Positions 1 through 64,000 of a DNA stretch of 64,000 nt are shown one piece after another. A program made the position numbers and the translations under genes. Location of the stretch: positions 5,082 through 69,081 of the forward strand of contig DASZRC010000012.1 in assembly GCA_035549315.1 (NCBI GenBank), in the 5' to 3' direction. The notes beneath the pieces are model-generated. The model was not told where the DNA came from. It did no database searches and saw only the letters and a list, made by a program, of their open reading frames with translations. The stretch comes from Patescibacteria group bacterium (GTDB lineage Bacteria; Patescibacteriota; Microgenomatia; Levybacterales; GWA1-39-11). Positions within the stretch are counted from its first letter, which is position 1. Each line of letters begins with the position of its first letter.

Positions 1-120
1 AAGCGAGTATTTGGAGGATTGTGATTACCTTGCTATTTCTTATAAAAAGGAATAATTTCTTGTTTCTAGACATACTATATAGCAAACCATAAACTTAAGA
101 GAATTGTCAACTATTAAGGG

Positions 121-1212
121 CTAAAAATCTCCACCAACTACAACGGTTAGAATGTCTGAATAATCAGAGGCTTCCGGTGTGGTATTTTTTGCTTTCGCTT
201 TTAATTCAAACTGTACTTGTCCTGACGTAATTGGCGAGTTTGATGTGTCAGCAAGTGCGCGTTCTGATGTATCAAGAATTCCAACATTGTTTCCGGATCC
301 ATTGTATGGAGCAATAAGATTCATTGGTCCGCCGCTTGATTGACTAACTGTTGTTCCGCGCGCGCCGTATCCTTCTAGCGCCGCTGCAAGATCTGTTGAA
401 GAGCTGGGGATTGTGTAGTTGGCTGCAGTTGTTGATTTTAGTCCGGTATTTGTTCCCTGTACATAAACTACTGCTCCGTTTACAGCGTTTGTTGAGACCG
501 TTGATATAACTTTATCACTAGACGTAGAAACAGAGCCGGGGTTTATTGTCCCAATTGCAACCGTAAAAGGCGGAACGGATTGGCTGGTAGTTGTTACTGA
601 AAAACTCATCGTGGGGTTAACGGTTGATGCCGTTGCTATTGGTCCCCAATCGCTTTGCGTATAGAATTGTCCTTGGCGGGCGGCAACTCTTGCATAATAA
701 ATACTTCCCGGAATCAAACCAATTACGTCAATTCCGCTTGATCCGCCCCAAGCAGGGTAGGTTTGCCAATTGCTGTTGTCAAAATTGCTGCCAACCGTAT
801 TGTCTGCCTGGACATATTGGAAGGTTCCGGACTGACTAGCGGCAATTTGGATGGCATATTGATAGTCGGTTGGGTCATTGCCACCGCGGTTTATTGTTAG
901 ATGAAGTTTGTTGTAGCTGTTATTTTGGTTTACAAAAGTTGGGGCAGCAGGAGCACTTGCCATAATCTCATATTCAAGTCCAGCCCCTAGAAAATAATTT
1001 GATGATGAAGGGCTTCCTTGATCTACTTGTCCAAGAGTTCCAAAAAGAGAATAGTTGTTAGAAGAAGAGCTTGCTGTTCCTCCTCCGCCAAATCCATAAT
1101 CTAAAATCTTATAGTTGTTACTTGTCGGAGCAGTTTGGGCAGAGGCATTTGTCTTAAAAAGATAAGATAATGATAATATACAAATGCATAGTAATATGAT
1201 CTTTTGTTTCAT
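121..1212 (-). CDS. secreted surface protein, Gly/Ser/Thr-rich with fibronectin-III-like segment
   Basis: N-terminal signal peptide (MKQKIILLCICILSLSYLFKTNASA); low-complexity G/S/T/N-rich; FN3-like segment (YQYAIQIAASQSG...YYARVAARQG); no catalytic motif seen. Confidence 0.55.
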   Translation of the reverse strand: MKQKIILLCICILSLSYLFKTNASAQTAPTSNNYKILDYGFGGGGTASSSSNNYSLFGTLGQVDQGSPSSSNYFLGAGLEYEIMASAPAAPTFVNQNNSYNKLHLTINRGGNDPTDYQYAIQIAASQSGTFQYVQADNTVGSNFDNSNWQTYPAWGGSSGIDVIGLIPGSIYYARVAARQGQFYTQSDWGPIATASTVNPTMSFSVTTTSQSVPPFTVAIGTINPGSVSTSSDKVISTVSTNAVNGAVVYVQGTNTGLKSTTAANYTIPSSSTDLAAALEGYGARGTTVSQSSGGPMNLIAPYNGSGNNVGILDTSERALADTSNSPITSGQVQFELKAKAKNTTPEASDYSDILTVVVGGDF

Positions 1213-1224
1213 AATGCATCAATT

Positions 1225-2160
1225 TTATATTCTCGTGTAATAAACTGATCTACCTTTTCCAGCAGAGAAGATTAATCCCAGAGCATATAGCTTTGCTAGA
1301 TCTCGGGATGCCGTAATTTGGGAAACTTCAAAAGCCTTTTGGACAGTTTTATTAGATACTTTTGCACCCGGCTTTTCAAAGAGCATGAGTATTTCCCGCT
1401 GCCTATCAGACAGTTCGTAGAAGGAAGCAGGTAGATCATGTCTTCTTTCCCCATTCAAGATTTTTCTCAAAGCGTGCTCGGAGCTTATACTTACACCTTG
1501 GGTAAAGTATTCAAGGTAAGATGAAAGATTCCTATTTGCTGCGCCTTCATTGATTAGATTTCTAAAATGATCAAGGTCATTGCTAAAAAATTCTTCCAAA
1601 TTAAGTAGTCCTCTTAGGTCATAACCATACTTGTAAAGGAATATGTACGATATAATGAATGATAGTTTGATATTATCACTGTCTTTAGGTAAAGAAAGGT
1701 AAAACAGCGCAAAAACTAGGGCAGACTGGACTATTGGGTGTTCAGGATTGATCTGCACAAAATCCAAAATTTGCTTGATATTCGTATCTTTTGTATTCAC
1801 TTTGTGAGGGAAAAACGCAATAACTTTTTTGATATCATCTTCTTTCACTTTCTCCTTACTCATGAGCCATTTTTGGTTTATCCACTCATAGCAATTAACG
1901 TATGATTTGATCTCAGACTTAGACATCTTGTATTCCCCATCTGTTTTAATTGGGTTTAATACGCTTAGAGTTTCTGCTTTTGTAAATTTTTTTGGTGTTA
2001 GCCTTGAAGAGTAGGTTATTCTATCCAAATTTGATTCCCATCTTAACTCCAATTCTTCTGCACGGGACAATAGCTGGATTAGAATTTTATTCCTAGTCTC
2101 ATCAATTTTTTCTATCTCCTTTTTGAGTGTGGGCGTAATTGTAAAAGAAAAGTCAATCAT
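1225..2160 (-). CDS. Fic/DOC-fold-like protein with degenerate catalytic motif and C-terminal winged-helix
   Basis: Fic-like architecture. Helix 'HPIVQSALVFALFYLSLPKDSDNIKLS' sits where Fic proteins carry HPFx[DE]GNGR; GNGR is absent. C-terminal 'SDRQREILMLF...ITASRDLAKLYALGLI...GRSVYY' resembles the wHTH tail of many Fic proteins. Confidence 0.4.
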   Translation of the reverse strand: MIDFSFTITPTLKKEIEKIDETRNKILIQLLSRAEELELRWESNLDRITYSSRLTPKKFTKAETLSVLNPIKTDGEYKMSKSEIKSYVNCYEWINQKWLMSKEKVKEDDIKKVIAFFPHKVNTKDTNIKQILDFVQINPEHPIVQSALVFALFYLSLPKDSDNIKLSFIISYIFLYKYGYDLRGLLNLEEFFSNDLDHFRNLINEGAANRNLSSYLEYFTQGVSISSEHALRKILNGERRHDLPASFYELSDRQREILMLFEKPGAKVSNKTVQKAFEVSQITASRDLAKLYALGLIFSAGKGRSVYYTRI

Positions 2161-2265
2161 GTCTCACAAAAACTTACCATACATTTGAGTAGGGTGTCAA
2201 TCAGTCAAAGCCCTGACTAGCGCAGCCTCATTTTTAACGTAGTGAAAAGTGTGTGAAATATTGAA

Positions 2266-2361
2266 AATGATAAGATTAAGATAAGATTATTTTGTATATA
2301 TATACGGTAGTTTACCCCTTGACAGACTGTGAAAAATATAGATAAGATTATGAATAGATTA
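2266..2361 (+). promoter_or_regulatory. four copies of direct repeat (G)ATAAGATTA(T) in two tandem pairs flanking a TTGACA -35 box upstream of the 2426 gene
   Basis: Repeats at 2269-2278, 2280-2290, 2341-2350, 2352-2361. TTGACA at 2319-2324. The second pair overlaps the expected -10/TSS region. Confidence 0.3.
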
Positions 2362-2425
2362 TTTTTAGTTCAAATTAGCTTTGTGAAAATAATCTTCAAA
2401 ATTTAGCCTTAAATCCAGGCCCAAA

Positions 2426-4888
2426 ATGCCTAGATCTGCCCACAAGTTAGTGTTAGTGCTTACTATTCTCTTATTGATAGTAGGGCAAACCTATCTAATA
2501 ACTACCCCAAAAGCCTTTGCTGCAGATGGCATAAATAAGCAAATAAATTTCCAGGGAAAGGTTGTAAATAGCAACGGTACAAATGTAGCAGATGGAAGCT
2601 ATAATTTTGTCTTTAAAATCTATTCCACACCTTCCGGCGGATCCCCAATTTGGACAGAGACGAGAAGCGGCGGTAACCAAGTCCAGGTACAGGCAGGAAT
2701 ATTTAGAGTATCTTTAGGAAGTGTTCAGAGCTTACCAGGATCTGTTAACTTCAACTCAGATAGTCTTTACTTAGGAATTGAATTTAATGGGGATGGGGAG
2801 ATGACCCCTCGCGTTCGTTTTGCTTCTGTTCCTTATGCTTTTAATGCGGGGACCGTAAATGGCTTAACCGTTACAAATACCTCCGGTAATCCTTTTTCAT
2901 CAACAACCACTTTGCAAATAGCAGATGGCAAAACAGTTGTTGTAAACAATGGGCTTACGTTCTCAGGAACCGATTCAACAACATTTACTTTCCCTTCAAC
3001 AACCGGTGTTGTAGTGACAGAAGCTTTTGCCCAAACCTTAACAAGTAAAACAATTGGTTCAACGGGTCTTATATTCTCAGGGGCCGCAACAGATATAACA
3101 ACTGCAGCTAATGAAGTTTTGGGAATTAGTCCAAATGGGATAGGAAATGTCTTAATTAATCCTACTGCAGGAGGACAAGCAGCATTAATAATCGATAAAT
3201 TAGGAAATAACGATATCTTCACTGCTTCTGCTGCTGGTACAACACGATTTACAATCAACAATGCTGGGGCAATTGGTCTAACGGGTGGTTTTGGTATTGC
3301 AACTCAATGTCTTACATCAAATGGATCTGGAGCCGCTGCATCATGGGGATCATGTGGCGCAGGTGGTGGAGGAACCAACTATTGGCAGCTTAATGGTCCA
3401 GTTTTATCTCCTGGTAATTCAACTGTCGATTTGGCTATTGGTGGGACTTCCACTTCTTCTGCAAAGTTTGCAATTACTGGAATTGCTGGAAGTCAGACCC
3501 CGGTTGCAACCCTTTCCGCCACAACACCTGGTACGGGTATTGTAATTGGAGGAGATGGATCAATTCAAAGTCTTCAGCAAGGAACTCTAGTTTTGGGAGG
3601 AGCAACTACCGGAAATATTAAGTTAGTAAATACAACTGGCGATACAATACTTAACGCTCGTAATAATCAAACAGTAGCAATCGGTGCTGATGCAGATCCT
3701 GGTAATTGGGCAAGATTATATCTTAATGGAGGATTTAGAGCAGATGATGATTTCAGATTCCAAAAAGCATCAGGTACACAATATATTTCAAGACTCAATC
3801 AGGCAGGAAGTGGCGGGGCATCAGGATATGATCTAACGTTCCAGGTAAGAGGAGACAATATCTCTATGTTTGGTGCAGGAGGATTAATTATTAATAACTC
3901 TTCTGATTCCAATAACTTCTTTCAAGTTAAGAGCTCACAACAAGCAAACTCAATCTATCTAACCGGGAACACTGGTAATTTTGGTCTTGGTACAAGTACA
4001 CCGAATTCTCAATTGTATGTAACGCGTCCTCTTGCATCTGTTGCCAACGGAAAAGCTCTTGCAATCTTTGACCAAATAGAAAATCAGGATATATTAACTG
4101 CATCTTATGGGGGCGTTACGAAATTCACAATTAAAAATGATGGAACGGCATCGGTTTCTGCCGGTTTAACAATAAACTCCGTAGGAAGTGTTCAGGCTAC
4201 CAATGGTCAAACATTGACAATTGGAGGAGGAGATACGGGTAATATCACGATATCTCCAAATAGCGGCGGAATATTAATAGTCGGATCAGCAGCCAATGGC
4301 TTAACTTTCAATCCTAGTAGCAATGGTCCAACATATACCGGAACAGCTCGTCCTATAAAATCCGTAGTTTTGTCCCCTGAATATGCCGGAGCCGCTCTAA
4401 CTACAGACGGTTCATCAACAACCAATGGTTCAATGACCGCTGATAATACTCTTAATACCGGTGGGGTTGGTTGGAAAAATTATTATGAGTGGACATCAAC
4501 CCAAGGAGCTTTACAAGATTACACAATTACTGTTCGTGTTACCTTACCTCAAGATTTTGATAGCTGGCAGACCGGAAGTTGTGGTGGATCAACATGCGCA
4601 TTAGAAATTGCATATCAAACAGGAGTTTCCGGAACAACCGACAACGCGGTTTCTGTTCAGGTTAACAACGCGGAAAATAGCCCTGGCTCAGTAATCTGTA
4701 CAATCGCTGCTGCATCAAGCACTACATGGTCTACTTTTGGTTGTACATCAACTGACCTTGCTACTTCACCCACTTGGAATACTGCCGGAGATGTTGCAAT
4801 TTTGAGAATAAAGCTTGCTGCAGATAGCACATCAAGCGCCTTAGCAAGAGTAGGAGATATAACTTTGCGTTACTTTGCAAAGTACTAA
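2426..4888 (+). CDS. large secreted Gly/Thr/Asn-rich surface protein (820 aa)
   Basis: Signal peptide and hydrophobic N-terminus; conserved N-terminal module 'INFQGKVVNSNGTNVADGSYNFVFKIYSTPSGGSPIWTE' of a type seen on tail-fibre-like or cell-surface proteins; long G/T/N-rich region suggesting beta-helix or fibre. Confidence 0.65.
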   Translation: MPRSAHKLVLVLTILLLIVGQTYLITTPKAFAADGINKQINFQGKVVNSNGTNVADGSYNFVFKIYSTPSGGSPIWTETRSGGNQVQVQAGIFRVSLGSVQSLPGSVNFNSDSLYLGIEFNGDGEMTPRVRFASVPYAFNAGTVNGLTVTNTSGNPFSSTTTLQIADGKTVVVNNGLTFSGTDSTTFTFPSTTGVVVTEAFAQTLTSKTIGSTGLIFSGAATDITTAANEVLGISPNGIGNVLINPTAGGQAALIIDKLGNNDIFTASAAGTTRFTINNAGAIGLTGGFGIATQCLTSNGSGAAASWGSCGAGGGGTNYWQLNGPVLSPGNSTVDLAIGGTSTSSAKFAITGIAGSQTPVATLSATTPGTGIVIGGDGSIQSLQQGTLVLGGATTGNIKLVNTTGDTILNARNNQTVAIGADADPGNWARLYLNGGFRADDDFRFQKASGTQYISRLNQAGSGGASGYDLTFQVRGDNISMFGAGGLIINNSSDSNNFFQVKSSQQANSIYLTGNTGNFGLGTSTPNSQLYVTRPLASVANGKALAIFDQIENQDILTASYGGVTKFTIKNDGTASVSAGLTINSVGSVQATNGQTLTIGGGDTGNITISPNSGGILIVGSAANGLTFNPSSNGPTYTGTARPIKSVVLSPEYAGAALTTDGSSTTNGSMTADNTLNTGGVGWKNYYEWTSTQGALQDYTITVRVTLPQDFDSWQTGSCGGSTCALEIAYQTGVSGTTDNAVSVQVNNAENSPGSVICTIAAASSTTWSTFGCTSTDLATSPTWNTAGDVAILRIKLAADSTSSALARVGDITLRYFAKY

Positions 4889-4895
4889 ACATAAT

Positions 4896-7800
4896 ATGAA
4901 AGCAAAAAAAGATAAATACAAAAAAAATAACCTGTCTGCAGGCAGACAGAAAAATCTAAAAGTCAGAACAAAGACTATCAAGAAAAATAAATTGAAGACA
5001 ACTAAAAAAGTTGTTAAGAGAAGGGTGTCGGTTAAAAAAGTAACCCCGGCTTTTGGATTTGTGAAATTCATTGAAAGGGAAGAAAAGCTTTTGGAACAAG
5101 AATTTTTTACTCCCGCATTTGGATTTAACAAACACAACAGCAAAAGCTCAAAATCACTGTACTTTATAGATAGTCTATTTATTAATAACAAAGCACACAA
5201 TCTGAATAAAATACTTAGACATAAAAGGACTAAGACAATTTTACAAATTTCAAAAGTTACGGCCGTTTATTTGGCAATTATTTATATGTCGGTAGGAAAC
5301 TTTGCCCCTGTTTATGCTCAGGCTTTAGGTCAGGCGGTTGATAATCTGGTTTCCCAAGCAAGCAGTTCAGCTCTTTTTGCCCCACGTGTTGCTCTTCCTA
5401 TCCCGCAGCTAATTAAACCTTTTGTAGGTGATCACCCTGTTTCAAGGATTTATGGAGATACGGATTTGGATCACCAAGATAGCGCTTTTGGGAGAGCATT
5501 ATCAATTGCAGAGGGACCAAAAGGTAATAACGGATTAGACTTTTCAATGCCACTTGGGACACCACTTGTTGCAGTAGATGATGGAACAATTATTCAAGCG
5601 GGTAGTGGGGATTATGGAACAACTGTTGTAATAAAAAATTCTTGGGGAAAAAGCCTTTACGGACATTTAAGTGAAATTGGTAATTACAATGTTACAAATG
5701 GAGGCAACACAAATGACAATAGAAAACTCCAGCCCGGTGATCAAGTTAAAAAAGGAGATATTATTGGATGGGCAGGACAAACGGGGCTCGCAACAGGACC
5801 CCATCTTCATTTTGGCCTAAAAGATTCAAATGATAATTGGGTAGATCCGGCAAACTATCTTGGACTTCCACAATTTGCTGCAAAAGATCCTAATGCAACC
5901 GGATCGGCAACTTTAGCAAGTCTTGGTAGTCAGGTTTTGGGTATTGAAACAAATAACTTGGAGGCAAGTTTATCGGCAACAAGCAGAAGACCATCGGCTT
6001 TTGATGATAAATTAAATGATTCTTCCGAGCATTTTAGATACAGAAAAATTCTTAATCGTGGCGTAAACGCCCATTTTTGGGATAAGGATAAAAAGAAAGC
6101 GGACTTTTCCCTAACTGATGATTCAGGAAAGAGTAGTTTATCTTTTACATTAAGACAAGATAGCAACGCCACTGATTCGGCAGCGCCAACTGTTAACGGT
6201 GAAGAGTTAACTTATCCCGTAACAGTAGGTGGAGTTGATGCGGTTTTGAAATATACGGTAACTGATAATCAGGTAAAGGAACAAATTGTTTTTGATAAAA
6301 AACCAGATATATCAAATGATTTAAACATTGTTTTTGATACACAAGTTAATGGATTAAAAACAACATCAAACAATGGACAATACAATTTAAAATCAGATGA
6401 TGGATCAGATAATTGGACAATCCAAACACCAAATGTTGTTGATAGTAAAGGGGATAATGGTCAAATAATAGGAGTTTTGGATGGATCAACCTATACGCTA
6501 AAAATTGATAAAGATTTTCTTGATAAAGCTAACTATCCAATAACTGTTGACCCAACAGTTGTAATAAACACTTCATCAGACCTTAATGCTACCCAAGCAT
6601 CAACCCAGCATCACATTGTTAGAACAAGTGACGGAACACTTCACTCATTTGTTCAAGTTGGCACGCAAACTGCAACATGTGGTGGATCATCAAAATCAGG
6701 TCTTCTTTGGTTTAACTCAACAGATAATGGTGCAACATGGACATGTCAGGCGCAGCTTTCTAGCGACACAACAAATCTTTTTTATGCTGATGCCCGCGTT
6801 GATACATCGGATAACATATATGTAGTTTATTCCGTAAATACAACGGGTAGAAATAATGCGTATGATGTTATTTACCAAAAAATAAGCTATAACGGATCTT
6901 CTTCTTGGACAGCCCAAACTCCACAAACGGTTCTTGATGGATCAGGGAGTGCTACTGCTTATTCATATGCAACGATAGAGCTTGAGTCAACAACGCGCGC
7001 TTGGATAGCAACTCGTTATTATGATGGGACAAATTATGGTGTGACTGTTCAATATTCAAATAGTCTAGGTAATGCGCCAACCTGGACGCAATCAATCTCA
7101 AACCTTGATACAGTCGGGTCGACAAACACAAAACACATTCCTACAATGATCCGTTTTGGTACAAGCATAGGAGTTATTTGGAGTGATCAAACTGCCAATG
7201 GACTCTATTGGAGGACAAGAGGAGACTCTGACTCCTTATCTTCTTGGACAGCTCAAGTTGCAGTATTTACAGCAACAGGTCTTGTGACTCCAACTTTTGC
7301 GGCAGCAACAGATAACCAAGGACATATATATGTTGCAACAAATGCCGCAACTAGTGTTTATCTAAATTACTTCAATGGTGCTACGTGGACGGCAGCACTT
7401 ACCGTATCTTCAGCTGCAGCATCCGCTGCTTTCGTATCTCTTTCAACAGATGGAGATAATGTGTGGGTATTTTATGGAGATACAACAAATCTTGCTGCCG
7501 GACTATCCGGTAATAGAAGATTAGTTTACAAAGAATGTTATCCTCCATTTTTAGTAACGGCTGATTGCGACACAAACTCAACAAGTGTTAATTCTTATCA
7601 AGATATTTTTGATAAATCTTGGGCATTTAGGGCAACAGGATCTGTTTATACAGATGTCACAACGGCTGCCGGTAACACAACTACGGCGGATGTTTTTAAC
7701 TCATCCTCAACAAAGATGGTATCCGCACTTGGGGACATAATTTATTTTGGAAAAACTGTTCAATATGATGCAATTTCTTGGGCAATATCAACGGCTGGAG

Positions 7801-10800
7801 TCGGTGGAACAATTGTTTGGGAATATTGTAGTGGAGTAGACGGCAGCAATAATTGTAATGCGTGGAGTACATTATCATTTACGGCCTCAAGTACTCCAAG
7901 CTTTACGGCAACAACTAACGGATATGGTGCGTTCACTCCACCAGGTGGTTGGGTAGCAGGAAAAGTTAATACAGATTCAAGCACTTATTATTATATTCGG
8001 GCTCGTGTAAGCGTTGCTTATACCACCGCACCAATTGGTACGCAAATGACTTCAATACCTCAGATTAATTGGCCAAGTGCAATTACCAATGTAGTCTCAA
8101 ATTCTGTCTATATGACTTGGAATGAGAATGCTACAAGCCCTGAGAAAGTAAAATATGGTGCGGCAACAGTAAGTGCATTAACTCCCGGTACAGATAGTAA
8201 TATTAATCCGGTTAGTGCTTACTCATCACTTACCACTGCGAGCCAATTATCAACCCAGCACCATCTTGTCAGAACGACTGATGGGACTCTCCACCAATTT
8301 ATACAAGCAGGAACCCTTTATGCTTGTGGAGCAGGTTCTGGAACAGCCCCGGGTCTTGTTTGGCTTACTTCAACGGATAGTGGAGCTACTTGGAATTGTC
8401 AGGGACAGCTAAATTCTGCTGCAACTTATTTTGCAGACGCAAGAGTAGATTCTTCAGACAATATATATGTAGTTTATTCAACGGCTGCCAATGGAGCAGG
8501 GGCAGCAAATGATGTCTTCTATAGAAAGCTTACGTATGGTGGATCATCTTGGACATTAGGATCAGAGCAAACCGTTTTTGACGGAACAGGGTCAGTTGGG
8601 TATTCATATGCAGCGCTAGAAATTGATTCAAGTAGAGTATGGGTTGCAGCTCGTTACTTTGATGGAGTTAATTATCAAGTTTCAGTTGATTATTCAAATG
8701 ACCAGTCCGCCTCTCCAACATGGACAACTTCAATAACAAATCTTGAAACGGTAGGATCTACAACTACAAAACATATTCCCACAATGGTTCGTTTTGGAAC
8801 AAACATTGGAGTTATCTGGGTTGATCAAACAAGTACGGGTCTTTATTGGAGATTCCATGGGGATTCGGATCCTCTAACTTCCTGGACAGGCCAGGCTCCT
8901 GCCTTTTCAACAACGGCACTAACTACTGCAACATTCACTGCGGTATCAGATTCCCAGGGCCACATCTATCTTGCTGCAGTGCCTGGAACAAACGCCGTCT
9001 ATCTTACATACTTCAACGGTGAGACGTGGACAACTCCATTTATAGTTTCATCAACAGTTACCGCTGGAACATTTGTTGCCTTATCAACAGATGGTAACAG
9101 TGTTTGGGTATTTTATGGAGATACAACAAACCTTTCAGGAAGCCTTCCCGGGCTTAGAAGACTTGCTTATAAAAAATGTAGTCCGCCATTTTTTACAGCG
9201 ACTGACTGTGATTCAACAGCAACAAATGTAAATACATACCAAGATATATTTGATAAAGTTTGGAAGTTTACTTCCATAGGTTCTGTCTATGCAGATGAAA
9301 CAACAGCTGCCGGTAATACAACAACAGCAGACGTTTCTATAGGAGGTGCTCTTAACGACATAATGTATTGGGGTAAAACAACTCCATTTGATACATTGGG
9401 TTATGTTTTATCAACTAACGGAACAACCGGAGTAGTGCGTTGGGAATATTGGAATGGTACTGCTTGGGTTCCAATTCCTACATTTATTTCAACATCGGCT
9501 CAAAACTATACGGCAACAGGATACATAAACTTTGTACCAATGTCTGATTGGGCAACCACCCAGATTAATGGTGAGTCAACGCCTTACTACTATATTCGCT
9601 CAAGGGTTGTTACGGCTTACGTTGCTGTACCAATTGGAACTCAAATGGATGCAATTCCCCAGATTAACTGGGCCAATTCACTTACAAATGTAGTTTCAAA
9701 TACTACACCTATAATTTGGACGGAAAACTCTGTTTCTCCAATGAGGCTTAGATATAAAACGGTAACTACCACGTCATCAACTCGCTCTGCCGCATCAGAA
9801 ATTAGTCCAAGTGTTGTAGGTTACTCGGCACTTACCACAGCAACCCAAGATTCTTCACAGCATCATCTTGTCAGGACAACTGATGGAACGCTCCATGCAT
9901 TTGTCCAATCTTCAACAACTCAGTTGGGATGTGGTGGGCAAGCCGGAAATAATTCTGCCTCTCTTAATTGGATAGAATCAACGGATAATGGAGCAACTTG
10001 GAGTTGTCAGGGGCAGCTAAATTCAGCTGCAACTTATTTTGCCGATGCAAGAGTAGACTCTTCAGATAATATATATGTAACTTACTCGGTGGCAGGAAAT
10101 GGAGCAGGGGCAGCAAATGATGTATATTATAGAAAGATTACCTACAACGGTTCGTCCACCTGGACGTTAGGTGCAGAAAGATTAGTGCTAGATGGAACCG
10201 CAGGTGTTGGATATGCTTATGCTGCACTGGAACTTGATCCATCCCATGTATGGATATCTGCCCGTTATTTTGACGGAACAAATTATCAAGTAACCGTCTA
10301 TTATTCTTCAAATCTGTCTGACAATCCTTCCTGGACTCAATCTATTACGCATCTTGATACGGTTGGAACAACAGCCACTCGTCATACTCCTGCTATGGTT
10401 CGCTTTGGAACAAACATTGGAGTAGTTTGGAATGACCAGACAAATACCGGATTAAGGTGGCGCTTTAGAAATGATTCAGATGATTTGTCCGCTTGGGTTA
10501 CAGAAACCAATGTTTTCAGTACAGCAGCTTTAGGAATTGGTTTGTTTGCAGTAACCTCAGATTCAGCAGGTAGAGTATATGTTGCTGCAGATCCTAATAC
10601 AACAGCTTATCTTACTTACTTTAATGGGGTGGCTTGGACAGCTCCACTTGTTGTGACAACAACCTCATCATCTGCATTATTTATTTCTCTCTCAACAGAC
10701 GGTAATAACGTTTGGGTGTTTTATGGAGATACAACAAATCTTAGCGGAACTTTATCCGGTAATAGACGTCTTGCTTATAAAAAATGTGCGCCTCCATTCT

Positions 10801-13106
10801 TAAATACAACAGATTGTGATACTAGTCCAACAAATATAGTAAGTACTGAGAATACTTATGATAAGGTTTGGCTTTATAACCAATCTGCAGCTGCTTATCA
10901 GGATTTAACAACAGCCGCTGCTAACACAACAGCAGCAGACGTTTTTGATACAGTATCCTCAGGTCTTGTTTCAGCAGTAAGTGATGCTGCTTATTTTGGG
11001 TCGGCAAGTAAATTTGATACCATTTCTTGGGTATTATCAACAAATGGAACAACAGGAACTGTTGTTTGGGAATATTGGAATGGGTCAGCCTGGGCTCCAT
11101 TAACAGATATCCTAACTTACTCTTCAGCAAGCTTTACCGGAAGCGGAAATCTAACATTTATTCCGGATAATGATTGGGCAGCAACTCAAGTAAGCACAGA
11201 TAGCTCCCCTTACTACTATATCCGTGCCCGTGTTACATCGGCTTATGTCTCAAAACCGGTTGGAACCCAAATGGCAGCAATAAGTGCAGTTAACTGGGCA
11301 AGTGCTTTATCAAATGTAGTATCTGATACAACTCCAATAATTTGGACGGAAAATGCTGCAGCACCGGAAAGAGTACGCTACATTGCAGCAACTACTACAA
11401 GTTCATCTAGATCAACGGTTTCTGAAATAGCTCCCGGCATTATTGGTTATTCAGCAACAGTAAATGGAACAGCAGCATCAATGGAAAGACATTTAGTAAG
11501 AGCTTCCAACGGTACACTTAACGCATTTGTTGAAGCAAATACCCAACTTGGATGTGGAAGTCAAACAGGCACCAATATAGGTCTCATGTGGGTTCAGTCT
11601 ACAAACGGTGGGGCAACCTGGTCATGTATGGGGGCTCTAAATACTTCAACTCTTTACTACTCTGACGCCCAAATTGATTCTTCAAACAATATATACCTGG
11701 TTTACTCAGCGGTTGGAGCGAGCGCCGGTACGCAATATGACGTTTTTTACAGAAAGCTCACTTATAGCGGGGCTAACTCATGGACATTGGGAGCAGAGCA
11801 AATAGCAATTGATAATGTTAGCTCATCCCAACACTACGAGTTTGCAACAATTGCAGTAGAGGGGACTTCAAGACTTTGGATAGCGACCCGCTATTTTGAT
11901 GGAACAAACTATAAAATACCCGTTTATTATTCATCAGATCAATCGGATACTCCTACCTGGACCCAGTCGGTTGCTGCAGTAGATACGCCGGGGACTAATG
12001 GTAGCTACCATGTTGGAGAAATTGTTAGATTTGGTACGTCAAAGACTGCTGTTATATTTACAGATCAAGCATCAGGTGGAGATATGAAATGGAGCTGGAG
12101 GGATGACTCTGATGGACTAACTTCTTGGAATGCAATCGCAACGGCAAATGCAAGTACGGCTCTTGCAACATCAGGGTTTTCCGTAGCAGGAGACACAAAT
12201 GGCAATATTTACATAGCTGTTAACCAGGCGGCCTCCATATTCTTTAATTATTACAATGGTTCTGGTTGGTCATCTAATACAACTGTCACATCAACGGCTG
12301 CTTCAAGCACCTTCGTTTCCGTTTCAACAGACGGGACAAGTGCGTGGGTATTATACGGAGATACAAATGGACTTTCCGGAAGCCTTTTTGGAAGCAGACG
12401 TCTAGTTTATCAAAAAGGTGTAGCGCCTTTTGCATTTGCAAATTTTGGCGCAGTGACTCCGGTTATCTCACAAGAAACTACATATGATAAAGTTTGGCTT
12501 TATAACCAAGCAGCAACCGGTTATCAAGATCTAACAACCGCTGCCGGTAACACAACTACGGCAGATGTTAAGTACACCACAACATCAGCTGTTGTTTCAG
12601 CGGTTAATGACGCTGCTTATTTTGGTGCAACAACAAAGTTTGATTCTATTTCCTGGGCATTATCAACTGCCGGAACAACCGGGGTAATAGAGTGGGAATA
12701 TTGGAACGGATCTTCCTGGACTCCATTGACAGATATAATCTCAAGCGCAACTCCTAACTTTACAGCAACAACAGGATACATATCATTTATTCCAAATAAT
12801 GATTGGGCGGCAACTCAAGTAAATACAGATAGTACTCCTTACTACTATATCCGTGCCCGCGTAGTAACCGCTTTTGGTACAAAGCCGGTTGGAACTCAAA
12901 TGGATGCAATGACTCAAATAAATATGGCAAATCTTATTGGAACAACAGATGGGGGAGTGTATGGAATCTGGACAGAAAATAGCTCTGCAGTTATGAAGAT
13001 GAGATATTCAACAATTTTTGAGCCCAATAATGGGCCAACACTTGCGCAATTACTCCGTCACGGACAATGGTTTAACAATGGAGTAATACAGCCATTTACT
13101 TGGTAA
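4896..13106 (+). CDS. giant membrane-anchored M23 (LytM-type) peptidase fused to four tandem BNR/Asp-box propeller-like repeats
   Basis: ATG at 4896 follows the upstream stop; the ORF track's TTG at 4875 overlaps the previous gene. Basic N-terminus then TM helix. M23 signature 'GLDFSMPLGTPLVAVDDGTIIQAG...GHLSEI...GWAGQTGLATGPHLHFGLKD' at ~5400-5830. Four ~540-aa repeats each with Asp-boxes S-x-D-x-G-x-T-W (STDNGATW, STDSGATW, STNGGATW) plus SSWTAQ-type degenerate boxes. Confidence 0.8.
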   Translation: MKAKKDKYKKNNLSAGRQKNLKVRTKTIKKNKLKTTKKVVKRRVSVKKVTPAFGFVKFIEREEKLLEQEFFTPAFGFNKHNSKSSKSLYFIDSLFINNKAHNLNKILRHKRTKTILQISKVTAVYLAIIYMSVGNFAPVYAQALGQAVDNLVSQASSSALFAPRVALPIPQLIKPFVGDHPVSRIYGDTDLDHQDSAFGRALSIAEGPKGNNGLDFSMPLGTPLVAVDDGTIIQAGSGDYGTTVVIKNSWGKSLYGHLSEIGNYNVTNGGNTNDNRKLQPGDQVKKGDIIGWAGQTGLATGPHLHFGLKDSNDNWVDPANYLGLPQFAAKDPNATGSATLASLGSQVLGIETNNLEASLSATSRRPSAFDDKLNDSSEHFRYRKILNRGVNAHFWDKDKKKADFSLTDDSGKSSLSFTLRQDSNATDSAAPTVNGEELTYPVTVGGVDAVLKYTVTDNQVKEQIVFDKKPDISNDLNIVFDTQVNGLKTTSNNGQYNLKSDDGSDNWTIQTPNVVDSKGDNGQIIGVLDGSTYTLKIDKDFLDKANYPITVDPTVVINTSSDLNATQASTQHHIVRTSDGTLHSFVQVGTQTATCGGSSKSGLLWFNSTDNGATWTCQAQLSSDTTNLFYADARVDTSDNIYVVYSVNTTGRNNAYDVIYQKISYNGSSSWTAQTPQTVLDGSGSATAYSYATIELESTTRAWIATRYYDGTNYGVTVQYSNSLGNAPTWTQSISNLDTVGSTNTKHIPTMIRFGTSIGVIWSDQTANGLYWRTRGDSDSLSSWTAQVAVFTATGLVTPTFAAATDNQGHIYVATNAATSVYLNYFNGATWTAALTVSSAAASAAFVSLSTDGDNVWVFYGDTTNLAAGLSGNRRLVYKECYPPFLVTADCDTNSTSVNSYQDIFDKSWAFRATGSVYTDVTTAAGNTTTADVFNSSSTKMVSALGDIIYFGKTVQYDAISWAISTAGVGGTIVWEYCSGVDGSNNCNAWSTLSFTASSTPSFTATTNGYGAFTPPGGWVAGKVNTDSSTYYYIRARVSVAYTTAPIGTQMTSIPQINWPSAITNVVSNSVYMTWNENATSPEKVKYGAATVSALTPGTDSNINPVSAYSSLTTASQLSTQHHLVRTTDGTLHQFIQAGTLYACGAGSGTAPGLVWLTSTDSGATWNCQGQLNSAATYFADARVDSSDNIYVVYSTAANGAGAANDVFYRKLTYGGSSWTLGSEQTVFDGTGSVGYSYAALEIDSSRVWVAARYFDGVNYQVSVDYSNDQSASPTWTTSITNLETVGSTTTKHIPTMVRFGTNIGVIWVDQTSTGLYWRFHGDSDPLTSWTGQAPAFSTTALTTATFTAVSDSQGHIYLAAVPGTNAVYLTYFNGETWTTPFIVSSTVTAGTFVALSTDGNSVWVFYGDTTNLSGSLPGLRRLAYKKCSPPFFTATDCDSTATNVNTYQDIFDKVWKFTSIGSVYADETTAAGNTTTADVSIGGALNDIMYWGKTTPFDTLGYVLSTNGTTGVVRWEYWNGTAWVPIPTFISTSAQNYTATGYINFVPMSDWATTQINGESTPYYYIRSRVVTAYVAVPIGTQMDAIPQINWANSLTNVVSNTTPIIWTENSVSPMRLRYKTVTTTSSTRSAASEISPSVVGYSALTTATQDSSQHHLVRTTDGTLHAFVQSSTTQLGCGGQAGNNSASLNWIESTDNGATWSCQGQLNSAATYFADARVDSSDNIYVTYSVAGNGAGAANDVYYRKITYNGSSTWTLGAERLVLDGTAGVGYAYAALELDPSHVWISARYFDGTNYQVTVYYSSNLSDNPSWTQSITHLDTVGTTATRHTPAMVRFGTNIGVVWNDQTNTGLRWRFRNDSDDLSAWVTETNVFSTAALGIGLFAVTSDSAGRVYVAADPNTTAYLTYFNGVAWTAPLVVTTTSSSALFISLSTDGNNVWVFYGDTTNLSGTLSGNRRLAYKKCAPPFLNTTDCDTSPTNIVSTENTYDKVWLYNQSAAAYQDLTTAAANTTAADVFDTVSSGLVSAVSDAAYFGSASKFDTISWVLSTNGTTGTVVWEYWNGSAWAPLTDILTYSSASFTGSGNLTFIPDNDWAATQVSTDSSPYYYIRARVTSAYVSKPVGTQMAAISAVNWASALSNVVSDTTPIIWTENAAAPERVRYIAATTTSSSRSTVSEIAPGIIGYSATVNGTAASMERHLVRASNGTLNAFVEANTQLGCGSQTGTNIGLMWVQSTNGGATWSCMGALNTSTLYYSDAQIDSSNNIYLVYSAVGASAGTQYDVFYRKLTYSGANSWTLGAEQIAIDNVSSSQHYEFATIAVEGTSRLWIATRYFDGTNYKIPVYYSSDQSDTPTWTQSVAAVDTPGTNGSYHVGEIVRFGTSKTAVIFTDQASGGDMKWSWRDDSDGLTSWNAIATANASTALATSGFSVAGDTNGNIYIAVNQAASIFFNYYNGSGWSSNTTVTSTAASSTFVSVSTDGTSAWVLYGDTNGLSGSLFGSRRLVYQKGVAPFAFANFGAVTPVISQETTYDKVWLYNQAATGYQDLTTAAGNTTTADVKYTTTSAVVSAVNDAAYFGATTKFDSISWALSTAGTTGVIEWEYWNGSSWTPLTDIISSATPNFTATTGYISFIPNNDWAATQVNTDSTPYYYIRARVVTAFGTKPVGTQMDAMTQINMANLIGTTDGGVYGIWTENSSAVMKMRYSTIFEPNNGPTLAQLLRHGQWFNNGVIQPFTW
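6600..13106 (+). repeat. four in-frame tandem repeats of ~1.6 kb inside the giant gene
   Basis: Repeat starts at ~6600, ~8250, ~9860, ~11485, each beginning '...QHH(I/L)VRT(S/T)DGTLH' (degenerate 'ERHLVRASNGTLN' in repeat 4). Protein identity roughly 50-60%. Confidence 0.8.
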
Positions 13107-13264
13107 TGAATTATGAAAATAAATTATAAGCCCACCATATCTTACCGTTCGGCTTCAAGTACTATTCGTACACGCCTCGCGGAGCGATATTTAGCGGGCG
13201 TAAGAATTTGTAAACTCACATATTTATTGTTCGCTAACAAATTCTAACGAAAGGAGGTAAATAT

Positions 13265-13339
13265 ATGAAAAACATATTAAAAATGATAAAAGTTAAAATC
13301 GATTACGTTTTAGCATTGTATGCTGCACCTGTTGTTTAG
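13265..13339 (+). CDS. candidate small ORF (24 aa, MKNILKMIKVKIDYVLALYAAPVV) with near-perfect SD
   Basis: AAAGGAGGT 7 nt upstream of ATG; preceded by a GC-richer, possibly structured stretch at 13140-13210; no homology recognisable. Confidence 0.2.
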   Translation: MKNILKMIKVKIDYVLALYAAPVV

Positions 13340-13394
13340 GGTAGAGTATCAATCCTCTTAGACGGTTTGACCCGTAGCTTTTTAAAAGCGCGGG

Positions 13395-13424
13395 TTGACA
13401 TGTAAAAATGAAATCACCTATCAT
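13395..13424 (+). promoter_or_regulatory. putative sigma70-like promoter (TTGACA-N18-TATCAT) giving near-leaderless transcript for 13431 gene
   Basis: TTGACA at 13395-13400 and TATCAT at 13419-13424; ATG at 13431. Confidence 0.3.
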
Positions 13425-13430
13425 ATTAAC

Positions 13431-14249
13431 ATGGCCAAGAAAAAGATTAGTGAAGCAGAAATTGAAAAAAACGAGGAAGTAGCGCCCTTAGTTATAGAGG
13501 AAGCGCCTAAAAAATCAAAGTTATCTTTGACTAGCCATAGCATAGCCTATCTTATTGTTCTTTTTGTAATAATACTTTGCTTTATTGGAATGGCATTCTT
13601 CTATGTCAAATTCCAAAATTCTATAAATAAGTCATTTGGAGTTCCTACAATTGGGGCGCCAAATACCCCGGATAAAAATAAAGAACTGCTTGATGCTGTC
13701 TCAAAAATCGCAGAGTTACCTCCTAATGAAACGCCAACTTTTGCTACGGTTTCAGATGTTACAAAGCTTTCAGGCCAAAGTTTTTTTGCTAATGCCCAAA
13801 ATGGTGATCAGGTTTTAATTTATAACAACGCAAAGAAAGCTTATCTTTATAGGCCAAGTACGGGAAAGATAGTCAATATTGGCCCGGTTGCATTGAGTAA
13901 TGATACTGTTCCTTCAGAATCTGCTTCCCCATCAGCAGCAGCTACTCCAACAGCTTTGCCAAAAGTTGTAATACTTAACGGATCAACAAAAGTGGGTCTT
14001 ACTAAGATTGCAGATTCAAAACTCAAGGCAGATAAGGTCAAGGTGCAGGTTGCTGACCGCGATAACGCAAGACTAAATACATACCAAGATACTTTGGTGG
14101 TTGATATTACCGGTCAACACAAGGATGCAATAGCTTCAATAATTAAAGCCATAGGCGGTAAACAGGCTCCATTGCCAAAAGGAGAAGTAGCATCTTCAAG
14201 CGCAGATATATTAATAATTTTGGGTTCAGATTTTAACTCCGCTCAATAA
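13431..14249 (+). CDS. membrane-anchored LytR_C (LytR/CpsA/Psr C-terminal) domain protein
   Basis: Single TM (IAYLIVLFVIILCFIGMAFFYV). C-terminal 'VVILNGSTKVGLTKIADSKLKADKVKVQVADRDNARLNTYQDTLVV' matches the LytR cell-envelope-related C-terminal domain pattern. Confidence 0.55.
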   Translation: MAKKKISEAEIEKNEEVAPLVIEEAPKKSKLSLTSHSIAYLIVLFVIILCFIGMAFFYVKFQNSINKSFGVPTIGAPNTPDKNKELLDAVSKIAELPPNETPTFATVSDVTKLSGQSFFANAQNGDQVLIYNNAKKAYLYRPSTGKIVNIGPVALSNDTVPSESASPSAAATPTALPKVVILNGSTKVGLTKIADSKLKADKVKVQVADRDNARLNTYQDTLVVDITGQHKDAIASIIKAIGGKQAPLPKGEVASSSADILIILGSDFNSAQ

Positions 14250-17035
14250 GAAGAAGATAGTCTCTTTCTAAGTACCCTGTGAGCATAGAACAGCCACACA
14301 ATTATTGTCAGAATAGTAGCAATTATGAAGGGTAGAGTTGTAATAAGTCCGACCGTCTTAATAAATATAGTCTCAAATAAGATACAAGCTACTAGTAAAA
14401 GCTCAAAGCTAAATCCTACCAAATTTTCCATTCCGGCTAATAGAGTGCTAATCAAACTCTGTGAATCAGCCTCGTTTTTACGCGTCAAGGTAAACTGGAG
14501 TTTATGACTGGGGTAGGTTAGGCTATAGTCTTTTAATATTTCATTGGCGTAGCCATTTTTTGATACAACTATTTTAAAAGATGAGCCGCTTAATGGCTTC
14601 TTAATAAAGAAATCGCCGGTTTTATTTGTTTTAGTTTTAGCAATAAGCTGGCCTCCATGCAAATCAAATACTTCAACCAAAGCTTGGGTTAAATGGTTTC
14701 CCTTTGTGTGATCCATAACCTCTCCATATATATACTTGTTGTGGGTATGCCTAAATATTATTTCCTCAATTTCAAAGAATAAATAGCCTGGTAGATCAAG
14801 AGGCCTAATATGAGTTTTAACACTCAAGGCAGAAACTGTTGTAATAAGTAAAAGTAATAGGGATAGGGTAGCTATTAGATAGAAAAATCTATTAGAGCTT
14901 GCTAGCGCTGCAAGATAAAGAGATGTTGTTTGATAAAAATCACTAATTGTTGAGGCATAATAATCTATAATTACAAAAATATTGAGACCAACCGAACTTA
15001 GGTAAACTTGCGGATAATTTCCCTTTCCGGGACCAATTTCAAATCTTATTTCTTTTGGAGAGTACCCAATTGCTTCAACAACTATTTTATATTGGCCTTG
15101 GGGTAGAGTGATGCCAATCGTGCCATCCTTATTAGTATAAATTGGGTTTTGAATATTAAGAACACTTGGGGAGATTAGGGTATAGATTCTGCTATATGTA
15201 TTGTATACAAAAAGAGTTACTCTAGCGCCCTCTATAGGTTTTTTACTTTTGGCACTAAAGACATGAAGCGGGGTTACAAAGTTAAGGTTTGCTATTTTCT
15301 GTTCTGCTATATTGCCGCTAAAGTCTGCTATCTGGACATATAATTCATAATCCCCCGGAACCGATTGTCCAAGTAGCCTACCTATATATATACCCGGTTG
15401 GATTTCTGTTATTTCTACATTTTCAGAGCTTAAATTAGTCGTGACGGGTGGAGTTAGAGTATTTATTCCTAGAACTGTTTTTGATTTCAAAATTGCCCTG
15501 ATTCTTTTGATAGGTATGTTTTTCTGAAGTGAAAACCTAAATTCGTAAGGTGCATTGATAGGCATAACTATGGTTGGGGGCTGGTTGAGGCTTCCGCTAC
15601 CTGTTGCAGGATTTGCTCCGGAGGAGATGATATTGTTGTTGCTCGAGGTTATAAGGCTATTTATATTAACTTGTGGGCTTTCAGAAAGGGTAGCAGTAGT
15701 TAAAACATATATATCAGAGTTTATTTCTTCGCCAACTGCGTTTGTGGCTGTAATTGTAAAATAGTAGGTTGTAGAAGGGGTTAGGTCTGAAAGATTAATA
15801 GTAAAGTTTGTAGATTGATTTTTAGGCTTAATAATTTTTGTAAGTGCGGTTGGATCTATTCCGTAGCTAAAGACAATATTGGCAGCTTCATTTAGACTTG
15901 TAGAAATCTGGGCGGTTGAAGATGTTATTGAATCAATAGAAATTGTATTGAATGCAAACGGATTTGATGGATTAGGGGTCACGGTTGGACCTGGGGTACT
16001 TGTTGGTCCGGGCCCAGATGTAGGATTGGGGCCCGCCGTAGGCGTAGGGGTTGGAGTAGGGGCTCCCTCATATAAATAGTCAGATGTGACCGTGGAGTCG
16101 GGTGTCTGCGTGCCTGGCCCAACAACTCTTCCGTTTACGGAAAAGGATACGGTATTTGTGCCTGTATAAGCACTATTTGTTTTTAGCTGAAAAGTTACGG
16201 TTTGACCAGTGGTGTTGCCCGGAAAAACAGGAATGTGCCAAGTGATTTTTCTATTCACTGTATCTACAATTGGGGTTGCGCCTCCATATCCGTTACTAGC
16301 ACTGCCTATGACATAATCAAGAATATCCACTGTTGGAATGCCTGATCCAGATATTGTTCCTAGGCTCCAATCAGCCTCAACGTCTATGGTTGCACCATAA
16401 GATAAATTTGAGCCATAAGTTAGGGTATAGGTAAGAGTTGTATTTTGAGGGAAAGTAGAGCCACTTGGGTTTGTCAAAGCCAAGCTTGCATCAAAGTCTG
16501 TAGGGTTGGCAGCAACCGCCGCGCTTACATTTATCTGGTCATTAGCCACAATTGTCAGTCCATAGTCACCACTGTCAATTGGGGCTCCGCCGCTAGTTCT
16601 TGTTGTCAGTGTACCGCTTTTTTCGCCAAGAGTGCTAGTTGTTAATGTATTAGCGGCTGAGAAGTTAAAGCAATATGTAGTGCCGGTTGCTAGATTGCCA
16701 CTTGGGAAAGTAACGGTTTGGCCGGATACGCCAGTTGCGGTACCAATGCCGGGCCAAGCGCTTGCACCGGTTAAAAGATTTGTTGTGGTTACTGTCCAAT
16801 TAGCCGGATTATTATTTACACTAAATCCATTTGGAAAAGTTATTGATACCAAACCTTCCGTGGCATTAGATGTTGGTTGTCCGCAAATCATTCCACCAGT
16901 TGTTGTATTTGGTATTAGCCGGTCAAGTCTTACAAGCGTTGTTGATAAGTCTGAGGCCTCGGTCAGAGACATAAATGGAGATAAAATCCCAAGGAAAGCT
17001 ATAAGAATAATAAGGTAGGACAGGCACCTTTTCAT
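14243..17035 (-). CDS. large secreted/membrane surface protein with PT-linker, carboxypeptidase-regulatory-like beta-sandwich segments and C-terminal TM helices
   Basis: Signal peptide MKRCLSYLIILIAFLGILSPFMSLTEA; PT linker 'PTPTPTPTAGPNPTSGPGPTSTPGPTVTPNPSNP'; 'KPIEGARVTLFVYNT...DGTIGITLPQGQYKIVVEAIGYSPKEIRFE' and 'EVFDLHGGQLIAKTKTNKTGDFFIKKPLSGSSFKIVVSKNGYANE' are CarboxypepD_reg-like; several hydrophobic helices in the C-terminal third. Confidence 0.6.
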   Translation of the reverse strand: MKRCLSYLIILIAFLGILSPFMSLTEASDLSTTLVRLDRLIPNTTTGGMICGQPTSNATEGLVSITFPNGFSVNNNPANWTVTTTNLLTGASAWPGIGTATGVSGQTVTFPSGNLATGTTYCFNFSAANTLTTSTLGEKSGTLTTRTSGGAPIDSGDYGLTIVANDQINVSAAVAANPTDFDASLALTNPSGSTFPQNTTLTYTLTYGSNLSYGATIDVEADWSLGTISGSGIPTVDILDYVIGSASNGYGGATPIVDTVNRKITWHIPVFPGNTTGQTVTFQLKTNSAYTGTNTVSFSVNGRVVGPGTQTPDSTVTSDYLYEGAPTPTPTPTAGPNPTSGPGPTSTPGPTVTPNPSNPFAFNTISIDSITSSTAQISTSLNEAANIVFSYGIDPTALTKIIKPKNQSTNFTINLSDLTPSTTYYFTITATNAVGEEINSDIYVLTTATLSESPQVNINSLITSSNNNIISSGANPATGSGSLNQPPTIVMPINAPYEFRFSLQKNIPIKRIRAILKSKTVLGINTLTPPVTTNLSSENVEITEIQPGIYIGRLLGQSVPGDYELYVQIADFSGNIAEQKIANLNFVTPLHVFSAKSKKPIEGARVTLFVYNTYSRIYTLISPSVLNIQNPIYTNKDGTIGITLPQGQYKIVVEAIGYSPKEIRFEIGPGKGNYPQVYLSSVGLNIFVIIDYYASTISDFYQTTSLYLAALASSNRFFYLIATLSLLLLLITTVSALSVKTHIRPLDLPGYLFFEIEEIIFRHTHNKYIYGEVMDHTKGNHLTQALVEVFDLHGGQLIAKTKTNKTGDFFIKKPLSGSSFKIVVSKNGYANEILKDYSLTYPSHKLQFTLTRKNEADSQSLISTLLAGMENLVGFSFELLLVACILFETIFIKTVGLITTLPFIIATILTIIVWLFYAHRVLRKRLSSSY

Positions 17036-17189
17036 GCATATTTATCATATCGATATTAGCCTTAGTTAGTAAATAGTCAATCCTACTTTGAGGCTAAAAT
17101 ATAAATCTACGTCCCGTAGTCTTTTACAAAAAAGACCTATATTAAAATGACAGCCTTAAGACTTATTTTTAGGCCAAATATTGTATACA

Positions 17190-17209
17190 TTAAGCAATTA
17201 ATTGCTTAA
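17190..17209. promoter_or_regulatory. perfect 20-bp palindrome TTAAGCAATTAATTGCTTAA
   Basis: Exact inverted repeat ~155 nt upstream of the 14243..17035 gene start; candidate operator. Confidence 0.3.
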
Positions 17210-17314
17210 TCAATTAATATAAATTATATTTTTAGCCACAAAAAATTTAGAATGAATTATGCTTTGACTCATTATCATGAGAAGTTATGTAGTCTACTTT
17301 GTTGAGTGATGCAA

Positions 17315-17346
17315 GATGAGATAGGTGAACCTATGTAGCCCGAATT
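17315..17346 (-). repeat. pseudo-tRNA fragment: degenerate copy of tRNA-Tyr variable-arm/T-arm region 16 nt downstream of the gene
   Basis: 18-nt exact match GAACCTATGTAGCCCGAA (17329-17346 vs 17379-17396) with flanking similarity (GATAGG...); T-loop shortened. Confidence 0.45.
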
Positions 17347-17362
17347 AGCAAGTCTTCTTTTG

Positions 17363-17447
17363 TGCCGAGGATAGGATTCGAACCTATGTAGCCCGAACGG
17401 GCGACAGATTTACAGTCTGTTACGATTGACCACTCCGTCACCTCGGC
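17363..17447 (-). tRNA. tRNA-Tyr (GTA), type II with long variable arm
   Basis: Manual fold: acceptor GCCGAGG/CCTCGGC, D-arm with GG, anticodon stem ACAGA/TCTGT, loop CTGTAAA (anticodon GTA), variable arm CGCCCGTTCGGGC, T-arm ATAGG-TTCGAAT-CCTAT, discriminator A; CCA not encoded. Confidence 0.85.
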
Positions 17448-17509
17448 GTAAATATGATTTTACAGGATTTCAGGCTCAAAATAAAGACTTTACTGTTATA
17501 ATAATTTAA

Positions 17510-18070
17510 ATGAGATATATTGTTGGAATTGTAGGAGAAAATGGCGCCGGTAAAGATAACTTTACTATATTTCTCAAGGCCGCAGCGGCTCCCCGCTCTG
17601 TATCAAGAGTTAGATTTTCAGATGTTTTAGTTGAAACCCTAAAGCTTTGGGGAATAGATAAAACTAGAGCTAATCTTCAGAATTTAGCCATAATTATGGA
17701 TAAGCAGTTTGGTCCAGGAACCGTAACTCATGCTGCAGAGGCAAGACTTAAGAGGCAAAAGGCAGATATTGTAATAATCGAGGGCATTCGTTGGCAAACA
17801 GATGTCCCTATGATTAAATCAATGAAAAATAGTTTTATTGTGTATGTAACCGCCTCTCCTAAGACTAGATATGCCAGAATGAAGGCTCGAGCTGAAAAAG
17901 TTGGAGAAGATAAAGCAACTTACGAGCAGTTCCTTAAAGAAGAAGAAGCTGCAACTGAAACAGATATTCCAAAGATTGGGAAAACTGCTGACTTCAAAAT
18001 AGAAAATGATGGTGATATAGACGAGTTTAGGAAAAAAGTTGAAGAATTCTACATAAAACTTAAAACATAA
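17510..18070 (+). CDS. P-loop NTPase, nucleoside/nucleotide-kinase-like
   Basis: Walker A 'GIVGENGAGKD' at the N-terminus; size (186 aa) and layout resemble small dNMP/dephospho-CoA-kinase-like proteins; specific function not assignable. Confidence 0.45.
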   Translation: MRYIVGIVGENGAGKDNFTIFLKAAAAPRSVSRVRFSDVLVETLKLWGIDKTRANLQNLAIIMDKQFGPGTVTHAAEARLKRQKADIVIIEGIRWQTDVPMIKSMKNSFIVYVTASPKTRYARMKARAEKVGEDKATYEQFLKEEEAATETDIPKIGKTADFKIENDGDIDEFRKKVEEFYIKLKT

Positions 18071-18128
18071 AACTTAAAACTAATAACTGGTAAATATGTT
18101 CTCTTCTTGATAAAATTTAGGTTCAAAC

Positions 18129-18200
18129 GCCCTCGTGGCTCAGTGGTAGAGCGAGTTCTTGGTAAGAACTAGGTCATGGGTCCGATTCCCGTCGAGGGCT
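18129..18200 (+). tRNA. tRNA-Thr (GGT)
   Basis: Manual fold: acceptor GCCCTCG/CGAGGGC, D-arm GCTC-AGTGGTA-GAGC, anticodon stem AGTTC/GAACT with loop TTGGTAA (GGT); T-arm ATGGG-TCCGATT-CCCGT has C at position 55 (non-canonical); discriminator T. Confidence 0.7.
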
Positions 18201-18245
18201 CTAATTAACCTAAAGCTTAAACGTAAAACATAGAACTTAACAAAT

Positions 18246-18599
18246 ATGGCATTTAGGTTTCGACAATTCCCCATATATCTAGAGCTTAGAGCTTTTGTGC
18301 TCGAGATCTATAAGCTTTCAGAAACTTTTCCCAAGGAGGAGCAATACGCGTTATCGTCTCAATTAAAGCGCGCCGCAACTTCTTCTGTATTAAATATCGC
18401 TGAGGGATCGATGAAAAAATCAGATGCAGAATTTAATAGATTTATATTAATTTCTGCAGGTTCTATTAGTGAGGTTGTTGCGATAATGGATCTCTGTTTA
18501 GATTTAAAATACATCTCCACTTCACAACACGCACAATTTATGCTAAAATGTGAGAATATTATAAAGCAATTATACGGCTTTAGCAGAAAACTTAAATAG
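18246..18599 (+). CDS. four-helix-bundle protein (TIGR02436; the 'S23 ribosomal protein'/23S rRNA intervening-sequence protein family, a misnomer)
   Basis: Conserved 'QLKRAATSSVLNIAEGSMK' motif and ~117-aa length typical of this family. Confidence 0.75.
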   Translation: MAFRFRQFPIYLELRAFVLEIYKLSETFPKEEQYALSSQLKRAATSSVLNIAEGSMKKSDAEFNRFILISAGSISEVVAIMDLCLDLKYISTSQHAQFMLKCENIIKQLYGFSRKLK

Positions 18600-18624
18600 T
18601 TTTCTGTTTTTAATTTTAAGTTAT

Positions 18625-18801
18625 ATGGCAAAGAAATCTGGCGCTAGAGTTACATTAGGACTTGCTTGTACCGTGTGTGGAACACGTGGATATGTCACGA
18701 GCAGAAACAAACTAAATACTCCAGATAAACTAAAGCCAAAGAAATTTTGTAGAAATTGTCGTAAAGTAACCGAGCACAAAGAAGTAGATAAGCTTAAATA
18801 G
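18625..18801 (+). CDS. rpmG: 50S ribosomal protein L33
   Basis: 58-aa ORF not in the supplied track (<60 aa): MAKKSGARVTLGLACTVCGTRGYVTSRNKLNTPDKLKPKKFCRNCRKVTEHKEVDKLK; four-Cys zinc ribbon and RN(K)xNTPD(K/R)L signature typical of L33. Confidence 0.85.
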   Translation: MAKKSGARVTLGLACTVCGTRGYVTSRNKLNTPDKLKPKKFCRNCRKVTEHKEVDKLK

Positions 18802-18802
18802 A

Positions 18803-19399
18803 TTAGCTCTTTGTGGGTAATTCAGTCTGTGGCCCTCTTGCATAGTAAGACTCAACATTAACATAAGTTTCTTCTTCTGTTCCATCTTCATTAATTGTCG
18901 CAAGATTAATAGTATATTCTCTTTTTATAAAATAAAGACCGTCTACATTGGAGTGATGCCATGTTTCAACAATATCTAATCCGCTTTTATTCTTTTTTCT
19001 GGGTTCTTTCCAGGCAGGGGTATCAATCTGATCCTGACCATGCGTAACGCGCCTGTATTTAGTTGGTAAATCTTTGGGAATATTAAGCTTACTGTAAAAT
19101 GGTCCTGAAGCGTTAAAATCTTCCGAGCATCCATATTCATGTCTGACCACGTCTCCAATTATTGCCATTTTTTCTTGTTGAACTATCCTTATGTCTCCTG
19201 CTTGATTTAAATATGTTCCTGACCTTCTTGGGTCATTATCGTAAAGAAAAACCGGTCTACCGTTGCTTTTCATTGCCAAAGCAATTCTGGCTTTTAATTC
19301 CATATAATATTCCGGATCAAAATCAGATGATCTTTGTTCCGGTATTCCGGTTAAGCCTTCGTTTGCTACCTTACTAGCATAATTTAATAACTCATTCAT
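18803..19399 (-). CDS. hypothetical protein
   Basis: 198-aa ORF convergent with rpmG; no recognisable motif. Confidence 0.45.
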   Translation of the reverse strand: MNELLNYASKVANEGLTGIPEQRSSDFDPEYYMELKARIALAMKSNGRPVFLYDNDPRRSGTYLNQAGDIRIVQQEKMAIIGDVVRHEYGCSEDFNASGPFYSKLNIPKDLPTKYRRVTHGQDQIDTPAWKEPRKKNKSGLDIVETWHHSNVDGLYFIKREYTINLATINEDGTEEETYVNVESYYARGPQTELPTKS

Positions 19400-19491
19400 G
19401 GGGTATGTTTATACCATTTTGTGGCTAATTTTTCAATTTTGGTAACAAAAGAAGATCTGGTAATCAAGTAAACTATGGCCACAAGGATGAA

Positions 19492-21804
19492 CTAGGGACG
19501 GATCGTGTAGCTAAACTTTGCTCTGTACATATTTCCGCCTCCAAATGTACCCGTTGGTGAACCGCTGTTTCCGGCTGCTCCCAGAGTCTTGTAGTACATT
19601 GCTAGCCAGTGAGCAGAGGAGAATGTAAGTGGTGTGTAGCCACTAATAGCCGGTTGGGTTGTACCTCCTGCAGTAGCCATAACCAAAACATGAACCTCAT
19701 TATTGGAGAACGTTGTAACCGGTGACCATGTTTCTGCCCCCATAGTTACAAATCCATTTGTGACACTGCTTATACCATCTATTGGGTTACCACTTGTTAC
19801 AGCATTTCTCCATACCTGTCCTTCTAGAAGTTGGTTAGAGTCTCCGCTGGTTGCTAAGTTGAGTGTGTATTTGGCACTTGATTCTCCGCTTGCACGTTTC
19901 CATGCTACATATACGCCATTGTTTGTGTAGTTGTTGGTTACAAATTCTGTAAATCCGGCCGGCCAAGTTCTAGTTGCAGATGCTGCAGCTTGTGAATTCT
20001 TGTATGTAAGGATGATTATGTCATTGTTAGCAGGAATTTGGCTAAAGGTTATATTAGGTGTTTTTGATCCCCAAGTTGGTGATGATACTGTTTGCTGTTG
20101 CAAAGTTATTGGTGAAGCATTTGGTGTAGGTGTAGCTGTAGGCTCTACAGTTGGTGTAGGTGTAGGTGTGTCTGTAGGTGTAGCTGTTGGCGCAGTTGTA
20201 GGTGTATCACTTGGTGCCAATGTTGCACTTGGTGCTTCTGTTGGTGTAGGTGTGCCGCCAATTACTTGTTGTGACCAAACTGCAAAGTCCCTAGCTCCAA
20301 GAGCGTATCCCCAGTATCCTGATGGTGGAGCAACTTTAACCATTACACTTGTTAGGCCCTCTGGAATTGGCACAAAGTATCCGGAAGCATCTTCTACCTT
20401 ACGTATAGTCTTATTAGGAGAAACCAAATTCCAGGTCGTACCGTTGTCATAACTTAAACTAATTGCGCCAACTGCTGAAAAGCGAAGGTAGGCGCCAACT
20501 GGTGATGGAGCATCAAAGGAAACCTTAGCAGTTCCACCTGTCCTTTGGTTTAGGCCTAAGAACTCTGGTGTTGTGTGAATTATTGTAAATGGAATAGTAG
20601 GAGACATTGTAATGTTATCCCAGTGCCACGTAGTAGCAGTTGCTGAATAACCAATAGTTTGGTAGGTAACCCCATTGCTCGTCACCGTAGAACCTATTGC
20701 GGTTGGCCAAGTTGGTTGTGTTGCTCCCGATGTTCCAGCCACTGTAACTTGGTAAGTACGAAGTTCTGTACCGGATGTAGGTTTTACTATGTCCCCAACG
20801 GCATAGTCATGATTTGCTTGCCAACTTGGGTAACAGTTATCAAGACAAATTCCTTTTACTGGATTATAGCTGTGTTGTGTAAATTGGACTACACCATCTC
20901 CAAATGTAAGTGGAGTTGTAAGATCTTTATCAAATATTACAAAGTTTTTCTCAGGCATGTAGAATTTAATGTGGGTTTTGCTAATTTCGATTGTAAACAG
21001 GTCGCGAGTTATTTTACTTGGGGTAAGTACTGATCTCCAGTTAGAGTATGTTTGGTATACTGTGCTTCCGCCAGACCCATTTGGTACCAAGAGCTCCCAG
21101 GAAACAGTATTTGTACCTGCTCCAAACATAAGTAATCCTACGTATGGATTGTTTGGTGGACCTTGTAGGTCAACGTTATCAAATCCAGTTTGGATTGGGA
21201 GGGTAATATTGTTTGCCCAAGGGGTTATGTAAAATTCTAGCCAGTCGCGGTCTGAGTTTCTGTTTGTACTCATGCGCCAAGATATTGTTGCTGTACCATC
21301 AGCAAAATTTATCATTTGGTTTGGAGTAAGCGCAATCATTCCATATCCGGCTCCGGAAATTGCTGTCATAATGTGGTTTTTACAGTTGAATATTCCAGTT
21401 TCTGCCATGTGTTCTTCATGTGTTGCCGGAGGGGCTGAACAATCAGCACCGTGATCTGCTACCATGCTGTCAAACACGTCGTTCATGTGGTCACGTTCAT
21501 GTAGTTGAACATCAAATTTTGCATATTGGGGCATTAGGTTAAATGCAAGTGGTGCTGTTGGTGCTCCGTCAAAAGTTTCACAAAATCCTACACAGTCTGG
21601 AGAGTCTGCATAGTTTTTGGTTTCAGAGTTTCTTTTTAAACCAATAAGTCCAAAATTTCCAAGACCGTCAAGTGGACCAAAGTAAAGAATGGTTGAGAAT
21701 ATTAAAAGAAGACCAAAACCGGTGGCAAGGTAAAGTCTTTTGCTCTTGCTAAAACTACTTGAGAAATCTGTCTTTAGTTTCTTCCAGTTAAGATTGAATA
21801 ACAT
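19492..21804 (-). CDS. membrane-anchored extracellular protein with PT-linker and C-terminal beta-rich domain
   Basis: N-terminal TM (LYLATGFGLLLIFSTILYFG); Cys-containing N-domain; linker 'TPTPTEAPSATLAPSDTPTTAPTATPTDTPTPTPTVEPTATPTPN'; no catalytic motif recognised. Confidence 0.55.
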   Translation of the reverse strand: MLFNLNWKKLKTDFSSSFSKSKRLYLATGFGLLLIFSTILYFGPLDGLGNFGLIGLKRNSETKNYADSPDCVGFCETFDGAPTAPLAFNLMPQYAKFDVQLHERDHMNDVFDSMVADHGADCSAPPATHEEHMAETGIFNCKNHIMTAISGAGYGMIALTPNQMINFADGTATISWRMSTNRNSDRDWLEFYITPWANNITLPIQTGFDNVDLQGPPNNPYVGLLMFGAGTNTVSWELLVPNGSGGSTVYQTYSNWRSVLTPSKITRDLFTIEISKTHIKFYMPEKNFVIFDKDLTTPLTFGDGVVQFTQHSYNPVKGICLDNCYPSWQANHDYAVGDIVKPTSGTELRTYQVTVAGTSGATQPTWPTAIGSTVTSNGVTYQTIGYSATATTWHWDNITMSPTIPFTIIHTTPEFLGLNQRTGGTAKVSFDAPSPVGAYLRFSAVGAISLSYDNGTTWNLVSPNKTIRKVEDASGYFVPIPEGLTSVMVKVAPPSGYWGYALGARDFAVWSQQVIGGTPTPTEAPSATLAPSDTPTTAPTATPTDTPTPTPTVEPTATPTPNASPITLQQQTVSSPTWGSKTPNITFSQIPANNDIIILTYKNSQAAASATRTWPAGFTEFVTNNYTNNGVYVAWKRASGESSAKYTLNLATSGDSNQLLEGQVWRNAVTSGNPIDGISSVTNGFVTMGAETWSPVTTFSNNEVHVLVMATAGGTTQPAISGYTPLTFSSAHWLAMYYKTLGAAGNSGSPTGTFGGGNMYRAKFSYTIRP

Positions 21805-21964
21805 AAGTTAAATAATATCTACAATCTATTGTTAAGGAAAAGTAAATTACTTGTCAATACCTCGGGCCGTTTTCTTACAATACCTCTTTGAAGCTCACCT
21901 ACATATTATATGTTTTGGATTTTGCAAGAGTTGATTTGGGCCTAATTTATGGTGTACTCTGAAA

Positions 21965-22885
21965 ATGATGGAAAAAAACAAATACGGTTTTATTGATAAT
22001 TTCGCCGCCCAATTCCTATTTTTCTTTGCAATAGGTGGGCTTTGCATAACTCTTCTATTGGTATTCCCAATTCCCCTTGCAACAATTATGCAGATTATCT
22101 TTACGTTAATTGTTGTAAGTATTTTCTCTTTAAGATTTGTTGTTTTTGAGGGGGATAGCAAAAAACCAAGCCTATATAAAGTTCTTGGGCTTATCCCAAT
22201 TGTCTTATTAATTCAGTTCTTAATATTTTCAACAGGAGGTCTTTCCAGTGTTTTTCTTGTCGCTTCTTATCTGTTTACTATTGGTCTATCTTTTCTTGTT
22301 TCCCCCCAGGCGGGTCTAACTTTTATAACCGCTAACACAATTTTACTCATTATATATACGGCCCTAGATGCCCGTTCAATTGATTTTTTCCAAAGAGAGC
22401 CGGCCGCTGCTGTCCTTTATTTGCTTTCATATATAGTTCTCATACCTTTTTCATATTTTGTTGCACGGGAGTATAGGGTTAAAGATGATTGGGCAGATGT
22501 TTTAAAAAAGCAGATAGAAATGTTTAAAACAGAAGAGGATGAATTTTTAAAAAACATTGATGAGGCGGTTGTTGTTGCGGATCCCAATTTTAAGGCAATG
22601 TATTTTAATGAAAATGCAAAAGACTATTGTAAAGATCCCAATAATATTGCAGGTCAACTAATATCTAATATTTTAAAATTCAAGAATTCAGATGGTAAAG
22701 TGCTTGATGCTGGTGATTTTCTTCATGATGCGCTTGATATGAGAAAAACCTTAACGCGTGCCAATATTATGGTTACAAATAACAAGGGCGGTCAAGAGAG
22801 AGCGGATTTAGTAGCTGTGCCAATTGTAGAAGATGGCAATGTAGTTGCAACTAGCCTCATAATTAAGAGCAAAGGCGCTAAATAA
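21965..22885 (+). CDS. polytopic membrane protein with C-terminal cytoplasmic PAS-like sensor domain, no output domain
   Basis: ~6 hydrophobic helices in the first 170 aa; C-terminal 130 aa have a PAS-like alpha/beta pattern; no kinase/GGDEF motifs. Confidence 0.4.
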   Translation: MMEKNKYGFIDNFAAQFLFFFAIGGLCITLLLVFPIPLATIMQIIFTLIVVSIFSLRFVVFEGDSKKPSLYKVLGLIPIVLLIQFLIFSTGGLSSVFLVASYLFTIGLSFLVSPQAGLTFITANTILLIIYTALDARSIDFFQREPAAAVLYLLSYIVLIPFSYFVAREYRVKDDWADVLKKQIEMFKTEEDEFLKNIDEAVVVADPNFKAMYFNENAKDYCKDPNNIAGQLISNILKFKNSDGKVLDAGDFLHDALDMRKTLTRANIMVTNNKGGQERADLVAVPIVEDGNVVATSLIIKSKGAK

Positions 22886-23530
22886 CTAAACAAAGATTAG
22901 GGAGAAGAGTGCAAAAGCTCCACCAAGAAGTGCGCCGCCAATAATGTCTGTTGTCCAGTGTTCACCAAGTGAAACGCGAGAAATAACCATTATCACCAAT
23001 ATTACTAAGATTATTGAGGTTAAGCCAAGCTTTATGGGCATGCTGAGCTTCTTTGAATGCCAAATTACATCAAGAAATACTATAGTAAGAAATGTGCTTC
23101 TCATAGAATGCCCTGATGGATAGGATCCTCCAGGCTGAACGTATCCAGTAGGAAACACAAAATCCAGGGCATACCTATGGAACATAAAAGGCGTGCCTGG
23201 ATGATCAAGAAAGGCTTTTCCTATAATCTCCACTACGTGCATGAGGCAGAACATGCCCACAATTATGAATCCGCCTAGCTTTCTTCTTATGAGAGCATAA
23301 ATAATAAGAATAGTAAGAGTGACCTCAAAGCTACCAAGAAGAGAGAACCATGAGAGGTATGGATCGGCTCTTAATGGAACGTGTCCCTGGATTCTGACGG
23401 TCATATTGAAGTCAAAACTCTTAAAAAGATCCTCTTTTACCAAGAAGGAGAAGATGTAGAAGAGGACAAGAAGAACAGACCCAATTCCTATATAAATGAG
23501 GTTTCTTTTGGTGAAGAATTTCTTGGGCAT
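22886..23530 (-). CDS. PAP2-family phosphatase (phosphatidic acid/undecaprenyl-PP phosphatase-like)
   Basis: PAP2 motifs: 'PSGHSMRS' and 'SRVSLGEHWTTDIIGG'; multiple TM helices. Confidence 0.75.
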   Translation of the reverse strand: MPKKFFTKRNLIYIGIGSVLLVLFYIFSFLVKEDLFKSFDFNMTVRIQGHVPLRADPYLSWFSLLGSFEVTLTILIIYALIRRKLGGFIIVGMFCLMHVVEIIGKAFLDHPGTPFMFHRYALDFVFPTGYVQPGGSYPSGHSMRSTFLTIVFLDVIWHSKKLSMPIKLGLTSIILVILVIMVISRVSLGEHWTTDIIGGALLGGAFALFSLIFV

Positions 23531-23610
23531 TTAACTATCTTATCAAAATAGCTTACCAAGCTCAATCTCACTTGAAAACCAGCCTATAATATGTTAATAT
23601 TACGCCTGAT

Positions 23611-25119
23611 ATGCTAGAAAGATATAGGGGACAAGAGGATAGATTAACGGCTGAGTCTTTGGGTATAAAGCCTGTAGCTTTTGTATTTGGAAGGGATGAG
23701 GATCGTGTTAATAGCTTATCTGTTGGATTATTGAGTCAAGGTGTGGTTGCTGTGCCATCAGTGGATCCAGAAGAGGTTAAGCGTCTTATGTTTGATCTTC
23801 GCCCCCATGCATTAATTTTAGATGAGGTTAGTTATCGACAATACGCGATTGATTGGATAAAGCAAAAAAGAATAATTCCTCCTTTGTTTATATATTCTGA
23901 ACATCCAATTCAAGATATTGAATTATCTAATGATACCGGAGTAGAAAGTACAATAGTTAGTCCAGATAACTATATAGAAATTTCTGATAAAGTTAAGGAT
24001 ATTTTGGCTAGGGGTTTGTCAGGGGTTAATCCTGTAGTCAAAATGGGATCAGTCGAAATTGACTTAAGAAGCCGCATTCTCAAAACTCCTACAGGTGATA
24101 TTAATTTGAGTTCAGAGAAAGAAAGACAAAAATTCGGTCGCGAATGGCCCATATTTGCATTACTTGCTATTAATGCTGGAAGAGAAATGAGTGGCGAAGA
24201 GCTCAAGATCAAAACAATGGGGCAGGGTCATTCAAAAGGGGAATTTAGGCAACATATGAGTAAGCTACGTAAAAGATTAGGTAGGTACAGCGATGTTATC
24301 CTAAAACCATATGGACAAAGTGTATCTGAATTTATGATTAAGCTCGACGATTCGAGTAAAGGGGTTGAGAAAGTTAAGACAAATAATGAAAAATTTAAGC
24401 CTGATGATTTGCCAATCGCCCCTTTGGTTGTCGTGGTTGGTAGTAGAAAATATGTGGATTATTTTTCCAAAGGTTTAAAGAATGAGGGGATTGGTGTTAT
24501 TCCTGCCTGGGATATTAAGGAAGCGGAGTTGGCTATGTTAGACATTCGTCCGGATGCGGTCATACTGGATGAATGGACTTATTGGGAAGATGGATTGAGA
24601 ATGGTAAGAGAGGGTGGTAAGATCCCTCCTTTATTAGTTTCTACGAGTAAGCAGGTTAAGGGAGTAAATATTTTTGGTAGAAAGGGAATTGATGCAGTGA
24701 TAAGCGAATCTGGTCACTCGGCAACTGCATCAAAGCTAAAAAGAGATTTGTCAAGAAGATTATCTAGGGTAAATTCAGTATTGAAACTTGGACCGATCGA
24801 AGTAGATTTAAATAATCATACCGTTGGTTCATCTGGTCAGACAATAGCATTTTTAAGAGCCGAAGAAATCAACACCTTCTTAAATGAAAATAGAAAGGCC
24901 GTATCCTTTAATTCAAAGCAATGGGCAATATTATCATACCTAGTAGTTAATTCTGGTAGAGCCGTTAGTAGGAGGGAGTTAATGCTTAGATTGTTGGGTG
25001 AAAGTAGTCCGCGCAGTTTCGCTTCTGATGTTAGAGATCTTAAAAATAAACTGGGTATATATTCTGACATTATTTCAGAAACTCCGGATGGTAAATATAC
25101 TCTTTCTGCGCCCAAATAG
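23611..25119 (+). CDS. internally duplicated OmpR/PhoB-type regulator: two (receiver-like + winged-helix trans_reg_C) units
   Basis: Two wHTH segments ('VKMGSVEIDLRSRILKTPTGDINLSSEKERQKFGREWPIFALLAINAGREMSGEELKIK' and 'LKLGPIEVDLNNHTVGSSGQTIAFLRAEEINTFLNE...WAILSYLVVNSGRAVSRRELMLRL'), each preceded by a receiver-like segment with 'LILDE'/'VILDE'; receiver motifs degenerate. Confidence 0.55.
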   Translation: MLERYRGQEDRLTAESLGIKPVAFVFGRDEDRVNSLSVGLLSQGVVAVPSVDPEEVKRLMFDLRPHALILDEVSYRQYAIDWIKQKRIIPPLFIYSEHPIQDIELSNDTGVESTIVSPDNYIEISDKVKDILARGLSGVNPVVKMGSVEIDLRSRILKTPTGDINLSSEKERQKFGREWPIFALLAINAGREMSGEELKIKTMGQGHSKGEFRQHMSKLRKRLGRYSDVILKPYGQSVSEFMIKLDDSSKGVEKVKTNNEKFKPDDLPIAPLVVVVGSRKYVDYFSKGLKNEGIGVIPAWDIKEAELAMLDIRPDAVILDEWTYWEDGLRMVREGGKIPPLLVSTSKQVKGVNIFGRKGIDAVISESGHSATASKLKRDLSRRLSRVNSVLKLGPIEVDLNNHTVGSSGQTIAFLRAEEINTFLNENRKAVSFNSKQWAILSYLVVNSGRAVSRRELMLRLLGESSPRSFASDVRDLKNKLGIYSDIISETPDGKYTLSAPK

Positions 25120-25167
25120 AGAAATAAAACTAAACCAAACAAGAGAAAAACAAATAATTCTAAGACT

Positions 25168-25803
25168 TTACACAAAATTCTCTATAAAATCTGTTCTGTG
25201 GTGGATTGTAGCGCCATGTGTTTTAAGCGCCATTCTATGTTCTAGACTCCCATAGCCTTTGTTTCTTCCCCAACCATATTCCGGAAAATCCCGAGACAGC
25301 TTTCTCATATATTCATCTCGAGCTTCTTTTGCAATTACGCTCGCTGCTGCAATAGAAAGGCAAATTGAATCTCCCTTTACAATTCCTTTTTGATTTTTTA
25401 ACCCAACACCTTTTATGTATTTGATTCTAAAACCATCCATTAAGACGTAGGGCTTATTAGTGCCGAGTTTTTTTACAATTTCTCTTGCCGCTTTATATGT
25501 TGCCTTACCAATTCCAATTTTGTTTATCTCATTAACCTCTATGTTGCTTATGTAGTAAGACAAACACTCATCCTTAATAATTTTTGAAAGCTTTTTCCTT
25601 TCCGTGTGTTTTAGTTTTTTGGAATCATTTATGCCGTAGGATAAAAGTTTAGCGATTCGTTTTTCACTGATCGTTGAATCAAATATTACTCCGGCAACAT
25701 AAAGGGGGCCGGCAAAGCAGCCTCTCCCTACCTCATCTATACCAATTGCAGAAAATCCATTCCTCCACAGCTCCAGCTCGTAATTTAGATTGGGAAACGT
25801 CAT
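25168..25803 (-). CDS. rnhB: ribonuclease HII
   Basis: 'GIDEVGRGCFAGPLYVAGVIF' RNase HII signature; start chosen at MTFPNLN (25803) rather than the longer Cys-rich N-terminal extension in the ORF track. Confidence 0.85.
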   Translation of the reverse strand: MTFPNLNYELELWRNGFSAIGIDEVGRGCFAGPLYVAGVIFDSTISEKRIAKLLSYGINDSKKLKHTERKKLSKIIKDECLSYYISNIEVNEINKIGIGKATYKAAREIVKKLGTNKPYVLMDGFRIKYIKGVGLKNQKGIVKGDSICLSIAAASVIAKEARDEYMRKLSRDFPEYGWGRNKGYGSLEHRMALKTHGATIHHRTDFIENFV

Positions 25804-25868
25804 GACCAATTTATAGCAAATAAAACCACATTTGAAAAGCAAACAAGTTATACATATAATATCCATTC

Positions 25869-26408
25869 ATGAGTGCAGAACATTATTTTGATATTAATTT
25901 AAACGGGGAAGATTTTACTAAGAATATCTCGGTCAGAAGAGAGAGGGAGGTTGGTAGGTCGCCAATAAATATAATGGCAAATGACATGATTAGTGAGGGA
26001 ATAATGGGTATTAGTGATGTTGGTAGGAAAACTCCCAATGTAAGCTTCGATGTTAACTCTGGTATGGTTCTATTTGGAGAAGGTTTAATTGCAATAGAGA
26101 GAATGATTTGGGACAGAGAATTTAATCTAAGTGAAATTCAAGCAGATATGATGCGTAAGGGTTCTGCCTATGATGTAAGATTTACTTTTCCAACAAGTGA
26201 GGGGCCGGTTGCAATCTCCGATGCTGAGTGGACAAAGATGAGAGATGCTGCAGTCAAGGATAAAACACTAGCATGTTTTTATGAAGATACAACTTTGCTT
26301 CCAGAGGTTGCAAGAAGGTTTGTGACAAGAGATATGACAAAACTTAGAACAATCAGGGAAAAAATTCTGCCAAAATACAAAACCCTAGCTATTCAGGTTT
26401 GCAAATAG
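25869..26408 (+). CDS. hypothetical protein (N-terminus MSAEHYF)
   Basis: 179-aa ORF divergent from rnhB; N-terminus shared with the next ORF. Confidence 0.45.
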   Translation: MSAEHYFDINLNGEDFTKNISVRREREVGRSPINIMANDMISEGIMGISDVGRKTPNVSFDVNSGMVLFGEGLIAIERMIWDREFNLSEIQADMMRKGSAYDVRFTFPTSEGPVAISDAEWTKMRDAAVKDKTLACFYEDTTLLPEVARRFVTRDMTKLRTIREKILPKYKTLAIQVCK

Positions 26409-26434
26409 AATAATTTGCCTTATAATACTTTTCA

Positions 26435-27094
26435 ATGTCAGTAGAACATATTTTTAAACAAGATTTTGCGGAATTTGATGCAGAAAATAAAAGACGCGTA
26501 GGGCTCTCCATGGTAGATAGAGAAAATGTGGCGTCAGTTGCTGGAAGAAGACTGATTGATATAGGTGGGGAGTATGTTAAGGATATCTCAAGACACCTTG
26601 ATCCTAGCGTTAGCTCAATGGAGCCTGAAGATGTGCGAAGCGCTATGATATATGGAGCTGCTCCCGGAGTTGCGATTATCGCCTATGGAGCTGCTATTAT
26701 TTATCTTGAAAACGCGTTGGTTGATAAATATTTCGATTTTGAAAATTATATTACAGAGGTAAATCTTGGTTTAAAAAGAACTCTTCATCCCGGACTCGAA
26801 ACAGAAGGAATTACTCCGGTAGAATTTCTAAATGTTTTAGGTAAGCCCTTGGATGATGATGGAATTGAAAAGAATTCTACAGAAAATAATGGTAACGATG
26901 CACCAACTAAATGGAAAAGAATGATAGATCTTCAGGCTGGTGATAGATACTTCACAAAGTTCTTTTTACCAGAAAATGAAGAGTTGCTGCCTAATTCCTT
27001 GAAGGATCTTTTAAATGGGACAGGTCTCATGGATATTATTAGGTTAAACCTTATCACTGAGTCACAGGATGGAAACCCTCAGGCCAATTCTTAG
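26435..27094 (+). CDS. hypothetical protein (N-terminus MSVEHIF)
   Basis: 219-aa ORF; N-terminus similar to upstream ORF, suggesting paralogy. Confidence 0.45.
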   Translation: MSVEHIFKQDFAEFDAENKRRVGLSMVDRENVASVAGRRLIDIGGEYVKDISRHLDPSVSSMEPEDVRSAMIYGAAPGVAIIAYGAAIIYLENALVDKYFDFENYITEVNLGLKRTLHPGLETEGITPVEFLNVLGKPLDDDGIEKNSTENNGNDAPTKWKRMIDLQAGDRYFTKFFLPENEELLPNSLKDLLNGTGLMDIIRLNLITESQDGNPQANS

Positions 27095-27138
27095 TTTGTA
27101 GTTTGAAAAGCGATCCCCTCAACTGATAGAATTTTTAC

Positions 27139-28113
27139 ATGGATGGAAATGTTATAGAAGCGCTTCGCGGTGTAATACCAGAAACCAGAAGAAGAATGGT
27201 TGAGGCTAGAAAAAATAATCCCCCAAGGCAAATGCCAAATATTGACTGGTCTGGAAGGTATGACCGCTTTGGTATTAGGAAGGGAGCCATTGCTCTTGGT
27301 GTTTCTGCCGGAATTGTTTTGGGTGGTCCATCAGCAGCTCACGTAGGTGAGAATGCAATTAATTCTATTCTTCCGGATAATCACTCTTCTCATGTTTTGG
27401 TTACAGAAGCAGGAATGCCCTCTCAAAATCTTCCAATAACACATGACAATCCAAATCCTCCGGCAGCAAAAATTGAGCAATCAAATCCAAATGTTTTAAT
27501 CTCGGAAGTTAAAGGAGTAAGGGCTGTAAACGGATACTTTGAGTCTAGTCCTCGTTTGATAAGTGATTCAAATAAAGAAGCAGATATAAAAGCCCTAGTT
27601 GATAAGTTGATGCCGGAAGTTCCAATGGGTCTTAAAGAGAACGCAAAAGTTTCTCTTCCAATGATATTAAAAGCACTGCATGATGAGGGCATTGATACGC
27701 CAAAAGTAATAGCTTTTGCTTTGGCAAATTGTGAACCGGAAAATGATTTAAAAGTTGATAAGGAGGAGATAGGCGGAGGAGCAGGGTTTAATTATAGTGG
27801 AGGGGATAAGTGGCATGCTAGGGGGTTAAGTGATTTAACACAGGACTATAACTATGAAAAATATGGAAAAAGACTAGGTATTGATTTGGTAAATAATCCA
27901 GATCTTGCTAAAGATGAAAGATATTCGGCTAAATTATATGCAGCTTTTCTAAAAGATGAGGGGATTGCAGACATGGTAAATAGAGGTGAGGTAGACGCAG
28001 CTAGAAGAAAATTTGGTGGAGATTTTGACGACAACAAGAATCCTTATAATGCTCAAATTCTGCACTATGTTATTCAGAGGACTAATGCGTATTACTTCCG
28101 CATGAAGAATTAA
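27139..28113 (+). CDS. membrane-anchored glycoside hydrolase family 19-like (chitinase/lysozyme-type) protein
   Basis: C-terminal 'GGDKWHARGLSDLTQDYNYEKYGKRLGIDLVNNPDLAKDERYSAKLYAAFL' matches the GH19 core (RGPIQLT..NY..G..LG.DLL.NPDLV); hydrophobic segment 'GAIALGVSAGIVLGGPSAAHVG' near the N-terminus. Confidence 0.6.
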   Translation: MDGNVIEALRGVIPETRRRMVEARKNNPPRQMPNIDWSGRYDRFGIRKGAIALGVSAGIVLGGPSAAHVGENAINSILPDNHSSHVLVTEAGMPSQNLPITHDNPNPPAAKIEQSNPNVLISEVKGVRAVNGYFESSPRLISDSNKEADIKALVDKLMPEVPMGLKENAKVSLPMILKALHDEGIDTPKVIAFALANCEPENDLKVDKEEIGGGAGFNYSGGDKWHARGLSDLTQDYNYEKYGKRLGIDLVNNPDLAKDERYSAKLYAAFLKDEGIADMVNRGEVDAARRKFGGDFDDNKNPYNAQILHYVIQRTNAYYFRMKN

Positions 28114-28250
28114 TTTGTTGTGAGGATTGCGGGAGAGGGCATTAGTTTTTCGCTTGTGAAAGCTAGTAGTTTTTTAGACTACAGACTTATATTCTCCCCC
28201 GCAAGAACGCGTTTGGCTTGTGGCCTTAGCGTTAATCCACACCTTCGTTA

Positions 28251-28637
28251 TTAGGGATCTACTGTTGGTTCCGGACCTATTGCTTTGGTTTTGCTTCTCG
28301 AGCTCTCTTCTATGAGCGTTACGTCTATTTCAATTTCCCCATAGGCAGTTACGACAGATTCTAAATCTGCGATCAACTGATCGATTAGCTGATCGTCGCC
28401 ATCTTTGGGGCGTGGAATCGAGCTTGAGGAAACCGGAAAGTAAACTTTTAAAGCAATTTCCCCGCCATCGTAATAGTCCACCTGTGGAATCCAGCGAACA
28501 GGAATCGAGGTACCTTGTTTTAGGCTGGGAAAGGCCTTCCTAATAGATGCTTGCCATAAGTGGGCGAGTTCTTCTCGGCTTTCGAACCCAATGTCGTCGA
28601 TCATGTTCCCATCAATAAACGCATGGACTTCGTGCAC
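28251..28637 (-). CDS. hypothetical acidic protein (GTG start) in GC-rich islet
   Basis: 128-aa ORF; GTG start with GAGAGG 8 nt upstream; local GC ~48-50% versus ~37% background. Confidence 0.4.
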   Translation of the reverse strand: MHEVHAFIDGNMIDDIGFESREELAHLWQASIRKAFPSLKQGTSIPVRWIPQVDYYDGGEIALKVYFPVSSSSIPRPKDGDDQLIDQLIADLESVVTAYGEIEIDVTLIEESSRSKTKAIGPEPTVDP

Positions 28638-28684
28638 TTGATTGGCCTCTCGTTGAATATGTTGCTAGCTAGTTGGTTATGTGA

Positions 28685-28783
28685 CTAGGCCGGGATGTTG
28701 ATGGGTGGATCTTCGCCAAAGATAATGTCGATTACCTTGACAAGAATGAGTACCGCCAGCGCGACGATAATGATCTTCTTCAC
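28685..28783 (-). CDS. candidate 32-aa single-TM peptide (VKKIIIVALAVLILVKVIDIIFGEDPPINIPA)
   Basis: GTG start 7 nt after GAGGAG and 11 nt downstream of the zinc-ribbon ORF stop (translational coupling); not in the ORF track (<60 aa). Confidence 0.25.
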   Translation of the reverse strand: MKKIIIVALAVLILVKVIDIIFGEDPPINIPA

Positions 28784-28796
28784 CGTTTTCTCCTCT

Positions 28797-28979
28797 CTAG
28801 TGTTCGTCCATGAACAGACAAGGGCAGGGCCGTTGTGTGCCTTTCTCGCCGTTGTCTATCACAGCTTTGCCATTGCAGCGACTGCAGTTGCCCAACGCTA
28901 TCTTGTGAACTGGTTCATGTGGCCAGTCTTCCAAGACTTTTTGGGGAACTTCCTTACCGTTTCGAGCTGTTGCTTCCAC
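28797..28979 (-). CDS. small 4-Cys zinc-ribbon protein (60 aa)
   Basis: C-x2-C-x17-C-x-C (CSRCNGKAV...RPCPCLF); GTG start with GGGAGG 5 nt upstream; lies in the GC-rich islet. Confidence 0.35.
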   Translation of the reverse strand: MEATARNGKEVPQKVLEDWPHEPVHKIALGNCSRCNGKAVIDNGEKGTQRPCPCLFMDEH

Positions 28980-29162
28980 GTATTCCTCCCAAAAGATATT
29001 AGTATTTCCCTAATGTGTGAAGGTGCAAATAAAGCGTCCCGACGGGGGGCACCTTATTTGTGACATGCTATCGCTTTCGCGAAAATCACAGAACGTACCT
29101 CCACAGGGAACTTTGAAGGAAATTATAACAAATTAGAGGACATTTTACAAAAAACTATAAGA

Positions 29163-30152
29163 TTAGTATCCGCGGTTTTTATCTACCAAAGTTTTCATCT
29201 TTTTTTGGGCTAAATAATCTTTTAGATTATTTATAAAAATGTTTGTAACTCTGTCCGGATATTTTGGAGTCCAAGAAGAAGTGTGAGGAGTAATAATAAC
29301 ATTATCAAAGTCCCACAGCGGAGAGTCTTGCGGTAATGGCTCAGTGTCTGTTACGTCCAGTGCGGCTCCTGCAATAATTTTATTATTTAGCGCCAAAATT
29401 AGGTCATTTTCTGCAACCGTTTTTCCTCGTCCTATATTGATAAAGTAAGAGGTACGTTTCATTTTGTTAAACGATTCGGTATTGAAGTAGTGAAGCGTTT
29501 TGTTAGTTAATGGAAGGCAGTCAACAACAAAATCGGACACTTTTAGTAGTTCATCTAGACTATTAAAAACTGTATCAACAATATTTTTGGGGAAAATATC
29601 TTTTTCATGTTTCAATGTTACAACCTGCATGCCAATAGCTTTTGATACCTTTGCAACTTGTGTACCAATATTTCCAAGTCCTACAATTCCAACAGTTGAT
29701 CCATTTAACTCTAGGCCTTTTACTAAATCAAAATCCCTTATCCATTCACGCTTTGTAACCTGGTTTCTAAAAGTGATATTTGCTCTTTTTGCAAACATTA
29801 ACATATAGCAAAGAACTTGTTCTGCAATAGGAATTGGGTGAGTGCCGGATGCATTTGTTAAAAGAATATCTGTATCTTTTAATTTTTCTGCAATGTCAGT
29901 TACTCCTGCAGAAGTTGTTTGTATCCATTTAAGCTTTTTTGCCTTTTCAAATGGGATATCTGCAAGTGGATAAGACCCCACTGTATAAAGTAATATTTCG
30001 GCATCAGAAATGAACTTTTCTACTTCATTTTTGTCCAAAGTGAAGTTAATAGTGGCATCCGGAATTACCTTTTTTATTTCATCAATGTGCTTTTTAGAAA
30101 AGTTTGCAATTGTTTTGTGGGGATCAGAAGAGCCAATAATTAACAAATTCAT
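29163..30152 (-). CDS. D-isomer-specific 2-hydroxyacid dehydrogenase family protein
   Basis: NAD-binding 'GIVGLGNIGTQVAKVSKAIGMQV' and catalytic-domain pattern 'IGRGKTV...ALNNKIIAGAALDVTDTEPL'. Confidence 0.8.
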   Translation of the reverse strand: MNLLIIGSSDPHKTIANFSKKHIDEIKKVIPDATINFTLDKNEVEKFISDAEILLYTVGSYPLADIPFEKAKKLKWIQTTSAGVTDIAEKLKDTDILLTNASGTHPIPIAEQVLCYMLMFAKRANITFRNQVTKREWIRDFDLVKGLELNGSTVGIVGLGNIGTQVAKVSKAIGMQVVTLKHEKDIFPKNIVDTVFNSLDELLKVSDFVVDCLPLTNKTLHYFNTESFNKMKRTSYFINIGRGKTVAENDLILALNNKIIAGAALDVTDTEPLPQDSPLWDFDNVIITPHTSSWTPKYPDRVTNIFINNLKDYLAQKKMKTLVDKNRGY

Positions 30153-30199
30153 TAGCTAATTATACAGCAGAAACTTAGGTTTAATAAAGCAAAATAGCC

Positions 30200-30886
30200 T
30201 TAATTATTCTTAAGAGATACGAGAATTCCTTTTATTTCATCCATTATATCTTTATCGGCAGGATCTGGAGTTGTTATTGTTATTGCTCCAAAAGATGTCG
30301 GGGCGCCATATGTTTTTCCATCTGTTGATGAGCATACCGTGTAATTAATTTTCCCCGGCTGGTTTCCCGTTTTATTCCAAGAAATCCTAAATTTAGTTGT
30401 ACCATCTACTTGAGTAAAATCCGTAAACTTTTGTGCCATTGGTTGGTCCGCGTCTCCCGGGTACAAACATCCGCCGCCTCCAATCGGAGCTCTGTAAATA
30501 GATAGAGAATAAGCGCCTTTTGTAATTGTGAGTTTATCCGTAATATCTGTTTTTTCTTGTGTATCTGTCCATCCACCTGGAATCTTTACGGAATATGCCT
30601 TAAAACTGCTTCCTGTAGCATTAGGCAAGTTAATTGTTTTAGATGGTAGGGTTGTTAGGGTTGGGCTGGTAGAGGCACTAGGTGTACTTGTAACCATGAC
30701 TTCCTTAGTCGGCATAGCAGTTGGTGTAGGAACTGGCGAATTTTGTTTCTTAGCAATATCACCTATATAGTATCCGCCACCAATAAGTACGGCAGTTGCA
30801 ATAATTATTGCCATGAGCTTTCCAAAAAGGGAAAAGAAGTCCCTTTTTTCACCACTTGATGAGTGATCGTCATCCATTAGGTGCAA
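30200..30886 (-). CDS. membrane-anchored hypothetical protein with PT-rich linker
   Basis: TM 'LMAIIIATAVLIGGGYYIG'; linker 'PVPTPTAMPTKEVMVTSTPSASTSPTLTTLPS'; Cys-containing C-domain. Confidence 0.5.
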   Translation of the reverse strand: MHLMDDDHSSSGEKRDFFSLFGKLMAIIIATAVLIGGGYYIGDIAKKQNSPVPTPTAMPTKEVMVTSTPSASTSPTLTTLPSKTINLPNATGSSFKAYSVKIPGGWTDTQEKTDITDKLTITKGAYSLSIYRAPIGGGGCLYPGDADQPMAQKFTDFTQVDGTTKFRISWNKTGNQPGKINYTVCSSTDGKTYGAPTSFGAITITTPDPADKDIMDEIKGILVSLKNN

Positions 30887-30916
30887 TTAAAGCAAATGTA
30901 AGCGTAAAAGGCAAAT

Positions 30917-32323
30917 TTAATTTGCAAAGTCTTGTGTTGCCATGAGTCCGTAGTGGGGGTCTGATACTACACCAATTCCAATTCTGTTGTAGGCTCCATT
31001 CAAAATATTGGCGCGGTGACCTGCAGAATTCATCCATGCATTAACAATAATGTCAGCTGTTGGTCCGGCTCCTATGTTTTCTGCAGCGGCAGTAAATGTT
31101 ACTCCTCCAATTTTCATTCTTTGGAAGGGATCAAGTCCATCCGGATTAATATGTTCAAAGAAATTACGGGTTACCATATCTTGGCTGTGGGCGCGTGCAA
31201 CATTAGAAATGGTTGGATCAAGAGTTAGTGCGCCAAGCCCATTTTGAGCTCTTTGGGCATTTGTAAGCCTTAATATATCAAGTTCTGCTTGGTTGGTATC
31301 GCTTTGTGGCTGCTGAGTTACTGGTTGTTGTCCGCCACTTGGCTGATTGGGAGTGCTTGTTGGTTGTACAAATGGAGGAGTAGTAGGCTGTACTTGTTGG
31401 TATTGGAAAGGTGGTTGTGTGGGCGCAGCAATAGTTGGTTGGACTTGTTGTCCACCAGATGGCTGAGGTGTGGGGGTAGCAGTAGGTGGAAAAATAAAAA
31501 ATCCTTTTGCTGGTCCGGCGGCTGGCGGAGGAGTAGGCTCTATATTTTGTCCCTGACTATTATATGGAGGAGTAGGCGTAGGTAGAAAATGCAAGCTAAA
31601 ACTATATTTGGGCGCTTGAGTGGGGGTAGCGCCTGTTGGCTGATTATTTGTTGGTGGTACAAAAGCCTGCTGTCCGCCATTATTATCCTTCTGAGCATCT
31701 ACATTTTGCTTAAAATTGTCTACAGCTTTTTGGCTTGGTTGGCTTTTGTTATTTTCTGAATCAGAGTATGTGTCATAGGTAAAAGGATCTTTTATATGAT
31801 ATGCAACTCCATTAAATATTCCGGTATCTTTTAGACCAAGCGGAGCATAATAAATTTTGTAAGACAGTGGTTTTACTATTTTGGAATCCCCTATATATGT
31901 TTGTAATTTAGGGTGAGTTGTACTTGCCGAAACTAAAAATGTAAATACAAAAAAGCATATGAAAAATGAAGCTACAAGGGATGGAAAAATATTTAGGATC
32001 CAATCAATATGATGAAAGAAAACAAACCTATCTATCCCCGTAGATTTACCGGTTACTGTAAAAAATATTTTTTTAAAATTGAAAAAACGCCACAAGATAA
32101 TAAATAAAACTCCTTGGATAATTAATGCTTCCTGTAGGTTTGTTATTGGTAATTTGAATGGATTAGCTGAGGAGACAATTACACCCACTGCAATACAGAT
32201 AATTGTTATTACCAAAAATTTGGTGAAAGAGTAGAAAGAATAAAACCAACCTAACTTATATATAGTTAGGGCAACGAGTAAAAAAGCAGAAACTCCAACA
32301 GCATCAACTAAAGGGATGTACAT
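30917..32323 (-). CDS. polytopic membrane protein with Pro/Gln-rich linker and C-terminal CAP/SCP/PR-1 (YkwD-like) domain
   Basis: C-terminal 'LNAQRAQNGLGALTLDP...ARAHSQDMVTRNFFEH...AENIGAG...NAWMNSAGHRANILNGAYNRIGIGVV' fits the CAP superfamily. Confidence 0.65.
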   Translation of the reverse strand: MYIPLVDAVGVSAFLLVALTIYKLGWFYSFYSFTKFLVITIICIAVGVIVSSANPFKLPITNLQEALIIQGVLFIILWRFFNFKKIFFTVTGKSTGIDRFVFFHHIDWILNIFPSLVASFFICFFVFTFLVSASTTHPKLQTYIGDSKIVKPLSYKIYYAPLGLKDTGIFNGVAYHIKDPFTYDTYSDSENNKSQPSQKAVDNFKQNVDAQKDNNGGQQAFVPPTNNQPTGATPTQAPKYSFSLHFLPTPTPPYNSQGQNIEPTPPPAAGPAKGFFIFPPTATPTPQPSGGQQVQPTIAAPTQPPFQYQQVQPTTPPFVQPTSTPNQPSGGQQPVTQQPQSDTNQAELDILRLTNAQRAQNGLGALTLDPTISNVARAHSQDMVTRNFFEHINPDGLDPFQRMKIGGVTFTAAAENIGAGPTADIIVNAWMNSAGHRANILNGAYNRIGIGVVSDPHYGLMATQDFAN

Positions 32324-32326
32324 ATC

Positions 32327-32710
32327 TTATTCTTTTTCAATTACGTCCTTCAATTTGTCTAAGACCTCTTGAGTAAATGGATTTTCAGGCTCTCCATTAT
32401 CTACCCATTCAGAATATTCCAATTCAGATGATTCATTGTTAATTGGCGTTACAACATATTTAACTCGATAATTCCCTTTGGTTTCGCTCATGGTAAAGGA
32501 TTTACCATCCTCAAATTCTGTGATTTTGTATTCTGTCCATGTTGGATCGTTGTATCTTTTGTTTTTATAAATAGTGCCTAATTTAGAGGGTTTTTCATTT
32601 GTCTCTTCTTTTTCAATAGTATCAATCCACTTAGGTGTATTATCCGGATTTAGACAAAATTCGAATACAACAGCCGCTGGTTTATTTACTATAACTTTTA
32701 GTGTATTCAT
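32327..32710 (-). CDS. SRPBCC (Bet v1/START-like) family protein
   Basis: 127-aa ORF with alternating beta/alpha pattern typical of SRPBCC ligand-binding proteins; weak assignment. Confidence 0.4.
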   Translation of the reverse strand: MNTLKVIVNKPAAVVFEFCLNPDNTPKWIDTIEKEETNEKPSKLGTIYKNKRYNDPTWTEYKITEFEDGKSFTMSETKGNYRVKYVVTPINNESSELEYSEWVDNGEPENPFTQEVLDKLKDVIEKE

Positions 32711-32952
32711 TTTTTCTTATTCTTTATTTTCCAACTTTGGAATACTAATGTAAACCACATAAGAGAGGTTAAAAATGTTATTCCTGCAGTAAACCATAGA
32801 TGAAGGGTTGTATAAACAAGAGAAAAAATAAATACAGTCAGGCCTGTTAAAAAGCTTGTTCCAATTGCGGGTTTATTTTTGCTCGTGATTGATGGAACTA
32901 GAGCTGCTATAAATACAAAATTTCCCACTGTAAATACAAAGTCTTGCCACAT
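32707..32952 (-). CDS. small membrane protein (2-3 TM)
   Basis: 81 aa, hydrophobic; 4-nt overlap with the downstream gene. Confidence 0.4.
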   Translation of the reverse strand: MWQDFVFTVGNFVFIAALVPSITSKNKPAIGTSFLTGLTVFIFSLVYTTLHLWFTAGITFLTSLMWFTLVFQSWKIKNKKK

Positions 32953-33034
32953 AGATATTAATTTCCAATTACCAAATTACAATTTATCAATTTTTGATTA
33001 TATTTTAAAATTGGTTTGATCATTAATTAATTGA

Positions 33035-33787
33035 TTATTGAAATGAAATGCTGTGGGGAATATTCCAGAAAGCGGATTGAAAAGAGCTTGATTTTGTACC
33101 GGCTGGTGGTAGGCATCCGGTTTTGCTACCGGAATTTTGGAGTGGTGCAATCTGAAAAATATAATCTCCTTTTTTAACAATGTAGGAAGGAGCAACAATA
33201 GATGGAACCGGGGGAACATAGTTTTCCTGAGCCTTAGCAGGACCTATTAAGACCGCGTCATCTGATCCTTTTACATTTACATAAGGATTGTCTGATTTCA
33301 TTGGGATAACAGTATAGCTTTTTGCATCTCCTCCTTGGCTAGTAATAAAGTTATCTATTGAGCCGTTGTAGTTGTTAACAATAATCCCCATCATATTATC
33401 AAGTTGTATAAATGTTGAGGACTTTGTCCAAGGAGATACCTTGATTCCATTGCCACAAGCTCCAAGAATTACTTTTTTGCATGAGCCTCCATCAAAGCAG
33501 CCAGGTTCTTGAATATATCCTTCCGCCGGATATTTAATAGTAATTCCATATTGTTCATTGGTGTATGTATTCCAGTTTGTGATGGGGTATTGTTTGCCTT
33601 GGTTATATTCTGCGTAAGTTAAGGATTTTGGAAGATCTGTTTTTTTTGCTGTAGTTAGCCTATATGCCATTGCCAGACAAATAACTACCAAGATAAATCC
33701 AATCAAAAGTACAAAGGGCGTTAGGATTACAAGTTCTTGTGATCCGGATAATTTTACGTTTTTTCTCTGTGGTTTTTTAATTTGCAT
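33035..33787 (-). CDS. membrane-anchored extracellular hypothetical protein
   Basis: Basic N-terminus then TM 'LVILTPFVLLIGFILVVICLAMAY'; Cys-containing extracellular domain. Confidence 0.5.
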   Translation of the reverse strand: MQIKKPQRKNVKLSGSQELVILTPFVLLIGFILVVICLAMAYRLTTAKKTDLPKSLTYAEYNQGKQYPITNWNTYTNEQYGITIKYPAEGYIQEPGCFDGGSCKKVILGACGNGIKVSPWTKSSTFIQLDNMMGIIVNNYNGSIDNFITSQGGDAKSYTVIPMKSDNPYVNVKGSDDAVLIGPAKAQENYVPPVPSIVAPSYIVKKGDYIFQIAPLQNSGSKTGCLPPAGTKSSSFQSAFWNIPHSISFQ

Positions 33788-33807
33788 ACATTCTAGTATA
33801 GCAGTAA

Positions 33808-34266
33808 TTAGAAAATTTCAACCCTAGTTCCTACATCTGCCCAATTGTATAGCCATTGTGCTGACAATAGGGGGACGTTTACGCATCCGTGGGAAGCAGG
33901 TCTTCCAAAATTATTGTGCCAATAAGCTCCGTGGATTGCATAGGCTTGGTAAAAATACATAACATTTGGAACGTTTTTCACTAAGTAGCTGCCGCTTGGA
34001 TAAATATTTTTGTAAGGGGAGGGTCCGCGCATGTCTTGGAGAGGAATCTTGGATTGGATTGTAAAGCTGCCTTTTACTGTTGGGGTTAGATACATACCCG
34101 TTGATACCGGAGTTCTATATTGCAGTAGGCCATCTTTCCAGGCGTATAGCATTTGTTTTGCAAGATCAACGGTTATTAGTTTATTTGTAGTTATTATTTC
34201 TTGAGCATTAGCTTTGGGAGTAAATATAAAGAATAAAAAAAATAGGACAAGGATAATTCGCTTCAC
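33808..34266 (-). CDS. L,D-transpeptidase (YkuD family)
   Basis: Signal peptide; catalytic motif 'HGAYWHNNFGRPASHGCVNVP'. Confidence 0.8.
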   Translation of the reverse strand: MKRIILVLFFLFFIFTPKANAQEIITTNKLITVDLAKQMLYAWKDGLLQYRTPVSTGMYLTPTVKGSFTIQSKIPLQDMRGPSPYKNIYPSGSYLVKNVPNVMYFYQAYAIHGAYWHNNFGRPASHGCVNVPLLSAQWLYNWADVGTRVEIF

Positions 34267-34306
34267 ATAATTAGTATTGCACTAATTGGTTGTTGCCTCA
34301 AGAAGC

Positions 34307-35176
34307 TTATTTGAGTTTGTTTATATTTGTCCAATCACCCTCACCCTTGTTCTTTTTAATTCCTTCTTCAAGACGTGCTAGAGTAGCGTCTAGAAGTGGG
34401 GTTTTTATTTTTCCTTGCCCACCGTAGCCTTGGCGAAGACGGGCTGTGTAGCGCAGATCCTTTGTCATCCAATTAAGTGAAAAGCTGGTTTCCTTTGGTG
34501 GATTTTGGTAATTGGTCCAAGCCCCTTTTGTTGCGGTTCCGCCGGGACGTTCAGATAAAAAGTCTCCAACTTTTTTTACATCTTGCCCGGTAGCTTTTGC
34601 AACTCTTAATACTTCACCAAGAGCTACACCATGGATTGCCTGGAGAGTATTAAGTAGTAATTTAAATTTCATGCCAGCGCCTTCTTTTCCAAAATAAGTA
34701 ACACTTCCGGAAATCGCCTTTAAATCCCCTTCGATCGTTTTAAGCTTAAGTGCGTTACCGCCAACGAGTAAAAATAATTTTCCGGATTCTGCAGCTGGCC
34801 TTCCGCCGGTCATTGGCATATCAAAGAAAGTTAGCTTTTTCTTTTTACATTCACTTATTAATTTTTCTGTCCAATCAATTGATAAGGTAGCGCAGGTTAT
34901 GAGAATAGAATCTTTTTTTGCGCCCGCTCTTATTCCGTCTTTTCCAAACCAAACGGCTTTGGATGATTCATCATTTGCGGTCACTTCAAAAACCATATCG
35001 GCCATTTCGGCTGCCTCGCGTGGGCTCGATGCTTTTACAGCACCTTTTTTAAGAAGAGGGGCAATCCTTTTGGGGTTTCTGTTCCAAACAATCACTTTGT
35101 ATTTGTTTTTAAGAAAGTTACTGGCAATACCATTTCCCATTATTCCGGTACCAATAACTGCAACAGATCTTTTCAT
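34307..35176 (-). CDS. NAD(P)-dependent oxidoreductase, 3-hydroxyisobutyrate dehydrogenase/6-PGDH-like family
   Basis: N-terminal Rossmann 'VAVIGTGIMGNGIASNFLKNKYKVIVWNRNPKR' and the family's C-terminal all-alpha domain pattern. Confidence 0.7.
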   Translation of the reverse strand: MKRSVAVIGTGIMGNGIASNFLKNKYKVIVWNRNPKRIAPLLKKGAVKASSPREAAEMADMVFEVTANDESSKAVWFGKDGIRAGAKKDSILITCATLSIDWTEKLISECKKKKLTFFDMPMTGGRPAAESGKLFLLVGGNALKLKTIEGDLKAISGSVTYFGKEGAGMKFKLLLNTLQAIHGVALGEVLRVAKATGQDVKKVGDFLSERPGGTATKGAWTNYQNPPKETSFSLNWMTKDLRYTARLRQGYGGQGKIKTPLLDATLARLEEGIKKNKGEGDWTNINKLK

Positions 35177-35195
35177 AAAAAAGGATTATATCAGA

Positions 35196-36344
35196 TTATC
35201 TTGCTTGAGGTTCTAGTAAGTGTTCTATTCCTTTTTTGGCTACAACAAGTCCCGCGGCAGCAACACCAACTGTTGCAACTTTTTTACCTATATCTTCCGG
35301 CAATTTATTTTTTATCTCTCGAACGAGCGTTGTAACTTCACCTTCCGGTAGGACTATATTATCTCGAATTTCCTGAGCAGTTTCTTCAAAGGTTTTGAAT
35401 TCAAATCCATAATCTTCGTGAGCTCTCTTGGCTATAAACTGTCTTTGTCCGCCCTCCAATGCAAATGCTAAAACCTCACGTGATACAGGCTGGGTTTTAT
35501 TATGTACATACTTCATGCAAAGTAGAACTGTGTCACCTACGGCTTTTGCTTTCCAAGAAGCAATTGGTACAGTTGGCATTTTAACGTCTGTTAGATCTGC
35601 AAACAATTTAAATATCTCATTAGTGTTTATCATTCCATTTATAAGTAAATACCTATCATGTTGTGCCAGATGAGGATTTGCTGCGAGTTGTATAAACATG
35701 TTGGCAACGTCTTCCTGGTTACTCCATGCAATTTCTTTATTAAGAAGTGCACGCATTCCAAATCTGGTTGCGCCATTACGTATTAAACGTGGAGTAGCTT
35801 TTGCCCAGCTAGATTCTGAACTGAGTGTCATACCTGGTATTCCTTGTAATACTTTGTAATCAGAGCCAGGTGTTTCAAGCATCTTAGCCTCTTTGAATGC
35901 ATTTATTTTAGATAATCCGTAAGCAGATTTAGCTATTGGATCCGTGTCTTCATCAATAACACCTTTTTCATTTCCTGCGTTTTGAGCAATGCTTCCTGCT
36001 ATGACAAGTGGTAGTCCAAATCGAGCCGCAACAATGGCGATCTTAAGGGTAGCAAGACGATTGGTTCTATCATGTAGTTCAAAATCATTTTTCTCGCTTG
36101 TGCTTGCTGCCAAGTGGATTACTGCATCCATTCCTTCAAGAGCCTTATAAAAGTCTTCTATGGGGGAGTTTTCTATGTCAAGATATCTTACGGGAAGATT
36201 TTGTGCCACACGATGGGCGATATAGGCTTCATTACGAACAGCGGGAACTAGATTAAGATTAGGGTACTTGTGGGCTTGGCGCATAACTTCACTACCAATT
36301 CCGCCGGTTGCTCCAGTCACTAAAATATTTCTGATTTCTTTCAT
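35196..36344 (-). CDS. NAD-dependent epimerase/dehydratase (extended/atypical SDR) family protein
   Basis: 'ILVTGATGGIGSEV' Rossmann motif; 382 aa. Confidence 0.6.
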   Translation of the reverse strand: MKEIRNILVTGATGGIGSEVMRQAHKYPNLNLVPAVRNEAYIAHRVAQNLPVRYLDIENSPIEDFYKALEGMDAVIHLAASTSEKNDFELHDRTNRLATLKIAIVAARFGLPLVIAGSIAQNAGNEKGVIDEDTDPIAKSAYGLSKINAFKEAKMLETPGSDYKVLQGIPGMTLSSESSWAKATPRLIRNGATRFGMRALLNKEIAWSNQEDVANMFIQLAANPHLAQHDRYLLINGMINTNEIFKLFADLTDVKMPTVPIASWKAKAVGDTVLLCMKYVHNKTQPVSREVLAFALEGGQRQFIAKRAHEDYGFEFKTFEETAQEIRDNIVLPEGEVTTLVREIKNKLPEDIGKKVATVGVAAAGLVVAKKGIEHLLEPQAR

Positions 36345-36418
36345 AGGAGTAGGATTATACCAAAATACCTATCCTATAGCAAAATGCAGCGAAATTATTT
36401 AAGTTATATAATGAAATT

Positions 36419-37144
36419 ATGATTAAAAAGATCCACAAAAAAACACGCGAGGCACATGAGTTTATTAAAAACTCAAAAATTGGTCTAATTGTTTTTTCAG
36501 AAATAATACTAGGAATGCTTGCAGTAATTGGATCAATTGTAGTTTTAGTTAAAATTCGGGAAGAGGTTTTTGAAAATGATTTAAATATATTTGATAACAA
36601 CATCCTTCACTTTTTATATTCTATTAGAACACCATTTCTCAATGAAATTATGATTTTCATAACAAATCTTGGAGGGGATTTTGTGGTGATTTTAGGAATA
36701 TTAATAATAGCTTATCTTTTTATTAAAAACCATAATCGCGCAGCATTAATAATGGGACTAGTTTTAATTATGAGTGGGATTTTAGATACAGTTCTCAAGG
36801 ATATAGTTAAAAGACCCCGCCCACAATTTCATCCGCTAGTTACAGAAACCGGATATAGTTTTCCGTCGGGGCATGCTATGAACTCTTTTGTTTTTTATGC
36901 AGTTCTTTCATATCTGGTTTTTTATTTTACCAAATCAAAAAAATTGGCAATTATCTTTGCAATAGTTTCTATGTTATTGGTTTTGTTAATTGGGATTAGC
37001 CGAGTTTATCTTGGAGTTCATTATCCTTCAGACGTAATAGCAGGCTATATTGCTGGTTTTAGTTGGTTTATGTCTTTAGTACTAGTTGAAAGAACGCTTA
37101 AATTTTTTAAGTTATTCCAGGAGCATGCGGAGGTTAGAAAATAA
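36419..37144 (+). CDS. PAP2-family phosphatase
   Basis: 'KRPRPQF', 'PSGHAMNSFVFY', 'SRVYLGVHYPSDVIAGY' motifs; multi-TM. Confidence 0.75.
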   Translation: MIKKIHKKTREAHEFIKNSKIGLIVFSEIILGMLAVIGSIVVLVKIREEVFENDLNIFDNNILHFLYSIRTPFLNEIMIFITNLGGDFVVILGILIIAYLFIKNHNRAALIMGLVLIMSGILDTVLKDIVKRPRPQFHPLVTETGYSFPSGHAMNSFVFYAVLSYLVFYFTKSKKLAIIFAIVSMLLVLLIGISRVYLGVHYPSDVIAGYIAGFSWFMSLVLVERTLKFFKLFQEHAEVRK

Positions 37145-37285
37145 TGCGGACTCCGCCCAAATCATCGTATTCAAATGGATGGAAATGATGAATTGACCCA
37201 ATCATTATTGATTTGCCCCATGTATAAATAATACAACAAAAAATTCTTACAAAGTATTTATATTCATTTAGGATAATAGCTTGAA

Positions 37286-37783
37286 ATGAAAAAGGTTCAA
37301 AAAGTAAAAACAATTACAAGGCAAAATAGATACATGACCATTTCAAGTTCTAGTCTCAAAGGTAAGCCTTGGATATCACCGGTATTCTATGCCTATGATG
37401 ATGACTACAATCTTTATTGGGTTTCAAGTAAAAATGCTAGACATTCAAAAAATATAAAACAAAATCCACATATAGCAATTGTTATTTTTAATTCAACAAA
37501 AGGAGAAGGAGAAGGAGACGCAGTTTATATAGAAGCAGACGTTAAAATTCTTATGGAGGATAAAGAAATAGAGCATGGAATGGAGTTTTATAATAATCGC
37601 GCTTCTAAGCCGGATCTGATGGTTAAAAATCCGGCCAGCGTCAGAGGAGGCAATGAATGGAGATTTTATAGGGCCACTCCAAAAAAAGTTTATAAATCAG
37701 GAGACAAAGAGGTTAAGGTAGATGGTCAGCATGTGGATACTAGAGTAAAAATAAATCTGTCTTCCATAAAGGACTTAATTTAA
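37286..37783 (+). CDS. pyridoxamine 5'-phosphate oxidase-like FMN-binding split-barrel family protein
   Basis: Pattern 'KPWISPVFYAYDDDYNLYWVSSKNARHSKNIKQNPHIAIVIF' typical of PNPOx-like general-stress proteins. Confidence 0.45.
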   Translation: MKKVQKVKTITRQNRYMTISSSSLKGKPWISPVFYAYDDDYNLYWVSSKNARHSKNIKQNPHIAIVIFNSTKGEGEGDAVYIEADVKILMEDKEIEHGMEFYNNRASKPDLMVKNPASVRGGNEWRFYRATPKKVYKSGDKEVKVDGQHVDTRVKINLSSIKDLI

Positions 37784-38497
37784 TTATTTATTGGAAAATT
37801 CTTTTTTGATCTGGCGCATTAGAATGGAAAAAGATTTATGAGTTTCTTCCCTGGGCCTTGTATCCTCAACTTTGAATATTTTAATTAATTCCCCGTTTCT
37901 CATAACCCCAATCCTATCAGATAAAAGGTATGCCTCTTCTAATAAATGAGAAACCATAAGAATTGTTTTGTGGGTTTCTTCCCAGATTTTCAAAACACAT
38001 TTATGTAGCTCCTCAGTTGTTAGTGGATCAAGGGCGGAAAATGGCTCATCAAGAAGCAATATCTCAGGTTCAACGGCTAATGCCCTTGCCAAGCCAACTC
38101 TTTGGCGTTGGCCCCCGGATAATTCCCTTGGATATTTATTAGAAAACTCTGCTAGACTAACAAGTTCTATATATTTTGACGTTCTAGCTTTTATTTCATG
38201 TTGGGCTAGATTTTCCATTTTCATTCCAAACTCTACGTTTTCTTTCACAGTTAGCCAAGGGAAAAGTCCTGCGGATTGAAATGCCATAGCAACCCTTCCT
38301 TTTTTCTCAATTTTTCCGGACGTTGGTTTTTCAAGATCCGCAATGAGTTTTAATATTGTAGATTTGCCACAGCCGGATGGCCCCACCAAACAAAAGAACT
38401 CTCCGTCGTCAATTTCTAAATTGAAATCTAAAACCGCAGGTTTTTTACCACCCTTATAAATCTTTGTCACTTTTTCTAAATTTATTGCGCTAGTCAA
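37784..38497 (-). CDS. ABC transporter ATP-binding protein
   Basis: Walker A 'GPSGCGKST', signature 'LSGGQRQRVGLARAL', Walker B 'LLLDEPFSALD', H-loop. Confidence 0.85.
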   Translation of the reverse strand: MTSAINLEKVTKIYKGGKKPAVLDFNLEIDDGEFFCLVGPSGCGKSTILKLIADLEKPTSGKIEKKGRVAMAFQSAGLFPWLTVKENVEFGMKMENLAQHEIKARTSKYIELVSLAEFSNKYPRELSGGQRQRVGLARALAVEPEILLLDEPFSALDPLTTEELHKCVLKIWEETHKTILMVSHLLEEAYLLSDRIGVMRNGELIKIFKVEDTRPREETHKSFSILMRQIKKEFSNK

Positions 38498-39302
38498 ATC
38501 TAAACCTTTCTGCTACGTGTAGTAGCTTTTGCCAAACAAAATAATTAAATAATGTTATTACAATAATTAGGGTTGAGAGTGAAGTTATAAAAACAGCATT
38601 TTGTCCTTGGGAAAACGAATCAACCAAAAGGCTTCCGAGCCCAAAAAGATCATCTTTTGGTAAACCATTTGGTATATAAGTATGAAGCGCCTCTGCAACT
38701 ATTATGATGCTCCAAGATTCACTCCAGGCAAGTAATGACCCGGTTACAATATATGGAAAAATTGATGGCAAAGTAACATACCATAATCTTTTGAATCCGG
38801 TTGCCCCATAAACTTTTGCAGAATTTGTAATATCTTCCGGAATTGTTTTTAGTCCCCCAATCATGCTAAAAACTAGGCTTCCAATCATAGCAATTATGAT
38901 GATAAATATTGCAGCCCCCTCTAGGAAATTTGCTTTTACAAAAGCAACAACAATTATTGGAAAGAAAGCCAAAACCGGAATGGACTGAAGAATATCAAAC
39001 ATTGGGAGAAGAAATTTTTCCAGTGTCTGGTTTTTTGTTATTCCCAGGGCAAGCGGGACGCTTATTATAAGAGCTGCAAAATATGCGATAGTCAAACGAA
39101 TAAGAGTATTAATTGTTGCAATGACAATATCAATAATAGATATTTGTTTCACATCAAAAACGCTTTCCGGAAATAAAGATTTAATAACAACAATGCTTAT
39201 AAAAACTATTGTTGCAACTATTAAGATAAGGAGCGTGAAGTGACGTCTTAAAGATGTTCTATAGGAAAATCTATAGTGGTGGTGATAGTGCTTTACAGAC
39301 AT
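38490..39302 (-). CDS. ABC transporter permease (binding-protein-dependent type)
   Basis: ~6 TM helices; overlaps the ATPase gene by 8 nt (operon); EAA-like loop region present. Confidence 0.7.
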   Translation of the reverse strand: MSVKHYHHHYRFSYRTSLRRHFTLLILIVATIVFISIVVIKSLFPESVFDVKQISIIDIVIATINTLIRLTIAYFAALIISVPLALGITKNQTLEKFLLPMFDILQSIPVLAFFPIIVVAFVKANFLEGAAIFIIIIAMIGSLVFSMIGGLKTIPEDITNSAKVYGATGFKRLWYVTLPSIFPYIVTGSLLAWSESWSIIIVAEALHTYIPNGLPKDDLFGLGSLLVDSFSQGQNAVFITSLSTLIIVITLFNYFVWQKLLHVAERFRFD

Positions 39303-39341
39303 ACTAATATTGTAAGCACTATAGAGATTAAAGTTAAGTAC

Positions 39342-40220
39342 TTATTCTTTAAAGTGTTTTTGAATTATCGAAAGCATTTGTGGTTGAACTTCTTGATTTC
39401 CGGCAATTACTCCCATATATCCCGGTTGCCACTGCTCACCATAAATATTTGTTGCAATTCCACCGGCTTCTCTTACAAGTAGTGCTCCGGCTGATAGATC
39501 CCATGGGCTTGTCCAAGAAGATGCATAGCCGTCAAGTTTTCCTTCTGCTACCCAAGCAAGTTCTAGCGCTCCGGATTGGAATTCTCTATGAAACCTCCCG
39601 GAAACATCCGTAATTTCATCCATCGCGTTTCTAACTGCAGTAACTGCTTGTTTTTCCTTATCCCATTTACCACGATGTGCATCTCTTAATGGGGCAAAAG
39701 TAATTACGCATTTATCAAAAGGTCTGCTGCTTGTACTCATGGGTTCACCATTTTTGTATGCGCCTTGTCCGTCTATTGCATAATAGACGTTGCCGTTTAG
39801 AAAATCATTAACAACTCCCAGTTTTAGTTTTCCTGCTTCTGCCTTGGCTAGAGTAAAGTTGCATATTGGTATGCGTAGTGAAAAATTAGTTGTTCCGTCT
39901 ATCCCATCAATTACCCAAAAGTCTCCTCCGGATATGTCTTGGTTTGGAGATATCTCTTCGCTCATTATAACCGCGTCGGGTTCAAAATCACGAATAGTAT
40001 TTATCCCAATTGCCTCGGCTTGTTGATCAAAAGGGGTGTATTCGCTTTTATCATCATTAACTCTAATTTCATAATCCTTGCTGTAGAACGCGTTTTTAAG
40101 AAATGTCCCAGCCTTTACAGAAGCTTGAATTGCTATTTTTAAATCCGGATTTTGTTCCACAAGAGGCCATTGCTCAATTTTTGGTTCCAGGTTTCCCTGT
40201 GGTAATCTTTCTTGGGTCAT
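39342..40220 (-). CDS. inositol monophosphatase family protein
   Basis: 'WVIDGIDGTTNF' (DPIDGT motif) plus metal-binding residue pattern. Confidence 0.75.
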   Translation of the reverse strand: MTQERLPQGNLEPKIEQWPLVEQNPDLKIAIQASVKAGTFLKNAFYSKDYEIRVNDDKSEYTPFDQQAEAIGINTIRDFEPDAVIMSEEISPNQDISGGDFWVIDGIDGTTNFSLRIPICNFTLAKAEAGKLKLGVVNDFLNGNVYYAIDGQGAYKNGEPMSTSSRPFDKCVITFAPLRDAHRGKWDKEKQAVTAVRNAMDEITDVSGRFHREFQSGALELAWVAEGKLDGYASSWTSPWDLSAGALLVREAGGIATNIYGEQWQPGYMGVIAGNQEVQPQMLSIIQKHFKE

Positions 40221-40308
40221 AATAAGATTTTAACATATATTAGCCTCAATGCTTGTTTATTGAACCAAGGTTGTTGCAGCTAAATTTCTTCTGTGTTATA
40301 TGTAGTTT

Positions 40309-40869
40309 ATGTCAGGCAATATTACACCGGAAGAATTTCTAGGCTGGGGTAGAGAGGACGATAATGATTTAGGCAATGAAAGGCCGCAGCAAGTTGATGC
40401 TCCATATGCAACTTGGCAAAGCTTAATAAGTGATGATCAATGGGCGTATTACTTGTTAACTCCGGCAGAGTTATACGATAAATTAATTGAGAATCCAAAT
40501 GGTCTTAAGCCAAACTTAGGAAGAGAACAATTTATAGAAAAGGAAGAAGGAAATAGGGCAAAAGACAGAAGAGATTTTGAGAGAGCAGGAAAGATATTAT
40601 TTTATACTGAGGGGCCTTTTGAAGGCAGCAAGGCTGATGGTAACTTGCTTGGCGGAGAAACCACTAGGGTTATGGCTTTTGGAAGAATGGTTTCCGTATC
40701 GGGTTTAGAAAAAGAGGCAGTACTTAAGCTTGCTAATGACGTTGCAGTGAAGCCGGTTTATTCTCCGGAAGGAAGTCTACAGGCCATTGCAACTGCATTC
40801 GGAAAAGTTGTAGGGGGTGAAGGAAGAGGCTCATCTTGGGGTAAGAAAATGGAATATTACCCAAGGTGA
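40309..40869 (+). CDS. hypothetical protein
   Basis: 186-aa ORF; TTAGCCTCAA motif ~60 nt upstream. Confidence 0.45.
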   Translation: MSGNITPEEFLGWGREDDNDLGNERPQQVDAPYATWQSLISDDQWAYYLLTPAELYDKLIENPNGLKPNLGREQFIEKEEGNRAKDRRDFERAGKILFYTEGPFEGSKADGNLLGGETTRVMAFGRMVSVSGLEKEAVLKLANDVAVKPVYSPEGSLQAIATAFGKVVGGEGRGSSWGKKMEYYPR

Positions 40870-40901
40870 TTATATCAAATGTAATTAGTCTGATATCTTA
40901 C

Positions 40902-41531
40902 TCAATTCCGCTCAGATTTTTTGGACATTTTTATTTCTAATTTGATAAATCTTTTACCTAGGAAAAACAAAAAGATAAGAATTATAATTCCTGCAATAAT
41001 TTGTGGAATTGGGGCAAATGCAGACCATAATGACAGGGCTTTGTAGTAAATTCCTTCAATTAATGATCCCGGCACTACTGTGAAATAAAGCTTAGTAGCC
41101 GCTGCAATATTAACAGAGGTTTGACCATTTCCAATCTTTTTAACAGGTTGTGCCTCTAGATATGCAAAATATTCTCCGGGAACAGTTTTTACCGGGAGAT
41201 TAAGGGTTATCCGTACAGTTTGAACCCTCTTTGGTTCTAGATGAAACGTTTTTGGTGAAAATATAAACCAACTCTCCTCAGGTATAAGTTGTGGCTGCTT
41301 TTCTTGGTGCTCTATTAAAACTCTATAATCGGAGGGTTGATCTCCTGTGTTTAAAACAGTTATAGCCGGAAGATTATAAATTTGCCCCTGCTTTAATTGT
41401 TGATCAACTTGAATTTTTCCAACTCCAACACCAACTCCTAAATCTGCAAACACTTTAGAAGTGGAGAAGACCATTAAGACGAGGAGGAGAAAGATTATCT
41501 TTTTGGTCATTAGTTTAGTTTTTTTATCCAA
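40902..41531 (-). CDS. secreted protein with C-terminal TM anchor; first gene of a surface-protein cluster
   Basis: Signal peptide, beta-rich ectodomain, C-terminal TM 'IIAGIIILIFLFFLG' and basic tail; architecture recalls anchor components of Gram-positive cell-surface complexes (inference). Confidence 0.5.
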   Translation of the reverse strand: MDKKTKLMTKKIIFLLLVLMVFSTSKVFADLGVGVGVGKIQVDQQLKQGQIYNLPAITVLNTGDQPSDYRVLIEHQEKQPQLIPEESWFIFSPKTFHLEPKRVQTVRITLNLPVKTVPGEYFAYLEAQPVKKIGNGQTSVNIAAATKLYFTVVPGSLIEGIYYKALSLWSAFAPIPQIIAGIIILIFLFFLGKRFIKLEIKMSKKSERN

Positions 41532-41543
41532 TATATTTAAAAT

Positions 41544-42056
41544 TTAATGTATGACAGCTTGGACAGTGACATCAACTGATTGTTGGGTGTAAACAGATGA
41601 TGTTTGAGGGGTTGTAATATAAAGATCAAAGGTTTGGGTACCATTTGCCGCCACATTTCCAGACCCCAGAGCTTGGTAATTTGTTGTTAAGGCAGTATAG
41701 TTAGTTGGTGCACTGGCACAGGACGCAGTGCAGAATCTGTGAATGTAGTGATCGGTTGTGGAGTTTGTTGTATCTAGTGTCCAGTTGGCGCTATTTGTTC
41801 CCCTTATATTTAGATCTTCAGCAACATTTCCATTATTTGTTGCTGTTTGGGTATCGCTCCCATTAGTACCTGCAGAAGAGTTAGCCCCAAGAGTTCCATA
41901 AGATACGGTTCCATCACTAATACTTACTGAAATATTCTGAACAGTGACTGTAGCAGTAACCGTAGCCGTTGAGGTAGCATAAACAAAATTTCCTCGCCCA
42001 CCAAACATAACTAAAATAATTAACAAAATTAATAAAAACAGATAACGGACAGGCAT
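41544..42056 (-). CDS. small secreted protein made almost entirely of a ~130-aa domain shared with the C-terminus of the 1,355-aa neighbour
   Basis: Shared blocks: 'VSISDGTVSYGTLGANSSAGTNGSDTQTATNNGNVAEDLNIRG' vs 'VSVADGTVSYGVMS...LNDTQTATNNGNVAEDFNISG'; 'ANWTLDT' vs 'CPWTLSS'; '(T/S)YQALGSGN(V/L)AANGTQ(T/A)FDL'; 'QQSVDVT(V/I)QAV(I/A)H'. Confidence 0.55.
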   Translation of the reverse strand: MPVRYLFLLILLIILVMFGGRGNFVYATSTATVTATVTVQNISVSISDGTVSYGTLGANSSAGTNGSDTQTATNNGNVAEDLNIRGTNSANWTLDTTNSTTDHYIHRFCTASCASAPTNYTALTTNYQALGSGNVAANGTQTFDLYITTPQTSSVYTQQSVDVTVQAVIH

Positions 42057-42124
42057 AAAATGTAAGAGTTTAGTAAGAACTCTGTAAATAGGTTATTCTA
42101 AAAAGTATGCGCTTGTCAATAGTC

Positions 42125-45100
42125 TTAGTGAGCAACGGCCTGTATTGTTACGTCAACAGATTGTTGACTACTGCAGGCGGTTGAAGTAGGAGTTGTTAGC
42201 TTTAGGTCAAAAGCCTGTGTTCCATTTGCCGCCAAATTTCCGGACCCCAGAGCTTGATAGCTTGTTGTAAGAGGGGTCCAGTTGCTGCCACTGTTGGTAG
42301 AAAATGAATGTACATATTGATCTGTTCCGCTTGATGAGCTTAGTGTCCATGGGCAAGAGGTATTTTGCCCGGATATATTAAAATCTTCTGCCACATTTCC
42401 GTTATTAGTAGCTGTTTGAGTATCATTAAGACCTGAGGCTGTTGTATCTTTGTTTTGATTTATTGACATCACTCCATAAGATACGGTTCCATCGGCAACA
42501 GAAACCGATATAACAGTACTTAATCCTCCCCAGGCAACATACCAATATGTGGTTGATGAGGCATTCGTTTCGGAAGCTGTTCCAACACTAAATCCATCAA
42601 GATCAAGGCTTGTTATTGCATTTGTTATACTAGCAACGTTAATAAAGGGGAGTGCAAAATTTCCTACGCCATCGCTTGTTCTTTGAATACCTCTTGTTGC
42701 AGTTCCAGCTGATCTTTTTACCCATAGATAGTCTGGCTGAAGTCCAACACTTGAAACACCATGTGAGGATCCTGTTCCGGAATATGACCCGACTTTAAAG
42801 TTTGTCCCAGTTTTAAACCCAAAGTACCAATAAATATTAGCTGCCGTGTTTACATTTGCAGTAGTTCCAATCTGAAATCCGTCAGAATTTAAAGTTTGAA
42901 TGTTGTTAGCAGTGTCATTAGTTGCTGCAAAGAAAGCAGATGTGTCTCCAGCTTGAGATGAGCTTCTAAAGGTTCCACCCGTGGCACCGCTTCTTTTTAC
43001 CGTTACCATATCGGCCTGAAGTGGTAGGCGGCCAATATTTGTATTGTCTATTCCATTTCCATAGTAGGCGCCAATATAAAAATCAGAAGCGCCCGTGGCA
43101 GTCATAGGGTTCCATGCATTTCCGTAAGCCACCCAATAATATGTCACACCGGTGCTGTTTGCTGTTGTGCTGGTTCCTACAGTAAAACCATTAGGATTAA
43201 TTGCCGTTATTGCTCCTGCAAGATTTGCTGTTGCGCTATCTAAATATGCCGTGGAATCTCCACCCATCATGCTGGTTCTAAAAACACCGGCTTGTGCTGT
43301 ATCTCCCTTTATTATAATTAGGTCAGGCTGAAATCCTAAATTAGTTATTCTTTGATACGCACCATTTCCCGTATATGTTCCTTTTGCCATTTCAAAAGAG
43401 CCACTTGATGAATGATCAGAAGCGCCACCAAAAGCAGCATAATAAATTGTATTACCACTTCCATTGGACATAGAATTTGTACCTACACTAAATCCATCTG
43501 AATCAAGTGAAGTTATGACTCCTGTTGAATTAGCAGTTTTGGTGAAAAGACTTGAGTTGTTTCCATACGACTCGGGTGTATTATAAACAGCAGAAACTGG
43601 AGTAACTGCATCTGCATTTTTAACAAAGACCCAGTCGGGAGAGAATCCTACTCCGGTTATTCCATGGGCAGATCCTGTTCCTGAATAGGAGCCAACCTTA
43701 ACGGCATTTGCAGTATTTTTGAATGCCACAAAATAATAAATTCCTCCACTTGCATTATTTGTTGTGCCAACTGTAAACCCGGTTGAATCAAGAGTTGTGA
43801 AGAGTGCTCCTGTTGTATCTTGAGCCGTGGCATCAAAGTATTGGCCAACATTCGTTCCCATGGAAGAAGTTCTAAATGTTCCTGTGACAGCTGTTGAGCG
43901 TTTGATCCAAGTAAGGTCTGGCTGAAAACCTACATTCGAAATAGATTTTGTTGCATTGCCATCACCCTGATATTCTCCAATGCAAAACATGCCGGATGCT
44001 GAGCAATCTGATCCGGCAAAAGCAATCCAAGTGACTCTAACATTTGCAGTACTTTGAGTTCCGGAGACTGTAAATCCGTCATCTTCCAAATTGACCCACC
44101 CAGTTGTATTATCAGCAGTCGAAATAAAATAAGACGTATTAGGGCCGGGCATTAGAGTTGTTGAAAACATTGCGCCAAGAGTGTTCGAATCAGATTTTAG
44201 AATAACAAGTTGAGGTCTAAAGCCAAGCCCTGTTATTTGAACAGGATTTGTGTTTCCTATATAGTATCCCGTCTGCATTTTAAAGGTTGGTGTTGTAGGA
44301 GAAAAATTATCTTTCCATGCAACATACCAATATGTGTTTGAATTTGTATTTGCTTCAGCCGCTGAACCTACGGAAAATCCGTTAGATAGAATACTCGTAA
44401 CTGCATTGTTTACATTTGCTGCATTTAAAAAAGGTAAAGAACTATTTGCAGCACCATCACTTGTCCTTAGGATAGATTGTGTTGTACCGGATCGTTTTAT
44501 CCATATATTGTCCGGTTGAAAACCTACGGATGTTATATTTTGAGAGCTTCCGTTCCCACCATATTGACCTACTTTAAATTCGGAGCCATTTTTAAACCCA
44601 AAGTACCAATATACATTTGCCGCCGTATTCACATTCGCAGTAGTTCCCACCTGGAATCCGTCAGATGTAAGCGATTGTACGTTATTTGCAGTATCAGCTG
44701 TGGCTGTAAACAGGGCAGAGGTGTCACCTGCTTGAGCAGAGGTTCTAAATACGCCAGCTGTTGCACCGCTTCTTTTTACTGTTACCATATCTGCTTGAAA
44801 CGGTAAGCGGGTAATGTTTCTATTATCCGCTCCATTTCCATAGTAGGCGCCAATATAAAAATCGGAGGCCCCACTATTTGCCGCCGGATTCCATGCGTTT
44901 CCATAAGCCACCCAATAATATGTCGCCCCGGCACTATTAACCGTTGCGTTTGTTCCCACGGTAAAACCTTTTGGATTTATGGCGATGATCCCTCCGGAGA
45001 AATTTGCAACAGCGTTTCCAAAATATGCAGTGGAATCCCCACCCATCATGCTGGTTCTAAAGACCCCATATTGCGCTGTGTCTCCTTTAATAATTATTAG

Positions 45101-46192
45101 GTCAGGTGAAAATCCTAGGTTTGAAACAATAATATTACTGCCAGTGCCCGTGTAAGTGCCGCTTTCCATTTTGAATGTTCCGCTCCCCGGTGATAGTGAA
45201 CTTGCCCCTGCAAAAGCAGCATAATAAATTGTATTACCGCTTCCATTGGACATAGAATTTGTTCCCACACTAAATCCATCTGAATCAAGTGAAGTTATGA
45301 CCCCTGTTGAATTAGCGGTTGCTGTAAATAAGCTGGAATTATCCCCGTAAGATTCATTTGTGTTATAAACAGCAGAAACGGGAGTAACTGCATCTGCATT
45401 TTTAACAAAGACCCAGTCGGGAGAAAATCCTACTCCTGTTATTCCATGGGCAGATCCCGTTCCTGAATAACTACCAACCTTCATTGCTCCGGATGAGTTT
45501 TTGAATGCCACATAATAATAAATTCCACCACTTGCATTATTTGTTGTGCCAACTGTAAACCCGGTTGAATCAAGAGTTGTGAAGAGAGCGCCTGTTGTAT
45601 CTTGAGCGGTCGCCGCAAAGTATTGGCCAACATTCGTTCCCATAGAAGAAGACCTCCAGTTGCCGGCGACTGCAGTTGTTTGTTTTACCCATACAAGATC
45701 CGGTTGAAAGCCAACCGAGGTAATAGACTGTGTAGAATTTCCATTTCCGGAATATGCTCCAATACAAAAAGTTCCTGATGAACTACAATCCGCGCCCGTG
45801 AATGCAATCCATGTGTACCTAATATTGGCAGTGCTCATAGTGCTTGATACTGTGAAGCCGTCGACTTCTAAATTAACCTGTCCTGTTGTGTTGTCAGCGG
45901 TAGCAATGAAAAAAGCCGTATTAGGGCCGGGCATTAATGTGGTGGAAAATACAGCTCCGGAGGTATTTGTATCAGACTTAATTATTACCAGTTGTGGTTT
46001 AAATCCAAGACCAGTTATATGAACTGGATTTGTGTTCCCCACGTAGTATCCTGTCTGCATAGAAAAAGTTGAAGCGTTTGCCACTTTGGTTTTCAATGGA
46101 AATGCGGGATTTTGTAGCAGTGGTGGCCAGCCTGTAAATAGCCAGAATAACAACAGTAAAACAGTAAAGCTTTTTTTGACTGTACGTTTCAT
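42125..46192 (-). CDS. giant secreted repeat protein (1,355 aa): 12 ~90-aa sub-repeats in two ~590-aa super-repeats plus C-terminal shared surface domain
   Basis: Signal peptide; sub-repeat consensus G.Y.G.G.....I...GF.PD...(I/V)K.......(F/W)R(T/S)S.M.......F....(G/N)..(L/I)...GF.VG........YY(W/Y)(V/F)A(F/Y); C-terminal domain homologous to the 41544 ORF. Confidence 0.7.
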   Translation of the reverse strand: MKRTVKKSFTVLLLLFWLFTGWPPLLQNPAFPLKTKVANASTFSMQTGYYVGNTNPVHITGLGFKPQLVIIKSDTNTSGAVFSTTLMPGPNTAFFIATADNTTGQVNLEVDGFTVSSTMSTANIRYTWIAFTGADCSSSGTFCIGAYSGNGNSTQSITSVGFQPDLVWVKQTTAVAGNWRSSSMGTNVGQYFAATAQDTTGALFTTLDSTGFTVGTTNNASGGIYYYVAFKNSSGAMKVGSYSGTGSAHGITGVGFSPDWVFVKNADAVTPVSAVYNTNESYGDNSSLFTATANSTGVITSLDSDGFSVGTNSMSNGSGNTIYYAAFAGASSLSPGSGTFKMESGTYTGTGSNIIVSNLGFSPDLIIIKGDTAQYGVFRTSMMGGDSTAYFGNAVANFSGGIIAINPKGFTVGTNATVNSAGATYYWVAYGNAWNPAANSGASDFYIGAYYGNGADNRNITRLPFQADMVTVKRSGATAGVFRTSAQAGDTSALFTATADTANNVQSLTSDGFQVGTTANVNTAANVYWYFGFKNGSEFKVGQYGGNGSSQNITSVGFQPDNIWIKRSGTTQSILRTSDGAANSSLPFLNAANVNNAVTSILSNGFSVGSAAEANTNSNTYWYVAWKDNFSPTTPTFKMQTGYYIGNTNPVQITGLGFRPQLVILKSDSNTLGAMFSTTLMPGPNTSYFISTADNTTGWVNLEDDGFTVSGTQSTANVRVTWIAFAGSDCSASGMFCIGEYQGDGNATKSISNVGFQPDLTWIKRSTAVTGTFRTSSMGTNVGQYFDATAQDTTGALFTTLDSTGFTVGTTNNASGGIYYFVAFKNTANAVKVGSYSGTGSAHGITGVGFSPDWVFVKNADAVTPVSAVYNTPESYGNNSSLFTKTANSTGVITSLDSDGFSVGTNSMSNGSGNTIYYAAFGGASDHSSSGSFEMAKGTYTGNGAYQRITNLGFQPDLIIIKGDTAQAGVFRTSMMGGDSTAYLDSATANLAGAITAINPNGFTVGTSTTANSTGVTYYWVAYGNAWNPMTATGASDFYIGAYYGNGIDNTNIGRLPLQADMVTVKRSGATGGTFRSSSQAGDTSAFFAATNDTANNIQTLNSDGFQIGTTANVNTAANIYWYFGFKTGTNFKVGSYSGTGSSHGVSSVGLQPDYLWVKRSAGTATRGIQRTSDGVGNFALPFINVASITNAITSLDLDGFSVGTASETNASSTTYWYVAWGGLSTVISVSVADGTVSYGVMSINQNKDTTASGLNDTQTATNNGNVAEDFNISGQNTSCPWTLSSSSGTDQYVHSFSTNSGSNWTPLTTSYQALGSGNLAANGTQAFDLKLTTPTSTACSSQQSVDVTIQAVAH
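42560..46120 (-). repeat. recent ~1.78 kb tandem duplication inside the giant gene
   Basis: Near-identical stretches offset by ~1775-1785 nt (CCATGGGCAGATCC[T/C]GTTCCTGAATA at ~43660 and ~45445; TTTTAAACCCAAAGTACCAATA at ~42815 and ~44590). Confidence 0.75.
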
Positions 46193-46193
46193 A

Positions 46194-47087
46194 TTATTTT
46201 ATTACACGCTGTCCAAGTCTTAAAAATTCAAGGATATTAATAAGCGCAGGATTATTCACTGCAATAATATTTCCATTTTCCGCAGAGACATGAATAGATA
46301 TTGGAAGTTTTAAAGTTAATAATCCAAGAATTTGAAAATTTTGCAATCCACTAACTACATATACGGGTTTATTGTCAACTGCTTTAAGAATAGAAGTTAT
46401 GCTTGATGGAATAATAAATGAGCCTTGGGTTTTAATAGCATCTATTACCTTAACGGGTGCAATAACTTCATATGTTTTTCCGTCAATGACTACATTAATC
46501 TTTTCGCGCGTTGTATCAAGTTGCACGGGCAAGGATGTTTCTGTTTGTGTATCTCCTTGAGTTATCACTAAATTTCCACTGGAAGTAGCAGGTGTAATAG
46601 TTAATGTGCCATTATTTATTGACTCCATAATTATTTCATCTACAGATTGAGTTGTTGAATCAGTTGGGCTAGTTATCGTGGCTATTAGCGTGTTTTCTGG
46701 TATAGAAGTTGGAGTGGGAGTTGAAGTTGACTCCGGAGAGTTTGTAGGAGTTGGAGTGGAGTTTGGTGCAGAAGTAGGTGTGGGGGAAGGAGTAGAGGTA
46801 GGGGTAAGGGTTGGAGAGGGAATTGGCGTATCAGTGGGAATAAAAGAAGAAACACTTACGGTTATGATAATTCCAGATGATGCACCCAGGACATTGCTTT
46901 TGTAAAGTTTTTTATCTAAAAAAAGATATTTATCAATACTGCCGTTATCAGATAAAAATAATACTCTGCCATCAGATTTTATAACAAGAGATTTAGCATA
47001 TATAGAGTAGGGGTTAATAAAAAGAAAAAGAATAACAAAACAAAAAAGGGTTGAAATTTTAAGCCACATGTAGCTAAATTGTATCAA
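46194..47087 (-). CDS. secreted protein with long PT/ST-rich linker (cluster member)
   Basis: Hydrophobic N-terminus; 'PTDTPIPSPTLTPTSTPSPTPTSAPNSTPTPTNSPESTSTPTPTSIP'; stop 1 nt before the giant gene's start codon. Confidence 0.55.
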   Translation of the reverse strand: MIQFSYMWLKISTLFCFVILFLFINPYSIYAKSLVIKSDGRVLFLSDNGSIDKYLFLDKKLYKSNVLGASSGIIITVSVSSFIPTDTPIPSPTLTPTSTPSPTPTSAPNSTPTPTNSPESTSTPTPTSIPENTLIATITSPTDSTTQSVDEIIMESINNGTLTITPATSSGNLVITQGDTQTETSLPVQLDTTREKINVVIDGKTYEVIAPVKVIDAIKTQGSFIIPSSITSILKAVDNKPVYVVSGLQNFQILGLLTLKLPISIHVSAENGNIIAVNNPALINILEFLRLGQRVIK

Positions 47088-47178
47088 CTAAATCTAAATA
47101 AATGAAGGTGAGAGTCTTGCAGGTGGATAGATGTTACCGTGTTGTTGGTTCTAAATGTGGTAGCTTTGCTGGAACTTA

Positions 47179-47703
47179 TTATGTTGGATAGATCCTATAT
47201 TCCACCTCATCTAGAACGTTTCCTTGTAGATTGGTTTTTAAATATTCATTCTCAACAATTCCACCTAGGCTTTCAGCAATTTTTCTGCTTGCCGTATTTT
47301 TCTTATCAACGGGGTAAATAATGTATTTGTAATATAAATTTTTATCTATCCATTTCTTTAAAGCGGTGACAGCTTCTCTTCCATATTTATTTCCATGAGC
47401 ATTTTTCTTTATCCATATGCCTAATTCTGGGGTATCAGAGTTGAGATGATTAATTCCACCATGACCTAAAAACTCTCCAGTTTCTTTGTTGAGTACTACA
47501 ACCTGAAATTGTTCACCTGCTTCCATTTTTTCTCTTGAAGACTTAATGAAAGTTAATGTTTCTGAAATGTCATCTGCTGGTTTTGGATACATGTATTCAG
47601 TTATCTCTTGGGTTAATTCTTTGTAAATATCTTGAGCGTATTTTTCCGAAGTTGGGAGCAATTTTAACCGCTCTGATTCAATAATTTCGCTAAATAAGTT
47701 CAT
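47179..47703 (-). CDS. GNAT family N-acetyltransferase (RimJ/RimL-like)
   Basis: 'QFQVVVLNKETGEFLGHGGINHLNS...GIWIKKNAHGNKYGREAVTALKKWI' acetyl-CoA-binding pattern; extended -10 (TGATATAAT) 9 nt upstream of ATG. Confidence 0.7.
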   Translation of the reverse strand: MNLFSEIIESERLKLLPTSEKYAQDIYKELTQEITEYMYPKPADDISETLTFIKSSREKMEAGEQFQVVVLNKETGEFLGHGGINHLNSDTPELGIWIKKNAHGNKYGREAVTALKKWIDKNLYYKYIIYPVDKKNTASRKIAESLGGIVENEYLKTNLQGNVLDEVEYRIYPT

Positions 47704-47744
47704 TAGAGAAATTATATCAAAAGCGGTACGTTCGAGTCCCTTTG

Positions 47745-47776
47745 GTAGGCCTAAGTAACTATGTTAGAACGTATTA
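47745..47776 (-). repeat. cassette-boundary repeat A4 (GTAGGCCTAAGTAACTATGTTAGAACGTATTA), degenerate tRNA-Trp 3'-core
   Basis: Ends with the stop codon of the 47774..48352 gene; aligns with A1-A3. Confidence 0.5.
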
Positions 47777-48352
47777 TAGCCTTGGCCACTCTGAGGGATT
47801 AGAGAATATCTTTTTATCTTCACGATATACGGGGATAGAGCTAGGTTTCGTAACTTTAGTTCCTTCAGCGTATGCTTGGCAGCTAGTATGAATACTTCCA
47901 TACTTTTTAATTCTTCTAGCTGCTTCTTCTTTTGATAACTTTTGATATTCCTGCCAGGTCATACAGATTTCAGGATGATAATAGGCAACCGTTCCAGTAT
48001 CTACTATTGCAGCCATTCTGAAATCTTGCAAATCAGGCCGCACTTCATAAGAGACTTTTACACACTTTTGATATTTGATAGGTGTAAAGATGACATACCA
48101 ATCTGTGCAAATAGATTCCGAAGGTCTTATCTCAGAAAGAGTTGTTGGATATTTTCCATGAATTGACTTGTAATCTTTGACTTCCTTTCCAAGTTGTGCC
48201 ATTTGGACATCGATTAGATTCCAAGTTCTTGTCTCGTTATAAAGGGGGTCGATAAATTTATATACAAAATAACCTACAACAAGTATTAAAAATAAAGCTA
48301 GTACAAAATAAATGCGTTTTTTGTTCCTGCTTTGGGTATGAATCTTGCCCAT
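47774..48352 (-). CDS. hypothetical N-terminally membrane-anchored protein (cassette gene)
   Basis: TM 'IYFVLALFLILVVGYFVY'; Cys-containing ectodomain; own TATAAT promoter. Confidence 0.5.
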   Translation of the reverse strand: MGKIHTQSRNKKRIYFVLALFLILVVGYFVYKFIDPLYNETRTWNLIDVQMAQLGKEVKDYKSIHGKYPTTLSEIRPSESICTDWYVIFTPIKYQKCVKVSYEVRPDLQDFRMAAIVDTGTVAYYHPEICMTWQEYQKLSKEEAARRIKKYGSIHTSCQAYAEGTKVTKPSSIPVYREDKKIFSNPSEWPRL

Positions 48353-48360
48353 CAGTGTAT

Positions 48361-48420
48361 TATAGCAGATTTGAGGCTAAATCCGTGACAGGCCCTAGGA
48401 AACTTTGGTGGAAGTTATTA
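48361..48420 (-). repeat. cassette-boundary repeat B1 (~55 nt; core CAGGCCCTAGGAAACTTTGGTGGAAGTTATTA plus TTGAGGCTAAAT promoter segment)
   Basis: Near-identical to 48975-49032. Confidence 0.6.
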
Positions 48421-48429
48421 TTTTAGTTC

Positions 48430-48924
48430 TTAATTATAATATTGGGGTTCACATGAAATTCCATCTATATGCCAATTATCCGTTTTACTTAAGTGAATTA
48501 TTGTTGGAACATCGGAAACATACTTGCCCCAAACCACGACATCAGCAGTGTTCCCATACTGTTTTCCCTCGGTAACATAAATCGTTTCAGGTGATTCATA
48601 TCCGCAATATGCTTTTGTTCTGCCCGACATGGAGTCTATCATTTTTTGGGTAAAGTAGTGAGTTGTGATAATCGAATCGCAATTCCATTCAGATTCAGGT
48701 TTTTTTCCAATCGTATTATTCCAACAATCAACATATTTTGTATAAAAGTCTTTTGTTAACATTGCGGGTTCTGAAAGAGGATTTTTAACTTCCGTAACTG
48801 GGATTGGTGCAACTGTTTTATTTTTCTCGAACTTCATACCGATCAAAAACCCCAGAATCAAACCCAAAAAAAGAGCGACAAAAGTATAAAGTTTCTTATT
48901 TCCGATGTTTTTAGACTTAGCCAT
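48430..48924 (-). CDS. hypothetical N-terminally membrane-anchored protein (cassette gene)
   Basis: TM 'LYTFVALFLGLILGFLIGM'; Cys-containing ectodomain. Confidence 0.5.
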   Translation of the reverse strand: MAKSKNIGNKKLYTFVALFLGLILGFLIGMKFEKNKTVAPIPVTEVKNPLSEPAMLTKDFYTKYVDCWNNTIGKKPESEWNCDSIITTHYFTQKMIDSMSGRTKAYCGYESPETIYVTEGKQYGNTADVVVWGKYVSDVPTIIHLSKTDNWHIDGISCEPQYYN

Positions 48925-48974
48925 TAGTATTAGTTTGTATAACTAAGTGTTTTTTGTCAATAGCGTCGGAATAC

Positions 48975-49032
48975 GCATGGCATTGAGGCTAAAATAAGGT
49001 GCAGGCCCTAGGAAACTTGGTGGAAGTTATTA
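48975..49032 (-). repeat. cassette-boundary repeat B2
   Basis: GCAGGCCCTAGGAAACTTGGTGGAAGTTATTA at 49001-49032 preceded by TTGAGGCTAAAAT; copy of B1. Confidence 0.6.
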
Positions 49033-49049
49033 TCCCCGTAAGACTTTCT

Positions 49050-49397
49050 TTAACAAGGTTTTAAATCTGTCACAATCATCAGTACGGGTTCGGTGTTGCC
49101 AAATCCATCTTCGGGATAAGCGATTGGAATACTGGGAAAGGGCGCAATTTTTTGAATTGGTTTGGGAAACCGTTTCAATTCCATGTTTACGTTCCTTACT
49201 TTACGACCAAGCCCATTGTCTATGCAATCTCCTTGAGATCTCCAAATTATGCCCTGTTTTGCAAACTTGACACTATGACCAGTTTGCTCAAATGCTACGG
49301 CTGTAGCGGCTCCAGTCCCAGCTACAGTTAGAGTAGCGGCAAGACCAATTCTTAAGGCTTTATTTTTTATAAAACCAGAAAATCTTTCTGTATTCAT
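49050..49397 (-). CDS. small secreted protein (115 aa), translationally coupled to upstream NlpC/P60 gene
   Basis: Signal peptide 'ALRIGLAATLTVAGTGAATAVAF'; no intergenic gap. Confidence 0.5.
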   Translation of the reverse strand: MNTERFSGFIKNKALRIGLAATLTVAGTGAATAVAFEQTGHSVKFAKQGIIWRSQGDCIDNGLGRKVRNVNMELKRFPKPIQKIAPFPSIPIAYPEDGFGNTEPVLMIVTDLKPC

Positions 49398-49466
49398 GGG
49401 AGAATTATACCAAACGAGGATAATACATCAAACCATATCAGCAATTTTGTAAAGCATTTACCTAAT

Positions 49467-50075
49467 TTATTGTTTTGGTTGAGGAGATTTTCTAAAGAAA
49501 GCAACGGTATCACCATATTGTAAAGGAACCAGAGCCCATGGGTGGTTAAATACGTGACCCATGTCGAATTTTGAGGTGACTCTTCCATCTCCCTCATATA
49601 TTCCAAAATGTTGATAATAGCCCCTTTTTATATCAGGATTAGTTCTATCCAGGCGCCCATATGCTATTATGTCTCCGGGTTGAGGCAGATCAATTAATGA
49701 ATAACCATGAGAGAGAAGGAACTGATGGCTATCTGCCCAAAACTCTCTACCTTCACCCTGATTATCCTCAAGTGCCCATGTTTCGCCCCGTCTTGTGTGA
49801 AAAACATACTCCGCACATCTATAATTGTAGTCGTTCTCAACGCTTCTCGATTCCACAATCTGAATAGTCGCAATATTACCAATACGGTCGAAATACGCAT
49901 TAGATCTTTCCATGGCTCCTTCTCGCCATCCGGTATACCATTCTTCATATGCTCTCCCTGTATATTCTTGAATTGTCATGCGAACAAACGAGGGGGTTAT
50001 GGGAACCCAAGACTGAAGAGCAATTTCCGGGGCTGTTTGTTCGGACTGTGATCCTTGGTCATCTTCTTTTGTCAT
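49467..50075 (-). CDS. NlpC/P60-family papain-like peptidase, no signal peptide
   Basis: Cys motif 'YRCAEYV'; 'PGDIIAYGRL...QHFGIYEGDGRVTSKFDMGHVF' matches the NlpC/P60 'GDLVFF...HVGIYxGxGxxIHA' His-containing blocks. Confidence 0.55.
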   Translation of the reverse strand: MTKEDDQGSQSEQTAPEIALQSWVPITPSFVRMTIQEYTGRAYEEWYTGWREGAMERSNAYFDRIGNIATIQIVESRSVENDYNYRCAEYVFHTRRGETWALEDNQGEGREFWADSHQFLLSHGYSLIDLPQPGDIIAYGRLDRTNPDIKRGYYQHFGIYEGDGRVTSKFDMGHVFNHPWALVPLQYGDTVAFFRKSPQPKQ

Positions 50076-50128
50076 AAAGCAGATGATACCAAAAAGAGGG
50101 TGTCAAATCAAACTATAAGACTATTTTA

Positions 50129-50157
50129 CAGGGCCTAAGCAACTATCTTAGAACTTA
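50129..50157 (-). repeat. cassette-boundary repeat A3 (CAGGGCCTAAGCAACTATCTTAGAACTTA)
   Basis: 14 nt downstream of the 50172..51188 stop; aligns with A1/A2/A4. Confidence 0.5.
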
Positions 50158-50171
50158 CTACTATAGTACAT

Positions 50172-51188
50172 CTATCCTTTAACGAAGCGCATTACAGTGC
50201 TTTTAGGCATTAGCTCAGGGGTTGTAGCGCTATAAATTTCAGTACGCATTTTACCTCGAGCATTTCCACCAATAGCGATTACTGAGTTAGTTTGAAATTC
50301 ATAATCAAAACGTGGGTCATATGTAGGTCGTGGTACGACCCAATTAAACATCCCGTTAACTCCCTTTGCTAATTCTATTTCAGCTTTTGTCTCTCCAATC
50401 CATAAAATCCTGTCTGTGCTTTGTGGTACGGGCTTTACTAAGTATTGATCAACGCTTGATCTGTTATGGTTTTCCGCAGGAGAGTGATTGATTGACATTG
50501 TTTCATCGTTTTGTGGTATATACGCATGACTCGTTTCATCTATGTTAAGTTCAATTCCTTGTATTTCACCATCATTTCCCTCGGGAGCAATTCCGTACCA
50601 AAAATTCCAATCTCTGCCTTGTTCACCTTTAATGAAAAGGTTATTATTCAATGCGTCTTTGATTTCTTTACCCTTCATAAATTTGCTGTTCCAAAAATAT
50701 GGATAGAAAAAAGTAGTGCCTTCAGGTAGAAGAATAGGTCTCCTTGCGTAGTTTATAACTGGAAGCCATGATGCATATGCTTTTGAACCATCAGGTTTTT
50801 CTACTTGATGAAAGTTTTTGGCAATATCACCTGAAGCATCGGAAGGAACATGTATTCCAAGTTGAGCAAAGCGACTTCGGGTGGTAAGTCGAGCACAAGC
50901 AATTGCGTAGTTACTTAACTCAAAAAACGGTTGTAGCAATATCGGGTCTATGTCAATCTCGGCTATCGCCATTCCATTGGGCGGTATAACTACATCTTTA
51001 TTTACTGCTATGTCAGGACCGAGCCACATTTTGCCCTCAAAACGGGTGTCTAATTCTTGACGAGCTTCGGCACGATAGAGTGCAAGTACTGCTTCATGAC
51101 GTGGAATAGAATATATGGGTCCTGTTTGATTTTGGCGAAATGTCTGATACGCCTCTGCAAATCCAGGAACTTCAATTGAGTTTGTCAT
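50172..51188 (-). CDS. hypothetical protein (338 aa; cassette gene)
   Basis: Own TTGATA-N17-TAATAT promoter upstream; no recognisable motif. Confidence 0.5.
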   Translation of the reverse strand: MTNSIEVPGFAEAYQTFRQNQTGPIYSIPRHEAVLALYRAEARQELDTRFEGKMWLGPDIAVNKDVVIPPNGMAIAEIDIDPILLQPFFELSNYAIACARLTTRSRFAQLGIHVPSDASGDIAKNFHQVEKPDGSKAYASWLPVINYARRPILLPEGTTFFYPYFWNSKFMKGKEIKDALNNNLFIKGEQGRDWNFWYGIAPEGNDGEIQGIELNIDETSHAYIPQNDETMSINHSPAENHNRSSVDQYLVKPVPQSTDRILWIGETKAEIELAKGVNGMFNWVVPRPTYDPRFDYEFQTNSVIAIGGNARGKMRTEIYSATTPELMPKSTVMRFVKG

Positions 51189-51239
51189 AATAAGAAGCTA
51201 TATTAGCACAAATGAGGCTAAATATCAACCTATAGTGAT

Positions 51240-51269
51240 GCAGGCACTAAGCGACTATGTTAGAACTTA
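51240..51269 (-). repeat. cassette-boundary repeat A2 (GCAGGCACTAAGCGACTATGTTAGAACTTA)
   Basis: Ends with the stop codon of the 51267 gene; followed on the minus strand by TTGATA-N17-TAATAT. Confidence 0.55.
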
Positions 51270-51602
51270 CTTTATTTCTTCTATCAATGTTTTACCACCT
51301 GGTTGATCTTTTACAAAAACGATAGCTTGTCCTTTTCCTGTGAGTGTATATAGATCTCCATCGTTCATAACAGCTTTTGTCCTTTCGTTTAACTGTCTAA
51401 CTTTTCCATTGATTGTTAATTGCGCTTTCCCAGTTATCCAGTGTAGTGTTTCTTTTCTGTAAACGTTGTGTGCGACGAGGTTCACTCCTGGATAATTACC
51501 ATCCAACTCGACTTCAGCATAATAGTGGTTATTGTCAGGTTTTTTATGAAGATTCACTTTTGCTCCTGGTAGATCATAAGTAGTGTGTTCATATTCTGCC
51601 AT
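51267..51602 (-). CDS. cupin-domain protein
   Basis: 'HWITGKAQLTINGK...GDLYTLTGKGQAIVFV' two-motif cupin pattern; 111 aa. Confidence 0.6.
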   Translation of the reverse strand: MAEYEHTTYDLPGAKVNLHKKPDNNHYYAEVELDGNYPGVNLVAHNVYRKETLHWITGKAQLTINGKVRQLNERTKAVMNDGDLYTLTGKGQAIVFVKDQPGGKTLIEEIK

Positions 51603-51645
51603 TCGACAATTATATCAAAGCTGAAGAATATATCAAACTATATCA

Positions 51646-51758
51646 GCAGGGCCGTAGGGATTCCCATTCGACTCACTTTGTTCGCTCAGGGTAAACTTCT
51701 CATCCCTCCTATTACATAAATATAAAAAATCAGACATTCGTCTGAGGTTTTATACTTT
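51646..51758 (-). repeat. L-repeat copy 2: ~113-nt element starting with an 18-nt copy of the tRNA-Trp 3' end (GCAGGGCCGTAGGGATTC) and containing a hairpin plus T-run
   Basis: ~97% identical to 52384-52496; flanked by GCAGG cores. Confidence 0.7.
51715..51745 (-). terminator. candidate intrinsic terminator inside L-repeat copy 2 (TCAGACGAATGTCTGA + T7)
   Basis: 6-bp stem with 4-nt loop followed by TTTTTTTATATTT on the minus strand; weak stem. Confidence 0.3.
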
Positions 51759-51788
51759 GCAGGCGCTAAGCGACTATGTAAGAACTTA
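51759..51788 (-). repeat. cassette-boundary repeat A1 (GCAGGCGCTAAGCGACTATGTAAGAACTTA)
   Basis: Ends with the stop of the 51786 gene; abuts L-repeat copy 2. Confidence 0.55.
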
Positions 51789-52343
51789 TTTTATAACCTC
51801 AGTAATGGGATGACCTCTATGATATCCACTTGCAAAAAATCCCATGTGATCACCTTTTATTACAATTTTGCCAGGAGATTCTTCGAAGGCAATAGGAGGC
51901 GTACCGCCTAATATCTCAAATTCAATAGGAGTGGCTCCAATTTTTAATTCCGTTGTGCTAATAGGCTTTCCAATTATCGGTTCATATTCGCTGTGTCCTT
52001 TCCTAACATCTTCCTCAAATTCGTCTGCAGTGTCATTATCTGTATAGAATATTTTTCTACAAATTGGTTGCATTTCCCATTTTCCTTCACGTTGTTTTAT
52101 GCGTAATGACTCACCTGTACTAAGAGTGAAATAAACTGATCCCTGGTCTGTCTTAAATACATTCTGAAACCTGTCCTTTTCTTTTATCTGCTTATCAATA
52201 AAACCTTGTATGAGTTGTTGTTCTTTTATTGATCTTTCTTCGTAGGGTATTCCATCAATTAAGTCTTCGAGTTTATTTTTTTCTTCTTGTAATTCGTCTA
52301 CTGTGTAAGGAAGTGGGTTTTCATTAGTGTTCTCAGAATCCAT
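51786..52343 (-). CDS. hypothetical acidic protein (cassette gene proximal to tRNA-Trp)
   Basis: 185-aa ORF; no recognisable motif. Confidence 0.5.
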   Translation of the reverse strand: MDSENTNENPLPYTVDELQEEKNKLEDLIDGIPYEERSIKEQQLIQGFIDKQIKEKDRFQNVFKTDQGSVYFTLSTGESLRIKQREGKWEMQPICRKIFYTDNDTADEFEEDVRKGHSEYEPIIGKPISTTELKIGATPIEFEILGGTPPIAFEESPGKIVIKGDHMGFFASGYHRGHPITEVIK

Positions 52344-52383
52344 ACTGCGATTATATCAAATGAAGTACGTTCGGGTCCCGTTG

Positions 52384-52496
52384 GCAGGGCCGTAGGGATT
52401 CCCATTCGACTCACTTTGTTCGCTCAGGGTAAACTTCTCATCCCTCCTATTCTATAAATATAAAAAATCAGACATTCGTCTGACGTTTTATATTTT
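52384..52496 (-). repeat. L-repeat copy 1, abutting tRNA-Trp
   Basis: Begins GCAGGGCCGTAGGGATTCCCATTCG..., ends ...TTGCAGG; the intact tRNA follows immediately. Confidence 0.7.
52453..52483 (-). terminator. candidate intrinsic terminator inside L-repeat copy 1, downstream of tRNA-Trp
   Basis: Same hairpin and T-run as copy 2. Confidence 0.3.
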
Positions 52497-52497
52497 G

Positions 52498-52568
52498 CAG
52501 GGCCGTAGGGATTCGAACCCTAAAAAAAGGTTTTGGAGACCTCTATGATACCATTTCATCACAGCCCT
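52498..52568 (-). tRNA. tRNA-Trp (CCA)
   Basis: Manual fold: acceptor AGGGCTG/CGGCCCT (one G-U), U8, D-arm ATGA-AATGGTA-TCAT, anticodon stem GAGGT/ACCTT with loop CTCCAAA (CCA), T-arm TAGGG-TTCGAAT-CCCTA, discriminator G; A1 start unusual. Confidence 0.7.
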
Positions 52569-52682
52569 TCGTCGGCGCTGCCTCCTCAGGGCAGGCCCAT
52601 TTCAAGAATAAGATTATTGTTAATACCTATTCCTAGCTTCTAATTATATTGGAATCGGCTGTGGTATTCAATTAAGATGCCA

Positions 52683-54377
52683 TTATTGGCTAGAGACTAG
52701 AGGGGTGTAGAGAAGTTCAATATATTCTTTTAGCATTCTGGTTGTAGAAAATTCACTTAATATTAAGTTCCTAGCCCTCTTCATATTTTCTATCCACAGC
52801 GTAGGAACGTTATTGCTGTCACGGTTAAAGTAGAGGGGTATTATTTCAGCCTCTAGTGTACCAAGGATGCTTTCATTTACTTTGTCCGTATCAAGTGGCC
52901 AGCCTATTCCATAAAAATCCACTTCGTCCATCCAGCCGTCTTTGGTTGAAAGCGGAAGATCTCCGTTAAGAGCTGCTTTCATGCCACTTGTTCCACAAGC
53001 TTCAAAGCCAACTATTGGCGTGTTTAGCCATACATCGCAGCTACTTGCCATAAGTCTTGAAAGAGCCAGATTGTAGCCGGGTAAAAAAACAACGCTTCCT
53101 TTTAGCTCATTATCAATAATCTCACGTATCTTTTTAAAGAATTCTACTGCCTCCATATCGCTTGGATGTTGTGTCCCGGATATTAATATTTTGACAGGTT
53201 TATTGGAGTTAGAAACAATCGCTTTGAGCCTTTCTATATTTTCAAAAAGAGCCAGGGGTCTTTTGTATTCCACAAGTCTTCTTGCCCAACCAACGAGAAG
53301 CATATTCTCATCCCAATTTTCTTCCGTGAGAATATTAACTTCTTTTAAGAGTTCTCTTTTGTTTTCAAGATGAATTGCCCATATATCGTTTTCGCTAGAA
53401 ACTTTGTTCCAATATTTTATGTTTATACCATTTGTAATTGGAGTCATGGGATTATTCGGCCATAACTCAAGGGATTTTTTAGCGTGAATTTTACTTACTG
53501 CATTTACTTTTCCAGCCATACGTAATGCAAAAAGGCTAGAAGAGAATGAGCTGGAATCCTGGGCACTTCCAAGATTCATAATTTCAGTCATTGGTATTCC
53601 AAGCTCGGCTGTATATTTTACAAAATTTATATTCATTAGTTCTCCCGGATAAATATCATGGCCTGCTGTAACAAGAGTGTGGTTTGTAAAAACTATTTTT
53701 TGTTTTGCTGCATTCTTTGCATCTTCAAAGTTAACCTTTTTGTCCTGCATGATGCGTTTAATTAGTTCAAGGCACAAGAAAGAAGAGAAGCCCTCATTCA
53801 TGTGATAAATAGATGGGGTAATACCAAGTGCTTCAAGAAGTCTAACTCCGCCAACCCCCAAGACCAATGCTTGCTTGAGCCTTGTTTCCCTGTCAATTAC
53901 ATAGAGATGGTTAGTAATTTTCCTATCTGCTTCTGAGTTTGATTCCGTGTTTGTATCAAGTAGATAAACAGGAACACTCCCCACATTCCATTTCCACGCC
54001 TTTACTTTAATAGACCTATCTTGAATCGGAACATCAATAAGTACCAATTCGCCTTTTTCATTTTTTACTTCTACTAATCCATAATCTTCCGGAGGTACAT
54101 GCACATGTGGAGTTTGTATTGCGCCTTTTTCATCAACCTGGTGGAGGGTTTGGTAGCCATCATAATAATACATGCCAAGTGCTACAACCGGGAAATTTTG
54201 TTCTTGGGCTTCACGCAGATAGTCTCCTGCTAAAACCCCAAGACCACCTGCATATATTGGGAGTCCGGAAGTTAGAGCGTATTCAGCACAAAAGAAAGCT
54301 ATTGGGTTTTTCTCAAAAGTAGAATAATTTGAGCTTTGTCTAAAAGATTTAAACCACTCCAAGTTTTTATCCATCAA
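52683..54377 (-). CDS. glgP: alpha-glucan (glycogen) phosphorylase, GT35 family (short form)
   Basis: 'YAGGLGVLAGDYLREA' (GT35 N-terminal motif) and PLP-site 'EACGTSGMKAALNG'. Confidence 0.85.
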   Translation of the reverse strand: MMDKNLEWFKSFRQSSNYSTFEKNPIAFFCAEYALTSGLPIYAGGLGVLAGDYLREAQEQNFPVVALGMYYYDGYQTLHQVDEKGAIQTPHVHVPPEDYGLVEVKNEKGELVLIDVPIQDRSIKVKAWKWNVGSVPVYLLDTNTESNSEADRKITNHLYVIDRETRLKQALVLGVGGVRLLEALGITPSIYHMNEGFSSFLCLELIKRIMQDKKVNFEDAKNAAKQKIVFTNHTLVTAGHDIYPGELMNINFVKYTAELGIPMTEIMNLGSAQDSSSFSSSLFALRMAGKVNAVSKIHAKKSLELWPNNPMTPITNGINIKYWNKVSSENDIWAIHLENKRELLKEVNILTEENWDENMLLVGWARRLVEYKRPLALFENIERLKAIVSNSNKPVKILISGTQHPSDMEAVEFFKKIREIIDNELKGSVVFLPGYNLALSRLMASSCDVWLNTPIVGFEACGTSGMKAALNGDLPLSTKDGWMDEVDFYGIGWPLDTDKVNESILGTLEAEIIPLYFNRDSNNVPTLWIENMKRARNLILSEFSTTRMLKEYIELLYTPLVSSQ

Positions 54378-54418
54378 TCTATATTATTAGCACCTCTGGC
54401 TAAAAGCAACCAACCAAT

Positions 54419-55981
54419 CTACGTAGAATACGCAGGGTGTGGAGTTGCGCTTGTTGCCCTTTTTCTTTCTTCAATTACACCCTTATACCACACTTCATAT
54501 TCGCGAGCCGCATGTTCCCAAGAAAAATCAGAAGATAATGCGTTAGAAACAAGCCTGGTCCAAAGTTTTGGTTGTCCATAAATTGTTAGCGCGGTTATTA
54601 TTGCTCCATACAGAGACCAAGAGCTTTTATTTTTAAAAGAAAATCCATTTCCTTCCCCTGTATTTGGGTTAAATTCGGTGACAATATCATTTAAGCCGCC
54701 GGTTCTCCTAACAATTGGAATGGCTCCATAGCGCATAGCCTCAAGAGCTACAATTCCGCCCGGTTCAAAAATACTTGGGATCAAAACCATATCGGCTCCG
54801 GCATTTATTCTTCTTGGCAATCTAAAATCAGTCTGGAGGTGAAGAGAGAGTTGTTCGCTAAAATCTCTTTGGATAATAGAGAGCTCATTTTGGAATCTTT
54901 CATCTCCTTGTCCCATGACTAGAACTTGTACGTCCGGTCTTTCCAATAAGAGCTTTGGAAGCATCTTAAGGATTAGGTCCCAACCTTTTTGAGCAGAGAT
55001 CCTGCCGCAAACCGCAATAAGTGGCCTTTTTGGGTTTTGGGACAGAGTAAATTCCTTTTGAAGAAGTAATTTATTTTTCTGCCTTGCCGTTACGAAATTT
55101 TTAAGGTTGTAATTGTTTTTTATTATTGGGTCTGTCATTGGATTAAACTCTTTTGTATCTAATCCATTTAATATTCCGGTAATTTTGCCTCTAACCTTGT
55201 TTAGAGTTTTTTCTAAGCCTTCTGCATATTCTGGTGTTAGTACTTCAATTGCATGGGACGGGCTAACTGTATTTACCTCATCTGCATTAATTATTCCCCG
55301 CAATAGTGCATTTTGTTTTAGAAGTTTAGTAGAGTTAAGCGCTGCAAGGGGAGCTACTCCGGTATCCCGGTCTTTTGGAGCCAAATATCTAAAGTTAATA
55401 TTACCCTGAAAATAAAAATTGTGCACCGTAAAGGTAATTGGCGTTTTGTTAAGCAAAGATTTATAGCGTTTGTCATTCCTTGCTAGGTCTACAAAATAGC
55501 CCGTATGCCAATCATTTGTATGTATTACATCCGGCCACCAATCATCATCGTTGTCCTCTTTTAATTTTAATAGCCACTCAAGACAACCTTTGGAAAGTAG
55601 GGCAAAGCGTACATGGTCATCTTTGTAGCCAAAAACGTGTGCCCTGAGGGTAAAGTATTCTTTGTTTTCCAAAAAATATGCTTTGGGTGCTTTGGCCTTG
55701 CTATAAGAGCTTACCGAGCAATTTATAAAAAGAGGCTTACCCTTAATTGGCTCATTTTGAATAGTGTTATATACGGGAACTTTTATATTTTTTATTTCCG
55801 GTTTTAGTTTCCACTCTTTTTTCCCCGGTCCGGTTGTATCCATGGTTCCATGGCGTGCTGTAAATATGCGAACATCATGTCCTTTTTGTTGTAGGGCACG
55901 GGGTAGAAAATAAAGCACTTGAGACAATCCACCAACGGATGCGTATGGTCCAACTTCAGCTCCCAGGAATAGAATCTTCAT
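54419..55981 (-). CDS. glgA: glycogen synthase (GlgA-like GT5/GT4 glycosyltransferase)
   Basis: N-terminal 'MKILFLGAEVGPYASVGGLSQVLYFLPRAL' KxGGL signature; C-terminal GT-B Rossmann 'IPSIFEPGGIVALEAMRYG'. Confidence 0.85.
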   Translation of the reverse strand: MKILFLGAEVGPYASVGGLSQVLYFLPRALQQKGHDVRIFTARHGTMDTTGPGKKEWKLKPEIKNIKVPVYNTIQNEPIKGKPLFINCSVSSYSKAKAPKAYFLENKEYFTLRAHVFGYKDDHVRFALLSKGCLEWLLKLKEDNDDDWWPDVIHTNDWHTGYFVDLARNDKRYKSLLNKTPITFTVHNFYFQGNINFRYLAPKDRDTGVAPLAALNSTKLLKQNALLRGIINADEVNTVSPSHAIEVLTPEYAEGLEKTLNKVRGKITGILNGLDTKEFNPMTDPIIKNNYNLKNFVTARQKNKLLLQKEFTLSQNPKRPLIAVCGRISAQKGWDLILKMLPKLLLERPDVQVLVMGQGDERFQNELSIIQRDFSEQLSLHLQTDFRLPRRINAGADMVLIPSIFEPGGIVALEAMRYGAIPIVRRTGGLNDIVTEFNPNTGEGNGFSFKNKSSWSLYGAIITALTIYGQPKLWTRLVSNALSSDFSWEHAAREYEVWYKGVIEERKRATSATPHPAYST

Positions 55982-56076
55982 GGCTCATTTTACCACGGAA
56001 GTATTAAGTTTGGTTAAGAAGGGTAGGGTGTGATAAAATTAGCCTCATCCCACCTCTCTCGAAGAGCAGGATAAAT

Positions 56077-56910
56077 ATGAAAGTAGGTACTGTTGCACTC
56101 ATTGGAAGACCAAATTCTGGTAAATCTACGCTAATTAATAATTTGGTGGGTCACAAGGTGGCAATTACTTCCCCAAAACCACAGACTACGCAGTTCTCAA
56201 CATACGCAGTTTATGAAGATGAATACGCGCAAATTGTCTTTGTTGACACTCCCGGAATATTTTCTATGTCACAAAAAAAAGATGTAAATTTGGAAGCAGA
56301 GAGAACTCTTAAAAATGACATAGACGTTATCTTGTATATTGTTGACCATACAAGACGCCGCGGGACAGAAGAAAACAAAGTGTTAGGAATACTTAGAAAG
56401 ATAAATAAGCCCAAAATTTTGGTGATTAATAAAATAGATAAAAAAGAGCCATCATACCTTGAGGAATACAAATTTTTGGAGGATGAGTTTGACGCAACCA
56501 TAGAAGTTTCAGCGCTTAAAAACAAAGGTTTGCCCCTTCTTGTTAATGAAATTTTAGAGCATCTCAAAGAGGGCGAGAAAATCATTGTTAAAGAGGATAT
56601 GCCAACTCCGGCAATGAATCTTGATTCCAAGTTGTACATTGCAGAAAATATCCGCGAAAAAGCATTTCTAGTCCTAAGGGATGAGCTTCCATATCATATA
56701 CGAGTAGAAGTAGATGAAGTTACGCCACGAAAAGATAATCTTTATTACATTAAGGCTCGTATAATAACTACTCAAGACAGATACAAAAAAATGATAATTG
56801 GTGCCGGTGGACAAAGGATTAAAGTTATAGGTAGCATGACTAGAAAAGAACTAGAGGTGGCAACGGGACAAAAAATTTACCTTGATCTTAGCGTGGAGGT
56901 TGAGGAATAG
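56077..56910 (+). CDS. era: GTPase Era (short form, 277 aa)
   Basis: G1 'GRPNSGKST', G3 'DTPG', G4 'NKID', C-terminal KH domain. Confidence 0.85.
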   Translation: MKVGTVALIGRPNSGKSTLINNLVGHKVAITSPKPQTTQFSTYAVYEDEYAQIVFVDTPGIFSMSQKKDVNLEAERTLKNDIDVILYIVDHTRRRGTEENKVLGILRKINKPKILVINKIDKKEPSYLEEYKFLEDEFDATIEVSALKNKGLPLLVNEILEHLKEGEKIIVKEDMPTPAMNLDSKLYIAENIREKAFLVLRDELPYHIRVEVDEVTPRKDNLYYIKARIITTQDRYKKMIIGAGGQRIKVIGSMTRKELEVATGQKIYLDLSVEVEE

Positions 56911-57425
56911 TGGCAGAAACATTAATAAGGAGGAATGATCTTGACACCTCCGAATTACCAGAAGATCCATATATATTTAATAAAGGCGTTGCTGAATTCG
57001 CATATGAGGAAGTTAGGCGTGAAGTGAGACAAAGACTAAGCTATACACCGGAAGAAGCACTGAGAATGGGTGGTAGGATTGTGGCATATGAAATGATGCA
57101 GGTCTATGCTCAGTTAGATGCAAATACTAGTCAGATAGATTTGGTTCGTTTAAGAAGGGAAAGACGAGACTTGGAAGCAATTTATGCAGACATGGTCGTA
57201 AGAGGAGATTACGCATCTGCCATAGACCATCTTAAATTAAAACTCGGGGTAAGTATCGATGATGGCGCAAGAAGGCTTATAGGTATAATGCCTGAAACAG
57301 GCGCTAGATTTGAAAGACTTAATAATTCTTATGAAGAACCAAAATATATCTTGGGGTATACGGAAAAAATGCGAAAACTTGGAAAACTCAATAGACCTTT
57401 TGGTCATCCCCTAGAATCCTGCTAG
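56910..57425 (+). CDS. hypothetical protein (GTG start overlapping era stop)
   Basis: 171-aa ORF; no motif recognised. Confidence 0.45.
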   Translation: MAETLIRRNDLDTSELPEDPYIFNKGVAEFAYEEVRREVRQRLSYTPEEALRMGGRIVAYEMMQVYAQLDANTSQIDLVRLRRERRDLEAIYADMVVRGDYASAIDHLKLKLGVSIDDGARRLIGIMPETGARFERLNNSYEEPKYILGYTEKMRKLGKLNRPFGHPLESC

Positions 57426-58054
57426 AAGCCTAGAACTTTTTTAACAAGGATTACTTTGGTTCTTTCTTTGTTCATGTCATTTTCACTATTCATCACAAAA
57501 AATCTTCTTGGATTACTTCCTGTTGTTGTGTTATAAAACTCATTAATTCTTATACTTTCGAGTGGAAGAGAGTGTTTATAAATTCTTTCTATTCCCTCAT
57601 CTATATCTTTTACTAACTTATGAACTCCTATTACAAAAACAACATGGTCAGCGCCATATGCATAGCCGGGAATTTGGCTTCCGGAGCCACTTGCAAGCAT
57701 TATTCTTCCGTCTTTTGTTACAGCGTGAGCAGACCCAACTGCATACTCTGGGACTGATCCAACCATTCTTTTTTCTCGGGCTTGGGCTGGAGTTTCTGCC
57801 GGCATTGAGGCAACTTTATTTTTTAGTGAGACAAACTTGCCGGATTCATTAATTTCTTTTGTTATGCCAAGAGCATCTAGAGTTTTTGAAGTGTTGGTAA
57901 ACACTTCTGAGCCTTCCGGCACTAGTTCAAAAAATTTCTTTCTTGCTTCTTCTTCTGTCTCAACAACAAAAGTTTCAAAGTTGTTAGAAGCCAGTGCATC
58001 TGCATGCTCTTTGATTACAGTGTCAGTTGGTATTTGTGTCCACTTATCGTCCAT
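57422..58054 (-). CDS. LUD-domain (LutC/YkgG-like) protein
   Basis: 'GRIMLASGSGSQIPGYAYGADHVVFVIGVHKLV' resembles the LUD/DUF162 core; tentative. Confidence 0.45.
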   Translation of the reverse strand: MDDKWTQIPTDTVIKEHADALASNNFETFVVETEEEARKKFFELVPEGSEVFTNTSKTLDALGITKEINESGKFVSLKNKVASMPAETPAQAREKRMVGSVPEYAVGSAHAVTKDGRIMLASGSGSQIPGYAYGADHVVFVIGVHKLVKDIDEGIERIYKHSLPLESIRINEFYNTTTGSNPRRFFVMNSENDMNKERTKVILVKKVLGF

Positions 58055-58055
58055 A

Positions 58056-58328
58056 TTATATTTGTGTTATTTTTTTAATATCAATTCCAATACTTTTTAA
58101 ATATTTACTGTTAACTTTGTAATAGCAGTTAACTCCTTTTTTTGATTCTATTAATACATCTGCATCTACAAGCTTTCCTATGTGGTGAGATAGAGTAGGT
58201 TGGGATTTACCGGTTCTCTCCTTTATTTCCGGGCAAATTCCTTTATGGCCGGCGAGTAAATCACGAATTATTTCAACGCGTGTCTCATCTGAAAGTGCAT
58301 CTAATACTTTTACTACTTTATCTGCCAT
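58056..58328 (-). CDS. ArsR/SmtB-family transcriptional regulator
   Basis: 'LSDETRVEIIRDLLAGHKGICPEIKERTGKSQPTLSHHIGKLVDADVL' ArsR-type wHTH. Confidence 0.7.
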   Translation of the reverse strand: MADKVVKVLDALSDETRVEIIRDLLAGHKGICPEIKERTGKSQPTLSHHIGKLVDADVLIESKKGVNCYYKVNSKYLKSIGIDIKKITQI

Positions 58329-58417
58329 AGATTAATATATTTAAATATTTCGATATATCAATATAACACTACTTATCTTTTTTGTCAAGCAACTGATTTA
58401 TTGGTATAATTCATTCA

Positions 58418-59500
58418 GTGATGAAAAAGATTAAGGTAGGAATAATCTTTGGTGGTAAATCCTCAGAACACGAAATTTCTATAATGTCAGCCAGAAATGT
58501 TTTTTCTGCACTAGATCCCAAAAAATATGAACCTCTTCTGATTGGAATATCAAAAAATGGCAAATGGTATTTACAGGAGGATACGGATAAGTTTAGTTCT
58601 TCAGCAACATTAATGCTACAAAACTTAGAAAATGAGGTTAGATTAGTCACAAAGAACGATGATACAAATCTAGTCTCCAGCATTAATAATTTTTCGAGCA
58701 AAATTGATGTGGTTTTTCCGGTTCTTCATGGAACAAATGGTGAAGACGGAACTGTTCAGGGTTTACTAAAGCTTGCGGGTGTTCCATTTGTTGGGTCTGG
58801 AGTCCTAGGATCAGCAATAGGAATGGATAAGGACGTGGCAAAAAGATTGCTTCGGGACGCTGGAATTTTAATTGCTAAATTTATAGTTTTTAGAAAAGGT
58901 GAAGAGATAGACTATGCAAAAGTAGTAAAGCAATTAGGATTACCAATGTTTGTAAAACCTGCCAATAATGGATCTTCTATTGGAATCTCAAAAGTAAAAA
59001 ATAAGTCTCAATTTAGCCAGGCAATCCGGGATGCATTTCGGTTTGATAGAAAAATATTAATAGAGGAAGCTATCAAAGGACGGGAGATAGAATGTTCTGT
59101 TTTGGGAAATGGAACACCAAAAGCTTCAATTCCCGGGGAAATAATAACCACACATGAATTTTACGATTACGAAGCAAAATATTTTGATAAAAATGGAGCA
59201 AGAACAGAAATTCCTGCCAAGCTTTCCTCTAATACAATTAAATTAATTCAGGAAACAGCTTGCCGTGCATTTCAAGTATTAAATTGTGAGGGGATGGCGC
59301 GGGTAGATTTCTTTGTAACTAAAGAGGGGAAAGTTTATGTAAATGAAATTAATACTATTCCGGGGTTTACTAACATAAGTATGTATCCAAAACTTTGGGA
59401 AGCAAGTGGAGTTTCATATTCTAGATTAATTGATGAATTAATTGACTTAGCGATTAAGCGTTTTGAAGAAGAAAAGAAATTGCAAACTACATACGCTTGA
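58418..59500 (+). CDS. ddl: D-alanine--D-alanine ligase
   Basis: N-terminal 'KIKVGIIFGGKSSEHEISIMSARNV', ATP-grasp 'FVKPANNGSSIGISKV', C-terminal 'EINTIPGFT'. Confidence 0.85.
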   Translation: MMKKIKVGIIFGGKSSEHEISIMSARNVFSALDPKKYEPLLIGISKNGKWYLQEDTDKFSSSATLMLQNLENEVRLVTKNDDTNLVSSINNFSSKIDVVFPVLHGTNGEDGTVQGLLKLAGVPFVGSGVLGSAIGMDKDVAKRLLRDAGILIAKFIVFRKGEEIDYAKVVKQLGLPMFVKPANNGSSIGISKVKNKSQFSQAIRDAFRFDRKILIEEAIKGREIECSVLGNGTPKASIPGEIITTHEFYDYEAKYFDKNGARTEIPAKLSSNTIKLIQETACRAFQVLNCEGMARVDFFVTKEGKVYVNEINTIPGFTNISMYPKLWEASGVSYSRLIDELIDLAIKRFEEEKKLQTTYA

Positions 59501-59553
59501 CCCAAATTTAATTGGAGTTGATTTTTGCCTCAATATTCTTCTTAATATAACTA

Positions 59554-60435
59554 ATGCCTGATTTTAAGTTTACAAATATTCCTTCTCTTGAAAACTGGAT
59601 AATACAGGCTCCAAAGCGAGCAAAAAGGCCAGATATCCATAAAAAGAAGGACGAACATTTTTGTCCTTTTGATCCTGGCCATGAAAAAGAAAATCCTGAG
59701 ACATATAGAATTGGTGGAGAGCCGGGAGATAAAAAGTGGTCTGTTAAGGTTGTAAAAAACAAATTTCCATTTGCTCCAATTCACGAGGTTATAATCCATT
59801 CACCAAGGCATGTTAAGAGCCTTTCGGAGCTGCCTGTTGAGCAGGTAAAGCTTGTAATAGAGGCATTTGTTAACAGATTTAATGCATATTTACGAGATGG
59901 TACAGTCTGTATATTCTCAAACTCCGGCCATGATGCAGGAGAAAGTATTGGCCATTCACATTCCCAGCTCGCCGTGGTTCCAAAAGAGGTTCCAATTGTT
60001 GTGCCTGTATTGGAAGATTTCCTCGATTACAGGAGAGAGCACTTGATTGTTAAAGATTTTGAATTGGTTTCTCCTCCATATTCTCAGTGGCCGGATGAGG
60101 TTTGGATAATACCAAGTGAACGCGGAAAATTGTTTGGAGAGATAACCTATGATGAAATGGAAAATCTTGCGTACGTTTTAAGAAGAGTTATATATATTTT
60201 TGAAGCAAGACACGGTAATGATTTCCCTTATAATTTTTATATCTATCCTCATCGTGATTGGTATCTAAGAATTATGCCAAGAGCAAAGATTGCAGGAGGG
60301 TTTGAGATTGCAACGGGAATATTTGTTAATACTCAGGATCCAAAGGATACAATGGAGTTTATTAAAAAACACTTCTTTGAGCCGGAGGAAGAAAAGATTA
60401 AAAAACACGCAGCAGAATACAGAAAAGGAGTCTAA
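59554..60435 (+). CDS. galactose-1-phosphate uridylyltransferase-like HIT-family nucleotidyltransferase (GalT/ADP-glucose phosphorylase type)
   Basis: N-terminal Zn-site-like 'CPFDPGHE', HIT-like 'GHSHSQLAVVP'; 293 aa, short-type enzyme. Confidence 0.65.
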   Translation: MPDFKFTNIPSLENWIIQAPKRAKRPDIHKKKDEHFCPFDPGHEKENPETYRIGGEPGDKKWSVKVVKNKFPFAPIHEVIIHSPRHVKSLSELPVEQVKLVIEAFVNRFNAYLRDGTVCIFSNSGHDAGESIGHSHSQLAVVPKEVPIVVPVLEDFLDYRREHLIVKDFELVSPPYSQWPDEVWIIPSERGKLFGEITYDEMENLAYVLRRVIYIFEARHGNDFPYNFYIYPHRDWYLRIMPRAKIAGGFEIATGIFVNTQDPKDTMEFIKKHFFEPEEEKIKKHAAEYRKGV

Positions 60436-60980
60436 CTTACTCTCGAAACTGATTTTTGTACGTACCACCTGATTTCATTTTCATACTTTTCACCAAATTG
60501 TTGCCAGTGGCTGGGAAAAACTCCTTCTCTCCTATATTTCAAATATTTTTTAATATTGGTAAATAATTTAGCTCTGGATTTATGACCTAGCTTATCTATT
60601 CTTGAAGGGGTAGACTCTATTAATTCGTGCTTGCCGGCTAGTCTTATTCCGATGCTCTTTTTTTTTGTGGCTTTTTTAGTTCGCTCCTTTTGCGTGTTAC
60701 TTGCGATCACCTTTTCTGTAGCTGTTTCTAAGATAGTGCTTGTAGTTTCTGCTGGTTCAATATTAACCGGTAGATCCTGACTAACAAATGGATTGGTTTT
60801 TGTTTCTATTAAAGTAGGAGGGTTAACTGCGGCAAGTATATCTCTAATTGGAAAGAGATTTGTTCTGGTTCTCAATCCTAAGTCTATCCTTGGTCTTGGA
60901 AGATACTTGCTATCTATAGGGTGTACACCTGTATGGAAATTGTGTGGTAATGCTTTAGGACCTCCTTCGGTGTGAGACAT
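60432..60980 (-). CDS. hypothetical basic protein
   Basis: 182-aa Lys/Arg-rich ORF where rplJ would be expected; not L10-like. Confidence 0.4.
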   Translation of the reverse strand: MSHTEGGPKALPHNFHTGVHPIDSKYLPRPRIDLGLRTRTNLFPIRDILAAVNPPTLIETKTNPFVSQDLPVNIEPAETTSTILETATEKVIASNTQKERTKKATKKKSIGIRLAGKHELIESTPSRIDKLGHKSRAKLFTNIKKYLKYRREGVFPSHWQQFGEKYENEIRWYVQKSVSRVS

Positions 60981-61000
60981 ATTGATAAATAAGTTGAATC

Positions 61001-61843
61001 TTAAGCTTGGATTGAGATTCCCGGGCTCATTGTGGACTTGAGTGTCACGCTGTTGATTTTGCTTGATCCAACAGAGGAGAGTAATGTTTTGATATTTTCT
61101 GCAATTTGTTTGTCTTCAAAAGATAATTTTCCTACGGAAACATGGATAATTGGAGCTTGAGCTTCTGTTTTGTAGTTTATTTGTCCTGCAGATAATTTTT
61201 CAATAACACTTTTTGTATCTGTTGTAATTGTTCCTGCTTTTGGATTAGGCATGAGCCCACGTGGTCCCAAAACCTTTGCAACGCGAGCAAGCTTTGGCAT
61301 CATATCCGGTGTTGCTACCAAAATATCAAAATCAATCTTACCCTTTTCAATTTCTGCAATTATAGCTTCATCTGCAACTTTGATTCTCAATTTTTTACCT
61401 GTTCCGTGTGGAAGTACAACTTGTCCATTTACTCCCTTTTCTTTTGTGTTTATGTGTAATTCTACTGTTTCATCAAATCCACCTTTTTTAAACTTTCTAA
61501 GCATTTCAACAGCGGTTGTTATAGGGTAGGCAGTTTTTGCTGCAACTAGACCAGAGTTGGAAATGTGCCTTTTTGAGTGAACGCGAGCCTCTTTTTTAGT
61601 TTTTTGGTTTTGACTCTTGGTTTTTGGTTTATCTTCAGTAGTTTCAGTTGGCGCTGAATCTAGGGAGGCTGCAATATCTTCTTCTGTTACCCCAACGGAG
61701 TTAATTCTTTCTCCACCACCAAGGTTTACACCTTTAACTTGAGCTTTTTTTGCAGCTTTTGCTTCTGCCTTTTTCTTTTGCTCTTCAATTTGTTCTAATT
61801 CAGCTTGTTCGTCTCCTACGACGCGTACTTTTACTTTTCCCAT
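61001..61843 (-). CDS. rplA: 50S ribosomal protein L1 with ~85-aa K/E/A-rich N-terminal extension
   Basis: Core 'VVLPHGTGKKLRIKV...VLGPRGLMPNPKAGTIT' L1 signatures; start set at MGKVKVRV (61843), 4 nt after the rplK stop, instead of the overlapping track start. Confidence 0.85.
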   Translation of the reverse strand: MGKVKVRVVGDEQAELEQIEEQKKKAEAKAAKKAQVKGVNLGGGERINSVGVTEEDIAASLDSAPTETTEDKPKTKSQNQKTKKEARVHSKRHISNSGLVAAKTAYPITTAVEMLRKFKKGGFDETVELHINTKEKGVNGQVVLPHGTGKKLRIKVADEAIIAEIEKGKIDFDILVATPDMMPKLARVAKVLGPRGLMPNPKAGTITTDTKSVIEKLSAGQINYKTEAQAPIIHVSVGKLSFEDKQIAENIKTLLSSVGSSKINSVTLKSTMSPGISIQA

Positions 61844-61847
61844 AAAA

Positions 61848-62270
61848 TTATTCTGTTTGAATTCCCATTGACCTTGCAACACCTTTAACTATCTTTGCTG
61901 CCTGACCAACGTCTTTTGTATTAAGATCTTCGAGTTTTATTTCTGCAATGTCTCTTGCTTGTTGGTCTGTTAATTTTCCGGCAACATCCCGCCCTGGTTT
62001 AGAAGAAGCCTTTTCAAGCTTAAGAGCTTTTTTGATAAGTTCTGGGACTGGTGGTTTTTTAACTATGAAAGAAAAAGTTCTATCTTCATAAACTGTTATA
62101 ACAACAGGAAGAACAGTACCTTTTTGATCTGCGGTTTTGTCATTGAATGCCTTAACGAAATCCATTATAGGAAGTCCGTGTGGTCCAAGAGCTGTACCAA
62201 CCGGAGGTGCAGGAGTTGCCTCTCCACCTTTTACGTTTAATTTTATAAGTGTCTTAATCTTTTTAGCCAT
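61848..62270 (-). CDS. rplK: 50S ribosomal protein L11
   Basis: 'MAKKIKTLIKLNVKGGEATPAPPVGTALGPHGLPIMDFVKAFN' canonical L11. Confidence 0.9.
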   Translation of the reverse strand: MAKKIKTLIKLNVKGGEATPAPPVGTALGPHGLPIMDFVKAFNDKTADQKGTVLPVVITVYEDRTFSFIVKKPPVPELIKKALKLEKASSKPGRDVAGKLTDQQARDIAEIKLEDLNTKDVGQAAKIVKGVARSMGIQTE

Positions 62271-62295
62271 GTTTTTTGTTTTAAGTTTTAGTTAT

Positions 62296-62835
62296 TTAGA
62301 TTTTCGAAACTTGGAGAAAATCCAATTCTACGGGTGTTTCACGTCCAAAAATGGAAACGAGTACCTTAACTTTTCCTTTCTCTTCATCAATTGATTCAAT
62401 TGAACCAAGAAAGTCTGAGAATGGACCGTCGTTGATTTTAACAGCTTCACCGGCAGAAAAGGAAGACCTGAAAACAGGCGTCTTCATCTCTACAAACTTT
62501 AGGATTGCGTCAACTTCGTCGTCTCTGACAGGAGTTGGTTTATTCATTGTGCCTACAAAGGAAGTAACTCCGGGAGTTGTGCGGACAAGTAGCCATGCCT
62601 CGTCATCCAAAATCATTTTTACAAAGATATATCCGGCAAAAATCTTTTCCTTTACGGTCTCTTTTTTACCAGATCTTACCTTTACAATTTCTTTTGTTGG
62701 TACCAAAACATCAAGAATTCTATCTTTGAAACCCATAGCATCAACCCTTTGCATAAGAGTTTTTGCTACTTTGTTTTCGTGTCCGGAATATGTGTGAACA
62801 ATAAACCAGCGTGCTTTGTTTTCAGTAATATCCAT
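62296..62835 (-). CDS. nusG: transcription termination/antitermination factor NusG
   Basis: 'WFIVHTYSGHENKV' NGN domain and C-terminal KOW 'GEAVKINDGPFSDFLGSIESID'. Confidence 0.9.
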   Translation of the reverse strand: MDITENKARWFIVHTYSGHENKVAKTLMQRVDAMGFKDRILDVLVPTKEIVKVRSGKKETVKEKIFAGYIFVKMILDDEAWLLVRTTPGVTSFVGTMNKPTPVRDDEVDAILKFVEMKTPVFRSSFSAGEAVKINDGPFSDFLGSIESIDEEKGKVKVLVSIFGRETPVELDFLQVSKI

Positions 62836-62847
62836 ATTTATTTGATC

Positions 62848-63039
62848 CTAACTTATGAGAAGTCCCAGAAGATTTGTGAATCCGTAGTCGGCTGCACCTA
62901 GGTAAACACCTACAATTGCACTAATCACAAGAACTATAATTGTAAGCCTGACTACATCAGCGCTTGTTGGCCATGTTACCTTTTCGAGCTCTGATCTCAC
63001 TTCCTTCAGGAACGTGAACATATTTGACAATTTTACCAC
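62848..63039 (-). CDS. secE: preprotein translocase subunit SecE
   Basis: 63 aa, 'FLKEVRSELEKVTWPT' then a single TM; conserved position upstream of nusG. Confidence 0.8.
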   Translation of the reverse strand: MVKLSNMFTFLKEVRSELEKVTWPTSADVVRLTIIVLVISAIVGVYLGAADYGFTNLLGLLIS

Positions 63040-63067
63040 AGGCTCGGGTTGCTTGTAAAGCGTGGGG

Positions 63068-63553
63068 TTAAGTGAATCTATCGTAGTGCCTGGTTTTAAA
63101 AAGATCTAGTAGAAAGTGGTTGAAAAACTCCTGTGGGGACATGTGTATTGAGATCAATATAAGGTAGTCAATTGCCAGTAGTAAAAATGCAAACATTATT
63201 ACCTCCCGTAGCTTATGTCTACCATTAATAAAAAGAACCACTCCAATAATAGGTGAGGCAACAAGGAGAAGGTCAAGGAGTGAACTGACGGGGCAATCTT
63301 TTATTTTTATAATATTGCCCCCATTGATTCCTACACAAAAGAAGGTGGATAGGCCGCCGAATACTGATAAGAAATATTGCAGGCCTAGAGTTGCCAGAAT
63401 TGTGAAAAAATAAGTTCTAAAAAGAGGACTAAAGCCCTTTTTTGTTTTAGTCTTAGGCATACCTTGAGTATGATTGACCCCAAAAAATAAGTCAATGTGT
63501 ATTGGTTTACTTGGGGGAATTTCCGGGCTTCTCCGGTTGATTTCTTTTATCAA
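63068..63553 (-). CDS. hypothetical membrane protein
   Basis: 3-4 hydrophobic helices; start uncertain (overlaps upstream ORF by 47 nt; an internal Met is possible). Confidence 0.4.
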   Translation of the reverse strand: MIKEINRRSPEIPPSKPIHIDLFFGVNHTQGMPKTKTKKGFSPLFRTYFFTILATLGLQYFLSVFGGLSTFFCVGINGGNIIKIKDCPVSSLLDLLLVASPIIGVVLFINGRHKLREVIMFAFLLLAIDYLILISIHMSPQEFFNHFLLDLFKTRHYDRFT

Positions 63554-63812
63554 CTGTTCTATTTAGAAACCTTTGATCATAATACATGTGTGCTGCCTCT
63601 CTTCTAGTAATATCTCTGCCCCTATTAGAATACCTATCCTGAATGGCTTGAATTGATCGCCCGTCAACATTCAGATCTATAATTTCTTGAATAGTATCTT
63701 TCGGCTCTAAGTCGTACATAGATGAAAATTCCTTTACATCGTCAGGGGTAATTCCAATAGGTTCAAAAGTATAGGGCAAGTCTGGAAAGTCGTTTTGTTC
63801 AGGGTTAGCCAT
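63507..63812 (-). CDS. hypothetical protein
   Basis: 101-aa acidic ORF; no motif. Confidence 0.35.
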   Translation of the reverse strand: MANPEQNDFPDLPYTFEPIGITPDDVKEFSSMYDLEPKDTIQEIIDLNVDGRSIQAIQDRYSNRGRDITRREAAHMYYDQRFLNRTVDKRNQPEKPGNSPK

Positions 63813-63870
63813 AAGGTTATTTTACAACCCTGTTTGTTTATTTCAATAACATTTTGATTATAATAATTGT

Positions 63871-64000
63871 ATGGATGATGCAGTGGAAGCAAGGAAGTTA
63901 CTTGATAAGCTCCAGAGTGGAACTTTGTGTACGATTTCGTCTGTAAACGCGGAGAATAAGCCGGAATCTGCATTAGTTGGGTATGCAATGACCGATAATC
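63871..64000 (+). CDS. partial CDS (5' end), PNPOx-like FMN-binding split-barrel family
   Basis: 'MDDAVEARKLLDKLQSGTLCTISSVNAENKPESALVGYAMTDN' resembles the N-terminus of pyridoxamine-5'-phosphate-oxidase-like proteins; truncated by the window edge. Confidence 0.35.
   Translation, partial: MDDAVEARKLLDKLQSGTLCTISSVNAENKPESALVGYAMTDN

Follow-up and report, generated by a model that had tools for sequence, protein, structure and literature searches.

The 64-kb window (the whole stretch of DNA that was analysed), from a candidate-phyla-radiation bacterium, contains, behind a tRNA-Trp gene, a series of small genes that in our view probably form an integron-like cassette array, anchored at tRNA-Trp and assembled by a recombinase encoded elsewhere in the genome. 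The genes are unrelated to one another, and the repeat that closes each of them is found, similarly arranged, in many related uncultured bacteria. The array resembles an integron-style gene-collecting site, yet its recombination signal is of a different kind and no recombinase gene lies nearby.

A repeat-bounded gene array 3' of tRNA-Trp

The preliminary description had placed tRNA-Trp on the minus strand at 52498–52568, followed by small genes on the same strand. Both features were recovered, the tRNA at 52497–52568 by ARAGORN and Rfam and the genes as nine minus-strand ORFs (46194–52343). Beyond tRNA-Trp, a member of a conserved repeat family of ~27 nt, Box 1 (consensus GTTCCAACAWAGTTNACTAGCCCCTGC), is present at each gene junction of the array. 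It begins at or adjoins the stop codon, and the promoter of the next gene comes after it; the Box 1 family elements of the nine junctions end in TGC. From the tRNA onwards, the features are:

52497–52568, minus strand: tRNA-Trp(CCA), head of the array (ARAGORN; Rfam tRNA, 59.9 bits)
52384–52496, minus strand: L unit 1, a long form of Box 1
52344–52383, minus strand: R1 right module with the extended -10 TGATATAAT, 5' of the 185-aa gene
51786–52343, minus strand: cassette ORF, 185 aa, no family match
51759–51788, minus strand: Box 1 type A, containing the TAA stop of the 185-aa ORF (nhmmer E = 2.9e-9)
51646–51758, minus strand: L unit 2
51603–51645, minus strand: R2 right module (TGATATAGTTTGATA...)
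51267–51602, minus strand: cassette ORF, 111 aa, earlier called a cupin
51240–51269, minus strand: Box 1 type A, containing the TAA stop of the 111-aa ORF (nhmmer E = 6e-9)
51213–51223, minus strand: Box 2 (ATTTAGCCTCA, gene strand), 5' of the promoter of the 338-aa gene
50172–51188, minus strand: cassette ORF, 338 aa, no family or PDB match
50128–50157, minus strand: Box 1 type A, 15 nt past the stop codon of the 338-aa ORF (nhmmer E = 2e-6)
49467–50075, minus strand: cassette ORF, 202 aa, weak CHAP-like match under the Pfam cut-off
49398–49469, minus strand: IG4, a degenerate Box 1 remnant (...TTGC end), R2 module TGATATGGTTTGATG and promoter TTGATG-16-TATAAT
49050–49397, minus strand: cassette ORF, 115 aa
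49001–49032, minus strand: Box 1 type B, divergent member (nhmmer E = 0.03)
48984–48994, minus strand: Box 2 (TTTTAGCCTCA, gene strand)
48430–48924, minus strand: cassette ORF, 164 aa
48388–48420, minus strand: Box 1 type B (nhmmer E = 0.009)
48372–48382, minus strand: Box 2 (ATTTAGCCTCA), with TATAAT 10 nt downstream
47774–48352, minus strand: cassette ORF, 192 aa
47745–47776, minus strand: Box 1 type A, end decayed to GGCCTAC (nhmmer E = 2.7e-6)
47704–47744, minus strand: R1 right module with TGATATAAT, 5' of the GNAT gene
47179–47703, minus strand: cassette ORF, 174 aa, GNAT acetyltransferase (Pfam PF13302, E = 4e-21)
47119–47181, minus strand: IG8, Box 1 whose linker holds a 31-nt insertion (TAATAAGTTCCAGCAAAG...CCACCTGC; nhmmer E = 9)

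The type A repeats described earlier (51759, 51240, 50128 and 47745) were confirmed by four matches with at most three mismatches in 64 kb against none in 100 shuffles. The type B repeats at 49001 and 48388 were also confirmed, as was the position of the repeats 0–15 nt from stop codons, TAA being the first repeat triplet in two cases. At IG4 (49441–49469) and IG8, with which the recognisable array ends, the element is degenerate or has a long linker, and IG8-like long-linker forms also occur in two metagenome loci (L048 and L071). A genome-wide REP or terminator family had been named as one alternative; within the window, the repeats occur at 47.1–52.6 kb only. Among the proposed gene identities, GNAT held, the cupin found no support in Pfam or PDB, and the supposed NlpC/P60 peptidase (the 202-aa ORF) gave as its sole match a sub-threshold CHAP domain (E = 2.8e-4).

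The two ~113-nt L units are, as noted before, near-identical (97%), and each opens on the plus strand with an exact 18-nt copy of the tRNA 3' end, a sequence that the window contains three times in exact form against 0 expected. In L unit 1 an intrinsic-terminator hairpin is followed by a tRNA-Trp-leader-like stretch and then by this copy. The proposed descent of the short cores from the last ~18 nt of tRNA-Trp, as degenerate copies, failed a shuffle test: the A and B cores matched the 3' 30 nt of the window tRNA-Trp no better than shuffled copies did (P = 0.05–0.49), the terminal (G)CCTGC being the sole common part. Throughout the Box 1 family only CCTGC or CCCCTGC is shared with tRNA-Trp ends, and the short repeats are a deeply conserved 27-nt family rather than private degenerate tRNA copies. 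Longer intermediate forms connect Box 1 to tRNA-Trp 3' halves; the link between Box 1 and the tRNA comes from these forms and from positional equivalence. We propose that the tRNA-Trp 3' end (...GAATCCCTACGGCCCTGC) has the role of the first attachment site.

The intergenic regions of the window array combine a small set of left and right modules in mosaic fashion, the junction elements being joined in varying combinations to three right-module families. The R1 module at 52344–52383 is 85% identical to 47711–47749, and the R2 module at 51603–51645 holds the best promoter match (TTGATA-16-TATAAT, 11/12 positions). As to the idea that most units have a promoter of their own, TG-extended -10-like sites are present in four junctions; the region-wide count of promoter-like sites did not exceed that of shuffles (22 against an expected 18.9). 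In the metagenome loci described below, Box 2 follows Box 1 at 4 nt in 39 of 143 copies (24-fold enriched), and TGATATA-type -10 boxes are 10-fold enriched. True tRNA-Trp ends, copies of the tRNA end, and Box 1 are all followed by the same modules, and the junction of GC with TGATAYRGTTTG is invariant after all three.

With its position exactly at stop codons and directly 5' of the next promoter, and with a stop-codon-rich 5' flank, Box 1 could be mainly an expression signal (a factor-dependent terminator, an insulator or a mark for RNA 3' ends or processing) that imitates the tRNA-Trp 3' end and travels with horizontally acquired genes into an ordinary insertion hot spot. A hairpin terminator is found in the L units only, so the other array genes may need a different 3'-end signal. 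We regard this explanation as improbable: junction secondary structure did not exceed shuffled controls on either strand (z -0.6 to +1.4), Rfam returned the tRNA only and no known RNA matching Box 1, Box 1 is missing from the other ~58 kb of the window, where many genes also need terminators, and both cassette presence or absence and the mosaic junctions break at Box 1.

Box 1 arrays and cassette differences in metagenomes

A metagenome scan with a pattern that contained no tRNA sequence yielded 119 loci, ~105 of which are AT-rich true members, and a Box 1 profile built from these loci was used to find further copies. Arrays reach up to 8 copies, and all adjacent Box 1 pairs (77/77) are on the same strand, with a spacing of 213–2730 nt (median ~690 nt). 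After deduplication, 36 loci had at least 1.5 kb of upstream sequence. In 22 of them tRNA-Trp was the nearest same-strand upstream tRNA, lying 358–1701 nt from the first strong Box 1, and it is likewise upstream of Box 1 in seven shorter loci. Against tRNA-Trp anchoring, the other 14 long loci have no tRNA-Trp in the sequence covered, and in one lineage Box 1 adjoins tRNA-Lys. In 27 of 93 cassettes Box 1 begins 0 or 3 nt after the ORF stop, and the cargo is accessory and highly diverse (66 Pfam families among 86 proteins), including PIN, HepT and MazF toxins, GNAT, Fic, NUDIX and methyltransferases. Same-strand arrays 3' of tRNA-Trp on dozens of independent metagenome contigs, together with the differing cassettes of relatives and the single-cassette indel described next, strongly support the earlier view of a tRNA-Trp-anchored series of promoter-plus-ORF units parted by att-like repeats.

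A comparison of cassette content across relatives, as had been suggested, showed that four loci (L009, L013, L254 and L256) keep the glgA–phosphorylase–tRNA-Trp flank and carry unrelated cassettes. The tRNA-Trp of L256 is identical to that of the window, and one gene there is bracketed by the tRNA end and an exact 14-nt copy. Two further loci, L066 and L106, differ by exactly one Box-1-bounded cassette of 689 nt, present in L106 and missing from L066, with breakpoints within Box 1; the position of the crossover depends on two single-base polymorphisms. A RecA-type deletion between direct repeats of 27–45 nt would account for this indel equally well.

More generally, Box 1, Box 2 and the tRNA may be short homology handles for RecA-type recombination after DNA uptake, making the locus a "flexible genomic island" hot spot with no dedicated recombinase. 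No linked recombinase was found at any of ~130 loci, identity runs straight through the conserved box in the L066/L106 indel and in other pairs with shared cassettes, and the 113-nt L units on either side of the 185-aa gene have the length that homologous exchange requires. We nevertheless think this account rather unlikely, as it leaves unexplained why the 27-mer is up to 26/27 identical between genomes whose L11 proteins are 55–57% identical (a conservation also true of 51 copies outside the search-pattern selection) and why arrays start precisely at the tRNA 3' end with exact 14–18-nt tRNA-end duplications, the classic footprint of site-specific integration. Moreover, a 27-nt Box 1 is no longer than the minimum that efficient homologous recombination usually needs.

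The same duplications, together with foreign tRNA-Trp 3'-half fragments downstream of the tRNA in L013, L117, L121 and L114, would also be expected if successive integrase-bearing islands or prophages had decayed at tRNA-Trp, each leaving one gene. Such an origin is very improbable: the units are uniformly 0.2–2.7 kb across ~100 loci and have intact ORFs, promoters and a terminal box that is conserved; no integrase remnant turned up when the 1119 ORFs of all loci were scanned crudely for motifs; and searches of IMG/VR and of the phage and plasmid collections recovered neither Box 1 nor the tRNA end.

A proposed model of cassette exchange by a recombinase encoded elsewhere

In the model that we favour, the tRNA-Trp 3' end would be the entry point for gene cassettes. 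Each cassette begins with a short module (Box 2, TTTAGCCTCA; TGATATAGTTTGATA; or R1), continues with its own TG-extended -10 promoter and usually one accessory ORF, and terminates in Box 1 (GTTCCAACAWAGTTNACTAGCCCCTGC) or in a longer form derived from tRNA-Trp. Box 1 supplies or abuts the stop codon and ends in the CCTGC of the tRNA. Site-specific recombination between Box 1 or tRNA-end sites may bring cassettes in, remove them and exchange them, through an enzyme whose gene is predicted to lie elsewhere in the genome. The tRNA-Trp end would then correspond to the integron attI and Box 1 to attC, except that the sites are non-palindromic double-strand sequences and the cassettes drive expression themselves.

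The cassette anatomy, the arrays across the family, their anchoring at tRNA-Trp, the differing content of relatives and one cassette indel are observed directly. The site-specific nature of the events, the place of the crossover and the enzyme responsible we infer, no recombinase, circular junction or excision product having been seen. The preliminary description had recognised no recombinase in the window, and Pfam found no recombinase domain in its 50 proteins; the crude motif scan of the 1119 ORFs detected none either. These negative results count against the site-specific reading, as do the recurrent flank genes of the loci, which include no recombinase, and Box 1 itself, which has no dyad symmetry typical of tyrosine-recombinase core sites.

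Comparison with known systems

Integrons, above all sedentary chromosomal ones (intI-attI with attC cassettes), share with the array a fixed chromosomal entry site, one direction, mostly single-ORF cassettes of 0.3–1.5 kb, a conserved site at the 3' end of each cassette ORF, and diverse accessory cargo that includes toxin-antitoxin genes and varies between close relatives. Unlike integrons, the array has no adjacent integrase that could be found, enters at the tRNA-Trp 3' end, relies on a non-palindromic 27-nt site conserved in primary sequence instead of a folded attC, and has cassettes with their own extended -10 promoters instead of a common Pc. That it consists of classical integron cassettes without an integrase (CALIN) is extremely improbable despite the same-orientation single-ORF cassettes and typical integron cargo (toxins, GNAT, glyoxalase), given these promoters, the tRNA anchor in place of an attI/intI pair, the lack of intI in the motif scan of all loci, and the absence of the R''/R' core pair. 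Box 1 as a hairpin or attC was rejected, the junctions having no attC-like imperfect hairpins.

Integrative elements that target tRNA genes, and their integrase-less derivatives (cis-mobilizable, with tandem accretion), likewise insert in the 3' part of a tRNA gene, repeat the tRNA 3' end directly beyond the insert (over 18 nt in the window and over 14 nt in L256) and build up in tandem at one site, recombinase-less units presumably being served in trans. Their units measure several kb, whereas those of the array are single genes of ~0.7 kb, most array sites are the standardised mini-site Box 1 and not copies of the host tRNA end, and an integrase-bearing helper element was seen in no array locus. 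The pdif modules of Acinetobacter plasmids and other Xer-exploiting elements are similar in being small gene modules with short conserved sites that encode no recombinase, a housekeeping enzyme being presumed to act. However, pdif sites consist of XerC and XerD arms with partial dyad symmetry around a 6-bp spacer, a symmetry that Box 1 does not have, and they flank modules in alternating orientation, whereas all Box 1 copies are direct repeats.

The cassette array beside tRNA-Trp

The repeats that the preliminary description had placed behind tRNA-Trp were all recovered at its positions: four type A copies (0 expected by chance), two type B copies, two 113-nt L units that are 97% identical, and three exact copies of the 18-nt tRNA 3' end within the window. 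None of these elements occurs elsewhere in the 64 kb, and the base composition of the region is unremarkable.

Features of the tRNA-Trp locus and parts of its junctions
52497-52568, minus strand: tRNA-Trp(CCA), Rfam 59.9 bits
After tRNA-Trp, same strand, in order: ORFs of 185, 111, 338, 202, 115, 164, 192 and 174 aa
Next after the 174-aa ORF, same strand: ORFs of 297 and 1355 aa
51646-51758 and 52384-52496: L units
Left part, type A, gene strand: TAAGTTCTAACATAGTCGCTTAGGGCCTGC
Left part, type B, gene strand: TAATAACTTCCACCAAGTTTCCTAGGGCCTGC
Left part, IG8: version carrying a 31-nt insertion
Left part, IG4: decayed remnant
Right family R1: IG0 and IG7
Right family R2, TGATATAGTTTGATA: IG1 and IG4
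Third right family, including Box 2 ATTTAGCCTCA: IG2, IG5 and IG6

Among the cassette proteins, the 174-aa protein, a GNAT (Pfam, E = 4e-21), was the sole firm family match; the 202-aa protein showed a Pfam match to CHAP below threshold, and searches of the remaining proteins against Pfam and PDB sequences (three proteins queried for PDB) gave no match, leaving the earlier label 'cupin' without a match in either database. Exact-protein look-ups of window proteins returned matches from the same genome only. Two very large ORFs, of 1355 and 2743 aa, lie at window 42125-46192 and 4875-13106, respectively; the 1355-aa protein, encoded directly after the array, is internally duplicated and Thr/Ser/Gly-rich and is probably located on the cell surface.

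In the gene-strand sense, all nine intergenic regions (IG0-IG8) are mosaics of two parts. The left part opens at the stop codon or immediately behind it (in two cases with TAA as its first three bases) and belongs to a set of related elements ending in ...CCTGC or ...CCTGT; the right part comes from one of three families and holds the promoter-like region of the next gene. Left and right families are freely combined across the junctions, as expected of a join located where the left element stops. An L unit is made up of an intrinsic terminator and, behind it, an extended form of the left element that closes with the true tRNA 3' end. The claim that most units carry their own promoter stood in part: promoter-like sites are present in the window junctions, the best TG-extended -10 sites being those of IG1, IG2, IG3 and IG4, but their total over the region was not above shuffles. 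The putative promoter boxes of the arrays are TGNTATAAT.

Contig L001 (Logan, SRR12170510_2467498), assembled independently from short reads of this genome, ends exactly at L unit 2 (window about 51680), showing that the repeats fragment short-read assemblies and that array regions are probably under-represented in MAGs.

The Box 1 family and its relation to tRNA-Trp

Metagenome contigs were scanned with a degenerate type A pattern free of any tRNA sequence, which returned 119 loci, about 105 of them AT-rich and clearly related and about a dozen GC-rich and due to chance. The conserved 27-nt element closing each cassette, Box 1, has the consensus GTTCCAACAWAGTTNACTAGCCCCTGC and is preceded by a stop-rich A-NTAR flank; its profile detected all four type A copies of the window, at E = 3e-9 to 3e-6, and gave weaker matches to the two type B copies, at E = 0.009 and 0.03. 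Conservation was equal in 51 further copies outside the pattern selection and is therefore not an artefact of the pattern. Arrays contain up to eight copies per locus, spaced 213-2730 nt apart (median near 690 nt), and neighbouring copies lie on the same strand in 77 of 77 pairs. In 27 of 93 cases the stop of a same-strand ORF precedes Box 1 by 0 or 3 nt. The cassette ORFs are almost all mutually different, with 66 Pfam families in 86 cargo proteins, including PIN, HepT and MazF toxins, GNATs, methyltransferases, NUDIX, Fic and NYN proteins and, at locus L057, also an APH-type kinase and a glyoxalase.

Downstream of Box 1, Box 2 (TTTAGCCTCA) was found at 39 of 143 copies (24-fold enrichment), mostly exactly 4 nt past CCTGC, and -10 boxes of the TGATATA or TATAAT type were about 10-fold enriched, so that, at the sequence level, promoter-bearing cassettes characterise the whole family as well as the window. 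A purely regulatory role of Box 1 is a rival, less probable explanation. R1-type modules (window 47725-47745 and 52360-52380; L033, L056, L111, L115, L123 and L128), which separate Box 1 or Box 2 from the promoter, contain GGGAYTCGAAC. This sequence is the reverse complement of a tRNA T-loop with an acceptor-like stretch after it, and such modules apparently hold antisense fragments of tRNA 3' ends. TCGAACC shows 6-fold enrichment on the downstream side of Box 1, and the R1 motif TCGAAC, considered as an inverted-repeat partner of Box 1, was inconsistent across loci.

Box 1 is present in at least Levybacteria-like and Pacebacteria genomes, whose L11 proteins are 55-57% identical, and the copy in L016 is identical to a window copy at 26 of 27 positions. 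Searches of GTDB genomes with a pattern fitted to the window's own variant gave six single chance matches in unrelated phyla, neither the tRNA 3' end nor Box 1 was found in IMG/VR, Box 1 was absent from PLSDB plasmids and INPHARED phages, and a 15-nt scan for the long-form junction gave chance matches only.

Of the 36 deduplicated loci that extend 1.5 kb or more upstream, 22 have tRNA-Trp(CCA) as the closest same-strand tRNA on that side, 358-1701 nt ahead of the first strong Box 1, and seven shorter loci show the same arrangement of tRNA-Trp followed by Box 1. The usual order is tRNA-Thr/Tyr/Thr, L33, tRNA-Trp, array, (secE-)nusG-rplK-rplA. The modules following genuine tRNA-Trp ends are those following Box 1 (Box 2 at +4, or TGATAYRGTTTGAT), and in an alignment of eight junctions GC joined to TGATAYRGTTTG was invariant, the left sides including a real tRNA end (L009, L073 and L126), a tRNA-end copy (L256 and window L unit 2), Box 1 (L057) and a decayed box (window IG4). 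The common downstream modules and the invariant junction indicate that the tRNA end and Box 1 are positionally equivalent.

In the window, tRNA-Tyr and tRNA-Thr(GGT) (17362-18201) lie 34 kb from tRNA-Trp, and nusG-rplK-rplA is upstream of tRNA-Trp; the region has been rearranged in the Levybacteria-like lineage, with the array kept beside tRNA-Trp. In another lineage (L028:66-1106; also L041, L102 and L130) Box 1 lies 40 nt past tRNA-Lys and a second copy just before tRNA-Glu, so that arrays are not exclusive to tRNA-Trp. A leader, GGTTTACCCTGAGG...CGA, is conserved directly before tRNA-Trp in Levybacteria-like genomes (window 52569-52620; L013:11740-11807; L256:3090-3111); it forms a tandem repeat in L013, and a copy lies inside the window's L units.

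The short type A and B cores had been taken for degenerate copies of the tRNA 3' end, a claim that fell at the level of the window, where their alignment to the 3' 30 nt of the tRNA was not above shuffles (P = 0.05-0.49). Across the family, the final nine bases of Box 1 agree with tRNA-Trp ends at 6.7 of 9 positions and with other tRNAs of the same loci at about 4 of 9, the common stretch being essentially CCCCTGC. Box 1 is linked to tRNA-Trp by longer forms: in L117, L121, L114 and L013, AAGAAnTTCTGGGA joined to CAAAACC and a complete tRNA-Trp 3' half stands in the place of Box 1, L048, L071 and window IG8 hold Box 1 copies whose linkers measure 31-38 nt, and the window L units keep part of the T arm. 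From this series of intermediates, which is not a statistical result, we infer that Box 1 may descend, in shortened and standardised form, from a site that formerly held a tRNA-Trp 3' half. Two other origins were rejected: as an antisense of a tRNA-Trp 5' half, Box 1 aligned no better than shuffles, and for a reverse-transcribed, CCA-bearing tRNA, CCTGCCA is seen at only about 13% of copies, as base composition predicts.

At three places a tRNA-Trp gene is interrupted between C34 and C35 of the anticodon by some 165 nt of inserted sequence.

Split tRNA-Trp genes
L013:11808-12043
L117, minus strand, about 3700-3990
L121:190-420

Within the insert are a covarying hairpin that has a bulged A, the motif GAAGTTCTAAGCAGG, a second tRNA-Trp, which is complete, and AAGAAnTTCTGGGA. 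Inverted repeats of 6-8 nt (TCCCAG...CTGGGA) form the ends of the insert, and RNAalifold showed compensatory changes in 12 of 51 pairs. The outer, split tRNA of L013 is identical to the tRNA-Trp of the window, and the displaced outer 5' half in L117 (minus strand, about 3915-3975) has a further GC-rich D-loop insertion of about 55 nt. The insert resembles a very small element that enters tRNA-Trp and supplies a substitute copy of the gene; the alternatives are an intron and a split tRNA.

Cassette differences between relatives and a candidate mechanism

The window belongs to a Patescibacteria MAG. Among named relatives, a Levybacteria genome is the closest, with 67% identity in the phosphorylase; the contig of a sister MAG, found via L11, stops short of the locus. 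In four relatives the glycogen synthase-phosphorylase-tRNA-Trp flank is kept, and unrelated genes follow the tRNA.

Gene content of related loci
L009: after the tRNA, genes for 107 and 96 aa, Box 1, 2-hydroxyacid dehydrogenase
L013: after the tRNA, a 247-aa gene, Box 1
L254: Box 1 at three places over 7 kb rich in toxin-antitoxin genes
L256: tRNA identical to the window's, then a 318-aa gene, TAAGT with an exact 14-nt tRNA-end copy, R2 module

The R2 module lies directly after the tRNA in L009 and after the 318-aa gene and the 14-nt copy in L256, and these two loci form an occupied-versus-empty pair for insertion at the tRNA 3' end. Loci L066 and L106 are otherwise 90-99% identical, L106 carrying an extra 689-nt cassette and an extra 213-nt unit, and the breakpoints fall inside Box 1; homologous exchange following DNA uptake is the rival explanation to be set beside these differences. 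The Levybacteria relative has in its variable region some 1 kb of GC-rich sequence (L009:14220-15250; also L012:15161-15248), with an opposite-strand tRNA-Ser(GCT) in one strain, and this block looks like a separate foreign insertion. A relative from Hainich groundwater has an RVT_1 reverse-transcriptase gene (L255:664-1869) 1.6 kb upstream of glycogen synthase, which could derive from a group II intron or a retron.

Box 1 is conserved in its outer parts and variable in the middle (positions 14-17), a layout like that of a spacer between two arms bound by protein; two single-base polymorphisms give weak evidence for crossovers in this middle. Beside the real tRNA, exchange has to lie within or after the last 14 nt, because the tRNA would otherwise be destroyed. 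The best-supported reading of these sequence comparisons is that a trans-acting enzyme would repeatedly and site-specifically insert and remove cassettes where a tRNA-Trp end or Box 1 provides the site. In its full form, to which we give slightly less than an even chance, Microgenomates would possess an independently evolved gene-capture system in which the tRNA-Trp 3' end is the fixed place of docking and an unlinked, possibly housekeeping, recombinase uses a conserved, non-palindromic, tRNA-Trp-derived 27-nt site to shuffle promoter-bearing single-gene cassettes, both inside one genome and from one genome to another.

The genomes of candidate-phyla-radiation bacteria are tiny and are considered poor in mobile elements; if gene capture is true, a dedicated and widely conserved cassette site would be a main route to toxins, defence genes and modifying enzymes for them. 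Cassette PCR based on attC is in use for integrons, and Box 1 offers a simple 27-nt probe for amplifying or mining the accessory genes of these uncultured bacteria from metagenomes.

Comparison with known mobile systems

The impression that the window is free of integrases was borne out, as Pfam searches of 50 window proteins found no recombinase. Neither intI nor any other recombinase was found by Pfam among the flank genes of the other loci, where recurrent genes are housekeeping, and a crude regex motif scan of low sensitivity found none in the 1119 ORFs of all loci. Rfam detected only the tRNA at the locus. Literature searches returned no description of such arrays in Patescibacteria, the one paper on tRNA-Trp and Patescibacteria being unrelated.

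REP, BIME and MITE elements are dispersed, occur in both orientations and are usually palindromic, whereas within the 64 kb Box 1 is limited to the 5.5-kb array, lies on one strand and is non-palindromic. In Xer/dif-type modules (pdif, IMEX) the site is 28 bp long, with two partly symmetric 11-bp arms and a 6-bp spacer, and the sites that flank a module are oppositely oriented; in the consensus reading, neither of the Box 1 arms, GTTCCAACAWAG and TAGCCCCTGC, is an inverted copy of the other, and Box 1 shows no dyad symmetry, and, unlike Xer/pdif modules, all neighbouring copies are direct repeats. IS200/IS605/HUH elements insert 3' of a fixed short target and have subterminal single-strand hairpins. 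The units described here start right after ...CCTGC and finish in ...CCTGC; junction folding revealed no subterminal hairpins, and no TnpA-like gene was seen.

As in islands and prophages that integrate at tRNA genes, a tRNA 3' segment is directly repeated on both sides of the insert (18 nt, three exact copies in the window; 14 nt in L256, after the first gene), but such elements carry an integrase inside, usually beside the tRNA, and none was found for the Box 1 arrays. Decayed conventional islands are an improbable rival explanation.

As in integrons, the arrays are one-directional and consist mostly of single-ORF cassettes with a site at each 3' end; a classical CALIN is an improbable rival reading. 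In integrons, however, intI adjoins the array, whereas Box 1 arrays lack it in the window and in the flank genes searched. Integron attC sites fold in single-stranded form through imperfect inverted repeats (R''-L''...L'-R'), and Box 1 junctions do not fold in this way: for eight junction strands of the window and both strands of a metagenome junction, z-scores against shuffles were -0.63 to +1.41, and with no structure above shuffles on either strand the junctions are neither attC sites nor hairpin terminators. Moreover, integron cassettes are mostly promoterless and share a common Pc, whereas Box 1 cassettes appear to have their own promoter-like -10 boxes. To our knowledge, integrons are not known in the Microgenomates lineage. 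The array works like an integron or a tRNA-att accretion, yet departs from the defining properties of either. If the gene-capture reading is true, it would represent a second kind of 'integron', and integron-like capture would have arisen with another site chemistry, double-stranded, tRNA-derived and without an adjacent integrase.

What the first reader, a model, noticed from the sequence alone, without database searches (positions are those of the whole stretch)
51646..52496. Two ~113-nt near-identical elements, each headed by an exact 18-nt copy of the tRNA-Trp 3' end and carrying a hairpin plus T-run
Copy 1 (52384-52496) abuts the intact tRNA. Copy 2 (51646-51758) lies one gene further away and is immediately followed by a type-A core. 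Both begin GCAGGGCCGTAGGGATTCCCATTCGACTCACTTTGTTCGCTCAGGG and end TTTTATA(C/T)TTTGCAGG, differing at ~4 positions. Each contains TCAGACATTCGTCTGA, a 6-bp hairpin, followed on the gene strand by T7: a possible terminator. The structure core-body-core is what attL/attR duplication after successive integrations would give. Alternatively the body could be a small RNA gene or MITE-like element that co-migrated.
Basis: seen in the sequence. Interest (0 to 1): 0.6.

Follow-up and report, generated by a model that had tools for sequence, protein, structure and literature searches.

The report
Decayed tRNA-Trp copies flanking an inserted gene
The two 113-base repeats are terminator-plus-decayed-tRNA-Trp copies that bracket a single inserted gene at the head of a tRNA-anchored array of small gene modules in a Patescibacteria (candidate phyla radiation) genome, an arrangement that resembles an integron but has no recombinase in view.

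Summary
Two 113-nt copies (52384-52496 and 51646-51758, gene strand = minus) differ at 4 positions. Each ends, on the gene strand, in an exact 18-nt copy of the tRNA-Trp 3' end. Each also carries a hairpin plus a T-run of 6, not 7.

Each copy (called Y here) is a composite. It holds an intrinsic terminator, a copy of the tRNA-Trp 5' leader, and an internally deleted tRNA stub. It matches no Rfam family, is not MITE-like, and was not found outside this genome.

The two Y copies bracket a 625-bp module: a promoter, a 185-aa gene and a conserved site, TAAGTTCYAACATAGTTRCTTAGNNCCTGC. They sit at the tRNA-proximal end of an array of eight co-oriented single-gene modules (47.2-52.5 kb). Nearly every unit ends in CCTGC, the last bases of tRNA-Trp.

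The same site occurs at least 26 times in 17 other Patescibacteria loci, next to unrelated genes. It lies downstream of a tRNA-Trp wherever enough flank is available. A tRNA-Asn array has its own Y-like unit and Asn-matched sites.

The att-type duplication reading is therefore supported. The recombinase is unknown: none was found in 64 kb. An independent assembly confirms the sequence and breaks inside Y copy 2.

The parts
52497..52568 (-). Intact tRNA-Trp(CCA), the anchor of the array. Its last 18 nt, GAATCCCTACGGCCCTGC, are the repeated core.
   Evidence: ARAGORN; Rfam tRNA 59.9 bits; promoter-like site 52671-52643
52384..52496 (-). Y copy 1. Hairpin 52484-52467 and T6 52466-52461 (terminator). 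GGATGAGAAGT at 52444-52434. tRNA-leader copy plus 5' stub at 52435-52402. Exact 18-nt tRNA 3' end at 52401-52384.
51759..52383 (-). Inserted single-gene module X. 5' end CAACGGGACCCGAACGTAC. -10 box TATAAT at 52355-52350, 6 nt before the ATG. CDS 52343-51786 (185 aa, no family match). Type-A site TAAGTTCTTACATAGTCGCTTAGCGCCTGC at 51788-51759.
51646..51758 (-). Y copy 2. Hairpin 51745-51730 and T6 51729-51724. Leader copy plus stub at 51697-51664. 18-nt core at 51663-51646. It acts as the terminator position for the 185-aa gene.
51240..51645 (-). Module 2. It starts TGATATAGTTTGATA, which contains a -35/-10 pair at 51636-51609. CDS 51602-51267 (111 aa). Type-A site 51269-51240.
47179..51239 (-). 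Six further co-oriented modules, with genes of 338, 202, 115, 164, 192 and 174 aa (the last a GNAT). Type-A sites at 50157-50128 and 47773-47748. Diverged 'type-B' sites at 49030-49001 and about 48418-48388.

Best explanation
Each 113-nt element (Y) is a non-coding unit made of three parts. The first is an intrinsic terminator. The second is a decayed second copy of the tRNA-Trp gene: its 5' leader and a few 5' bases. The third, after a roughly 50-nt internal deletion, is the last 18 nt of the tRNA. Y is not an independent gene. It is a tRNA-mimicking attachment or junction sequence. The ancestral layout was tRNA-Trp, one Y, then the module starting TGATATAG. A small circular DNA carrying the 185-aa gene module plus a Y then recombined with the chromosome. 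The crossover used the CCTGC-ending tRNA-like sites, or lay somewhere within the 113-nt homology. That produced tRNA-Y-X-Y. The same process, repeated, built the eight-module array downstream of tRNA-Trp. Every unit ends in a site whose last bases copy the tRNA 3' terminus, and every gene brings its own promoter. As by-products, Y copy 1 terminates the tRNA transcript and Y copy 2 terminates the 185-aa gene. Shown here: the anatomy, the tRNA and leader origin of Y, the module boundaries, and the recurrence of the sites in other genomes at tRNA-Trp. Inferred: the circular intermediate, the order of events, and a trans-acting site-specific recombinase encoded elsewhere in the genome.
For: The repeat and the 18-nt core are exact and non-random. 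Y body positions 62-95 align to the leader plus first bases of a tRNA-Trp gene in L002, with score 38 against a shuffle maximum of 25 (0 of 500 shuffles). The hairpin plus T-run is called terminator-like in both copies. Both ends of the repeat coincide with CCTGC. Module X shares its 5' end with the GNAT module (GGGACYCGAACGTAC occurs twice; 0.04 expected). Its 3' site matches a family of at least 26 sites in 17 distinct loci, whose upstream ORFs are unrelated by BLASTP. A tRNA-Trp lies 0.3-1.4 kb upstream on the same strand in every one of those metagenome loci with enough flank, and in two different genomic contexts. L027 has tRNA-Trp|TGATATAGTTTGATATA followed by four modules, each ending in a type-A site. 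L001 also has tRNA|TGATATAG. L003 has a 1036-bp one-gene insert between the tRNA and a 14-nt tRNA-end copy, followed by TGATATAG. L002 has a single Y-like unit (terminator, leader, AGGGC) at the same position. A homologue of the 185-aa gene (51% identity) sits in a tRNA-Asn-anchored array. That array has its own Y-like unit ending in 17 nt of tRNA-Asn, and a site ending CGGAGC like tRNA-Asn. An independent assembly matches and breaks inside Y.
Against: No recombinase of any kind was found among the 50 window ORFs scanned. None was found in ORFs of related loci either. No excision product, empty site or circular junction for this exact module was seen, because no second strain of this organism is available. 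A 113-nt homology could equally support RecA-dependent integration. The 15-nt TGATATAGTTTGATA is also a promoter -35 region, so its recurrence may partly reflect promoter conservation rather than shared ancestry. Similarity of the tRNA-Asn Y-like body to its own leader was not significant.
Confidence: 0.62

Rival explanations
1. The duplication arose purely by homologous recombination. Either unequal crossing-over occurred, or transformed DNA integrated through the 113-nt homology or through conserved promoter and site motifs (the 'minimal mobile element' style). No dedicated site-specific recombinase is involved.
For: The two copies share 68 identical bases, enough for RecA. No recombinase is present in 64 kb. 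Module boundaries carry conserved 15-30-nt motifs that could act as portable homology.
Against: Both ends of the repeat fall exactly on CCTGC. Inserts in other genomes are flanked by tRNA-end copies of only 5-18 nt, too short for RecA. The site 3' termini track the anchoring tRNA, Trp versus Asn.
Confidence: 0.2
2. Y is a small RNA gene, or a cis-regulatory RNA that travels with the tRNA.
For: The whole unit folds better than shuffles (z = -2.6). GGATGAGAAGT occurs at the same offset in the tRNA-Asn Y-like unit.
Against: The fold signal comes from the terminator hairpin. The remaining 67 nt fold no better than chance (z = +0.36). There is no Rfam match. The terminator sits at the 5' side of the unit, so the rest lies behind a stop signal. 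The mini-ORF MRSLP is not conserved, and its SD-like box is 1 nt from the ATG. The unit was not found in any other collection.
Confidence: 0.08
3. Y is a MITE-like dispersed repeat that happens to lie here.
For: It is small, non-coding and present in two copies.
Against: There are no terminal inverted repeats and no target duplication other than the tRNA core. Only two copies exist in 64 kb, both in the tRNA array. There were zero hits in the metagenome and viral collections.
Confidence: 0.04
4. The duplication is an assembly artefact of the metagenome-assembled genome.
For: The source is a MAG, and repeats are error-prone in such assemblies.
Against: The copies differ at 4 positions and have different flanks. 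An independent assembly reproduces 6119 nt with no mismatch and ends inside the repeat, which indicates a true branch in the reads.
Confidence: 0.04

Closest known systems
Genomic islands and integrative elements in tRNA genes (Islander logic; tycheposon islands of Prochlorococcus)
   Same: An intact tRNA sits at one end, with displaced direct copies of its 3' part at the junctions. Insertions are successive and tandem, and the newest lies nearest the tRNA. Partial tRNA remnants are scattered in the island (PMC4383910; 10.1101/2020.12.28.424599, read).
   Different: The units here are 0.1-1.1 kb and hold one gene or none. None encodes an integrase. All are co-oriented, and each has its own promoter and a shared 27-nt site.
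Chromosomal integrons and integrase-less attC clusters (CALINs)
   Same: Both are arrays of co-oriented, mostly single-gene, mostly unknown-function cassettes. Each cassette is closed by a conserved recombination-type site, gene-less cassettes occur, and distal sites look more decayed.
   Different: There is no intI. The primary site is a tRNA 3' end, not attI. The 27-nt site does not fold like attC and lacks the R'/R'' inverted pair. The cassettes carry their own promoters.
Xer-dependent modules (IMEX elements, pdif modules of Acinetobacter plasmids); comparison from my own knowledge
   Same: Both are small gene modules bounded by short conserved sites and moved by a recombinase encoded elsewhere.
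   Different: No dif-like XerC/XerD half-sites were recognised here, and the sites mimic a tRNA end. I did not test this properly.

Membership tests
tRNA-targeting integrative element / genomic island | Intact tRNA gene at one end and a direct repeat of its 3' segment at the other | tested here: met
   Three exact copies of the 18-nt tRNA-Trp 3' end
tRNA-targeting integrative element / genomic island | Integrase gene carried inside the element | tested here: not met
   No recombinase domain in the 8 array genes or in 42 other window ORFs
Integron / CALIN | intI integrase next to the primary attachment site | tested here: not met
   The neighbour of the tRNA is an alpha-glucan phosphorylase, and no Phage_integrase hit occurs in the window
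Integron / CALIN | attC sites: 57-141-nt imperfect palindromes that fold as hairpins | tested here: not met
   The type-A site is about 27 nt and, as DNA, folds at -0.9 kcal/mol, z = +0.74. No inverse-core partner is visible in the sequence.
Integron / CALIN | Array of co-oriented cassettes, each ending in a conserved site next to unrelated genes | tested here: met
Integron / CALIN | Promoterless cassettes expressed from a common promoter | tested here: not met
   Sigma-70-like -35/-10 pairs, or an extended -10, lie 6-7 nt before the ATG of the modules
Known RNA family (Rfam) | Covariance-model match at the gathering score | tested here: not met
   Only the tRNA itself matches; the best other hit in the region is 19.7 bits against a gathering score of 46
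MITE | Terminal inverted repeats, target-site duplication and many dispersed copies | tested here: not met
Intrinsic (Rho-independent) terminator | G+C-containing stem-loop followed directly by a T-run | tested here: met
   Stem of 6-7 bp (3 G-C) plus T6 in both copies. Termination itself cannot be tested here.
tRNA pseudogene / decayed tandem tRNA copy | Homology to the tRNA gene and its flank, without a complete cloverleaf | tested here: met
   Leader plus 5' stub alignment (0 of 500 shuffles reach the score), and the exact 18-nt 3' end. Not called as a tRNA by ARAGORN or Rfam.

The most novel reading that the evidence does not exclude
Patescibacteria (candidate phyla radiation) carry a previously undescribed integron-like gene-capture system. 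In it, the 3' end of a tRNA gene (Trp or Asn) is the primary attachment site. Promoter-bearing, apparently leaderless single-gene cassettes end in a roughly 27-nt site that mimics the T-loop-to-3'-end segment of the anchoring tRNA. A recombinase encoded elsewhere moves them. The 113-nt Y units are gene-less cassettes or secondary attachment sites of that system.
Probability: 0.3. Interest if true: 0.8.

Novelty: new variant of a known kind. Interest (0 to 1): 0.6.

Why it matters
Patescibacteria have tiny genomes, and little is known about how they gain genes. A compact, tRNA-anchored array of self-expressed single-gene modules bounded by tRNA-mimicking sites would be a defined route of gene gain in this group. 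It can be tested with existing reads and with a simple site model. It also bridges two known systems, tRNA-targeted islands and integrons. For annotation, it shows that short tRNA-end copies here mark module junctions rather than small RNA genes.

Tried and rejected
- **Rfam.** I searched the whole window at gathering thresholds and the region at E up to 10. Only the tRNAs matched.
- **Exact search for the body/core junction** (AGTCGAATGGGAATCCCTACGG). No hits in the metagenome or viral contigs.
- **Type-A pattern in viral contigs.** No hits.
- **blastn of tRNA+Y+X+Y against phages and plasmids.** Only the tRNA part matched.
- **Recombinase hunt.** Pfam on 50 window ORFs and 20 ORFs of related loci found none.
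- **PHROGs and PADLOC on the eight array proteins.** Only the acetyltransferase hit.
- **Exact-protein look-ups** of the 185-aa protein and the phosphorylase. Neither is on record.
- **attC-like folding** of the type-A site and of the Y/X junction. Neither folds better than chance.
- **Mini-ORF in Y** (MRSLP). Rejected: it is not conserved, and the SD-like box is 1 nt from the ATG.
- **Leader similarity for the tRNA-Asn Y-like unit.** Not significant; 108 of 1000 shuffles reach the score.
- **The motif TTTAGCCTCAA** at some module starts. It also precedes an ordinary large gene at about 17090, so I do not count it as cassette-specific.
- **Literature.** Searches for such arrays in Patescibacteria found nothing.

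Full report
**Observation**

The window carries tRNA-Trp(CCA) at 52497-52568 on the minus strand. All features discussed here read on that strand. A direct repeat covers 51646-51763 and 52384-52501 (118 nt, 97% identical). The 18-mer GCAGGGCCGTAGGGATTC occurs exactly three times: in the tRNA 3' end and at the tRNA-distal end of each repeat. None is expected by chance. The two 113-nt units, called Y here, differ at positions 4, 13, 44 and 45, counted from the tRNA-proximal end. The last 68 nt are identical. The hairpin TCAGACGAATGTCTGA is followed by six T, not seven. It scores as terminator-like in both copies. A Logan assembly of run SRR12170510 (L030) is identical to window 51675-45557 over 6119 nt. 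It stops 30 nt inside copy 2, as expected at a true repeat.

**Anatomy of Y**

On the gene strand, Y has four parts:
- (i) the hairpin and T-run;
- (ii) a short stretch containing GGATGAGAAGT;
- (iii) GTTTACCCTGAGCGAACAAAGTGAGTCGAATGG;
- (iv) AATCCCTACGGCCCTGC, the tRNA 3' end from the T-loop onward.

Part (iii) aligns to the sequence just upstream of a tRNA-Trp gene in the relative L002, and to that gene's first bases (GTTTACCCTGAG-GAATAAAGTGA--CGAAGGG). The score is 38 against a shuffle maximum of 25, with 0 of 500 shuffles reaching it. Y is therefore a terminator followed by a second tRNA-Trp gene copy that kept its leader, a 5' stub and its last 18 nt.

Several tests argue against an RNA gene:
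- Rfam finds nothing there.
- Outside the terminator, Y folds no better than shuffles (z = +0.36).
- The five-codon ORF has its SD-like box 1 nt from the ATG and is not conserved.

**Surroundings**

Downstream of the tRNA lie eight co-oriented small genes, down to about 47.2 kb. Only two give family matches: a weak CHAP/NlpC-like hit and a clear GNAT hit.

Most genes are preceded by a sigma-70-like promoter or an extended -10 box that ends 6-7 nt before the ATG. Most are followed by a conserved site. Four sites are 'type A' (TAAGTTCYAACATAGTYRCTTAGNNCCTGC). Two are a diverged 'type B'.

Almost every unit ends in CCTGC, the last bases of tRNA-Trp. Two distal type-A sites are degenerate (CCTGT and CCTAC), and the junction between the 202-aa and 115-aa genes has no recognisable site.

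The order is: tRNA | Y1 | X | Y2 | module 2 | and so on. X is the promoter, the 185-aa gene and its type-A site. Both ends of the Y repeat fall exactly on a CCTGC boundary. X shares its 5' end (CAAnGGGACYCGAACGTAC...TTGATATAAT) with the GNAT module.

**Relatives**

The source is a Patescibacteria MAG. The nearest genome is a Candidatus Levybacteria MAG (L001). Loci syntenic through the phosphorylase-tRNA-Trp pair show the following:
- **L001 and L027:** the intact tRNA is followed directly by TGATATAGTTTGATA, the string that follows Y2 in the window. L027 then has four modules, each ending in a type-A site. Their right flanks match those in the window (AAAATAGTCTTATAGTTT; TGATATATTTTGATATATTATTCAGCC).
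- **L003:** a 1036-bp one-gene insert lies between the tRNA and a 14-nt tRNA-end copy, followed by TGATATAG.
- **L002:** one Y-like unit (terminator, leader-like CCCTGAGCCTGTCGA, then AGGGC) sits before TGATATAG.

So a single Y at this position looks ancestral to the window lineage, and Y-X, or X-Y, was added later.

**The type-A site elsewhere**

A pattern search for the type-A site found 15 metagenome loci and no viral loci. With a relaxed match and an HMM, there are at least 26 sites in 17 distinct loci. Up to four occur per locus, spaced about 0.6-1.3 kb apart where several occur together, and their upstream ORFs share no BLASTP similarity. In all six metagenome loci with enough upstream sequence, a tRNA-Trp lies 0.3-1.4 kb upstream on the same strand. 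Three of these are in a different genomic context, a tRNA-Thr/Tyr/Thr/Trp cluster.

The 185-aa protein has a 51%-identical homologue in a long array of small same-strand genes anchored at tRNA-Asn (L023 and L024). Directly after that tRNA-Asn is a Y-like unit of about 112 nt. It has a terminator, GGATGAGAAGT at the same offset as in the window, and an exact 17-nt copy of the tRNA-Asn 3' end. One site in that array, GTTCTAACATCTTCTAGCCCTCGGAGC, ends like tRNA-Asn.

The sites resemble the T-loop-to-3'-end segment of the tRNAs more than shuffles do, but this is a weak test.

**Mechanism**

The best reading is recombination at tRNA-mimicking sites that end in CCTGC. A small circle carrying X plus a Y integrated into the chromosomal Y, or at the tRNA end, giving tRNA-Y-X-Y. 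This follows the logic of tRNA-targeted islands, where the regenerated gene and its displaced fragment mark the ends (PMC4383910) and tandem insertions push older ones outward (10.1101/2020.12.28.424599).

The compact, co-oriented, single-gene units with a shared short site recall integron cassette arrays. The integron tests fail, however:
- there is no intI;
- the site does not fold (z = +0.74);
- the cassettes have their own promoters.

No recombinase was found in 50 window ORFs or in 20 ORFs of related loci. The enzyme is therefore inferred, and a RecA-only route through the 113-nt homology cannot be excluded.

**Verdict**

The att-type duplication reading is partly supported. The sRNA and MITE alternatives are not supported. 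Y is a terminator plus a decayed tRNA-Trp copy that serves as a junction in a tRNA-anchored module array.

I found no description of such arrays in Patescibacteria. I rate this a new variant of a known kind. There is roughly a 0.3 chance that it represents a distinct integron-like capture system.

Noticed in passing
L002:11770-12060; L019 (minus strand) about 3700-3990; L020:150-420: An older tRNA-Trp is split between C34 and C35 of its anticodon by a roughly 165-nt insert. The insert has about 8-bp inverted ends (TCCCAGCA / TTCTGGGA), an internal hairpin, and a complete new tRNA-Trp gene. The old halves in L002 are identical to the window's tRNA. Rfam finds no match for the insert in L019 and L020; L002 was not scanned. 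It may be a tiny tRNA-carrying insertion element or an intron-like insert.
   Followed up: partly
window 17327-17344 versus 17380-17397: An exact 18-nt copy of an internal part of tRNA-Tyr (TTCGGGCTACATAGGTTC on the gene strand) lies 18 nt downstream of the tRNA-Tyr 3' end and is followed by a decayed remainder. This is a second displaced partial tRNA in the same genome.
   Followed up: partly
L023:346-540 and L023:900-11500 (L024 covers the same region from a second, nearly identical assembly): A long array of about 20 small same-strand genes (DUF1801, glyoxalase, DUF1697, PhnB-like and others) is anchored at tRNA-Asn(GTT). Directly after the tRNA is a Y-like terminator plus a 17-nt tRNA-Asn end copy.
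   Followed up: partly
window 47700-52360, module starts: The -10 boxes end 6-7 nt before the ATG of almost every module gene. The same is true in L027. This implies leaderless mRNAs.
   Followed up: no
window 25168-52497: About 26.6 kb separates tRNA-Trp from RNase HII here, against about 4 kb in L001 and L007. The 5.4-kb module array is therefore the tRNA-proximal part of a much larger lineage-specific insertion. That insertion also holds a 1355-aa repetitive surface-type protein (42125-46192), an ABC transporter and sugar-nucleotide enzymes.
   Followed up: no
L005:3411-11100: In another relative, the region after tRNA-Trp holds a GIY-YIG-like small gene followed by several toxin-antitoxin pairs (PIN, ParE/YafQ, RelB, Gp49/HTH). 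This is a different kind of variable content at the same tRNA.
   Followed up: no
window 18246-18599: A protein matching the 23S rRNA-intervening-sequence / bAvd-like family lies next to tRNA-Thr(GGT). L007 has a similar gene and L006 a reverse transcriptase, so diversity-generating retroelement parts are possible.
   Followed up: no
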